Assembly (NCBI GenBank): GCA_043228905.1
Contig: JBHGNT010000022.1
Coordinates: 1,240,001 to 1,304,000 of the forward strand
Direction: 5' to 3'
Source: Azolla caroliniana
Taxonomy: Eukaryota; Plantae; Polypodiophyta
DNA length: 64,000 bases
Part shown: one piece after another, positions 1-64,000 of the stretch
Position numbering within the stretch: position 1 is the first letter of the stretch
How the letters are laid out: each line of letters starts with the position of its first letter
The notes under the pieces: model-generated
The model's database searches: none
Seen by the model: only the letters and a program-made list of their open reading frames with translations
What the model was told of the DNA's origin: nothing
Translations under genes and position numbers: made by a program

Positions 1-135
1 GATTGATACAACAAAGACGAGACAATCTATGCATATCCATACATTTTAAAATTCATTTGAACGAGAGTGAAAGAAGACAGCACTGAGAAGTACAAATAAA
101 ATCTTAAATGTATAATATGCTTCGTAAAACAATAC

Positions 136-1565
136 CTCAATAAATTCCCCTTCTTGTAATAGTCTCCGGCATGCATCTCTATCTTTTCTGTAAGGAGATA
201 TTACACTTGCTATACAAAGGAGTCCAGCGTCAGCAAAAAGTTTTGCAACCTCCCCTATAAATCACACATGATCCTTCATACTCAATAGTAATTTACACAT
301 ACAAATAAGAACCAAGATGCAATTTCCAAAAATGTCTCAACTAATTCGAAACAAAATCGAACAAAAACTTACCAATACGCCTAATATTCTCGGCCCGATC
401 ACTTGCACAAAATCCCAAGTCATTGTTAAGACCATGTCGGACATTATCGCCATCAAGAACATAGCTGAGATTTCCCCTCTTAAGAAGAAGCTGCTCTAAT
501 GCGCATGCAAGGGTACTTTTGCCTTCATGAAACCATAACTATATCACTTAAAAGGTCATAATAGTGAAAAAAACGCGTCTTTTCATATATGTCAAAGGTG
601 GCAAACCTGATCCGCTAAGGCCAGTGATCCATATCACGCATCCTTTTTGACCAAGTAGCTTTTGCTTCTCTTCCTTTTTCACCCTGCATTTTTGCCATGC
701 AATATTTGTGGATTTTCCAACTGTTATCACTGAGCACGTATTCAGACCTACGGAAGCAAGAAAGTATGGGTTGACAAAAAAGTTGTAAAAGTTTTTACCA
801 AAAGGTAAGATTGCCAAGAAACAAAAACCGAGCTACTAAACCTTGTTGCATACAACTTTTCATAAGAAAACGAGAAACCACTTACAATAATCTCATATGC
901 ATTCACTGCATTTTAAGCAAAGCTATACTACCCAAATGCACATGTAAAATTTTAGATATACAGTTTTGCATATACACATGTATGGAATGCAAAGAAATGA
1001 GTCTGAGCTATACAAATCCACAGCATGCTGTCAAACAATGACAGGTAATGCAAACGTTTCTAACATTACTATTGGTGCAAGCAATGTTTATCAGAAAACG
1101 AGAATTCTGGCCTGGATACTTTTTAGGGCAAATCTCTGTAATACCCTGAGTTTCCTTTATTTCCCCAGTCAAATGTTCCTGAGTTTTCTTTTATCTCCAC
1201 AAAATGCCCATTGGTTAGCCCCAAAAGAGAGAGAAGGGGGGTGAATCGACCATAAAATCGATCAAATTGAAGATACAATTTCTCTTTTGAGGTTACTCAA
1301 GGGCATTTCCGAAAGAACAAAAACAAGGCAATTGGGGAAAGTAAGAAAAACTCAAGGGTGTATTGGAGTTTTTCCCTACTTTTCTAAGCATTGCTTTATG
1401 CAGTGCTGTGCATATACAATCGTGAAGATTTAGTAACTTACATGGAAGGGATGTTGCATTGGATGTATCCCTTGATTTTGGGGACTTTACCATTTGATCT
1501 AAACACGCCGAATTGGAATTATGATTCAAATTAAAGACTAGATGGTTGTTTTCTCCCTCTGCCAT
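136..1565 (-). CDS. APK: Adenylyl-sulfate (APS) kinase, 5' part; 3' exons lie off the left edge
   Basis: Minus-strand exons 1565(first ATG)-1442, 747-607, 522-373 and 254-136 splice in frame via GT..AG. They give STNIAWQ...[21 protein letters not shown]...[18 protein letters not shown]...[19 protein letters not shown]...[11 protein letters not shown], the P-loop and signature motifs of APS kinase. The true start or further upstream exons are uncertain (acceptor near 1611). Confidence 0.95.
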
Positions 1566-1694
1566 CCTTGGCACTTTGTAAATGGGTCTTGCAGAATCTT
1601 CTTTGACACTCTGCTATGATTTTTTGCACAGAGATAGATAGTGCCTTTCACACAGATCTGAATTTATTTTGTGAAACCTTTTCGCTTTCTGATA

Positions 1695-3730
1695 CAGCCA
1701 AGACGAAGCCCAATAGAATCCTTGCAATCATAGATTTCAACAGGAAACCCTAATTTCTGATCTTCAACGGATTCTTCAAGTTTGGCCTCTTTATCCTTGA
1801 GTTCATAAAAGAAAATGTTAGTTTGTTAGGTATAAACGCCAAGATGAAGCCAAGATGTAGATATTCAACATAAAAACCATAATGTGTCAGTCGGTATCAT
1901 AAGCTTGAATTCACAAAAGCAAATATTGTTTGTTTTGAAGAAAAAAATAAAGCCAGATTGTAGACTGCAATGTAATTTCCAAGAGGGAAACCCTAACCTC
2001 TAATCTTCAATGGATTCATCTAAAAGTTTGGCCTCTCCAACCTTGAATTCATAAAGGAAATTGTTTTTCCTTTGGCTCTACAGGCAAGCTGAAGACAAGT
2101 AAAAGTACATTTCCAGTAGGTAACCTTAATCTCTGACTTCAACATATCAACTCACAAAGTTTGTCCTCTAGAACATTAAATTTACAAATGGAAGTTGACT
2201 GTTGTCTGCTGATTAAAGCTAAAATTCAATCCAGACAGTAGCCTGGCAATTTAAATTTCGAGCATGTTAACCCTAATCTCTTGGATTGATCACACAAGTT
2301 GGCCTATATCTCAAAGTTGAGCCTGTCTAACCTTGAATCATCAAAAGAAAATACCATTTCCTTTGCTGATAGACAAGATCAAGCAAAAAGAGTAGGTTTC
2401 CAATAGATCAACTTAATCTTCGATCTTCAATTTATCCACCTCCAAGTTTAGCCTCACTTATTGTGTTGATTCACAGAAACAATTGCTGTTTTGTTTGCCA
2501 GTAAAGCCGAAATGAAGGTAGACAGTAACATTGCAGAAGTAAACTTCCAACTGATAACCTTAATCTTACATATTTGATCAAAGTTTGGCCTCTCTAATCT
2601 CAATGAATTCACACAAAAGGAAGTGTTGTTTTATTTACCAAGAAAGCCAGAGTGAAGCCAGATATCCGACAGGTAAGCCTAGTCTCTAATCGTTGGTCTT
2701 TGCCTAACCAAAATGAGCACAAACAGTAGATTTGTGCGATAGATTTCCAACAGGTAACATTAATCTCTGATCTTCAATGGATACACCTCTAAGACAACCT
2801 TGAAATCGAGAAAGAAATTTAAGTAAGCCAAGCCGAAGCCTGATAAGAGGTGAAGCCTAATCTCTGATATTCAATGCATCTACCTACGAGTTTGCCTTCT
2901 CAAATAATGTTAACTCACAAAAGGAAGTGAGTTTATTGGCTGTTTTGTCTGCCAGTAAAACCTTGTTGATAAACCAAGATGAAGCCTGGTAGAAACCTTG
3001 CAAGGTAGAATTTGACAGGTAACCTAATCTCGGGTCTTTGATCCAAGTTTGGCCTCTCTCTAACCTTGTTCAATCGCAATTAAGGAGGAGGTTAGTTTTT
3101 GTTTCATTTAAATCTAAAAATAAAGCCTGACCAGAATCCTTGCAGCATAGATTTCCAACTAATATCTGATGAAGCCAAGATAAAGAAGCTTGACCAAATC
3201 TTTTAAAGCCTAGATCTCACCCGCTAATCAATGGTCTGCAATGGATTCATCTCCGAGTTTAGCCTCTCTGAATTTGTTAATTCATAATATAAAATAAGAT
3301 TTGTTTGCCTATAAAAGTTGACAAGAGTCCTTATTGAATAGGATCAGATGTTAGGGTTTAGCTGTTGGAAATCTCAATTAACCAATCTCCAATTTTGGCT
3401 TCTTTGGTAAGCAAAATCTCTGATCCTCAATGGATCCAAATTCCAACCTTCGATTTACAAAAGAAAGTGTTGTTTTGCTTGCAGATAAAATCCAAGAGTT
3501 GACGATTGATAGGAACCTTGCAACGAATACTTACCTTGGATTATTGAGCTTGTCAGGATTAAACTCTTCCCCGGAAGAAAAACAGATGCAAACCTTCAAT
3601 TCACATAAGAAAATTATTTGCAGATAAAAGCCATAACAAAGACTGATGTAAACCTTGCAATGCATACTTACATGATATCATTGAAATTATTAGGATTTTA
3701 AAAAGATCAAACTCTTTTTCGGGAAGAAAG
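1695..3730. repeat. Degenerate ~120-130 bp tandem repeat array (roughly 15 units) upstream of / in the 5' intron of APK
   Basis: Recurring blocks AAGCCAAGATGAAGCC...AGATTTCCAACAGG(T)AA(A)CCCTAATCTCTGATCTTCAATGGAT...AAGTTTGGCCTCTCTAACCTTGAATTCA. One inverted unit lies at ~3341-3375. Confidence 0.85.
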
Positions 3731-4559
3731 AAAGCTTTTATTTAATTCATGGTCTTAATATAGCTCCATTTCTTTAAATCCTCAAAAGGCTTGCCTGGAA
3801 ACCTGGTAAAATGGAAGATTTAATGAAGACTGAAGGGAGAAAAACTAACAGCTGACCGAAGATTCCATTAAGAATGAGTGGAGGAAAAAAACATGTGACT
3901 TTTGGATTTAATGGAAGATAATGTGATAAAAAATAAAAAATAAAAAATCTTTCGTTGGATTTTATAGAAGAATGAAGGGAGAAAAACGAAGATTCAATGG
4001 AAAGATGTAATGAGGAATGCAGGGATAAAATACAAAAGAAATCTATGGGTTTCTCTAACATCAAATGGTCTGTTGCAAAAATCAGCTAGTACATGAAGTT
4101 TGGAATATCAATGAAGAGATCAAGTTTCTCTTCATAACAAATTCAGCTTCAAAATGCCATGCACCTATCAATCACAAAGAACAGAAGATTCAACCGAACA
4201 GGAATTTTTCGGTCGTGTAGAGAGAATCTCGATGCTTTTTTTTTACCTTCACACTTTCTGATAAGAAAGAAAGGAAGAAGACGAGTAGGAGGGGAAGCTC
4301 ACGAATTGGGATGGCGGAGATCTCAAGCTTTCCATGAAAGCTGCAGAATCTTTTCTCTGAGTTTATTTCCTAATTTTTGTTGGGAAGTAAAATAAATCCG
4401 GAGGGCCTAATTTTGCAGTTCTCCGGCTAAGTATTATTAAATAATTACTAATATATGTATATATATATATATAATTCAAGAGCTTTTCGAAGAAAAATTC
4501 CTGAAATTTTATTAAATGATTCGCGATTTAAAATAAAAGATCGTTTTATTTTCCACCGC

Positions 4560-5135
4560 TTTTTGCTTCTTCTTTTCTTATAGTTTTTTGATCCTTTAAC
4601 TTTTGCTTTTTTGCTTTTTTTCGCTTTTTGCTTTTTTGTTTTTTGCTTTTTGTTTCTAGTTTTTTGTTTTTTGATTTTGGATAATATCTTTTTGAAATTT
4701 TGCCCTTTATGTTTTGCTTTTTACTGTTTTTTTTCCTTCTCTTCTTCGTTTTTTTTTTTGGATTTTTTTTTTTTGCCCTTTATGTTTTGCTTTTTAGTTT
4801 TTTTTTTTTTTTTTTTGCTTCTCTTCTTTGTTTTTTGCTTTTTATTTTATCTTTAATCTTTTCGCTTCTTCTTTTTTTTTGGATAAAATAAAATTGCCCT
4901 TCATGTTTTGCTTCTTTGTTTTTTGCCTTTTTATTTTATCTTTGATCTTTTCTTTTTTGGTTTTTGCTTTTATCTTTAACTTTTTTCTTATTTTTATCTT
5001 TTTGTCTTTTGCTTTTGCTTTTTGCTTTTTGCTTTTTGCTTTTCGCTTTCCGTACTTATTTTCCGAACAATGGAGATATACAAAGAAAGAAAACGCGAGG
5101 TTTTCCACTTCTTCTTCTTCTTCTTCTTCTTCTTA
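4560..5135. repeat. T-rich low-complexity tract (TTTTGC/TTTTTG-like) ending in (TCT)n
   Basis: Visible directly in the sequence; it produces spurious F/L-rich and K-rich ORFs. Confidence 0.9.
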
Positions 5136-7113
5136 CCTCACATTAAGTGTTGGCAACTCGAGATTTCATGCATTTTCAAATCATGCCTGCTCGCTCACTT
5201 GTCATCTTAAATAGGCCTTTTTTTGCCATGGTTGTTTCGAATCACCTCGTCATGTTCTTCTCATGGATGGAATCCTCGTCACTCTTTGCGCGCACAAACA
5301 AATAATGTATGATCTGAACCTTATATAAATTCATCGGGGGATGATTGCAATGAAGTTATGAGTGAATCTCCATCTCATAGTCACGATGAGAGAAGGGCAA
5401 GAACCAATCAACACACCGATTTAATCAAGTCAGTTATAAGTCTCCATCTCCTTTATAAGTTCTTCTTCTCGGAACCTACTAGAGGACGAAGGCCTCCCCA
5501 ATGCTTCGGACCAACTATATAACATAATAAAATGTTGTGCTATGTTTGGTCCTGTATAGTATAATATCATGCGAGAGCGGAGATTGTCTAACAAGGCATC
5601 CCACCCCCATATGGAGCCCCTTGGTATCTTCCAACACGAGATCACTGTTTTGCATGCACCATAAAATGAGTTAAAGCTCATTGGGTCTCAACTACCACTC
5701 CAACACGTGCATTACCTAGCAAGCTGTCTTTGACTGGTGATTGTTCTCATTAGTTCCAAAAACCCCAAGGGGTGGACTCATTATTTATTCTTCATTAAAC
5801 AATGTTGGAACCGAAGGCCGAGAGCAAAAGAGTGTAAGATATATGATAAAGTTGTTTTCCAAGTGGGACACACACCATAAGGTGAAAAGTAGGGATATTG
5901 GAACTTTCTACAGAGACCCTAGTACGTGTGTGCTCGATCATGTCACTCCTTAAGGGGGCTCTAAACCCGATGTTGACGTGTGGCTAAGTGTTGTGTCAAG
6001 TTTTATAGGATATAGCGATTGAGAGACCCATTGAGAACCTCGTTGAAATGAGCACGTGTTTGTAGTAGTAAAGAAAACAAAAGGTATGCCTCTTAAAAGC
6101 ATACTTAATAATAAAAAATTCGACTAAATAAATAGTAAGATAAATTTGATTCTAGGGCCCCAGAGATGGCGAAAGCAAACCCACTCTTGAAACAAAAAAT
6201 AAATAAACCATAAATGGGTTGGCTCGAGTTCAAAGTGGCAATAAACCACTCTTTGGAAGAGAAAAAAACCACTTGTTTTCCGAGTTTGAAAATGTTAGTT
6301 TTTTCTTCTCTTTGAGGAGTTATGTGTTCAACGCTTCCTCTAAAACATGTTCAACGAGTGAATACGAGCCAAGCCCTTAACATGAAAAGAAGATGTGATT
6401 TTCGGTTTTCTCCAACAAATGCTTTTTATTAGTGCCATTATTTTCTTAAAGGGGGTTTGGTTGCATTCAATCTGTCAACAACATTAGCCCCCCCCCCCCC
6501 CCCCCCCCCACCCACAAAAAACAAAAAACAAAAAACAAACATACTTGCTCGAAAAAAATAAATCAAAAGGGCAAGTTTAGCTTAAAGGACGCGCCAAGGG
6601 TTTCCCATGAAAATTGTATGCTAAGGGTACTTTCTTGTCATCATGGGCACACCATAGATGTATCATGGATGGTCTTCCATGGGCCATGATGGGTGGGTGG
6701 GTCATGAAAAAGAAGAGAAAAGGGAAAAACTTTTAAAAAAAAGCTTGCGAACCTCGGGCAAATCCTTGCCTCCTCGAATAAGAAGTTCGTCCACTGCTCA
6801 ATCATCGAATGCATACATTTTGTTATGAAGGCAATGACAACGAGAGAGAACAGGTGTCTTAAGAAGACGAAGTGTGTGGTTTGAAGAATCGGGGAAAGAG
6901 GAACCTAATTTCGATATTGACGAGGCACTTAGAAGCGTATGTGGGTGGACTTTTCGATATGTTATGATCATATATTGCCAGTTCAACTAGAGTAATGTCC
7001 TAATGTATTGAAAATACTCGAAGCACATGCAAGAAGATCATATATCTCATACTTCCTTGTCATGATGGATGGAGTATTAATGTCTCATGTACTGCAATTG
7101 ACTCGGGCATAAC

Positions 7114-7377
7114 CACCGCATTTATCAATGGGTGGGCACACAGAAAATCGCATCACTGAGTGGCACGATCTACATATATAACAGCTCGAGAAAAGTACAT
7201 GCTCGTCCTTTAGGAAAGAGCGAGTCGAAGGGTCCGCTAGCATATCACCGCATTTATCAATGGGCGGGCACAAAGAAAATCGGATCACTGAGTGGCACGA
7301 TATACATATATAACAGCTAGAGACAAGTATGTGCTCGTCCGTTAGGAAAGAGCAAGGCGAAGGGTCTGCTGGCATAT
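7114..7377. repeat. Tandem duplication, 2 x 132 bp
   Basis: CACCGCATTTATCAATGGG starts at 7114 and at 7246, and the two units are colinear. Confidence 0.9.
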
Positions 7378-7396
7378 CACGCGTGGATCTCCCTAG

Positions 7397-7800
7397 CGAA
7401 TGTGGGCGTGCAGGGGTCCTTTTTGGGGCGGACAAAAGCATGGCGAATGTGGGCGTGTGCAGGGGTCCTTTCGGGGCGGACAAAAGCATGAGAGGCTGAC
7501 GAGGGGTGTCCGAGGGGGGTCATCTTGGGTTGGCCAAAAACACGGGAGGCTGATGGGGGGTGTCATGGGGTTGTCTGGGGCCGGACAAAAACACGAGAAG
7601 TTGATGGGGGGTGTCCGAGGGGGGTTGTTTGGGGCCGGACAAAAACATGGGAGGTTGATGGGGGGTGTCCTGGGGTTGTCTGGGGCCGGACAAAAACACG
7701 GGAGGCGAATGGGGTGGGGTGTCCGGGGGGTCGTCTCGGGCCGGACAAAAACACGGGAGGCGAACCGGGGGGGGGGGGGGTGTGTCCGGCCGGACAAATT
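7397..7800. repeat. G-rich ~50-55 bp minisatellite (about 8 units, core GGGGCCGGACAAAAACACGGGAG)
   Basis: The GGACAAAA(A/G)CA core recurs at ~7430, 7478, 7533, 7583, 7637, 7688, 7743 and 7792, with long G-runs between cores. Confidence 0.9.
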
Positions 7801-9061
7801 CATCCACATATTTGATTTGTTTTGGGCAATTGGGCAGAGGTCATACATAGTATAGTTTCTTCTCTTTTCTCTGTTTCTGTTGTATTGAGTAAATTACGTA
7901 TGCAGTCAAATCTCTGTCTCTTCTGTCTCTTCTGTCTCTGTCCACAACAGAACAGGGAGATTAGGGTTAGGGTTTCCGACGCGTTTCGATCTCCTGGAAT
8001 CTCCGAAACGAGGGGGGCTCTGCCACACCTCCTGCCTTCCGAAAATTCCTTAGCGCATCTCCAAATCCTTTGCCTTGCAGAATCCAGATCGTAGCGGCTT
8101 CCCTTCCCCCAAATCCTTTGCTTCCAGGTAAATGTCATCACACGATCTGCAGTAGATCATCATCGGAAACGTTTGGATGCCTCCCCGCCGTCTCTTTTTC
8201 GTCCTTTCGCAGTCTTGATCCGTGTCAGTGATCTTGCGAGCTCTCTCAGAAGTCCCTACCTTTCAGGGCGCAATATCACATCTTTTATTTGATCCTTCAG
8301 CTCGAGTCCATTTTGTGCATCTCTGTCCATTGTCCCTAATCATTCACTAATTTATCGCAGTTCCTCCTCGACTGATCTTATGGTTTTGATCACCGAATTT
8401 CTTGATCTGTTGTCAAGGATCCCATTAGCTTCCTATGGATGGGTTTTATCACCCATCCTTACTTGGTCGTGCAAGAAGTGTTTAAATATATCTATAGTCC
8501 AAATCATTGAGTAAATTCATTTTGTTCTCCTTCTTGATCTTGCCATCGGAATCATCGAAATCCTCACCTGTGTTAGATATCTTACAGGAATGATTGGAAA
8601 TTCTTTTCTGTATTCTCTTTTTTTTGTAAATCTTCGACTAAATTCTGCTGTTTCTTGCTATCTTTATCTTTGGCATTTTTTTTTATCTCTTGTCACACGT
8701 CTTGCAATCTCCCTCAATTACAAATAAAAAATTTCACCTTTGTATTATCATTCAGCTCGAAGCTGCACCGAGCTTGTGATCATCTAAATTTCCTGTGATC
8801 TGACTATGTCGTATTCAACATTGTCAATGTTTATCACAGCTCTTAGATCCCTATTGTTTGTCCACAATATCACATATTTACTTGATGGTTAAGATGAAAC
8901 ATACTGTGGATCTGTAGATTGACTAAATCTTGCCCTCTCTTCCTCGATCTCGCAGCTTTCATTACAGACATTCCTGATCTGTTTCACCGATCTCGAATGA
9001 AAATATTTCTTTGATTCCTGACATCTGAAGAATCGGCATTGTCTTTTCAGATCTTGCAGAC

Positions 9062-12000
9062 ATGAAGAATGTTGGAAACAGTTCGTCACTTAATGGACGG
9101 GCTGTCTCAAAGGCATATGATAAATCTTATGATCTACGCAGAAATGACATGTCTTCAAGGAGAAAATTTCTCAATATCATTCTAGTGGTCTCAGATTGCT
9201 GCTTGCTTGGTATCCAGGTACGAAATTTGAAACTTTTGCCTAATTGTACTTAAATTTAACTTAAGTAAGGTTCAAAAATGTCTGTTTTGTTAGCACTTCA
9301 ATAGTGGAACATTTTTATGCCCGTAGTATGTATGGATCAATTTTAAGGAAATTACTAGGTTGAGAATCCTGATGGTAAAATTATTTTGGGATCTTCTGAA
9401 GCACCTTATCAATTGTTGGTTTTAAAGGATATTAAATGCAGATCCATAGTGGAAAACATTGTAATAACTTGAAAGCATGCAAGATCACATTGTATCTTCA
9501 ATTCTTCAGGCGTCAATTAAATATTTCTTATGCATTTTGGTGATCACACTCATTCAAGTAAAATTTTCAAAACAATTTGCCTGGCCATGGCCTAGGTGGG
9601 CATGGTTTGGACAGACTAAGGACACATGGCTATATAAAAGTGTTGCTACCATTATGCATGGTTTGGGCAGGTTTAGAACTCATGGTTGTATGCAAGTGTT
9701 GCTACCTGTATGCATGGTTCTCTTTGTGATGTGCGTACCAATACTGAGGTATAAGCTCAATGATGTTGGATGTAGCATGGGACAGCTGATGACTCTCTGT
9801 TATGGGAATATATGGGTGGGTGGGATATTAGGAGTCTACCTTTGCACATGTTTGCTCAATCAATCACGTTTATGTTGTTAATATGTAATTAGGACACAAG
9901 AGAGCCTGGCCCTTTATTCTGATTGGTCATAATGTTTGAACAATAACACTGAGTGCAAATTTATTTGTTTTGAATTCTTGTCAACCTGGTAACATCTATA
10001 TCACATTTTTTTGCAGCCCATCTTAGTTTACATGTCAAAGGTGGATGGAAAATTTCTGTTCAGTCCCGTTAGTGTGAATTTCCTTACTGAATTGGCGAAA
10101 GTTATCGTGACGATAGTTATGCTGCTCTTTCAGGTTTGTATGCCAGACAGCTGTAGTTAAAATAACATATAATAAGTGGAAATCTGTCTTGCTTGTATGT
10201 TTAATAGAGGTGACTAGAGTATCTTTTCAATGGATATAGTATGTTTACTCAGTTTTTGTGGAACACTGGTACAGTTATAACCATATCTTTTATTGAAGAG
10301 GACATCGAAACATGCTCTTTAATGAGCAGCGAAACTGTAGAAACTGTAGAGAAATGATTTTCAGCAAAATTATCACTCATTTCCTTATGGTGAGAAAACC
10401 CAGAGATTTGTAGTGTCTAGGGTGATCTTCCTATGGTTGCTGCATCATGGTTGAACTACTAGGACCATTTCCATTTAATCTTCCAACCTTCTCCATCATG
10501 GGAGGGATTTTAAAAGAAGCTTCCAAACTCTCTAACTTCTTACACTTACCAATTTAAGGTTTCTGCTGATTATTTAAATTATTGGCAAAAGGTCATGAAT
10601 TGTAAAAACTCTTTCATTTGTGTTTATGTGATTGTTCTCACACTCTTCTACAGCTTGAGCTGAACTTTCCCTGTTCTCTTTAGCTGAAATTGGGTTGTTA
10701 TAGAGTCAATGACCTTTGCCATAGAATTATGGAAGCCGTATTTATTGCAGCAGAAACTATTCATGACCATTATAAACTCTTCTTTGTTAAGTCACTTTCC
10801 TAGGGGATAAATTAATACAGAAGCCATGCTTGTTGCAGCAGAAGCTATTCATGACCATTATAAACTCTTCTTTGTTAAGTCACTTCCTGAGGGGATAAAT
10901 TGCAGATTGTTTCCCGTCTGCCCATGGATCTTGTGATTCCGTTCTTCCTTAAGAATCAGGCCACATGCTGATTTTAGTGATTGCTTCTCGATTGTGTGTA
11001 AGGCATCCATGCCTAAGGTCTAGGATGATTGCTTCTTGCTTTAGCTATGCTGGTTTTTTCTTTTATATGGATGATGTATATGTTTTTATTTGTGAGTTTA
11101 ATAGTGTGCTAATGAACTTATTTTACATGCTGATTGATGGAAATAACTTGTGGATCAGACTCGGAATCGAAGACCTGGAGAAAAGGCATTAGTTTCACTT
11201 CCTTCTATAATTCAGGTGACATAACGATGCATTTATTGCCAGAATTGCTCATTTGTCTTGGATTGTTGGTACCCTTAATGTGTCCAATGGAGTATTAATT
11301 GCTCCTGAGATAGTGATCAACTGTTGAGTATTCTGGTAATCTGGAAAGCAAGTGTATCAAAGAATCAATGTGATTATCAAAACTGGAGTTCTGTGTTAAA
11401 ATTTAATTTGTCAAGCCATTGAGCCATTCCAATTTTACAGTCATTAAATGGGCAGCTGTCTAAGTTTATTGTCTCAATTTATGTTCTTATCTACTGAATA
11501 ATTGCAACGCCGACAGTAATTGTTTATTACTCCATGAGTATTCCTAGTGCCAGAGATGAAATTGGTTGCCATAAAATAGTATTATTGCTGTTTATTCAAA
11601 TAAATGAGAAACTTTCTAAAAGGTTGTAACAAACTTGTAGAATACCATGATTAGCTTGTTGATTATTAGTCATTGTGCAAGAGGGACAACAGTAGCTGCC
11701 AAAAATATTATTGTTAATGTTTATTCAAATCATTTGAAAGCAGTGACATATATTCAGCATAGAATGTGCATACTTGTTTCAGGCCGGAAGACTGAATTAT
11801 CTTCTTGCTGTCCCAGCTTTTCTATATGCAATCAACAACTACCTTAAGTTTGTTATGCAGGTACTTGCCACTGTTTGCTCTGCCTTGTGGGCTTCCAATT
11901 GTTCTCATTAACACAACTCAGTTTTCTTGTTGTCTTTTCTGCAGCTTTATTTCAATCCAGCAGCCACGAAAATGCTTAGTAACTTGAAGGCATGGCTCAA

Positions 12001-15000
12001 CAAATTGTTCAATTCATTTGAAATTTAACATATTTAATGAAGAATCTAAAATCTGGCTTAATTTCTTGTCTGATAGGTGCTTGTGATAGCATTGCTACTG
12101 AAGTTTATAATGAGACGCCAGTTCACAGTTATGCAGGTTTGTTATGATCATCCTCATATATAAACATTACAGTTTTTAGACGAAGAACTTCCTTTCAAAG
12201 AAATTGCCATCTGAAAATATTTGGCAGTTTCAAAGATATATTCATACAGCATTAAGACTGATTAAGACACATACGCAAATTAACACAATGCATGTGCAAC
12301 ATGTTGATCCTTCGAAATTTGAGACTTGTTGAATTATCTCAAAGGTCGTCACTTGTATTTTGATACAGTATTCACAGATCCATTTGTGCAAATCATCATA
12401 TTCTATGTAGGCCGTAAGTTTCATAGTGATCTGAAACAGAATTTAGATTTCGTAAATTATGATGAGAGTTTCAATTGGCCTTTTACTAGGTAGTTCTTCA
12501 AGCTATTTAGTCAGTGATGCTAAAGAATGAAAATGCGTAAATGTTAAATGTTAAATGTTAAATGTTAAATGATTATATGATTTGTTAAAATATCAAATCT
12601 TGCCCTGAACTTACCCTATTTAATTAAACAGTGGGAAGCCTTAGGGCTTCTATTGATTGGAATCAGTGTCAATCAGCTGCGAGCAACACCTACAGGCACG
12701 ACCTTCGGTTTTCCAGAAGCAACTGGTGCCTATATTTACACCTTATTTTTTGTGAGTGCAACCCTAAACCCTCTTCTATCGCGTTCGGTAGCATATTGTT
12801 TCAAGTGGTTAAAGATGCTTTGAATGTATTGTAGATCACAGTGCCATCTCTAGCATCTGTATTCAATGAGTATGCCTTAAAGAGTCAGTTTGATACAAGC
12901 ATATACCTACAGGTAATGGCTATGTAAAGTTTCCTACTGTACGTTTAGTCATTGTAAGAAGTTACCTACAGAAGTTCATAAGACCTCATTCTCCTATGTT
13001 CTGCAGAATCTGTTTCTATATGGTTATGGTGCAATATTCAACCTCATTGCTATTATTATAACAACAGCTTTTCAAGGTTTCGAACATTTACAGCATCTTC
13101 AGTTATTACAAGAAGTGTGTGTTTATTTTCTAATTGACTGTGTACTTGAGATGCTCATAGAAAATAATAAGATACATTAATAAATTAGAGTTTCCTAATT
13201 TTGGGTATTAGATGTTCAATATCAATACTCTTTGAATATAGGGTATAAGCTCAGTGATTGATTTGCACATTTAGGATTACAAGAAATAAATGCTGGTATA
13301 CGAGTTAAAGTATTATTGGGCACTGATCATGTATGTCGCAGATGCAATGTTTTGCCTGTCATTCTGGTTTGTATTGTGTTTTGATTTGCACATCTTTAAT
13401 GATTTTTTTTATTAAATAGAGGATTCCCTGTCTCTTTTCGAGTTATATGGTAATATTAGTACTTCTGATATCTTTATTTGGCTTATATAAGGCCTTGCTG
13501 TATAAAAGACCAAGGAGAAAAAAATCATGCATGTTAATAGGAAGAGGACATTCGGCAAGACAAATCACAAGATGATGGGAACAGTGTAGATACAGCTACA
13601 GTGGTGATCAAAACAAAATTCACACAAGAAAAGAGAAGGAATGATTATGACAGCCGCACAGGCATTTGCCAGTGGATAACAACGTATAGTGCTCCAGACT
13701 ACAGCCATAGGATGATATCAGTCTTTAAGATCCAGAAGCTCCTGGAGAGCTTCCGTACCTCGATGTACACAAACAGGTGGTTCAATTCCACTGGCCGGCT
13801 ATGCCATCTCCCAAGAGTGCACCTTATATAGGCCCCTCCTTTCTAGTTTGTCTTCTTTGAGCATGCCAGTGGATAACAACATATAGTGCGCCAGACTACA
13901 GCCGTAGGATGATATCAGTCTTTAAGATCCAGAAGCTCCTGGAGAGCTTCCGTACCTTGACGTACACAAACAGTTGGTTCAATTCCACTGGCCGGCTCTG
14001 TTTATGCCATCTCCCAAGAGTGCACCTTATATAGGCCCCTCCTTTCTAGTTTGTCTCCTTTGAGCATGCAATGGGTAGCTCTAAAGCGAGATTCCTTGAT
14101 ATTCCCATGAACATGTGCTGTTACACTGGCTATTGTCTTAGTTTGGCCAGGGAAAATCTTCAGTGTTGGGGAACCGGGCTGGGGATCTGCTGGATTTCAG
14201 TTTCACTCCTCACCTCATGTAGCACTTCTATCTGATTCTGTTGCCAACATGTGTTTGCACATGCCAATTTAGTGATATATTCAGGTCTGAACTAGTGGGA
14301 GTTTCATATAAAAAACTCTATATATAGTTGAGTGATTAAGTAAAGTCTTTTGAGAACAAATGACGAGTATTGGTGATCCTATTCCCTTTGGAACTGTACT
14401 CTGTTGACCTTATGTTCTTGCATACAAGAGCAGGTGGATAAATGATATACAATTTTGGCAACTGGGGAGAGAAGTGTGTGCCTCACACATGACTAATACG
14501 CATAAATATAAGAAAAATATAGGCATTTCTCTGTTCAATAAAACATTTTAAGGGCTCACTTTCATATTTGATTTCTTGGAGACTCAAGATCATGCAATGA
14601 CGGAGACACACCAGCATTTGTATTTACCCTTGAATATTTAATTCTTAGACCATTTTTCATATGCTGGCTTTATCTTATAACAAGTATTTTCTGGGCTTTC
14701 TAGCATGATGTTATTGATTAATTTAATGCCTACTTTAATTATGTTAAATAGGAGGGAACCACCTTGATGTTTTTCATGGGCATTCCAAAGCCACAATGCT
14801 GCTCATCCTTAACAATGCAGCCCAAGGAATACTCTCATCCTTCTTTTTCAAATATGCTGGTATGACTCAACCTCTTTTAGTTAATCTATCATGGAAGTTC
14901 TGAGTGTGAGTTTGTCTTTTCAATAAATTTGAGGATCTGTTATAATAAGTCTGATGTTGCAATGGTTCCAGTCTCAGTTAAAGTGTAAATTTGACTATGT

Positions 15001-16369
15001 AAATGTCTTGTGGCTTGGAATATCAGATAGAGTTATTACGAAATCGATCAAGTTCATGGTTGTGGATAAACATTGATTACATAGAACCTGTGAAAATTAT
15101 TTGAGTTGTCAAGTACATTTAAAGAGTACCTTCATTTGAACTTTTGGTCGGTATTGAATGAAGCAAACAATAATATTTGCATTCCTCAAGAAACACTATT
15201 TCGCACTGAAAATGTTTTTTGTGGTATCAAGAATACTAATACTGAATTTCTTTATCAAATACCAGATACAATCTTAAAGAAATACTCTTCAACTGTCGCC
15301 ACCATCTTTACTGGGTTGGCATCTGCAGCTCTCTTTGGACACACCTTGACAATTAATTTCATTCTTGGTGTTTCAATTGTCTTCATATCGATGCATCAGG
15401 TTAGGAATACAGGATGCTATTTATATGTGCTGGGAAAATATTATAATTGCATTTAAAATGGAATGTGTACTGATGACCACCTCCATCATTGGATTGCTTC
15501 CTGGTTGCAGTTCTTCTCCTCACTCTCGAAACCAAAAGATAAGGAGTCCGACCAACATCCATTGGATGGTGAAATGAACACAATGTAAACATCTTTACCG
15601 TTGTATAGATATAATATGCACATATTCTGAAATGGGCTGCTTCATATAAAAAGTCTTTCTAGAGGGAGTTTATCAAGTAGGCTATCATCTGTGTCCAAAT
15701 CTTAGAATGCTGTGTGCTGAGACTGTTTCTCTTACATGAAACATTTGCAAACTGTTCTATAATACTTTTAAGTTAGAAATGCATGTTTTTTGGGGTTACT
15801 CCTATGAAGTGAAATGTCTCCTCTCTCTTACTCTCTTATTGTACTATTTTTGGACTTGCATTCATACTGTAGTTGGACCTGTAGGTTGAACTGCTTCTTG
15901 TGATTATCGACATGAATTTAAATCTCCTCTCCATCTCTCATCATATGATCTTTACATTCTTGCAGGACAAAGGACTCATCTTTATTAAACATGGCTACAG
16001 GTGCTTCAGAAGAGGTAAGGATGATTTTAGGTGATTTTTAGCCAGTTTGTTTAATGGGAAAACTCCAAAAAACGTTTGTGTGCAGTTTATTGTGCTTAAG
16101 AGACCCTTCACTTTTTAAAACACTACCAGGATGCCTTCCTGTAATATAAACTTCACTTACCACAGAGGGGTATTTTAGTAATTATTTAAAATTACAGGGA
16201 TGTTCTGTAAATGTCTCTGAAAGTACTGGTATTTTTGGGTTTTCTTGTTTTGGTTTATCACCATACTTATACATCAGCTAATGGCATTGTGCAGGCGGCT
16301 CATAAAATAAGCATTAGAAATGAGATGGAACCACTTCTACCAATCCACACTTCTCATGAATCAAGATGA
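9062..16369 (+). CDS. Nucleotide-sugar transporter, SLC35A / plant CMP-sialic acid transporter-like; 14 coding exons, 406 aa
   Basis: Exons 9062-9217, 10017-10133, 11159-11215, 11783-11860, 11945-11989, 12077-12136, 12632-12751, 12835-12912, 13007-13076, 14752-14859, 15266-15399, 15511-15584, 15966-16014 and 16295-16369 sum to 1221 nt in one open frame. Motifs include [52 protein letters not shown] and [24 protein letters not shown] probable non-coding 5' exon ends at a CAG|GTAAAT donor near 8127. Confidence 0.95.
10731..10901. repeat. Intronic tandem duplication (~89 bp period)
   Basis: TTGCAGCAGAA(A/G)CTATTCATGACCATTATAAACTCTTCTTTGTTAAGTCACTT occurs twice. Confidence 0.85.
13667..14069. 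repeat. Intronic tandem duplication, 2 x ~197-205 bp, nearly identical
   Basis: TGCCAGTGGATAACAAC starts at 13667 and 13864; the second copy has a small insertion. Confidence 0.92.
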
Positions 16370-18568
16370 AGATGTTTTTGTTGCTACACATGAATTTATG
16401 TGCACAGAAGATCCATTTGGATTTGGCACAATATCTCGCAACACTAATGATTTTGACTCAGCAGGGCATTGTTGTAGCTGAAACTGAATGATATGATAAC
16501 TGACCTGCTCCAGCTCTTTCGGCTCGTTAGGGATTTTGAAGGAAAATGAAGAATGCTTCATTATCTAGTGAGGCTAGAGGCATCATATATGATATATATA
16601 TATATTATATAAATATTCTTTGATTCAAAATTCATGTATGTACATTTTCTGAGCAAATATTATGAAATACTATTGCCCATATTTTTGGATTTTCTGATGC
16701 CGGGTGTTTCAACTATGAAGTCCAATTTATTTTCGGCTGAATCGGCAGCGTTCTGTTTCGTGATGATTCTCGTTTTATTGAAGGTTTATATGCTGGGGAA
16801 GAAGGCCCATAATTCATGTAATTTTAGCATATAATTGATCAATGATAGTGTCCTTAAAATCAAGTCATTGTTTTATATAGGCATATAATTATATGCTTCG
16901 GAACAAGAACAGGGCCCGCCATAATTCTACAATTCATGTGTTTCAAATGTTATTGATATTTGCTATTGTAGCTAAACAATCATGTGGTTCTTTGGTTTGG
17001 GTTTTAATATACGAGTCTTGTGTTGAACACCTCGAAATATTAGCTTGCTACATGATTCACATACAATAATTTAAATTGGTTGATAAAATTTGTCCTATGA
17101 GTTATGTGGTGAGAGAATTTAACTAAAATTGTGAAGATCACAAGATTTGTAAGATCAAACTTTTTGCAAGGACTTGTAAATGGGAAGTTGGGGGCAAAAT
17201 GCATGCGTGTACTATAGTTCCAAGTGGGTTTGAACACATGATGTTGGTAATTTCCTTCTTAGTGAAGATGAATCTCAATGTAGTTGGTGAGAGACTTGGT
17301 TCTGTTGTTCTTAGGACCCAAAACAAATTTGTAGGGTTGAAGAAAACCTTATCAAATCACAACTATTCCGATCAATATTGATGAAGCATATTGATGAGGT
17401 TTCTAGATGTGCTTAAATCAACACTATTGTGTGTCTTTAAATTACAACTTTTTTTGTCCTGAATCTTTAGTAATTGTAGATGTAATGGTTGAAGTAATCT
17501 TGCCATTCATGGTAATGATCTCTATGTGCCTATAAATAGGCATCCCTTGTTACTATATTACATGATCATCCCTTGAGACCCCACCACATAGACATGTAGT
17601 TGTTAATTAATCAATCTTACTCGATGATTTTGTTTTGTCTTGGTCACGCTATTCAATCAGTATGTTATTATTGTCTTTTGAATCAAGATCCATATAGGGT
17701 ATGCCATATCTAGGGAAGAATGACATTTGACTGTAGCTTTCATCTCGCTCCTCCCCAAGTGCCAATCTTTTTGAAAGGTGGAAAGTCAAACCCAACATCT
17801 ATCAATTTTGTTCGAGTATCTTTTGGTAATGTTTTAGCCAACGTGTAAATAATACCTCAAACAATAAGTTAGAGGTTTTCCATGTTGCAACTCATCTCCT
17901 TTATAAGAACATTAAACTAGATCTCATAACATCACCTCAAAAACAATGGGCCACAACTTGTTCATCGCCAAACTCATATTAGCATATAAAAACAATATGG
18001 TTCGGCTTTTAGCAATACATATATAATATGCATGGACATAGGTAGGCTGGTTTTTAGGAATGCATATGGAGGCCACAAGCACATCCATGTTGGGCCTTTA
18101 GCAATGCATACAAAATACACACTCATGAATGCGTGCCTGTGCACATACACAAACATTGCAATTGGCACATAAAAAATTGAAGACACGGCCTAGCAACAAA
18201 CACAAGCACTAAATGGTTTGTTTTTTTTTCCAAAGTGGTTGTAACGGATAAAATAGAGGAAAGGACTGTTCAAAGGTCTAAGAATGGATCAAGTATCTCA
18301 TGTTCAAAGGTCTAAGAATGGATCAAGTATGTCATCCTCTTATGCCTACATGGAAATAGTATGCCATGTGTAATGCTTTTTTTAAGGAGTGCTTACCAAG
18401 CGAGAATCCACATGGATTTTTTTAACTACAAAAACACTTACTACCAACAAAATAGAAAGAAAGAAAGGAAGGGACACAATGGAGAGCTCCAGGAGTCTCA
18501 TCAACTAGTTCGTAGTGATCATCATCCATTCCCTCTCCCTCTAAGAAAGAAAGAAAGAAAGACACACA

Positions 18569-20165
18569 ATGGAGAGCTCCTCTCACAAACTAGCTAGTAG
18601 TGATAATCATCCCTTCTCTCACCCTCTGCATGAGTTTGTGAAAGTGTCACCCATAGTGAAGCACCAAAACTACTTGAAAGCAACCCTTCTCCTTCGATCA
18701 TGCCTTCTTTCCCTCTTCCTTCTTGTCTATCGACTCCCTACATGCCTAATCCAAAACAGTGATGGCATCTACAAAGGAAAAAACCTCCTATGGATTGCTT
18801 TTGTGTGCGAGTTATGGCTCTCTCTTCAAGCCCACCTCTCTTTGGTTGTGAGGTGGTCACTTGTTGAACGTGTAACTCACACTTCTAGACTTGTATCCAT
18901 GTTACATGGCCTAGGAGAGCTACCCCCTAGTGTTGATGTCTTTGTGACCACATGTGACCCTATTCTAGAACCCCCCTTGATCACCATCAATACTATGCTT
19001 TCTGGGCTAGCCTTAGATTACCCCTCTTGCCGGCTCGCTTGTTATGTCTCTGACGATGGAGGATCCATTCTCACTTTGTGGGCCATCAAGCAAGCTTCAT
19101 CGTTCGCTCGAGATTGGGTCCCATTTTGTCGACGTTTCGATATAGTGGGACCTCGGGCACCCGGTCCCCATTTTGCTCGGTCTACCTCGGAAGTTGATGC
19201 AAAGTCTAGTGGTTTCTATGATGAGTGGATTGCAATGAAGGTTGTGCTAGTTTCAATATCTAAAGACATGTTTCTAATAGCATTTTGATATTTCTCATTC
19301 TCTCTTTATTATATTTTTGCATTTACAAGAAATATATTGGGGGTCTCAATCACATGGAGTCTCCTTAAAGAAACGTTTGCACTATCATAAACATTGTGTA
19401 TTAGGAGAAAAACCATGTAATTGGCAAGATGAAGCGAGATGGGCGCATGGTTCCTTACCCATGCACCTAGAAATACACATATTCTCACTTGTTGAAGCTC
19501 ATTGTATTAAACCCACCTCACCTAGCTAGAGATAGGGACTTGCACCCACATAAACTCATGATATATGGATCCTCACCTTTTTTTACCAATGATAATGATG
19601 ATCCCACCATACCTAGCAAGCAATGTCTTGGAGCGCGCGCACCTACAAAAGCTCACAAGTTTTAACATTTTAAGGGCATGCCTTTGAAGTTATGGCCGTC
19701 GCACATTGACATTTTTTAATTGCTTATCATGGTTATTTGATGTGATTTATCAGGCTCAAAACATCTTATAAATATGATTTACAGACCAAGTATGAGGAGT
19801 TGGAATTTAGAGTAACATCCATGACGGAGATGTACAATGATCAAAATTCAAAGCAAATTGCCATCGGAATGTTGACCGCAAACTTGAGGGCAACATTGAA
19901 AGATAACACGAATTCACACCAGCTAGCATTATATGAGTCATGGGCAACCAATGGCGACGATATGCGACATCACGAAAGCTATTGCGAAGTATTTATCTCG
20001 TTTCTTTGATGGTATCATACTCATTATTTGTTGTTTACTAACTTTTGTAAGTGTGCAGGTGCTCATAGACAAGGAGGAAGAGGGAATACCCTCTCTAATC
20101 TATCTATGCAGACAAAAGCATCTCAAATCCAAACACTACTACAAAGCTGGCAACATGAATGCCTT

Positions 20166-20213
<48 letters not shown>

Positions 20214-23200
20214 ACTTCATGTTATGAAAACACTACAATGGTACAAAATTCCCTTGGTCTAGCTCCTACACCATTTCCTACAAAATGGTGGTTCAAAATA
20301 TAGTGTCTTTGACATCATCAATTCCCATTGTAGTTGAGCCAAAATATGTCTTTTTTCCCATCACACAAAATGCAAGTTTTAATAGTTAAAAGGATTGGGA
20401 GTTTGATTACTTTAAATTAGTGGAAGAATTTCACCATCATCTCTTGCTTTTCACCTTGCCACCATAATTATGTCCCTCTTTTTGTTCCAAAAAGTACTAC
20501 AAGTAATAAAAAGTAGAGAACTTATGGCAAGGTAAACCTCCTAATGTGCTATAAATAAAATTAGCTCATATGAGAACCTTGGACAATGTGCCCATAGAAT
20601 TGCTAAATCTTTTTTCTTTTTTCAATCTACTTACATGTGGTGGTACTATACCCCATTGTTGATAGTACAATTATACCATTTTTTTCATTTATGGAGGTAA
20701 TGTAGCTCTCCCTCCGAGTGGAAGGGGGACTAAAATATCCTAGTTGACTATGACCATGGGCCATAATTTAGCCATAATTTAGCAACTATATGACGAGATA
20801 AGACAAAGCATTTATATATCACGTTTTCCTTAGGTATGATGTACAATAAATATGTGTCCATATGCAATATGTTCATGTTTTAAATTGTTGAATTTGACCT
20901 GCTTATTGATACTCAATGAAGCAATAGTTTAGCATAGAACAGTTGATGGGATTAGCATTGTATGCTCAAGACTCATCCATCTCTATTGATGGAAAAGTTT
21001 CCTTTTTGGCTTAGAAAAGGCTTGAATCTTGTTAGAAAATTAACAATTCTTATGCTTTGACAAGAATATGAACTTAGATCCAATTGTTCTCAATTCCCAA
21101 ATAACGGGTGAACATGACTAATGTGAATAGTCTATGAGGCCGTAGGTTGATTCACCAATTGATATATGTAGGTAGTTATACAAATGGTTTTGGATAGTTT
21201 GTCTAGACAACCATGAATTTGGCCATCGACCAAAATATTAAGAATAAATGCTTTGAACAAAGTTTCCTAGAACATTTAATATAATGTGTTTAGTCTTAGT
21301 TCGAGGAGAGCCATATTGGGGCTTGATCTATAACACTTGTGTTAAATTCGTTATTATTATTGATGACATATTGGTTATATTAATATATTGCCTCATAAAT
21401 GATATTTTTTAGATTCGTGTATCGAGTATATTTACAAATGCACCTTTCATCATCAACCTTGATTGCGATATGTATGTGAATGATGCAAAAGCTCTCCTGC
21501 ATGCCATGTGTTTTTTCATGGATCCAAGCATCAACACTTGTCTAGCATATGTGCAATTTCCACAAGCCTTTGAAGGTATAGATAACAACAATAGCACGGT
21601 TGCTAATGTGATGAAGATTGCTATGGAGGTACATAACTTCATTTTATTATTGTATGCATAAATAACTTAATTTGTCTATGTCCTAGTTAGGCTCCATCTA
21701 CTTAATACTAGCCTTGGGGAAAAGAAGTTCATTGTTATAATGCACATAAGACAACACGATGATAATAAACTTAACATGTCAAAATTCAACTCTTTTGTAT
21801 TATTGCTGTTTGACGTAGGTGCTTTTTAAAGGGTTTGATGGTGCCCAAGGGCCAATATATTGTGGGACTTGTTGTATACATAAGAGGGAAGCCTTGCATG
21901 GAAAGACAACCGATGATGTTCCTCAAAATGGTAAGCTTGACATTACAAGATTTCATGTTTACAATGGGGCCTAAGGTGCAAAATGAATCTATTTTCCATA
22001 TTGTAGTTACAAATGTCATCTGCTCATTATATTAAATGAATTTATATAGTACTCATGGTTTATGGGTCATAATAGCTTTAAACAAAGTATGATAGACTAT
22101 AACATAGTATGAATGTCGATGCCATATATATAATATCATGCAACCTCATGACTCCAATAACACATTTGACTACATTCTAATCTTGAGACCAAATATTGCA
22201 CTTCAATCTAATCAGAGATGAAAATCTATACATAAAAGACATACAATGTTAAGTAGGGCTTTTTTGTGAAAACTACTGGTCTTCTATCTATTAATTTGAT
22301 TTGAAGGACTTTTATACTAACCTCGTTGTTGAATGCTTTGATTTGGATGTTTATAGGTCTGGCAAGCAAAAGTTTGGGGAATTCAATAACATTTGCAAAC
22401 GTGTTCAATAAGAAAAGTCAAGACCACCTTACTCTCCAACGATCTGATTTTGTGGAAGAGGCAATCAAGTTGGTTAGTTGCACATATGAAGATGGAACTA
22501 ATTGGGGCAATGATGTATGCTAATCTCAAATATCTATACATAATATGAATGGGCTAATTCAATAGATACTTGACCATACCACATGTAAATTGTGAATATA
22601 GGTGGGATTAATCTATGGGTCAACAACGGAAGATGTGATAACAAGTCTAAAAATTCAAGGAAAGGGATGGAAATCAATATTTATTTCACCAAAGACTCCA
22701 GCATTTTTGGGTTGCGCCCCAATATCAAGCGAGGATGCTTTTGAAACAAAGAAACGGTGGGCAACAGGATTTTTAGAGATATTAGTTGGAGCCAATTCTC
22801 CATTTTCATTTACAAAAAATCCTCGACTAACAATGATCCAAAGATTAAATTACATGTTCATTTGCAACTATTCGGCAATATCGATCCCATTAACAATCTA
22901 TGCAGTGCTACCTTGTGCATCATTATTGACTAGAAGGCCTTTATACCCAAAGGTAATGCTTCTTTCCTTTCTAGGCATGATCAAGGAAACATGCAAAGTA
23001 GGGTCACAAACTAACATATAATTTAGAAGACATTCACATGTTTTCTCACACAAGGAAAGATAATGAGATTGGGAGTCTTCTATAGGTAAGGTGAAGAATC
23101 TAAGCTGCATGATTGGTGATCCCATGCGGAACTTACTATTTCTCATGTTTCCTTAATAGGATTTAACATATAGGTAGGGCATTGCATTCTAGGTAGATGT

Positions 23201-24381
23201 GTTGGGGAAAATGCTATGCGAACCTTAGCTACATAAATACATAAATGTTCATTAGTTCTTATTAGTATGCATCCGATGACATTGGTTCCACCACAACCTA
23301 AGTCTTGGTTTGCCTAACTTAAAAAAGTGTATGATGTTAGTTCCTAATGAAGAAGAATGAGGTTAAAACATAAGCATGTGAGACATACAATGTTAGATTG
23401 TCATTATTATCTAGCATTTCCTTAAGGTGGAGCAATGTTTTCAAAAGCTAATGATTTAGAAAGTAATTTGTAAACACATTTTTAAGCCCATATTATTATT
23501 GCGCATGATCTCAAATTGAAAATGTAAAGAGTTTTAATTATAGGAACATTAATTAAATCTATTGCTCATGATTGAATTGATAACCTAAAGTTCGGAAACC
23601 ATAAGCCATGAACTTCTACATTGAACTTCTAAGACTGAAAGTAATGGTTATTAGTTTGGGACAATGTTTAAAGTCTTCCATAAGTTTTATAGAGGCATTG
23701 CTAGCATATTGTGCATTACCATGTAATGACTAGTAGTGATTGCTTATGATGGTCGTTATGTTCTCTTAATTGTTTTATAATTTGGTACTTTACAATGTAA
23801 TGTCTTGTTGTCATATTATTTTGATAAAACAGGTAATGGAAGGGGAGAATGGGCATATGCATTATTGGTTGCTATTAGTTGTGGGGGGCATGTTATATGG
23901 GTGCTCGTATTTGGAAGCCTTTATAGTGGGTTTAACACCATCAGATTGGTGGAGCCGTGAGCAAATAGAGATGGTGGCTGCCACATCATGCCACTTGTCT
24001 GCAGCCTACGATGTCTTCAAAAAAGTATTAGGGATCTTGGATATCGAGTTTCGAGTCACTCCCAAAACCAAAATAAAAGAAGTTCCTCATAAGAACGTGG
24101 CAACAACTAAGGAGGATGTTATATTAGGCGACTTCTTGGTAACAAATAGAAAACATATGTCGTTTATACCTCCTACTACCATTGTTCTTTTGAATGTGGT
24201 GGGGCTTCTATACTGGATGGTCTTTTGTGCTTGCACAAGAGAGGCCTTGCCAATGATTGAGGTAGCATGTTGTGTGTGGGTGGTGGTTTTGTTACGAAAG
24301 GGAGTTCACTCCTCTATCCTCCTTTGCTCTTCATTACTTGCCTTGGCTTTTGTTGTCCTAACATTTCTCCCTATTAATTAG
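18569..24381 (+). CDS. Cellulose synthase-like GT2 protein, CslB/CslH-like; 8 exons, 789 aa, intact frame
   Basis: Exons 18569-19240, 19785-19988, 20059-20166, 21413-21628, 21819-21930, 22357-22514, 22602-22952 and 23833-24381 sum to 2370 nt. Motifs: [65 protein letters not shown]. There is no N-terminal CesA zinc finger. The subfamily is assigned from motif resemblance only. Confidence 0.9.
20168..20208. repeat. (CT)n microsatellite abutting the CSL intron-3 donor
   Basis: TTG|GTCTCTCTCT... Confidence 0.95.
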
Positions 24382-25140
24382 GGACAAGTGTGTAGCCTTT
24401 TAGAATCCTTGTTTGCAAAAAATAAAGTCAAAAGTGAAAAGTCAACACAATTTGTCTTCGAAAGTGTTGAATAAGGTTGGGATGTGATGGAGTGAAGTCA
24501 AGTCCATCATGTCCTCTTCATATATGTCTCTAAACTAGTCCAAATGGGTTTTGTGTAGGGTTTCGAAAATATTAAATTGCAATGTGGTTTGTACAATCTG
24601 GAAGTGATAGGGTGTATGAAAATTCAACCAGGCTCAATTTGTTTCATAATGTGCACTTGAAATCCTAGTTTTGAATGTGTTGCAAAAGAAAACGTATGGA
24701 TATTTTGTTAAGTCAATAACATTTTCCTAACAAAAATTTTAATATGTTATGGATCTTCTAAGAAGTGCTAGGAAAACTTGGGTTTGAACTTTTCGAGAGG
24801 GGGTCATCAATATGTCACAATATTCAATTATAAGATTTCACATAGAGCAATAAAAGAGAGGGGAGTTTGTTAAGACACAAATACTTTGATACTTATGCAA
24901 TACATGTTAGTCATATAATGTTAAAACATATTGTAGCCATTGTTAAATGGAACATGTCTCAACCACTCATATAATGTTAAAACACATTATAACCATTGTT
25001 AAATGGTAGTCTGTGGCATCCTTAAGACATCTTGAAGAGGCTCAATCAAGCACACATTACATCAAGATAGACGCATTTGAAGGGGTAGCAATATATTGTT
25101 TGTTCTCCGAGACATACAAATTCACCCATTGTTTGTAAAC

Positions 25141-25948
25141 TAGGAATTGACAACAGTTTGGTTTTGGCTTAACGGGTTTGGCCTTGTCCAAACCAAACGG
25201 GTTTGGAAGTTTCCAAACTTGAACCAAACCAATTCCTAAATTGGTTAGCCTTAACTGGTTTGGCGACCGGTTTGGGCCAAATCGGTTCGGTTAAGCTTGA
25301 GCCATCCCAAACTAAGCTCAAACCAATTAAGGAAGCTCAAGCCTAAACCGAACCGAATGGACAAACTGTTTAAAAAGGATTTAAAGGATTCCCTTCTTTA
25401 ATAAAGTGCAAAGATGTAGGCAAATCACTAATGTATTGGGGAACTTTTTGAGCTTGCATCTTCTTTAATGTTGGATAATATGAGAACATGCAAGGAGCAT
25501 CCTATGATCATTTCTAGAAGTATTTATTTATGGAGGTGTCATTATAAACCACTAGAATTGTCATATGATTCATATTTTTATCTTCATTAAGATGTCAGTA
25601 TGTATATATACTTGGAATAAGTACCACACCGGTTAAAATTGTTTTGTTAATTGTGTGTTGCCACATATGGGTGATTAGGAGTAACCAACGGTTCAGTTTC
25701 AGCTTAAATGGTTTGGGAGTTTCCAAACTTGAACTGAATCGGTTCCTAAATGGGTTAAGGCTAACCGGTTTGGTCTAATTGGTTGAGCCTAAACTAGTTT
25801 AGCCAAGACAACTAGGCCTTAACCGGTTTCGCCCAAATCGGTTCAGTTTGGCTTGAACCATTCCAAACTGATAAGGACGCTTAAGCCTAAACCAAACTGA
25901 ACTACCATAGTTCGGTTCAAGCTTGAGCTAAGCCATTGCCGATTCCTA
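25141..25948. mobile_element. Non-autonomous TIR element (hAT/MITE-like) with AACCG/CGGTT subterminal repeats
   Basis: Imperfect terminal inverted repeats TAGGAATTGACAA (25141) and TTGCCGATTCCTA (ending 25948). Two similar AACCGG-rich blocks lie at ~25165-25370 and ~25690-25925. No clear TSD. Confidence 0.55.
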
Positions 25949-26377
25949 TGGGTGATGTGAAAATGTTGCTACATGTGTATTTAGGTTTAGCCACATTGTG
26001 ACACTTCTTAGGAAAATGAATAGAACTTTGATCGAGATGACAATGGCAAACTTTGTTGGTCCCTAGTTTATGTTGTTACACATGGTCATATCATTCTCTT
26101 AGTTATCTCTTTGCCCAAGTGCTATGCATGGCCATATCCTTTCTAGTTCACTGTGTGTTCATTATGTGAAAGGGGGCCTTTGAAATTAGAACTAGAAAAT
26201 TGAAAAGGATTCACTATTTAGAAAGTGGTAGTTACTAGAATACCCAAGTGTTTTCAAAATATTACATGAATATAGGCGTAAATTTTGTACCCTAGAAAGT
26301 AGTGTTTTGTCTAGTTTTCATAATTTACCCACCCTCAGGTCATTGAGGTAGAAAAACTTCCACCCTTTCAGAAGTTT

Positions 26378-28350
26378 TCATTTATTTTGTTTTGGTACAA
26401 AGCATATGAATCCGGAAGGTTGCATACAGATTTGGTTATATCCGCTGAATCCATCGAGCAAACTATACACCTCGTGTCCAGCTACGACATCTAGTACTTC
26501 GTTTGTAAAAGGTGGTGAAAACGCATCCATGATTGTGATTGCATTCAATATCCGGTAATTGATGCATACCCAGATTTTCTCATTTTTCTTGGATACTATG
26601 ATGATTAGGCTTAGCCACATGGCTTTCTTTATTGGCAGGATAAACCCTACTTTTAACAAGTTGTCAATCTCCTCAACCTTCAGCGCATAATCCGGATTCA
26701 TCCGGTAGCATCTCTGGGCTACCGGTTTTGTGTCCTTGCTCAGTCGTATCTAGAGTTGATACAACTTCGGATCCACTCCTTGCATATCCTCGTATGACCA
26801 CGAGAAGATGTCCTTGAATTATTTCAGCAATTCGACCATTGTCATCTTCTCGTCCAATGGCATTTCCTTGGTCATGTTCATTGGTCGTGATGCCTTGCTT
26901 GTGTTGAGATCAACTTCCTCCATTGTGCAGGCTTTTACTCTTAGTGACATGGCCATCTCCCTTCTAAAGCTTCATTGGCTTGCCCGAGTTCTCGGATCGC
27001 CTCCCGATCCGGTTCATTGGCTTCTTTCTCCCAGTTTGTAATGTACGGTGTGATCGTCTTTGCTACACCTACCTCGAATAACGGCACTATCTTGGGATTT
27101 TACTCCAAAGATTGGTCCACTTCTTCGCCTGCCAATCTATCCAGCATGTTGATACCTTCGGCATATAATGGTGTTAACTATTTTCTCGTACCAGTCCGTT
27201 CTTGTGTCGGTACCCAAACATTAGTTTGCCCATTGTATGAACCATACGTACCATATGTGCATTTGCATTCACGAATGTTTCAATCATTCGAGAATGGTAA
27301 ACACCCTCAAAGAATGATAAATACCATACTTTTGGATTAACTATTAATTATGAGGTAAATAAGTCTAAAAAAAGGAAAAAAAAACAAAAAAAAACCTTAG
27401 AAAAATGGGAAAAAAAACCCACAAGAATGTTTGAATAACATTCGCATTCATTTTCCAACGTAGGAAAACGAATGTTATGCTAGATGTACATGAATTTTAC
27501 ATACTATGGTTTTGCCTCACTGGAAACTAATCATATTCTTTTGCCAGTTTTGCTTGATATGTGCCTTCTTTAGCCAAGGTTCGCCCAACAATAAAGGGTA
27601 TGCACTTGGTGCATTCAACTGCAGCACGACCGCAGAGATTTGGAATGCGTGTCCTCCAATTGAGTAGTCTGGTTGGTCGGACCGAACTTGTGTCGGCCAT
27701 TCACAACTAGAATGGGCACGACTCCCATTCTCAGATTCCCATCGTATCACATGTTTTTTTGCTTATTATGTTTATGCCAAATCCTCTGTCTATGATTGTG
27801 CCAAGTACTTCATTGCCCTTGATGATCATGATCACGGTTAGACTGTTAGTGTCCACCATTGCCGGCCCTTTGCTTGGATTTGTGAAGTATGTGGGTGCCG
27901 CTGCCGGTCTTGGTGGTGATAGTGTTGATTTCAGGCTTTCGATGAATCGGGGACCCAATTGCAATAGTCTGCCTAGTGGCAACATGATTTGGCATTGCTG
28001 CAATGCAAAGGGTCTTCTTCCGTGATTCTGGTTCCTTCTTTTGGCTGCTTGGCTTGTTCCTATAGCTCATCGATATTTCATTAATTGGCCTACTATATCC
28101 ACTCCATGGTCGCTTTCCAGACTGTTTCCTGTGCTTCCCATTCATCCATTTTTCCCTTTGACTGGGTCGTGACTTGTTGAACATTCGTCACTTCGGCGAT
28201 CATCATATTTACCGCTGGTTGTTTCTCTTTAAGTTTCATAGGGCATTGGCTGCTATAATGAACCTCCTGTCGGCAATAGTAGTAGTATATATTTCGGCCC
28301 CCGCTTGATTCACCTTTTTCTTCGTTTGTTGGTGCAATACCGAGAGCCAT
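26378..28350 (-). mobile_element. Degenerate Ty3/Gypsy remnant (zinc knuckle, protease, RT N-part)
   Basis: Minus-strand fragments CRQEVHYSSQCP, TIIDRGFGINII, YPLLLGEPWL and VAGHEVYSLLDGFSGYNQI, with many stops and frameshifts. Confidence 0.85.
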
Positions 28351-29163
28351 CCATGTTGTAGGTTTTAGGGTTAGGGTTAATGATTATGACAATAATGAAG
28401 ATAGAAATAGGGTTAGCGATATTGATTATGTCAGCATAAAAGACCGACTCCTTCCACTTTGTATCTTAGTGTGAACACGTCTTGAAGTTAGGGTTTGAGC
28501 ATATATGCTCAACCATAACATTGTAACGTTGATTCTTCTTGTATCTTGAGTCTTTGAAAGTGTAAGAGTTACAGAATAACGAAAGCTTCCATTAGAGCTT
28601 GAACCATGTATACGTTTCAATCATTTCTGCCACATTCTCTATGTTGTTTGCTATGCACATAACCTACAAGTCTTCAAATTTTTTTAGCATATCTGTCTAC
28701 AAGTGGTATCAGAGCGACTGATTGCTCGGCGGCAACAAAATAAGCCAAGAAAGTTGAAAAAGAAGACAAGGTCAGTAAAAACTCACTTTCGAAAAAGAAT
28801 ATGGCTTCAACATTGGAACATGAGTTGAAATCCGAAAGTTCGATGGCAAAAATTTTGCCTTGTGGAAGGAGATGATGTAGGATGTGCTGATCATTAGAAG
28901 ACAAGATGAAGGTATTCATGGAAGGAGATGATGTAGGATGTGCTGATCATTAGAAGACAAGACGAAGGTATTCAACACAATGAAAAACCCACTTCAATGT
29001 CAGTTGAAACATGGAGATCATTAGACAAAATCGTGCGCTCCACCATCCGATGGCCAAGGAGATGACAACATTCTCGTTATTGGAGAAGTTGTAGGTTGTG
29101 TACGAAGTTGATACCGATCAGACAAATCTTTAACATGAAGATGAGAGAAACCAATCTAGCCAA

Positions 29164-32100
29164 TGTAATAGACAAGATGCCACATGGAATGGTAAGGGTT
29201 AAACCCATGACCTTTTGGTCTTATTGGGCAACCTTACCAGTTGAGCCACATCCATCTATGCTTATTGTATTGTATAAGATTCAACTTATTTCATTATAGA
29301 TTGATCACTAGAACTTTCAAGAACCTTCTAGAGAATGCATCTTCATGCACTCTCTAGAAGTCTTCTAGCTTTCATGCATACTGCCACATTCTTGTATAAA
29401 TATTGGGGTGCACCTTGATTACAATCAAGGTGAACAACACAAGTTATGAAAGCATATATAGTTCTTGTTTATTTGTCTATCCTCCGTCTTGCTTGTTCTC
29501 TTGGTTATGCTCTCTCTCATGCTATCTCTTAATATTTAACCTCATCTACTTGTCCTTGACAATCTTGTGATCTTGCTTATCCTCTCGATCTCTCTTAGTA
29601 CTTAGCCTCATTCCACCTGTTCGTGATAATTTATTCACCTTCCCATTTTCTAAACCTCAACATGTCAGATCTTACCAAGAGAATAAATCAGCTTGTGGAA
29701 GCCATGCACCAACTTCAACTTGAGAATGACAACCTTCAGGAATCATTACAGAAGCTTCAAGTTGGAACACCAATGGAACTTGAAGAAAAAAACAACTCTC
29801 CTCCTACATCAACAAATGTTCTACCTATAGAGCCTGGTTCATCATCTAGGCTTTCTCCGACTCCTCTCCATCCCACTACAAGTATGGAGCCCAAGTTTAG
29901 TTTACTTGACAAGTTCGATGGCACGATGAAGCACTTTCGAAGGTTTATAAATCAGATCAAGCTTATTATCCAACTACAACCTCAACAATATGCAGATGAT
30001 TTTCGTTAAGTTGGTCTCATCGGGACCCTTCTGTGTGGAGTTGCACAAGCTTGGTTTGCACCGTTGGTCGAGACTTCATCACCACTTCCACAAAATTTTC
30101 TTGCCTTTCTGGCAGAGTTTGAGGCAACATTTGGGGATACGGACTGACTCCGAACTACCATCACCAAACTCTATTCATTACATCAAGGTATCCGTCCGGT
30201 ATCCATTTATGCCTCTAAATTTAGACAATTAACATGTGATGTTCAGTGGGATGGCCAAGCTCTCTGCGACCATTTTCATCGTGGCTTTTGAAGCGAGATT
30301 AAAAATTTAACACTCAACTTTCCGGAGCCTACATCATTGTCGCAAGCCATCACACAAGCAGTTAGTTGTGAAAATCGGTTGTTTGAGCTTCTTCAAGAGG
30401 AACGAACTACTTCAATGTGGCAACCCTCTTCGAGATATTCTCCATTGTCATCGTACAATGACCCCGAGCCGATGAAATTGATCGAGCTCCCGCTCCGCCA
30501 CTCACTGAGGTTGAATGGAGGTATCGCTGAACCAACGGACTATGTTTATATTGTGGTGCATCCACCCATCTAATTCGTTTTTTTCCAATCAAGAATAATC
30601 AACAACAAATATCTACAAACAATATGACAAGACGGCCCCAACAAACAGAAAACGACGGTGTCCAACTACAGTAGGAGCTATGTGGTTGGACAATCCGCAT
30701 TTGTGTCGCTCCCATAGTTCGACTACATCGACATAAGATTTCTCCTTTCCGGTAAGCATCCATTTCACGTCGATTTCAATTAGGTCCTTAGCACTTCTCG
30801 ATTCCGGGGCAACAACGTGTTTTATGGACGAAAGGTTCGTTCATAAACACAAATTTCCAGTTGTCCGATTGTCCAAGCCAATCTCAATGGAAGCTATCGG
30901 TGGATGCATGCTTTCTTCGGGAACAGTCACCGAAGCCACTCTCCCACTTATCTTATAGCTCGGGGACCACCAGGAGGCCTTAACATTTTATGTTATCACT
31001 TCACCACGACATCCGGTCATCCTTGGTTGGTCTTGGCTGAAGGCACTGAATCCACTGGTTGATTGGCGCAATCACTCGATTACTTTCTCCCAAACCAGCT
31101 CGGAGGTGCAAGCAATATCTCATGTTGGTGCAGGCGCTCACCCTCCGCTTAATGCAGGAATCAGCTCCAAGGCGGATGTTCACATCCCAGTCACAACAAG
31201 GAAAATAGTGCATAGTGTCTCTACGTCGAGCAATCCAATGAGGACAACTATTGACTCACTACCGTCCAAGTATGAAGAATTCAAGGATGTGTTTGAGAAA
31301 AAGAATGTTGATCACTTGCCTGAGCATCGACGCTACGACAGTCCGATCGATCAACAAGAAGGTGCTAGTCCTCCCTTTGGCCCAATTTATGGGTTGTCAG
31401 AACCAGAACTCTAGGCACTCCAAACTTATCTCGATGAGAACCTTGAAAAGGGTTTTAGTCAACCCTCAAAATCATCAGTAGGAGCTCCTATTTTGTTCGT
31501 GAAAAAGAAAAATGGCTCCTTACACCTCTGCGTTGACTATAAGGGTCTAAACAACATTCTTGTTCGCAACCGCTACCCACTGCCTCTCATTCCAGAGCTG
31601 TTGGATCAACTCCGGACTAGGAAGATCTTCTCTAAGATTGACCTATGGGGAGGATACAATCTGGTATGGGTCAAACCTGGAGATGAATAGAAAACCGCCT
31701 TTAGAACGTGTTACGGTTGGTTGTCCCATTTCGGGCACAAGATGTGCAATCATTCCTTGGTTTTGCCAATTTTTATCGTCGCTTCATCAAAGGATTCTCA
31801 GTGATCGCACAACCTCTCATTGCTCTTACCTGCAAGGATGCTACTTTCGAATGGATAACAACCGCCCAAAAGGCGTTTGACTTGCTGAAACAAGCCTTTA
31901 CTATGGCACCAATCCTTTTACATCATGACCTTGCTAAGCCTTTCCGAGTCGAAACAGATGCTTCCGATTTCGCCGTTGGGTCGATCCTCTCCCAGCCAAA
32001 TGAGGTCGGTGTGCTTCACTCGGTGGCTTACTACTCCTGCAAATTCATGGCCCCAGAAATAAACCACCCCATATACGACAATGAGTTTCTCTCTATTATT

Positions 32101-34361
32101 GCTACTTTTGAAGAATGGAGATCCTATTTAGCCGGGGTGCAACATTGTATCCAAGTGATTACTGATCACAAAAATCTAATATAGTTTTCTACCACACAAA
32201 CCTTAAATCGTAGACATGCGCAATGGTCAACCTTCTTGGCAGACTATGATTTTGAGATAATCTTTTGACCAGACGCTCAACACACGACGACGGATGCCTT
32301 ATCCCGTTAGTTTGAGTTCGAGCTCACTCTGGAGGATGAAGCCTATGTTTAGTAGTCCCAGAGTTTGTTAAAGCCTGACCAATTCTACAACTTCACGACT
32401 TTCTTGCTCCGGGATGACTTTGTGCTCAAGAAAATAGCAGGTGCCACTACCACTGACAAGTTCACCACAGAGAGTATCACAAAGCCTTCCCATGAACCCA
32501 AAAGACCTGATTTAGCTCATTTTTCAATTAAGGATAATCTTTTGTATGTCCTAGAAGGTTCTTGTCAGACAAGGGTGCTTCACGAGTGTCATGATGATCC
32601 ACTTGTTGGTCATTTTGGCGTTGCGAAAAGCTTGGAGTTGATATCTCGGGGATACTGGTAGCCACAACCATGGAAATTGGTCAAACAGTTCGTTAAGTCA
32701 TGCGATGTTTGTACTCGCTCTAAAGCATCTCATCATTGACCATATGGTCTCCTTCACCATCTCCCAATCCCCAAACAGCCTTGGGCCTCTCTTTCCATGG
32801 ATTTCATCACTCACCTTCCCTTTGTTGGTGGTTATGACTGGGTATTCGTCATGGTCGATCACTTCACCAAGATGGCTCATTTTTCTCCATGTGCCAAAAC
32901 CATTACTGAAGAGGATACATCCGATTTGTTTTTCAAAAATGTGGTTCGACTACATGGACTCCTGGACAATATCACTTCTGATCGAAGACCACAATTTGTT
33001 TCCAATTTTTGGCAGCACCTTTTGCAAACTTTTGATTGTACTGTGAATCTGTCTTCCACCTATCATCCACAAACCGATGGACGAAAGGAGCGGGTTAACC
33101 AAATCTTGGAACAATACTTGTGGTGCTCTCTTAGCTACCAACAAGACAACTAGGTTGAGCTTCTCCCACTTGCCGAGTTCGCCTACAACAACTTTCTGCA
33201 TGCATCTACAGGAGTTACTCCATTTTTCGCAAACTACGGTCTCCACCCCGCTTCAACATTTCACTTCCCTCTAACTCTGTCAATCCTTCTGCGGAGGCTC
33301 GGGCATGTCTTTTGGAGGATGTACATCGTGATGTTTCCTTGGAGCTCACCCTCGCTGGCGAACGCTACAAGGAGCAAGTTGATTGTCTTCGCTTAGATGC
33401 TCCCCGGTTTGAGGTAGGTGACTTTTTTTGGCTTCTCCGTCGCAATATTGCCACCACTCGTCCTTGTCTGAAGCTTGATTACAAGAAGTTATGCCCTTTT
33501 TGAATCATCGAGAAAATTGGTTCCATGGTTGTTCGCTTAGAGCTACCATCCCACTTATGTATTTATAATGTATTCCATGTCTCCCTTCTGGAACCTCACC
33601 ATATATCTGAAATCCCTAGTTGATACCCATCTCCTCCACCACCAATCCAGCTCTCAACTGGAGAAGAATATGAGGTCGACCAAATTCTCGACTCTCATCT
33701 CTTCCGTCACCAGCTTCAATACCTTGTCCTCTGGAAAGGGTACCCGATCTCCGAAGCAACATGGGAGCCGTCACATCATCTCAAGCATGCCCCCGACATA
33801 GTTCGAGCATTTCATGAACGTTATCCACAAAAATTGGCCGCGGGTCCTAGGAGGTGGCCTTAGAGGGAGGATAATGTCATAGACAAGATGTCACATGGAA
33901 TGGTGGGGGTTGTACCCATGACCTTTTGGTCTTATTAGGCAACGTTACCAGTTGAGCTACATCCACTTATGCATTATTGTATTGTAGAAGATTCAACTTA
34001 TTTTATTATAGATTGATCACTAGAACTTTCTAGAACCTTCTAGACAATGCATCTTCATGCACTCTCTAGAAGTTTCCATGCACTCTCTAGAAGTCTTCTA
34101 GCTTTCATGCATACTGCCACATTCTTGTATAAATATTGGGGTGCACCTTGATTACAATCAAGGTGAACAACACTAGTTACGAAAGCATATATAGTTCTTG
34201 ATTATTTGTCTATCCTCTCGCTTGCTTGTTCTCTTGTCTATGCTCTCTCTCCTGCTATCTCTTAATATTGATCCTCGTCTACTTGTCCTTGAAAATCTTG
34301 TGAACTTGCTTATGCTCTTGCTCTCTTTTAGTACTTAGCCTCATTCCACCCGTTCGTGACA
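29164..34361 (+). mobile_element. Two-LTR Gypsy chromovirus (Tcn1/Tf1-like), decayed, RT core deleted
   Basis: LTRs 29164-29628 and 33875-34361, PPT before 33875, and a degraded 5-bp TSD (GCCAA / ACCAC, ancestral GCCAC fits the host gag). Domains: gag, protease LLDSGA, RT N-terminus, RNase H ETDASD, integrase and a chromodomain EYEVDQILD..YLVLWKGY..EATWEP (~33660-33790). Confidence 0.93.
29185..29254 (-). promoter_or_regulatory. tRNA-like Pol III A/B-box module in the chromovirus 5' LTR (antisense)
   Basis: Minus strand reads GGATGTGGCTCAACTGGTAAGG...ATGGGTTTAACCC...CATTCCA. A homologous copy is at 33896-33965. Confidence 0.65.
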
Positions 34362-36086
34362 ACCACCTCCCACATCAACACCTTCGGCTGGGTGTTGTCT
34401 GAACTCTCCTCCCAATGGATTAACTTCGAAGAAGAAGTTAAAGCCCTTGCCCTCCTATTGAGCTTGCCGATGAGTTGGGAGGTATTTGGCAGGATATTTG
34501 CTAATAGCCAACCAAATCTAAATCTAGAGGAAACAGTTGGCCAAGTCCTCAATAAGGATATTCGGCAAAAATCGATGGGACTCACCATCGACGAGTTGGT
34601 AGAAGCCCACCACTCTATGGAGTCAATCGACCGACTGAGTCAATCGAGAGAACAGGTTGACAAAATTGGTTGAAACACTAATCGATCAAAAATGAGGGGA
34701 ATTTGACAGTGGTTGAAGTCTAGAATGAATTGATCAAGCGAATTCTGCACTCATAGAAAAGCTGATCACAATGTTTCCAACTGCTAGTTGATCAAGAGGA
34801 AAGAGAGTGGTCAGCAACACGAGCGGAATCAAGGAAAACCTGACTCAAACCACTCTCCAGTTGGCAACGAAATCAATGTTGCTGACTCCCGATTAAGAAA
34901 AATCCTCTTTCTAGAGGACTTAGTGATCAGGAAAGTTCTCTATAGTGCGCAAGATGAACATACGTGGTTGCTAGATTCTGGTGCCACATGTTGCATGACC
35001 CCGAACATTGAATGGTTCTTGAGCTATTTGGCCGATGCCAACGGCATAGTTTGACTATAGAATGGGCAGGCGTATTGTCATTACAAGAATTAGACCCGAA
35101 GTCTGCACTCTCTCTACTACAAGGTGGTACCACAGCCCCTAGAGCTCATGCATACAGATATATGTGGGCCTATGCTTGAGTGATCTCTAGGAGGCTCCTG
35201 GTACTTCATCACTTTTGTCGATGATTGTATATGGAAGGTTTGGGCCTACTCGATCAGGTCCAAAGAAGAAATGCTCGAGGTCTTCACCGGGTGGATAATT
35301 GAAGTGGAGAACTGATTATGATATAGAGCGAAGACCCTCTGATTTGACATCAGAGGAAAATACACCTCCCGAACCTTCAAATAATACCTATCTGACAAAG
35401 GGATCTGGCATCAAAACACCGTTCGATACACACCCATGCAAAATGGAGTGGATGAACGGATCAACCGAACGATATAGGAGAGGATGATGACAATGCTCCA
35501 GCAAGCCGGACTGAAGCTAGAGTTCTTCGTTGAATCATTGTAGACGGCAATATATCTAGTCAATCTGTCACTGTCAAAAGCAATCTGGCTCGAAGTGCAA
35601 CAAGCACTATGGTCATGCAAACAACCAACCTATGATAGGCTTTGTATATTCAGATGTGAAACCTACGCATTCAGCCCCAGGGAGAAACAGACCAATTTGG
35701 CACCCCCTGCAATGAAATGCATATTTCTAGGTTATGGAACTGATGGGGAATTCGGCTATAGGCTATGGGACCTAGAGAACCGGAAACTAATCCAGAGTAA
35801 CGATGTATTCTTCAATGAAGACTCCATCCTCTCTGAGCAGATCTAGATGAAAATAGTTGGCAAAAAAGTATCATTCGAAATTGACAGAGATGTCATAGAA
35901 GGACCATCCTATCGGGCCAAATCGGAGATTCGACAAATAATCGAACTCATCCAACCCGACAACACACCTGTCGACTCCAAATCGGTAGGAGGTCCACTAG
36001 TTGAGCTCCAAGACAAAGCCATCAAAGACAATGCCGAATCAACAAGAGTTGAAAAAGGCAAAGGCAACAAGGTGCCAGTTGGAAAC

Positions 36087-38909
36087 TGTTGGCCGGTTAG
36101 GCTAGAGTATGAAAGGGGGGCCGGTTCTGGGAGTTGTAATTAGATAAATTATGATAATTATAAGATCGGATGGACAGACCCAGAATCAGTATGCCGATTT
36201 GAATCCGGACCGGTTCGTAGCCGGTTGCTGGTTGGCACCGGTTTCTAACACAACTGAATACCTATAAAAGGATCCAGTGACGATGTACTTAACAACGGAT
36301 AATTAATAGAGAAGTGCTATGGATTTACCTATTGTCTATCTTATTAATGCCATTCTGTGCTTAATGTGATTATCATACGAGTGTATCAAGTTAATCATTC
36401 CGGATAGTAACTGGGAAGGACCGGTTCTGTATTACAGTCTGCACATTCCTTACCGTACCACCCCTTTGGTGAAGTGTTCAAGAGGGACACCTTGTGTTAG
36501 TGGCTTGTCCAGCCCAGGATTAACAACACACTTTTTGGCGACCACTAAGGCGACCCCCCCTTTGGAGACGAAGTCGAAGACTAATACGTGGCAAAGACTA
36601 ATATGAATTGTACGAGAATGTTGGCGATAATGTGCGAGAAATCAAATGGACAATGTGCGGGACATGGTGATGGTGATTGGCCGTTGAGGTCGAGGAATGC
36701 AACACGGTGATGTTGTGCGAGAGGACGTCCTAAAAGGATACGCAATAGATGTATGTGCAAGCGTGCGGTTAGCAACAATGTGCGTGTGCAGGAAAGCGTG
36801 GTGCGAGAGACAACCAAAAAGACAAAGACAAATAGGCTGGATGGACAAATACGAACGGAGACACCATCAGCAATGAACAAGTGACAAGACAATGATGATG
36901 AACGTAGATGGAGCGGTCGAAATAGCCCGACAACAACCGTAAAGCGACCGGAACGACGGCCAAGAAGTGGCCAGAATGGTCGGATAGCATTCAGAAGGGT
37001 CGGATAGGGGCTGGAGTGACAATGACGGCTTAACAACCGATGACAAGAACAATGATGACGCCGAAAGAAGACCGAAGAGACACTGGCCAAAGATGGAGTC
37101 GGCCGAACAGAGGCCGAACAGTGGAAAGCATGAGAAAAGCAACAGTGACGGAGCGGAAGCCGACCAAAATGGCCAGAGATGGGAGCAGTCGAACCGACTG
37201 CCGGAAAACTGGCCGGAACGGACCAGACGATGATCGGAACGGGCCGGACTAAGACGGATCGATGGCCAGAACGACAACACCGACAGAGACTGACAAGAGA
37301 CCGGAAAAGCGCCAATCGGAGAGCGGCCAGAGTGGACGAACAACGCCGGAATGGAGCCAAAGGCACAAACGCGAACTCAAACGGACGGAAACCGACAAAG
37401 ATGGTGACGGAGTCCGCAACGGTGTGGTGTCCGGACAACGGCCAAGACATAGATGGAAAAGGCTGGAGAGGCGGCCAAACCGAGGGTCGAACAACGGAAA
37501 GAGACCGACTAGACAGGGCCAAACAAAGAGAGAGACGCCAACGTAGATGGATAGCGAAGCGATGGACGGAGCAACAGAGATGGACGAGAAACAAAACAGA
37601 GAAAATAGAAAGAAGAAAGAAGAAGACAAATGAAGCAGAGAATAAGAAGAAGAGAGAAGAGCAATGTAGAGAAAAAGAAGAATAAGAGAAAGAAGCAAGA
37701 GATAGGAAGAGGAAGATAGAAGCCTCAGAAGAAAAGAAGATGAAGAAAAGAAAGAGAGAAGGGAAGAAGAAACAAAAAATACAGAGACAGAAAGAGGAGG
37801 AAACAAAAGAAAGATACAAAACAATGGGAAGAAGGAAGAAGAAGAACTAGAAGAAAACACAAAAGGAGAGCGAAAAAGAAAAAGAAAAGGGGTGGTACGG
37901 TAAGGAATGTGCCGACTGTAATACAGAACCGATCCTTCCCGGTTACTATCCGGAATGATTAACTTGATACACATGTCAATACAACAAGGGGTTGTCACGA
38001 GAGCAGAGCCAACACCGCAACCGCAACCGGCAAGGCAACAAGGCACTGACAGTCAATGGTTGCGATGGATCGGAGAGTAGGTGGCCGGGGTTGTAAGCCA
38101 AATTGAAGCAGAAGAGAGAGCACAATGGGATCGGTTGTTCACCACAACCGAAGAGATCGAGAAGGCCCGGTCAAGGATCCGGAGCATGGAGGAAGAAGTG
38201 GAGAAGGCCAAAGCAGATGCGGCCAAGCTGGTCAGTGAGGGACCAACAAGACCAGAACCGGTGGCGCCGGTTAATAACCAAGTGAATAGCGCAACGGTGG
38301 CTCCTACAGCACCAAACACAAGTATTACATGGGCGCAAGAAATCTCCACTTTCAGGGAGGAGTAGAAGCCCAGGAGGCCTTGAGGGCTAGAGAACGAGAG
38401 CAGAAGAAGGCAGTGGAGGAAGAGAAACGAAGAATCGAAGAAAACCTCCGGAAAAGCTACCAATTAAATGATCGGTTGAAGGAAGAAAAGGAGAAGCTAC
38501 TACAAGAGAAGTATAAGCTCTGGCGATCGGCGGAAGTCGAAATCAAGCGGCTCAAAAAAGAACTCCGGCAGCAAAAAGACCGGGAAGACCACGCCCGACA
38601 CCAAATAAACCAAAAGCTGAAGCAAAAGACGGAGGATTTTGAACGACTGCACCGGGATCACAAGCATTTGGATGTAGAGCACAATAAGTTGATTGCAGAA
38701 GGTGACCGACAATAGGAGAAGCTAAGGGCACTCCGGAATGAGGTCAATAGGGCGACGGAGGCATTGGCGGAAGAGCGGACCAAGGCGGTCGACATGGCAA
38801 AGGCATTGGAAGAAGCGGCAAGGAACCGGATGGAGCTCACCTAGCAACATTATGAGGAGACGAAACAAGCAAAAATGGCGCTGAACAAAGTTAAGACAAC
38901 TTATAAAAC
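36087..38909 (+). mobile_element. 5' part of a Gypsy-like (Tat/Ogre-like) element: LTR, PBS, long purine-rich leader, decayed coiled-coil ORF
   Basis: LTR 36087-36528 (TGTTG..CAACA, TATAAAA at 36263), PBS-like TGGCGACCACT at 36536, and an ORF from ATG 37973 with stops and a frameshift. No pol is visible, so the lineage is tentative. Confidence 0.7.
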
Positions 38910-39196
38910 TCAATTGCTACAATTGGCATTGGATAAAATAATACCCTCCGTTTGCACGGTCTCTCCATTAGGGTCTCTAATAACGAGACCTCTACCCACC
39001 GAATGTTTCACCTTATGAAACGCTCCATCAAAGAATAACGTGAAAGCATCCTCCATATCTAGTTCAGGAAGCACATCTCTTATCTTTGTCAATTTCTCCT
39101 CACGAACGTTTTCTCTAAAAGTAAGAAGATCCGCCAACTCCGCACATATGGTAGACTCAAGCTTAACCTCAAAATCATATTCAACTAATTGGAGAG

Positions 39197-42100
39197 TGTT
39201 GAGAATGTTTAAAAGTTATAACGGCTAGCCCAACGGCTAGTTGTTTCCAACAGCTAGTTGGCCCAACGGCCATATCTTGGCCTTTATAAAGAGGAACTTT
39301 CTCCTCATGTAAAAATAAGCGATCTCTGTATTTTCTCCCTCTAGTTGTGACATACCAACGTATGTTACTGAACATATGTGCCTTCTCATTTTTCTTTATG
39401 GTATCAGAGCATAGATCCGCCCCTGTACGAAACCCTAGATCCACCCTTCTGCTGGTATGACAACAATTGGAACAACATTGTCCTAGCATCCAAGAGAGGA
39501 AAGGGGGATTTGTTTTTCATTTGGGATGACATTGCTATGTGATTGAGAGATGACTTGAGAAAAGAAGTCAGAAGAGGAGAGCAGAGATAGGCGAAGTTGA
39601 GAAGATGAATGAGGTGTTCTCAAAATTGAATGAGGATGAGGTGAAAACATTGGTGAAATACATGAAGCAGGCTGAGATTGTAGCATCTAGAGGTGTGACA
39701 GGAACACAACCACCACCCCGACTTGAACTCCTCCCAGTTGAGTTCAAACTTGATGGACCAACCACATACTTGAGTTGGTTGCGTCGGATTATAGGTGCCT
39801 TGGTAGGGAGAAGCCTTGACGGCTACCTAACGGGAGAAGAGAAAGAACCTATTGTCACAACGAGCAATGAATGGAAAGCATGGAGAGCTACCCACATGTC
39901 TTTGTACACGTGGCTTCTCAACTCCATGATTCCATCAATCGCCACAACAGTTGATGGAATTTTAAGTGTGAAGGGGATATAGGAGAAATTGCAAAAGACA
40001 TATGCTGGGAGGGGAAACAACATGAGAGTATTTCAAATCGAACAAGAGATAGATGCTGTTTGGCAGGGAGATAGGATGATTCAGGAATATGCCATAGAGC
40101 TGGAGCGTCTATGGGTAGAATATGATCATTTCTCGCCTGTGACAGTGTGCAATGATCCTTAATGTAAGAGCAAGGAAATTTCTGCTCAAAGAAGAACCAT
40201 GCAATTTTTGAAACATCTCAACCCGTCGTTTTATCAAAGAAGGGCAATTCTTCTAGCCAAGGCTGAAATTCCCACACTTGATGAGGCAATTGCGACTATG
40301 ATACAAGAGGAGAGTAGAATGAAGCTACTCTTTGACACTACCAGACTTCCAGGGGTACGATCAGCACTAATGGTGTCAAATTCAAGCGGAAGTGAAAATT
40401 GAAAATGCTACAATTGTGGTGAAGCTGGTCATTTAAAGAATGCTTGCCCTAAACCATCGAAGGAGAGAGAATATGGAGGATGTGGACAAACTCGAGGTCG
40501 TAGTCGAGGGGGCCGAAGAGGTGCAAGAGGAGGTCACCAAGCAAACTTGATGGTAACAAAAGAAGAGGAAGGAACTAAGGTGGTGTTCACCAAAGAGGAT
40601 CAAGCTCTCTTAGAAATACTTAGGAGGAAGCAAAGAGCCGCAGATGATACTTCATTCATGTCAAGAGGTAACATTGCCACCTATGCTTATTCAGCCACAA
40701 GTACTAGCAACACAAATACTCTTGCCGCTACACTAGAATGGATAATTGATTCTAGTGCATCTAGGCATGTAATAGGTAATACTAGTGAATTCTCCTCGTA
40801 TATTGACTTATCAATGCTAGAAAGCATTCAAATTGCTGATAGTACAACACAACCTGTAGTGGGTATAGGTACAATAAAATGTACCGACTCTGTGACATTG
40901 TCTAATGTGTTGCATGCTCCTTCTTTCCTAGTAAACTTATTATCCATAAGTTCTATTAGACACCAACTAAACTGTGTTGTTTCTTTTGATATTCCCAAGG
41001 TGATATTCCAAGAGAAAGGGACAAGTCGGAGACTTGGGACTGGCACATGGCATAATGGACTATGGTATTTGGATCATGAAGGGTTGGATTCAACATTAGC
41101 ATCTATGGTAGAGGGAACAGATGTAAGGGGATCTAAAATGAGTTATGAGGAGTTGTTGATACTTTACCACCAACGTATGGGACATACCTCTTATGGCGTT
41201 TTGAGTCGGGTGTATCCAAACCTTTGTGAAAAGGCTGATAAAACAAAACTTGTTTGTGATGCATGTGAATTTGGTAAGCTTACTAAAAGCTCATATGCTA
41301 GTTCAGGTCATAGGAGTTCCCATGCATTTGATGTAATACACTCCGATGTTTGGGGACCATGTTCCACAAGTTCTATTAATGGATATCGATATTTTGTCTC
41401 TTTCATTGATTGCTTCTCTCGTGTGACTTGGTTATATTTGATGAGGAAAAAGAATGAAGTATTTTCTTGTTTTAAAGATTTTCATAGAACAGTTCAAACT
41501 CAATATGGTGCAGTAGTAAAAGTGTTGAGGTCTGATAATGGAACAGAGTATGCTAACATGACATTTAGGGCATACCTCTCATATCAAGGAATACAACATC
41601 AAACTACATGCCCATATACACCAGAACAAAATGGAGTAGCAGAGAGGAATAATATACATCTTCTAGAGGTAACGAGAAGCATGATGATTTCTATGAATGT
41701 CCCAAAGCAGTTGTGGGGACATGCAGTTTTGACGGCTGCCACATTGATCAATAGAATGCCCTCTAGAGTTTTGGAATGGAAGTCTCCATGTGAGTTGTTG
41801 CAAGGCAATAAATCTGGAACCCTTCCTTTGAAGGTGTTTGGATGTATGTGTTTTGTAAAGGACAGTAGACCATTTGTAGGAAAACTTGATCCTAAAGCTG
41901 TAAAATGTGTATTTATGGAATACTCTGCCACACAAAAAGGCTATGTTTGCTGGAGTCCAGTAGAGAAGAGATTATTTGTGAGCATGGATGTGCATTTCAG
42001 AGAGTCAGAGCCATATTATAAACAAGTGGTAACTTCACCCTTTGATGACTTAATTGAGACTGAAAATATGAGGGAAGGAGATAATGGTGAGAGGTTGCTA

Positions 42101-44283
42101 AAAATAGGGTCAATTCCTTTACTGATCCCTACATCAGCTGAGAAACAAGTGAGCGTAGGCGGTACGGAAGAAGAAGGAAACGAAGACGAGGAGCCTATAT
42201 GTGTTGGGACTCAAGCTAAGGAGGAGCTAAAGGTGTATACAAGGAAGAGGAGGCAAAAAGAAGGAAATATGAACACATCTTCAGTGCCACATGTGCCATC
42301 AAGTTCCATGTCCCGACCTGCCTCGACTTCTGAAATACCTACAGAACTCCCAAACCCAGAAATCACAGGTGATATGATTTCCTCTCCTTCTCCTATAGAG
42401 ATTAGGAGGACCTCTCGCAGTAATGCAGGAGTCCCTCCTGATCGTTATGGTTTTCCTCATGATATTGCTCAGTTTATCTCTTATTCTAACATATCAGCTA
42501 CACATAGAGCATTCACTGCATCATTAGACTCTGTCACTTTACCCAAGTGTTGGCAGGTTGCTAAAGAAGATCCAAAATGGAAAGCAGCCATGCAAGAAGA
42601 ACTCAGAGCTCTTGAGAAGAACAAAACTTGGGAGATTGTGTCACTACCACTAGGAAAGAAGGTGGTTGGGTGCAAATGGGTGTTTACAATAAAACAGACC
42701 CTAGAGGGAAAAATAGATCGATACAAGGCACGATTGGTGGCTAAAGGATATAGTCAGACATATGACATTGACTACAATGAGACTTTTGCACTTGTGGCAA
42801 AGATGAGCACTGTTAGAACGCTTATTTCCTTAGCAATGAATAAGGATTGGAAATTACATCAATTAGATGTAAAAAATGCATTCCTTCATGGAGAGTTGAT
42901 GGAGGAAGTGTACATGGATGTCCCCCTAGGTTTTGGTACAATTCAAACAATAGGTAAGGTTTGTAGACTAAGGAAGTGGCTTTATGGACTGAACCAATCT
43001 CCTCGAGCCTGGTTCGACAGGTTAAGAAGGGCTATGGTGGGTATGGGATACCAATAGACAAATGCAAACCATACAGTGTTTTTTCGACAACACAAGGATC
43101 ATACTACATTACTTGTTGTGTATGTGGATGATATAATTATCATGGGTAATGATGAAGGGGAAATTGCCCAACTGAAGGTGCAATTGGGTAAAGAGTTTGG
43201 GGTGAAGGATCTAGGATTGCTACGATACTATCTTGGAATTGAGGTAGCTCGTGGAGCAGAAGGAGTTGTTCTATGTTAGCGAAAATATGTATTAGATCTT
43301 CTCACAGAAACTGGAATGTTGGGTTGTAGGCCCGTAGCTTCTCCAATCGACCAAAAGATCAAGCTAACTGAACTTGCAGGAGAGAAAGTTGATCGTGACA
43401 GGTATCAAAGATTGGTAGGTCGGCTGATTTATTTGACTCACACCCATCCAGATATTTCATTTGCAGTAAGTGTGGTAAGTCGCTACATGCATGATCCGAG
43501 GAAAGATCATATGGATGCAATGTACCATATTCTGAGATATCTCAAAGGTGCCCTAGGGAAGGGATTAATCTTTAGAAAACATGGTCATTTTAACATTGAG
43601 GGCTATTGCGATTCTGATTGGGCTAGTTGTGCTAATGATAGGAAATCCACATCAGGATACTGCATGTTTGTTGGAGGCAATCTGGTCTCTTGGAAGAGTA
43701 AGAAACAGTTAGTAGTAGCAAGGTCAACAACCGAAGCAAAGTATAGAGCTATTGCTATAGGAGTTGCAGAGATGTTATGGCTGAGAACTCTCCTAGTAGA
43801 ACTAAAGGTGAATCAAGAAAATCAGATGATGTTGTGGTGTGACAATAAGTTAGCAATCAACATTGCCTACAATCCGGTACAGCACGATAGGACCAAGCAC
43901 ATCGAAATCAACAGATTCTTTATCAAGGAAAAGCTTGATAATGGAATATTAAAATTGAGTCATGTTTCTACTGAACATCAGGTAGCAGATTGTCTTACAA
44001 AGGGACTTGGGCCAGTAAGTCTTACTAGATTGTGTGACAAGATGGGCTTAGTGGATATTTTTCGCCCATCTTGAGGGGGAGTGTTGAGAATGTTTAGAAG
44101 TTATAACGGCTAGCCCAACGGCTAGTTGTTTCCAACAGCTAGTTAGCCCAACGGCCATATCTTGGCCTTTATAAAGAGGAACTTTCTCCTAATGTAAAAA
44201 TAAGCGATCTCTGTATTTTCTCCCTCTAGTTGTGACATACCGATGTATATTACTAAACAGATGTGCCTTCTCATTTTTCTTTA
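39197..44283 (+). mobile_element. Structurally complete Ty1/Copia element (Ale-like) with 202-bp LTRs; gag-pol inactivated by 5 in-frame stops
   Basis: LTRs 39197-39398 and 44082-44283 (8 differences by eye), TSD GAGAG on both sides, PBS 39399-39410 and PPT TGAGGGGGAG. A single frame 39605-44074 carries the CCHC knuckle, protease, integrase, RT YVDD and RNase H. Confidence 0.97.
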
Positions 44284-46635
44284 GAGAGCCCATTTTATAA
44301 TCCTAGCTAACACACTAACATGTTGGAGAATATATGGTAGTAAGGGCAATGACTTAATATCTTTTTGGTAAGGTAGAGCTTCTAGTGCCTTAATCTTTGA
44401 TGGATCCACCTTGATTCCTTGAAGAGATACCACATGACCAAGCATCACCACCTCTTTTTCACCAATGCGACACTTGTCAGGGTTGAGTTGTCCTTTGCAC
44501 TCATCGAGTCTTTTGAAAGCTGCCTACACCTTCTCTAGATGATCAATCTTTTTGCTATATATAGTAATATCATCGATAAACACCCTTACAAACTTTCCAA
44601 AAAAGGGTTGAAATACATGAATAGCCAAACGATTAAAAGTAAAAACGGCATTAGTTAATCCAAAGGGCATACACCTATATGCAAAACAACCCCAAGGAGT
44701 AATAAATGTGCTTTTTCTTTGGTCTTCTTTGACGATTCTTATTTGAAAATAACTAGAATAACCATCGCAAATGGTGTATAGCTCGTGCCCAACAATCTCA
44801 TCCAAAATCTCATCTTGGAAAGGAAGTGGAAAATGATCTCGTTTGGTTGAAGCAGTTAAGGGTTTGAAGTCGATACATACCCGCCACTTGCCATTCTTTT
44901 TCGGAACTACCACAACTGGTGACACCCACTCAGAATCCTCCACGGGGTAAATGAAACCTGCTCTCAACAATGCTTTGACTTCCTTTTGTACCACACCTAA
45001 TCGGCGAAGCTTTTGAGCAACCGGTACACTCCTTTCCTTTAAATTGATGTGATGCTTGATGACATCTACTCCTCTTATATGCGAATAGTCATTCATGAAT
45101 AATTTTGGAAACTCAGAAAGAAGAGAAATAAACCTTTGACGCTCTTCTCCTTGGATATCTTTGGAAATCATCTTCTCTTTCTCCTCCAAGGTGATAATGC
45201 TTTCTTCTTCAATGCCTTCTCCTTCGTCTTTAGACACCACATAGGATGTATTTTCCTCCCAATCCGACGAGGATTCATCACTTGATAAGCTTTCCCTTTC
45301 TCGTTTGCTATTGTAGGAAGACAATTCTTTCTCCCTTTCACCTTTAATTACTCGTTGTAGATGTATGTCGTAAAAGATGTTGAACCCCTCCGATGGTGAT
45401 AAGGTCATGATGCCATTACTCCAATCCTGGATTACATTTAACTCTTTCATCTAAGGTCTTCCTAATACTAAGGAATAAGATGGCCTTTTAAGAGGTATGA
45501 CAAGAAAATACATGGAAATAGATAATACCAAAACATTCAATCACCACATCCTCTATAATTCCCAAACAAGGAACCAAACTCCCATCAACTACAACTACTT
45601 TTGCCGAGGACTTCTTACAAATGGGAATTCCAATCTTAGTTACTAAAACCTCAGATATAAGGCTTACTCTAACACCACTATCTACCAAGGCATCCTGAAT
45701 TAAAAAACCTTTTATGGTTACTAGGATAGTTGGTCGAATATCCATTCGATCTTTTATTTGCACAACTCCCGCATAATGTAATGTCCTTACGCTCTTTCGT
45801 ATGCTCGATAGGTGTCCCCACTCCTTTCGTAGTGATGGAGAAAGTTGGAGAAGTTGTGGCCAAGTGATGCGTGGTCCACTAGAGATTAGCTCTTTCTTGA
45901 CATCGAATGGTTCCACACCTTTCCCCATCGGCATATCATCAATTTTAATATTTCTTCGCAAATGTTTCTTTCTAGGCTCATCCTCCAAGTTAGTCTCCTT
46001 AGTCTTCTTCTTTTGTTGAGAGTTACTAGCCTCTCCTTCCAATATTATATATTTTTGTGATTCCCTAATTCTCTTTATGGGTGCAACATCACATTCTTCA
46101 TCTGTATCATACATAAAGTCAAGAAGATTTACATTAGGGGGAATTGTTGGAATTTGAGTTGAGATGTTTTCCCCTCCCTCCACTCGCGTGTTGAGCTAGT
46201 TAATATTATTGTTTTGATTGCCTTGTAGTTTATGCATGGCTCGACCCCAACCACCTTGTTGTCGTGAAGGGCATCATGTTGATATATGCCCCTCGATACC
46301 ACACATGTAGCACACAACCACTCTTCTTTCCCTTGGAACATCTCGAGTTTGACTTACATTAAAATTTGCTTGCATTTGTTGGATTTGTCGAGTAACTTCA
46401 TCCAAACACCGATTTAATTGCTTCGAGAAATCCCCCTCTAATTTAGGTGGAATAGTTTCTTGCAATACAGAGGTATTAGTTTGATATGTTGTTGGAGATG
46501 TCATAAAAACATTAGGAAACGCTTGCCCACCATGCAAAATTGATGATTGATTAAGAATAGGGGATGCAATTAGATTACCTCCAATTGTTGCTACTATCAA
46601 ATCAGCTCTTGTTTGTAGAACCATGATTTGTCTAT

Positions 46636-47555
46636 TGTTCATGAGCTTGACAAGTTTGCATCGGATATGCAATCGGAGTAGCTAGCCGGTTCATGAGCAA
46701 TCTGGGAAGAGAACATTGGAACGCGGTCAAATGGATACTCCGATACTTGAAGGGAACCTCAGACATGTGCCTCTGGTTCAACTTAGGTAAACCCCAACTT
46801 GACGGATTCACGGATTTGGATATGTCGGCTGATGCGGATACCAACCGGTTTACATCTGGATATGTCATGACTTATGTAGGGGGAGCTGTTTCGTGGCAGT
46901 TGAGGCTATAGAAGACAGTTTCGTGGCAATCGAGGTTGTAGAAGACAGTTGCGTTGTCAACTACAGAGGTTGAGTATATGGCAGTTGTGGAAGTTAGCAA
47001 GGAGATAATCTGAATGAAGGACTTCATCGGAGAGCTAGGGATTCGACAAGAGGAATACTGGCTCTACTGTGACAGTCAAAGTGCCATCCACCTTGCGAAG
47101 AATGCGGCGTACCACTCCAGGACAAACCACATCCAACGTAAGGTACCACTGGATCAAGGGAGACTAGAAGACAAGGATTTCGTGTTGATGAAGGTTCACA
47201 TGGAGGAGAACGGGTCGGACATGCTAACCAAGGTGCTGACAACCGACAAGTTGGACGCGTGCCGAAGGCGGATCGGGCTGACGAGACATCCCATGCCGGA
47301 GTGAAGGGGGAGATTGTTGGGATTTCGGTCCCTCCGGATGGGATCCGGATATGAATGAAGAGGACCCGGATGAGATCCGAAAACCAGATCTGATGGATTC
47401 GGTGAAAACCGAAAGATGGGACATATTTGTAAATATGTTAGAGGTTATACTTGTAAATAGTCCTAAGATCATATGAGTATAAATATGACTTAGGGCAATC
47501 ATTTTGTTGTGTGTGCAGAGGTTGTTATTATTTTGTTGTATGTGAGTAACTGTTG

Positions 47556-47593
<38 letters not shown>

Positions 47594-47822
47594 ACGAGCA
47601 GTCTCTGTTGTAACCGCCGCTTGGCGAAGATTGTGAGCACGAGGTCATTGCCTCTGTGTTTCCACTTTGTATTTCCTCTTGTATAGTGATAGTTCGGAGT
47701 CCGTGGGTTCCCGTGGTTTTTCCCGATTAGGGTTTTCCACGTAAACATCATGTGTCCTCTATCGTTGTTCTGTGTACGTGCATTCATCATCCCTATTTCC
47801 CATTTCTGTGTTTGATCCTTCA
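46636..47822 (+). mobile_element. 3' fragment of a Copia element (RT end, RNase H, PPT, 3' LTR) inside the Tat gag
   Basis: HWNAVKWILRYLKGT, YCDSQSAIHLAKN, PPT GAAGGGGGAGAT, and an LTR from 47315 containing (AG)n. The LTR end is approximate. Confidence 0.85.
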
Positions 47823-49041
47823 TAGAGTGATTTAAGACTTGGTTGTGGCCGAGCAATATTCCGATTAGTTCTTGTGACGTTGAGGACATCCGCAAACGAT
47901 ATAGTTCCTTTCGCACTTCCGTTGCATTACGACGTCTAATATACTTCGCTTTAAATTGCTGCACCAATAGTTGGTAATTAACTTGTTGGTTCGTTGGCAA
48001 GGACTCATACCAATCCCTTGCTCGTCCATAAAAAGTGGCCACCAATAGAGGAAGCTTCTCCAAATCTGTCATCTTCCCTATTGATATTGTGTGATGTTCG
48101 AAGGCAGCCAAGAATGCTCCCCCATCTTGGACCCCATCTCCTGCAAAAGCAAATTGAAAAGCCATATTGGCTAAAAATAAGACCTTTTAACAATACGGAC
48201 AAAATTGGCCTTTCCTCCGATACGGAAAGAATTGCCCTCCCTGGAGCGCCAAAATGATGAGGAGAGAGAGAAAAACGATAGAGAAGAGAAGAGGAAGAGA
48301 AAAGAATACTTCAATATACTATTTAGAAAAGAATACAATCCACTTAGACATCAAAAGTAACAATCCCAATTAACTACTTCAATATACTATTAGTAAAATA
48401 GTCTTTCCTTTTTCTCTCTTTTTTCTACTAATCTTCTTCTCACTTCTTCTAATCTTCTTATTCTTCCTCACTTCTTGTAGATCTTCTATCCCTTTTTTAT
48501 ATTGCTAAGAATACCCTCATATTTATAGGTTTTTAGTTGCGTTATTCTTTTCTTTTACATATCCTCGAATTTGTGTGAAGCGTTTTTCATATCATTATTT
48601 CTATTTTTTCATCCAAATTTATCATACAAGAAAGCTCTCTTTGTTAACTTTCTTATGAATCTTTTCTTTTGAAATTTGGATATGAGGTGAAGAAGTTATG
48701 AGCTTTGTTCTCTACCTTGCTTTCTCTGCCTTATTATGCGTTTTTTTCCTTTTTATCTTTTTTCTTGCTTTTTCTACTTTTGGAAAATGCCTCTAACTTC
48801 ATATCCCTTCAATTTCATTCTTCTTTTAACTCTTGAACCTTTCACATTGTGCTTTATTCTTATAAACCTTAACATTTGATGCATTTGCCATGGTCTTTTC
48901 TTATAGCAGAAATTGACTTCACACATATAAATCAACTGACCTACCAATCTCTGATACCTTTCATGATCAACTTTCTCTCCTACAAGTCTAGTTAAGTTGA
49001 TCTTTGGTTTAATTAGAGACGTTACAGGCCTACATTGACAC

Positions 49042-49334
49042 TGTTGAGAATCAAGCTCAACCTGGTCTAGTGTGTGAACTCACCTTAAGAGTGAAGAGAC
49101 ACTCCAACGGTCAAGAGTCACCATTATGTCACCACTTTGTATTCTAGCATTTAGTATGAGTCATAGAATCATATTCTATGACACATAACTTATGAGCTTT
49201 CACATTCCCCATGCTCCATGAGGCTTGTAGTTAATGAAGAGAGAGGGTGACTACATAAAGCACTCTCCTCCAACCTTGTATAATGTTGAGTCTTTCTCCT
49301 TTGTTAATATACTTTTACCTTGCGTATTCTCTGT

Positions 49335-49399
<65 letters not shown>

Positions 49400-49469
49400 C
49401 ACACACACAACTCACATCTCTTCCGCTTCACAAGAATCCATCTTTTGATTCTTTACATGGTATCAGAGC
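49042..49469 (+). mobile_element. Copia-type LTR plus PBS with no recognisable gag downstream
   Basis: TGTTGAGAATCAAGCTCAAC (49042)..TTTACA (49457), then TGGTATCAGAGC. The termini resemble the LTR at 58421. Confidence 0.85.
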
Positions 49470-50613
49470 GATTTGGTAGCTCGATCTAGCCCATTCGCCT
49501 CATCGTGATCGTGTGTTGTGCTCCATGCCGACGACCAAGAACCGGCTCATCGCTATTGTAGCTTCGCTACATAGCTCGCATTCGAAGAGAGAAGAAGAAG
49601 AAGAAGAATCGACATAATGAATACTCAAATGGCAACATTTACATCCCATTTGTTGCTGCATCTCATGTGACTACTTACTACCATCGTGGTATGTTATGGG
49701 TAGTTCATCTCATGTATATGTGTTTTATCTGGTCTTTCGTTTAAAAATCTGCTGCGGTGATTCTGATGGACCTCTGTACTATGTGCATAGAAGCAGGATG
49801 TAGTAGGTATTGTGTCAGTATATGTATATGTATGCATATACATATGTAGTATATACATGTCTATATGAATGTAATCTTTATCTATAATGTAGGTAATGTG
49901 TCAGTATATGTATATGCATGCATATATGTATGTTGTATATACATGTCTATGTGTATGTATGTGTTACTTCTCTTCTACACAGAATTGTCCAGAAACAAAC
50001 TCTAATGAGAACAATTACTTATTGTCTCCAATCATTGTTTTCTGCCCATAAACGTGTCTGGTTTTCTTTCTGTTTTGACCACATGGCTACTCTCTCTCCT
50101 GCCTTCCATTTTCTTGAGTACTTGTATATGAATCACATTTTGGGTATCTTGCAATCAAGTCATTATGACCAACCTATTTCTGACACACATCAGTCATAAG
50201 TTTTCACACTCGCAATCTTTATATTCGGGATGTCTCGTAAAGTAAATAGAAGAGCATATATATGGCCTCTGCTTTTAAGATTTCTGGTCTGAAGATAGAT
50301 CTAGTGGCCTGCTACTGGTCACGAAGTCATAACATTTTTGGCAGGTTTTCACATCACATTGAGATTTCTAACCGCAAAAAGGTGTATATATACTTCTCTT
50401 AATATTTCGATCTGTAGACAGATACACTGCTCATTGGGGATTCCCACCAGTAATATAATGCAATAAAAAAGCGTGTTAAGTACATATATAAATATATGAT
50501 GTAGGTATAATGTCTTCATATAGCTGCATCTCATTTCATTCACTTTTGCACAATCATGTGTAACTTTCATTAATGTTGAGTTTTTGGTTTTTATTGTGCC
50601 TTCTTGACTCTAG

Positions 50614-51170
50614 GTTTTGCACCCTTGGAAGACAGTTACTACAGAAAATGGCTACATAGGTGAATGCTCGTAGCAGCTTGGTTTCTAACATGCCTTTTTG
50701 TTTGCATTATTTGGGAGTTCAGCATGTGTAATCATTTATGGTGCAAAGCAGTGGACAGGTTGTAACATTAGAAGAGACACAAGCTGGCACAATGAAAAAA
50801 GTTCCATTGGTTATCCAAGTAAGTGTTTGAGTTTCTATTTTTGATGTTGTAGGCTATTTTCTTATTTCATATGATTCAATGCATTAACTCTAATGTTTAC
50901 AAATGGACACTGTGTGATTAGGGCTTAAGCCCTACAGGTTATCTCCTTGGAGTTGATGATCAAAAAAACATGTATGAGCTACATCCTGATGGCAATAGGT
51001 AGTGAGTGAGATTCAGATTTATATTCTTCCATTACATTTTACAATCTTTCATAACGATTCATGGCTTCATCGTGGGGATTTATGCTCATTTTTAAGGTTC
51101 CTAATATTAATTGTTGTTTGGCAGTTTGGACTTTTTCAAAGGTCTTCTACGAACTAAGCTACAATCTTAG
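50614..51170 (+). pseudogene. HCS: Orphan last four exons of a holocarboxylase synthetase (biotin-protein ligase) gene
   Basis: Exons 50614-50659, 50752-50818, 50922-50998 and 51125-51170 with GT-AG introns give FAPLEDSYYRKWLHSGQVVTLEE...IQGLSPTGYLLGVDDQKNMYELHPDGNSLDFFKGLLRTKLQS*, matching the plant HCS C-terminus. No 5' exons were recognised in the window. Confidence 0.88.
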
Positions 51171-52499
51171 GATGTGAAGATGAGGGAATAACGATGTATT
51201 TAAAAGGATGTATTTAATAGAAATAGTTGTATTTATTTGAACCAAGTTTTATTTGTAATTGAAGCTACCAGTGCACTACTAAAAAATAAACCTCATCAAG
51301 CAAATCTATGTTGTTCTCTTGCAAAATTCCATCGCATGTGTTTACAATGGCAAACTAATTTATTAAAACTCTTTTAGTTCTGGGTATGTAGTCAGCTATC
51401 TTGTCAAAATGGGTATGATGTCTATTTTAAGAGTTTTCACTTCTTTGTGATACCTTACAAGGATTATGGTGAAAATTGTCAGAGGACATCATATCATCTA
51501 AAAATTGATATTTTGGAAAAATGAAAAGCTTCACTTGAGCATCCCCATTGTATGTGGATTCAATGGGCCTTGTAGATTTAATAACATCTTTTTGTTGCTA
51601 TACAAGCATCTATCTAGGGTCATATAATACAATTGTGTTTTCTTTCAGGATCATGATATCTTCTTTAGCATTAGGTAACTAAGAATAGCTTACCATTTAC
51701 TTTTTGAGGTTATGAATATTCATAGAAATTGTTCAATATTTACAATGATCCCAATCCCAATTTGATATTGGACAATGTCATACACCCTAGACCAAACAAG
51801 GGGGACTACATCTGAAAGCCAAATTCAGCTTATTCAATGGGCCAACATTGCCAAATTGAGCTCAATTCAATGGGCCGCCAACATAGTCTTTGCGAGTGTT
51901 TGGAAAGAGGTGGATCTCATACAGTGAAAACTTCGTTCTAATCGTTGAATTCATGCAACAGGAACACATTTACAATTGGAATTAATAGAAGCCGAGGGCA
52001 GGAACTAAAGAAGAATCTACTTGATTCTGATAAGTTAAAAGATTATATTTTCTACTAATATTTGGGAACCTATCAACAAGAAGAAAAACAGTTTCCCCCA
52101 ACTCTAGGAGACTCTTAGTAATGTCATATATATATATATATACTCTGTTTCTATTTGTCCTCTGAACTCTGAACTGGTACCGGACCATGTTAGAATTATT
52201 GTAAATTGAAGAGACCAAGCACACAATCAGGAGAAGACACATAGACTTGGCCATCGCAGAACTTTCCCCAGGATAATTGCCCACTGGGTTCTACGGGGCT
52301 AAACTTGCATTTTTTAAGGTCTTTTTTGTGACATAATCCATGGAAAGTGCAAAATGTTTTCTCTGCATCAATTCTTTTTTTTTGGGGGGGGGGGGGTTGT
52401 ATGCACATTGAAATCTGTTTTTTCTTTTTGTTTTTCCTAGGTTTTCTTCTTATATTAGTTCATTGTGGAAACTGAGCATCATGCTTGGAAACTTGTGGA

Positions 52500-53984
52500 T
52501 GTTTGTCGGATTTGATGACTCCCTCCAATTTTCGAAGCACAAATTCATGGAGTGGGTTGAAAGCTTGGGGAAGAGAAGAAACATAACGGCCCTCCTCCAA
52601 GAATTCGAAATGAGGTTTGCCCATCTCTCAACACTGGATCGGACAGTGCTTGATACGAGCAAGGTCCTATTGTTTATCAAGTCTGTTGATGCGGAGGACC
52701 ATGAGAAGGTAGACATTCTGCTCAAGACTGATGAGGGACTCACGGCTGATGGGGTTGTGGCAAAGAGGGTTTGTGGCCACTTCGACATGCGGCTGGACTA
52801 GACAAACGAATGGGCATTCGTGGCCACGCCGACGGTATGCAAGAAACAGGGAGGGTAGCTTTGGTGCGACCAGATGAGACAAGGTTGTGGCTGGAATCAG
52901 GGACGGTTCCAACTAATGTGGTTGGCAGACCGGCCGGGGACCCAGCACTAGAAGAGTTGACCAAGTTGATGCAGGACCTCCAAATCGCACAAGCACGAAG
53001 GGACTTCGGAGGTTTGAACAAAGGTGCATGTGGTGCGATGTCGTCGGCCATGACCGGAAGAACTGCATGGATTTTAATGAAGCGCTCAGAAATAATGTTG
53101 TGTACCTCTAGAACAGCCGGGTGCACGCCAATGAGACACAGGCGGCCGTCAGTTTGAACTTCGGCCAAGGTGGAATGAAGTGATTAATGGAAGAGGCTAT
53201 GATGCAACACGTTGAGACCGTCCACTATTCAGCGTCAACCGGCATCCGGATCAGAGGAGAAGATGACCAAGTGACGAAAGACTCCAGGTTTTGGCTATTG
53301 GTTCTAGAAGGTCTTTCTAGGGTAAAGCTAAGGAAGGAGGAGGCAGACCATGTGGAAAGGCAGGTCCAAGAGGGCACCGGATGGGACGATCCAGTAGACG
53401 AGAAAACCGGCTTTGTTGAGGCTTGTGCTAGAACTATGAAGTTCTAGTAGAAGACAAGCGAGCCGGGAAGGGCAGAGTAGCTGGACCTATATGAGACCCA
53501 AAACGTGCCGAAGAAAAACAACGTGATTCGGGGCGGCCCACAGGAGAGGTTGAAACCGGCAGGTTTTTGATTGGGCTCGAAGATAGAGAGAGCGACAGAC
53601 CTACGAAAGGTCTTGGAGGAATGAATCCTTGCCAGCCGCGTGGAGCTCACCCTAAGGGAGGTACTGGGGATTGCAAAGAAAGTATTCCACGATTCCATCG
53701 TGGACCTGGTTAAACGGGAAGTGGCTCTTGACAAAGCCCGTGGAGGTAAGGGCCACATGTATCGATGATGCAGCAGAAGATGATTGTTTAGACAACCACT
53801 ATACGAAACCACATTGGGCTAGAGCAATGACAAAGATCCCAATCTGGATCGGGGATGTCAAGGAGTTGGTCGTGGCATTAATCGACCATGGGTTAGAAAT
53901 AAACCTACGTCGTTGGACTTCTACAAGAACGAGAAATGGTTGATTAACACCAAGCACGGGTGAAAGATACGTGCAGCAACCCGT
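52500..53984 (+). mobile_element. Old degenerate Gypsy gag-protease copy of the same family as the 53985 element
   Basis: FMEWVE..LLQEFEMRFAHLSTLD..VLLFIKSVD and ALIDHGLEINL are colinear with 54660-56500; many stops. Confidence 0.88.
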
Positions 53985-56900
53985 TGTCGTGAAGAAAACC
54001 GTCCACAAGCGGAATCGGTGCACAGGAGCGTAGGAACCGGCTCTTCTCGAATGTTGTCCATAGAAGATCCTAGGCGGGTAGATTTAGTGGGTAGGAAGTA
54101 AAGGGGAAACGGCTCCTTCCTTGCCTATAAAAAGGAGGGAGACGAGAAGGGAAAGGGGATCACGGAGAGTCGAGGACGAAGTGCTGTCGATTTGCGTGCG
54201 AAGGCTTCTCTCTCTCTCTCTCTGGTTCGCAAACTCCATAGCTTCCTTCTGTGCAGGTTTCGGGAGGCTCGCGCTGCTCTGAGGAATGCCCGAGTGCTTC
54301 CGGTAGCACCTCCAACCTACTGCTGTCTTTCTGTGCGTTTACGAACAGGCATCGGCATCTGTTCGCCGGCCTATTCGGTTGTAACCGACTCCGTGTTTTT
54401 GTTGCTTTCGTGTTCTTGTTGTTGTCTTTGTTAATACATACATACCTTCGTGTCTCTCTGTGTCGTTGTCCCACTCGCATCTTTGCGTCGAAGGGCCGTG
54501 TCCCTGTGAATCTACGCTCGCACGTAGTGGGTCTCTTCTCTTTCTCTCTTGCTCTTCGGTACAGGACCCCCGAGGTCCCGCCTCACTCCACGCATCTGCG
54601 AGGAATACCTCGACATCTTTGGTGAACCCGACGTGAAAGAGGCGGCAGAAGAGCAGAAGATGAAAGGGTCAGATCTTGCGGAGGCCATGGCTTCGGTCGT
54701 GGATCGGATACTGAGCGTACGCGAGGGCTCCGGCGCCCTCGACAGAGCCATTGAGGCGGTCGTCGGTACAATCGGCCGGTTCAGCGGAAAGGATGCCACG
54801 AAGTATTTGGCGTCCTACGGGGCAGAAATGCTGATGCGGGACATTCCGGAAGAGAGGCGTCTTGTCGGGTTCCCTCGAGTGGCGATGCCGAGCATCCATG
54901 CGGAGGTGCTCGAGGTGCGGGCGGAGAGCCGTACCTGGGAGGAGTTCGAAGGTCGACTCCTAGAAAAATATGGGCTGGACGATGCGCTCCGGCTTTCAAA
55001 ACAGGACTTCATGGAGTGGGTGGAGTTCCCCGGCAAGGGAAGAAACGCGTCGGCACTCCTCCGGGAGTTCGAAGAACGCTTTGCGCGCCTTTCGGCGCTT
55101 GACCGAACCATTCTGGATACGAGCCAGGTACTACTGTTCGTCAAATCGGTGGACGAGCGGGACCGGGATCAAGTCGGCTCCTTGCTGGAAACCGAAGACG
55201 GGCTGACAACCGACTGGGCTGCGGTTAAGAGAGTCTGTGGCCGTTTCGACAAACGGCGAGAATGGGCTGACAACGGGGCGGCCGGTGCGAGCTCTGTCAC
55301 AGCAAAGAGGCTTGAACCGGCACCGCAAGTGCGAAGGGAAGAAACCCGGGAATGGCTCGAAACCGGCCCGGCTTCGACTGGCATGGTCAGTGGCTCGTCC
55401 GGAGGAGCAACGCTGGAGGAGTTGACGCGGGCGATAAAGGATCTCCAGATCGCCCAGACTCGAAGGGAAGGCGGCGAACCGGCTTGTGACCGACGGCCGG
55501 TAGCAGGGAACAGGTGCATGTGGTGCGACGAGGTCGGCCACATCCGGAAGGACTACGGCGATTTCGCAAAAGCGTTGAGGAACCGGGCGGTATACCTGTG
55601 GGAAGGCCGGGTGCACGCCGGCAACACCAGAAGGGCCCTGAACCGAAACGACGGGCGAGGAGGAATGAAGAGACTGATAGAAGAGGCAGCGGCCCGACAC
55701 GTGGAGGCCATCCAGTACTCGGCGTCGGCCGGCATTCGGGTCGGGGGCAGCGAGGCCCGAAAGGAGAGCAAAGACGGATTCTGGTCGGCAATGCTGGAAG
55801 GCCTCGTCGGTGCACGGCTGAGGAAAGATGAAACAGACCGCGCTGAGGAGAGACGGGTCCGGGAAATAACCAGGTGGAGCGATCCGGTCGAGGAGAAGAC
55901 GGGCTTCGTAGAAGCCGCCTGCCGGAACTACGAGGCTCTGGTAGAAGACAAACGAGTGGGGAAAACCGGAGCGACAGGGCCTTCACAACGGTACGAGACC
56001 CGATTCGGGCCACAACGAAACGATGCCGGCGGCCCAGCTCGCAAGATAACCCCAGGAAGGGTGGATACCGACTGGGGACGGAAATAGAAAGGACTACGGA
56101 CCTACGGAAGGTCCTAGAGGAACGGATCCTCGACAGCAAGGTGGAGTTGTCATTGCGGGAGGTGCTAGGGATCGCCAAGAAGGAGTTCCACGACTCCATT
56201 GTAGACTTGGTGAAACGGAAGAGGCTGTCAACGGAGACGGATCCGGAAAGACCGGTAGAGGTGCGGACGACGCACATCGACGACTCGGCGCTGGCAGATG
56301 AGTGGGCGGAGAGCCACTATTCGAGGCCACACTGCGCCCGAGCGACCACGGAGACCCCGGTAAAGATCGGAGATGTTCAGGAACCGGTGGTGGCGTTGGT
56401 GGACCACGGTTCGGAAATAAACCTGATGTCCATGGACTTCTATAAAAAGGGGGAGTGGCCGATCAACACCAAGCACGGGTGGAAGATACGGGCGGCGACG
56501 CGCGCCACCGAGGAACTGCCCGAACGTGCGAGTCAAGATCGGCGACGTCGAGATTGACCAGCACTTCTTTGTACAGGAGACGTCTTCGCACCCGGTCATA
56601 TTAGGGGAACCATACATCACGGCGGCGCGAATGGAGACCAAGGTGCTGGACAACGGTTCGGCCTACGCGAGGGTCAAAAGCCAGGACGGGCGCCATTCGG
56701 TCCAATTTCTGACGGTGCGGCCGAACCACGAGCGAAACCGCGAATCCCTCAGTGGCGAGAACCGGGAGGATTTTTAGAGAGGGCTGCCAAGGCGTGGGGC
56801 CGAGACAGCCCGGACACTCGGAAAGGACCCCACGACTGTACGATAGGTAGGAAGTTTTGCTTCTTCAACAACGGAGGGTGTATGATGGTTGGCATCGTCG

Positions 56901-58420
56901 GCCAAGACAAGACAAGGGCAGAAGAGCGACTTCGAGCGTGCGGAGTTCTCGGCCCGGACGAGGAAATCAGCAGAGCCGTGGAGGCGGTCTCCTTCGAAGA
57001 CACCTTGGGAATGCTGAGGAAGGTAGCCAGAGAAGACCTTAACGAAGACCGGACGATACCGGTATGTTCTGAAGAGATGTACGAGGTCATCGCGAACTTC
57101 AGTCGGGGGCTCGGGTCGGATCGGACGGCCCGAGTTAGCACGAAGTACAAGACTGTGGACCGGAAGGTAAGGCCAGTCGCGGCACCCTTACCGGAGGGCA
57201 GCGAGTCCCGAATCAGAGGGGTTGCGTCGGACCCCAGTTTACGAGATCCGGCCTGCATAGGGCACACCTTCACCGAAGGGACACTCCGGGAGCTCAAGAT
57301 CGGTGGGGGTGGGTTCCTACTGCCGGCGGAGGAAGACCGGTTTCGGAGAATGCTCGGAAGGCATGAGAAAGCCTTCGCATTCTCACCAGGAGAGATCGGG
57401 TGCATTGACCCGACGATCATAGAACTAATAGTGATCTTCACGGTGCCGCATGTGCCATGGAATCTCAAACCGATTCCAGTACTGAGAGCTCACATCCCGA
57501 AGTTGATGGAGTACAAAAGCAGAAAGTGGAGATGGGAATCCTCAACCCATTGAGTGCCCCCTATTCGAATCGGTTGTTTACGGTGCCAAAGAAGAACATC
57601 ACATTGCGCTTCATACAGGACCTACAACCGGTCAAACAATTGACCATTCGGAACGCAGGAATCGGGCCGACCATCGACGAGTTCATAGAGGCCTTCGCGG
57701 GAAGGCCGATCTACTCAGTCGGCGATTTGTACTCCAAGTATGACCAGTTCCAACTAGCCATAGAAAGCAGTTATATCACGATGATGTGAACCCCTCTCAG
57801 CTTAGTTAAGATAGGTACCTTGCTAGAAAGAGGGATTAACTCGGTGGCGTACATGGTGAATGCGATGTACAAGGTTTTGAGGGAGTGTATCTCAGACATC
57901 ACCATGCCATTTTTGGAGGACATCCCGATCAAGGGATGTCTAGAGGAAGCGAAGGACGAAGAGTTTGGGCCAAACAAGTGCCAAAAGTTTGTCGTGGACC
58001 ACATCTCGGAAATCGAGAAGATACTACAGAGGCTTGAGGGCACTCGGCTTACCTTCTACGGGGAGAAGTCGGCTTTTAGACAATCTGAGATCTTAGTGGT
58101 GTGGCACTTATGCGGGCCGTACAGCTTGAAACCGTCTCCGGTAAAGGTAGAGGCCATCTCCGCGATGAAGGAGGATGCAGGTCGGTCACAGAGGTCCGAA
58201 GATTCCTGGGAGCATGCGCCTTCTAGCACATATGGATTCCGCACTACGCAAACGTCGATGAGCCGCTCTACGGACTGTTGAAGAAGGGTCAGAAGTTCGA
58301 GTGGGAAGAAGAACATGCGGAATCGGTTCGGAGACTAAAGGAGGCACTAACTGTGGCACCAACTCTCCATAAAGCGGTCTATGGGAAGGACACCCCAATT
58401 TACGTAATGATGGACATGAG
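53985..58420 (+). mobile_element. Gypsy element with tRNA-Trp PBS: 5' LTR, gag, protease, RT; truncated by a Copia LTR
   Basis: LTR 53985-54615 (TGTCG..CGACA) and PBS TGGTGAACCCGACGTGAA 54620-54637, complementary to the plant tRNA-Trp 3' end. Gag from ATG 54660 with a CMWCDEVGH knuckle, LVDHGS protease, and RT fragments to 58420. Confidence 0.92.
56768..56834 (+). promoter_or_regulatory. Candidate -1 programmed ribosomal frameshift signal (G GAU UUU + pseudoknot)
   Basis: The heptamer is immediately followed by the protease-frame stop. The -1 frame is open into the RT ORF, and pairing stems follow after a 6-nt spacer. Confidence 0.8.
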
Positions 58421-59960
58421 TGTTGAGAGACAAGCTCAACATTGGGTGCGTAAACGGGTGCGTAACCCAGTACGTAGACTGGGTGCGTAAAATAGTACGC
58501 AAAATATGGCCGTGGCGGTGTTTGAACCAAGAGGCTGTTAGAACGTTATTCCTCGTAAGGCTCATTTATGAGCGGTTAAGTAATGTCAGTTCTTGTGTCA
58601 ACCCAATAGTTGGGGCTTGTATAAAAGGTGCTCATTGAGCACAAAATATGTATAGAGAACATACATAGAATTTTTTAATATAGTTTTGGTGTTTCTGCTC
58701 TCTCTGTCTCTCCCTCTCTTTCTTTGTGATTTATGTGTTTTACCAAATTGTCGTACTACTGAACCGTGTACTTTGTGTTCTTACACATACGCTTCCCCAC
58801 ATGTATTCTTTTACATGGTATCAGAGCGCGAGGGTTGAGACTCCTCTGCAGCCGACATAAAAGCATGCGATAAAGACAGAGTTAAGTTATTGTTTTCGGA
58901 AAGGATAAGACAACAATATGGATAGAGGAATGGGAAGCTCACTACCGACTGAGAAGCTTGATAGGAGCAACTACGCATCTTGGTCGTACAAGATGCATCA
59001 GTACCTACTTGGTCATGGTTACTGGAGTTATGTCCAAGGAGCTAATGATATAGCGCCTGAATCAACACACGGATATTTTTCAGCTTGGGAATAAGCGGCA
59101 AGCAGAGTTCTTTACTACTTCGCGTCCTGTGTGAGCGACGATCTCTTGAGCTACATTTGGGATGCTCCGACACCAAAGGATGCATGGGTGAATCTCAAGA
59201 GGATTTTCACCACTAGCACAACAGCCAGGAAGTTGTAGCTCAGGCAGGAGCTCAGCAATGTCTGATAGAAAGACCTGTCTGTGGCCGATTCACTGCCCGA
59301 ATCAAGGAAATCTGCGACTCTCTCGCCTCCTTCAACGTGAACATCGAGGAGGAAGAAATGGTGCAGGTGTGTCTTCAGGTGGGTTAGCGTCAAAGTTCGG
59401 AGCGTTCCAGACGGCGGTCTGCACAAGGGAGATTATGCCTTCGTTCTTCGAGCTTCAGTCGATGTTGATTGTAGAGGAAAATCATGTGGGTGCGTCGACG
59501 AGTACGCACACCGACAGCAAGATGTTGTACACGGAGGAAGATAGGCCCCGTGGTCATGGCAGACGAGGCGAATCAGCTCGCAATGGGGGCGGCCAAAAAG
59601 AGCAGAACGTGCGGCATAATAGAAATGTCGGAAGCAATTCTGAACCCTCCTGAAGCAGGGGGAGTCATAGTGTCACCGGAAGCTGACAAGAGAAGACCGT
59701 GACGAAATGCTGGTATGGTGGCAAGAAAGGCCATAGGGAGAGCGAGTGCTGGAAGAAGAGAGCTGATTCGGACAAAGCCAGATCGAGCAGAGGAGACGCA
59801 GGAAGGCGTCAAAAATCGCACTATGCCGAAGGCTCCGAATGAGCCGGAAATGGATCAAGCCCAGCCTTCGTAATGAAGCACAATGCCAATTCGATGGCCA
59901 TGAACACCTCGGAATCGAGGGGAGGTCTTGTATGTTGATTCTGGAGCGTCGAATCATATA
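58421..59960 (+). mobile_element. 5' part of a Copia element (LTR, PBS, gag, protease), truncated
   Basis: LTR 58421-58815, PBS 58816-58827, gag from 58918 (EKLDRSNYASWSYKMHQYL), CWYGGKKGHRESEC knuckle and YVDSGASNH. Confidence 0.9.
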
Positions 59961-61680
59961 TGTAATCCATCTTAGCATAGTTACATCCGATATCGTGCAA
60001 CACCGCATCATCCCGAGTATCGGAAGACAATCCGTTTCGATCACTACTTCGGCTCCGATCAAGTAATCTCGATCTAATTTTATCACCAACACGACTCCCC
60101 ATAATTCTCTTTTAACCTGTGCATATCCGTGTTGCCTTTCGTTGAGAACCTTTGCTCCGAATCGGATCGGATATAGTGAACCATCCGAATCTGCTTGATT
60201 GATGACCCATCCTTACCGATTCGTACTTGTTTTGCTCCGAGAGTTTTCATCCTGTGTGGGGTATCATGGCTTCTCGGACTATTACTTCCCCACTCCACAA
60301 TAGTCCGCTTTAAATTTTCATTTTTGTTTGGACGGTTTTCCCTCCGCTTTGGCTCCAAATTTGTACAAAAGCCGCTCCGCTATCGAGCACCTTTGTCTCC
60401 ATCCATGAAGTCGTGATAAAGGGTTGCCCGAGGATCATAGAGTGTGAGACCTCATCTTGCACGAAGAAATTTTGGTCAATCTCCACATCTCCGATCTTCA
60501 CCGTCACATCCGGACAAGCCGCAAATAAATCTTCCGTTGCTTTAGTAGTTGCCCAAATCTTCCATCCATGATTAGTGTTAATAGGCCACTTCCCCTTCCG
60601 ATAGAACTCCGTGGACATCAAATTGATCTCCGATCCATGATCAATCAATGCTAGTACGTGCTCTTTGATGTTTCCGATTTGGACTAGAGTCTCTGTAGTT
60701 ACGTGTGCCCAATGCGGCCTTGTGTAGTGGGAGTTCAGAATTTCATCCTCCAATTCGGTGTCATTCATTAGAACGGTATTTGCATTCATCCTTGGAGCAT
60801 TTTCCTCCGTATTTTGTCTTTTTCTCTTCACGAGATCCACAAGAAGATCATGGAACTCCTTCTTCGCTATTCTGAGTAATTCCCGAAGCGAAAAATCTAC
60901 ATGGCTATCAAGGATTCTCTCCTCGAACACATTTTTTAAGTCCGTTCGTTGCTCAATGTCCGAAGCGAGTTTGAATGCCGGAATTGTTTTTCCTTTCCCC
61001 TTCCCTTTGGAGTTCCAGCTCTCCGGCGTCTTTGATGGTCCGACCGCATCATCTGTGCGCCGTCGTTTCTCATCTACATACACCTCATGTAATTGGCATA
61101 GGGTGTACATGATATTCTTATCGACGGGGCACTCCCATCCCGTAGCTTCTCGGATGCCTTCCGTGGTGCTTCAGATCTCATTAGAGTCAGGTTTCTTAGG
61201 GTTTTCTAGCACTTCCGGCCAAAAAGACGTCTTTGCTCCCGAGGACTCACCCACACATATCCCCGCGGTTGTCGCATAATTGCTTTTCGCCGCTATTTCC
61301 TCTTCTAGGACCTTCTTCATGCCGCCTTTTCGGAAGTTTGGTCGGAGTGGCTTCCGAATGAATCTAATTTCCCTCGTAGTAGATAAGATCTCGTCGTAGC
61401 GCCTCCTTGAGCTCATCGCAATCCCTTCGATCATGTTCAGTGCCATCGCACCATATGCATTGACGATCCATATACTTGGAACTTGTGGGATGGTCATCCG
61501 ACTTCTTCACCATCGCGATTTTCAGATTCTCCATCTCCTTCAGCAACTGCTCCACCGTGGTTGCATCGATTCCCTTCTCGGTCGTAGTCTCCCGAGCCCA
61601 CGGTTGATGGTCTTCCAATTCGGATCTTGGTTTCGGAATTGGTTCCGAAACCCTCTTTTCTTCACTACCAAGCCATTACA
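59961..61680 (-). mobile_element. Gypsy remnant related to the DHG-protease family (gag, protease, RNase H piece), internally deleted
   Basis: CIWCDGTEHDRRDC, ALIDHGSEINLMS and VVIETDCLPILGM. Confidence 0.85.
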
Positions 61681-61689
61681 ACACTGACC

Positions 61690-62500
61690 ATGGATGAGCT
61701 TCTACAACTGGTGGAAGCCGTGCTATATCATAAAGGAAGCGATGGTATCTAGATGCAAAGGATACGGCAGGATGAGAAGGATGCAATACTACACTAGGCC
61801 CATTGTGGTACCACAAGAGGGCACTACGCAGGGGATGTCATGGCCAGAAAAGTATGGCAAGCGGGCCTGTGGTGGCCAACTATGCTTGAAAGGATGTGTA
61901 TCAGTACTGCGACCTCTGCCAACGCTTGGGACAACCTACGGAACTTGCAAGGATGCCTCACCAACTGGTGCTTCCGCTTGACCCTTTCCAAAAATGGGGT
62001 CTCGATTTTGTTGGCCCCTTTACTTCGACAGCGGCATGTACAGGCAATAAATATATTATAGTGGCCACGGATTATTGCACAAAGTGGGTGGCAGCGAAAG
62101 CGTTACAAGACAATACTGCGGCATCTACGGCAAAGTTCCTTTATGAACACATTTGGTGTCATTTCGGTTGCCCAATTGAACTCATAAGCGATCAAGGGAG
62201 CCATTTTTTTAATATGGTTATCCACGAACTCACAAACCATTATGCCGTAGTACATAAGAAGAGTATGCCATATTACCCCCAGACGAATGGATTAGCGGAA
62301 TCGACGAACAAGACGCTACAGACTATCATGAAAAAGATCGTTAATGAGAATAGAACGGACTGGGACACAAAGCTGCATAGCGCTTTCTAGGCGTACTGAA
62401 CAAGTTATAAAACTAGCATACAATCCACTCCCTTCCGACTAGTGTTCGGGTTGGAAGCCGTAATGCCCATTGAATTCCAGGTCCCCAGCTTGCGGTCTAG
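61690..62500 (+). mobile_element. Gypsy integrase fragment
   Basis: CDLCQR, PFQKWGLDFVGP, ISDQGSHF and YYPQTNGLAESTNK. Confidence 0.9.
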
Positions 62501-62800
62501 TATTTATTTTTGGTCTAGTATTCACACTCGTCAACTTTTTCTTTTTTTTTAAATTTCGACTCGCTCAGTATTCACAGTCATCGACCTATGGATTTTTTAA
62601 ATTTTTTTCCAGATATTATTATTATTATTTAAATTCACTTGTAGAATATTCACACTCATCGACCATTGGATTTTTTTAAATTTTGTTTTTATTTCTGTCA
62701 CCCGTCAAGTATTCTCACTCTTCGACCTTTGGATTTATTTTTATTTATTTTTAAATTTCACTCGTCCAATATATGCAGTCATCAACCTTTGGATTACTTT
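62495..62800. repeat. Degenerate ~60-75 bp AT-rich repeats (AGTATTCACACTC..CGACC..TGGATTTTTTAAATTT)
   Basis: The core recurs about five times. Confidence 0.7.
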
Positions 62801-63569
62801 TTTTTGAAATGGACAAATTTCACGCCAACGAACGATTTTTGCAATGACTAAATCTCATAGTTAATTCATGATAACCGAATGATTAGCAGGCTAATCATCC
62901 ATGCAATTAAAAGATGATAAGATTAGAAAAATAAAAAACTAAAAGTTAAGGTGAACAAAATGGTTTTTAATTTAATTAAACAAAAGGCTTTTTTTTGTCT
63001 TAATCTCCTCTTTGTTAAGTGGTTTGCCCTACAAGCTTACACAAAGCTCGTTGTTTGCTTCAAGTGTCGGTCTTGTCCTCAACAACCATGCCAAATAGGT
63101 ATATAAGGTCGTGCGCCTCACGGAATACACCTCTATGAATCGATGAAGTCATGCCTTCCATCAATTTCATTTGCTTTGATCTGGACCATCATATACCCTC
63201 TTGACGACAAACCAAGAAAGGGTAGTCGTGAAGTACCCTTGTGCTCCTAACTCACTGAACGATATATGTGATCACTACTTAATATCTCTCACACACTCTC
63301 TTGCTTACCCTCTTAGACTAGTAGAAGATAGAAGAAGAATATTTATATTGCACCCTCTTACTAAAACGTGTAGTTAGCATCAACAAAGAGGAGAGATTAG
63401 CGTATATTAATTATACACTATCGCTAATCTCTCTTTAGCTTATGATTACAAGAACAATCTCTCTCTCTCTCTCTTTCTCTTTAATCATAATTAGCTTACC
63501 CTAGTGGTAAGTTGATAGCACTGCAAGCATTGCATCTTGAGTTGGAAACCCAATTTTCTCACCTCTCTA

Positions 63570-63836
63570 TGTTATACTTGCCACTGTGGGATGTAGGGGT
63601 TGAACCCATCACCACATGGTCTCCATTGGGCAACCTTACCAACTGAGCTACATCCTTCTGGGCAGCTCTTTCTCTCAACCTTACCAATTGAGCTACATCC
63701 TTCTGGGCAGCTCTGTCTCTCTGTCTGTCTCTAATTTCTCTCATAACCACAATGTGCACTCTCGATTGCAACATTCATTGGTAAAGTTCTTGAACATTGC
63801 TACTCACTTTCACATGTATCACGTGAAAATATAACA
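63570..63836 (+). mobile_element. Short LTR-like unit with 7-bp inverted termini and an antisense tRNA-like module
   Basis: TGTTATA..TATAACA, followed by TTTTTGGTCTC. The minus strand at 63655-63588 has A and B boxes, and its 5' half is duplicated at ~63676-63715. Confidence 0.65.
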
Positions 63837-64000
63837 TTTTTGGTCTCATAGGTCCTATTTGACCTCCGAAGACAATAATCTATCTATCTATCTCTCTCTC
63901 GATCAAGTGATCGGGGTTGCCAGGTCTCCACCGCAGGGAACCGAAAAAGTGACGGCTTTCGTCTTCTCTTTGTCCGCCCAAAACGGAGCCACAAGTGTGA

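Follow-up and report, generated by a model that had tools for sequence, protein, structure and literature searches.

The window analysed here, a 64,000-nucleotide stretch of the Azolla caroliniana genome (C22:1240001-1304000 of a 523-Mb assembly), contains a protease reading frame that ends in GAG GAT TTT TAG at 56766-56777 and a reverse transcriptase (RT) frame that lies in the -1 register. The heptamer GGATTTT occupies 56768-56774, a spacer of 6 nt precedes the first of several complementary segments, and the -1 frame is open for 261 codons from the site, running into an ORF whose first ATG is at 56882. An earlier note on this DNA had read the arrangement as a -1 frameshift signal joining gag-protease to RT, and all the coordinates and pairings that it gave were correct when checked against the sequence. 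Since the same copy carries other breaks (near 56050, 56515, 57510 and 57790), the first question was whether the junction is simply one more of them.

The junction sits inside what is recognisable as a decayed Phygy-like Ty3/gypsy LTR retrotransposon on the plus strand. Its 5′ LTR (TG...CA, 53985-54615, with the NCGN-type left flank CCGT) is followed by a primer-binding site complementary to the 3′ end of the host tRNA-Trp (54620-54637) and by ORF1 (54660-56777), which comprises a helical Gag, a zinc knuckle, DUF4100 and a D-H-G protease and ends in ...EDF-stop. The TAG of ORF1 (56775-56777) stands directly behind the slippery heptamer G_GAU_UUU, and the spacer covers 56775-56780. ORF2, in the -1 frame (56768-58421), consists of a leader of about 124 codons, RT and the beginning of RNase H. 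In the window copy ORF1, a single ORF in other copies, has breaks near 56050 and 56515, and ORF2 has them near 57510, 57790 and 58190; beyond about 58421 no similarity to whole copies is left. The four whole copies of the focal family measure 6.96-6.99 kb, with LTR identities of 96.5-98.0%. The LTRs and the domain order PR-RT-RH-INT are those that define Ty3/gypsy LTR retrotransposons, and RT, RNase H and integrase are all encoded in ORF2. One decayed copy (L067) has an internal deletion that joins protease to RT. Named protein relatives of the element come from Physcomitrium, Adiantum and Riccia, with close ones in Physcomitrium patens; language-model neighbours also include basidiomycete clusters, which we regard as a lead only, and a search of viral contigs for relatives found none.

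The surroundings of the element are a nest of insertions (window 52412-62400). The focal element interrupts an older DUF4100 element (about 52412-53984) and is itself interrupted near 58421 by a third one, which has a TGGTATCAGAGC primer site at 58816 and no Pfam match and which we take to be copia-like. A minus-strand DUF4100 element follows at about 59965-61700, and a second, decayed junction belonging to a sister subfamily lies on the minus strand at 60256-60320, where the heptamer is damaged and both stems are readable. In that subfamily a TCCGAGA/TCTCGGA pairing is possible, which would compete with stem 1. Further away in the window, two long direct-repeat pairs about 4.7-4.9 kb apart (29162-34362 and 39191-44283) probably represent further LTR elements, a copia-like RT motif occurs at 43121, and tandem repeats of about 132, 105 and 200 nt were seen in 7114-7789 and 13667-14069. 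The tRNA-Trp 3′ pattern has 62 matches genome-wide and forms clusters (C8:17796786-17823371, C16:4989495-5105637 and C5:10105608-10112201, with a spacing of about 1.2 kb on C8), which are either tandem tRNA-Trp arrays or repeats carrying them.

The position of the junction after the protease, with RT in the -1 frame, holds family-wide. Among the nearest copies, GGATTTT-TAG and the frame were kept in all 30 that were fetched (40 scored, 2355 candidates), a set that is biased because the query itself contained the junction; in four of these 30 both frames run open as far as the locus extends, over 529 codons before the junction and 543-544 codons after it in the -1 frame. In a second subfamily, for which the query lay upstream of the junction, the heptamer GGATTTT was kept in 23 of 29 copies by our own count. 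Metagenome loci (n = 80, most contigs coming from one accession series) were found with protease-region peptides, and 66 of them contain the junction, the remaining 14 being truncated or broken. Seven of the 66 were too short and two had no RT motif; in the 57 scorable loci RT lies in an open -1 frame in 54, in an open -2/+1 frame in two and in a broken frame in one. The earlier note had named a single frame shared by protease and RT as a finding that would overturn a frameshift. No such shared frame was found: the D-H-G protease motif and the RT-lead motif lie in one frame at 0/209 loci.

The site itself is more constant than its coding function demands. The codon preceding the terminal Asp-Phe-stop ends in G in 59/59 loci, over 12 different codons, and the terminal Asp-Phe site reads GGATTTT in 56/59 as against 5/140 internal Asp-Phe pairs, although these heptamer counts are not independent as the rows are related. 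The heptamer is conserved at silent positions, which points to conservation at the RNA level. For the junction alignment, 29 rows were retained out of 42 non-redundant representatives, and 13 decayed or short-frame ones were dropped. Across these 29 aligned families the Pol frame contains no stop in 3356 codons, a figure that is partly the result of selection since the 13/42 representatives with short open frames had been removed. From the shift site to the RT-lead motif runs a leader of 120-155 codons, which is kept open across families; a recurring EE.SF.DT-like motif was noticed in it (L091:3993-4360 and homologues), and it has no Pfam match at cut-off. The ATG at 56882, which the earlier note had used as the start of the downstream ORF, proved unconserved, the first Met of the Pol frame falling anywhere from codon 3 to codon 111 in the 26 scored families.

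The product released at the ORF1 stop would carry the protease at its C-terminal end. The ORF1 of L094, counted from its ATG, is 708 amino acids long and matches DUF4100 and, weakly, an aspartic protease; the gag-asp_proteas model is matched by 8/28 ORF1 homologues. A zinc knuckle was found in 63/80 homologues and the D-H-G triad in 80/80 (56401-56409 on the plus strand in the window copy). Retropepsins usually carry D-T/S-G in place of D-H-G. A PDB sequence search with the ORF1 profile gave nothing under an E value of 0.6. In the AlphaFold model of homologue P0001 the N-terminal part is helical and the C-terminal domain rich in beta strands, and a Foldseek search with this model gave Ddi1 and retroviral proteases as the best PDB matches (best E value 8.9e-6). 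The C-terminal end of ORF1 is therefore a predicted retropepsin-like fold with an atypical D-H-G triad. The C-terminus reads DF in 67 of 100 scored homologues and PL or PF in 21, the latter typically a few residues past the Asp-Phe pair. In L167, L169, L172 and L174, ORF1 passes the heptamer by five codons and stops inside stem 1, giving DFxxxPL-like ends. As ORF1 continues into stem 1 in some families, a stop right behind the heptamer is not required.

Downstream of the heptamer the earlier note had placed a pseudoknot, and a predicted H-type knot is indeed found 6 nt away, with stems 1 and 2 kept across the 29 junctions. A 6+6 Watson-Crick H-type knot located 5-9 nt after the site arose in only 2/2000 dinucleotide shuffles and at 25/3621 element positions. 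Stem 1 (56781-56811, 56781-56788 with 56804-56811) is 8 bp long in the family; in the focal subfamily it consists of 6 bp, a C.A mismatch and one C-G pair, and the six pairs are formed in the window copy by GGGCTG (56781-56786) and CAGCCC (56806-56811). Its six core pairs are 97% paired over the 29 junctions, and changes on both sides were seen at 8 of 11 tested pairs. The covariation check that had been called for came out strongly for this stem, at 0.38 compared with 0.23 in shuffled alignments (0/500) and at most 0.18 in slid controls; the shuffle controls, like the permutations used for stem 2, ignore the relatedness of the rows.

Stem 2 (56793-56834) pairs CGTGGGG at 56793-56799 with CCCCACG at 56828-56834 in the window copy. 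Drifting loop lengths bring its pairing down to only 62.6% in fixed alignment columns, and it was therefore tested without alignment. A duplex between the loop and the downstream segment was obtained in 29/29 junctions, cognate partners giving -13.1 kcal/mol versus -10.9 kcal/mol for non-cognate ones (0/20000 permutations), and matched swaps are visible between families (GUGGGG/CCCCAC, GCGGGG/CCCCGC, GAGGGU/ACCCUC and GCGAGA/UCUCGC). The stem is weak in L148, L163 and L169.

The stimulator had been described as three-stemmed. Stems 1 and 2 stood up to analysis but the third stem, CCGAG (56800-56804) with CTCGG (56817-56821), did not do so as a conserved part: it is 34.5% paired in the 29 families, which is below the 40-48% reached when the whole structure is slid. 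Of the 29 focal copies 28 have the third stem intact, yet among 27 near-clade variants the full 5 bp is present in one and a 3-bp core is possible in 20, and we rejected it as a conserved element. The third stem and the top pair of stem 1 compete with each other, and the former may form in the focal subfamily, where the top of stem 1 has the C.A mismatch. As it is unconserved, the stimulator is predicted to be a two-stem knot; moreover, the second and third pairings together make one nested arm with a 6-nt bulge, so that even the full set would give an H-type knot and not three crossing stems. Nested folding of 56775-56845 was no better than for shuffles (z -0.81), a result that is uninformative for a knot. 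An Rfam scan of 54000-59000 returned four matches, all with E values near 1 and none meaningful, and an alternative CCGG-loop-UCGG hairpin, weak at -3.6 kcal/mol, overlaps the end of stem 1.

Three sequence-level features of a canonical -1 signal are thus present together, namely an X_XXY_YYZ heptamer in its G_GA variant, a structure within 5-9 nt and an open -1 ORF. Judged from sequence, the junction very probably directs -1 programmed frameshifting between protease and RT in the manner of Rous sarcoma virus (RSV). We propose that translation would mostly terminate at the UAG, yielding Gag-protease, and that a minority of ribosomes would pause at the predicted knot with Asp and Phe tRNAs on GAU UUU. 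These tRNAs would re-pair on GGA UUU, and reading would go on as L-E-R-A-A-K into Pol. Protease output would in this way equal that of Gag, and reverse transcriptase would be made only rarely.

Three other routes to Pol were weighed, each of which we regard as very unlikely. The first is splicing of ORF1 to Pol in the manner of Ogre, the heptamer and stems serving some other purpose such as packaging. Ogre does possess an intron between GAG-PROT and RT according to the available text of PMC6317226, and database gene models of Physcomitrium and Riccia leave out the junction. However, no GT[AG] donor is common to more than 3/29 families within -45 to +20 nt, and in 54/57 loci the RT frame is already open at the heptamer and beyond it, which an intron would make unnecessary. 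Seven long database proteins join protease to RT, yet each drops a different piece of the junction, which, as judged from the proteins, fits automated gene models. Contigs from three runs that are RNA or may be RNA showed no joint, which weighs little as these concern relatives whose copies make up only small shares of the runs; one 1744-nt contig of a relative, which may be DNA, spans the junction unspliced, and the joints in a fourth run, probably DNA, are low-depth deletions. The lack of a shared donor and, more weakly, of a joint in RNA contigs is what makes splicing improbable.

The second route, in which Pol is translated on its own from an AUG like the one at 56882, either by reinitiation or on a subgenomic RNA, has just as little in its favour. 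The window copy does offer ATG ATG at 56882-56887, but the variable position of the first Met described above makes reinitiation unlikely, the frame stays open upstream of that Met all the way back to the heptamer, and silent-site conservation and a fixed spacer would be left unexplained. Equally improbable is the third route, in which transcriptional slippage adds one U to the U run without any ribosomal slip. A five-U run is present at the site in 22/29 families and six U in one, but the run is merely 3 or 4 U in 6/29 families, and a knot at ribosome-tunnel distance and a fixed G_G would be unexpected for a polymerase event. Decay of the window copy, with stems arising by chance, is refuted in spite of its several other breaks, since the same junction recurs in 30/30 near copies, some of them uninterrupted on both sides, and in 54/57 metagenome loci, with 0/209 in-frame fusions, and is conserved and covarying across families whose ORF1 proteins are down to about 40% identical.

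Alongside the proposed -1 shift, a sister clade points to a different slip. L145 (2836-2910) and L152 (2498-2572) carry A_G_GUU_UUU with five bases rather than six before stem 1. Their -1 frame closes after 2 and 7 codons, respectively, and Pol is open in the -2/+1 frame for 484+ codons in L145 and 486+ codons in L152. In an unrooted RT tree of 28 rows with no outgroup, the two form one side of a 100/100 branch. The L145 family has at least 40 copies in the host genome (among them L178-L207); the site is kept in 20/20 fetched copies, of which seven are open on both sides. The whole sister copies L208 and L209, with LTR identities of 96% and 100%, have two uninterrupted ORFs each, NCGN duplications and the Trp primer site, and the sister family is 7.87-7.91 kb long. 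Given such intact young copies, the layout is no assembly error and is present in recent insertions.

The sister clade probably uses pseudoknot-driven frameshifting in the -2 direction. A -2 slip would leave the Phe tRNA perfectly paired on UUU, whereas for the rival +1 slip the 3′ position of the knot and poor re-pairing at the stop-adjacent codon would be unfavourable. L163 combines G_GUU_UUC with a six-base spacer and remains in the -1 frame; the change thus seems to be marked by the spacer and not by the heptamer. For the lineage as a whole, we lean towards a history in which these retrotransposons of non-seed plants have a knot-driven shift after the protease and one recently active branch went from -1 to -2 through G_GUU_UUU and the loss of a spacer base. 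If this is true, the elements of this branch would obtain all their reverse transcriptase from a naturally occurring -2 frameshift driven by RNA structure, and the branch would serve as a natural test of whether the length of the spacer determines how far the ribosome slips. This probable -2 variant is the most novel part of the finding.

With the same knot in both, the sister clade offers natural cassettes of the -1 and -2 kind that match each other, on which the effect of spacer length on slip size could be tested in plant ribosomes. For the Phygy-like group as a whole, the junction adds a defined candidate expression signal and an alpharetrovirus-type layout with protease at Gag level, and suggests why gene predictors invent introns there.

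Comparison with known systems is drawn below from the available text of the sources cited. The element resembles Phygy, a non-chromovirus Ty3/gypsy lineage (PMC6317226), in its 4-bp NCGN duplication, tRNA-Trp primer and PR-RT-RH-INT order, and we call it Phygy-like on the target duplication, primer and domain order rather than on a reference tree. The NCGN target-site duplication was found in 5/6 whole copies (L091, L093, L094, L208 and L209), the flanks of L092 being different. The focal family, at 6.96-6.99 kb, is shorter than the 7.66-9.97 kb listed for Phygy (PMC6317226), and the sister family falls within that range. In its available text this 2019 survey lists the coding organisation of Phygy as not determined, describes no lineage with a prevailing GAG-PROT/RT overlap and reports breaks after the protease solely in Ogre and Retand, as an intron, spacer or stop. 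These Tat elements share with ours a polyprotein interrupted after the protease; Ogre has a spacer or intron, Retand and some Ogre elements a single stop codon, and both carry aRH, whereas the frames of the focal element overlap and its families share no splice donor. A 2003 survey, as cited in the accessible part of a 2016 review (PMC5009743), counted only two types of plant element with separate gag and pol frames, both using +1. A 2025 review (PMC12786077) covers frameshifting in general terms only and details splicing for plants in its available text, and no such junction is described in the accessible parts of PMC3248453, PMC2864245 (the supplement of which may list fungal cases) or PMC5014426. 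In the mostly open-access literature that was searched, there was no description of the -1 signal or of that of the sister clade.

The heptamer has its closest parallels in plant RNA viruses, as the earlier note had stated: the G_GA variant is listed for umbra- and dianthoviruses, with a usual spacer of 5-9 nt (PMC5009743). Their G_GAU_UUU sites, for example that of pea enation mosaic virus RNA2, also have a stop close behind, but they use a bulged stem-loop with a long-distance partner where the fern element has a predicted local H-type knot. In layout the nearest system is Gag-Pro|Pol of RSV and other alpharetroviruses ('0/-1'; PMC1224870, PMC5009743), which likewise keeps the protease in the Gag frame and enters RT by a -1 shift at a 3′ pseudoknot. 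The fern element differs in being a Ty3/gypsy element of a plant genome with no env seen, and in its G_GAU_UUU heptamer with the stop directly after it; a third stem is reported to matter in RSV, whereas that of the fern element family is unconserved. As for the sister clade, its G_GUU_UUU is the -2/-1 site of PRRSV nsp2 (PMC9000960, PMC5009743), and in an engineered HIV cassette a shorter spacer raises the ratio of -2 to -1 products (PMC5009743). As in PRRSV, the -1 frame behind this heptamer closes almost at once, after 2 codons in the L145 family, and the product lies in the -2 frame. The PRRSV site relies on a protein complex bound 10 nt downstream at a C-rich motif, in place of which the sister clade has a predicted, covarying RNA knot 5 nt downstream, and, unlike PRRSV, the sister clade would depend on the shift for the whole of its Pol.
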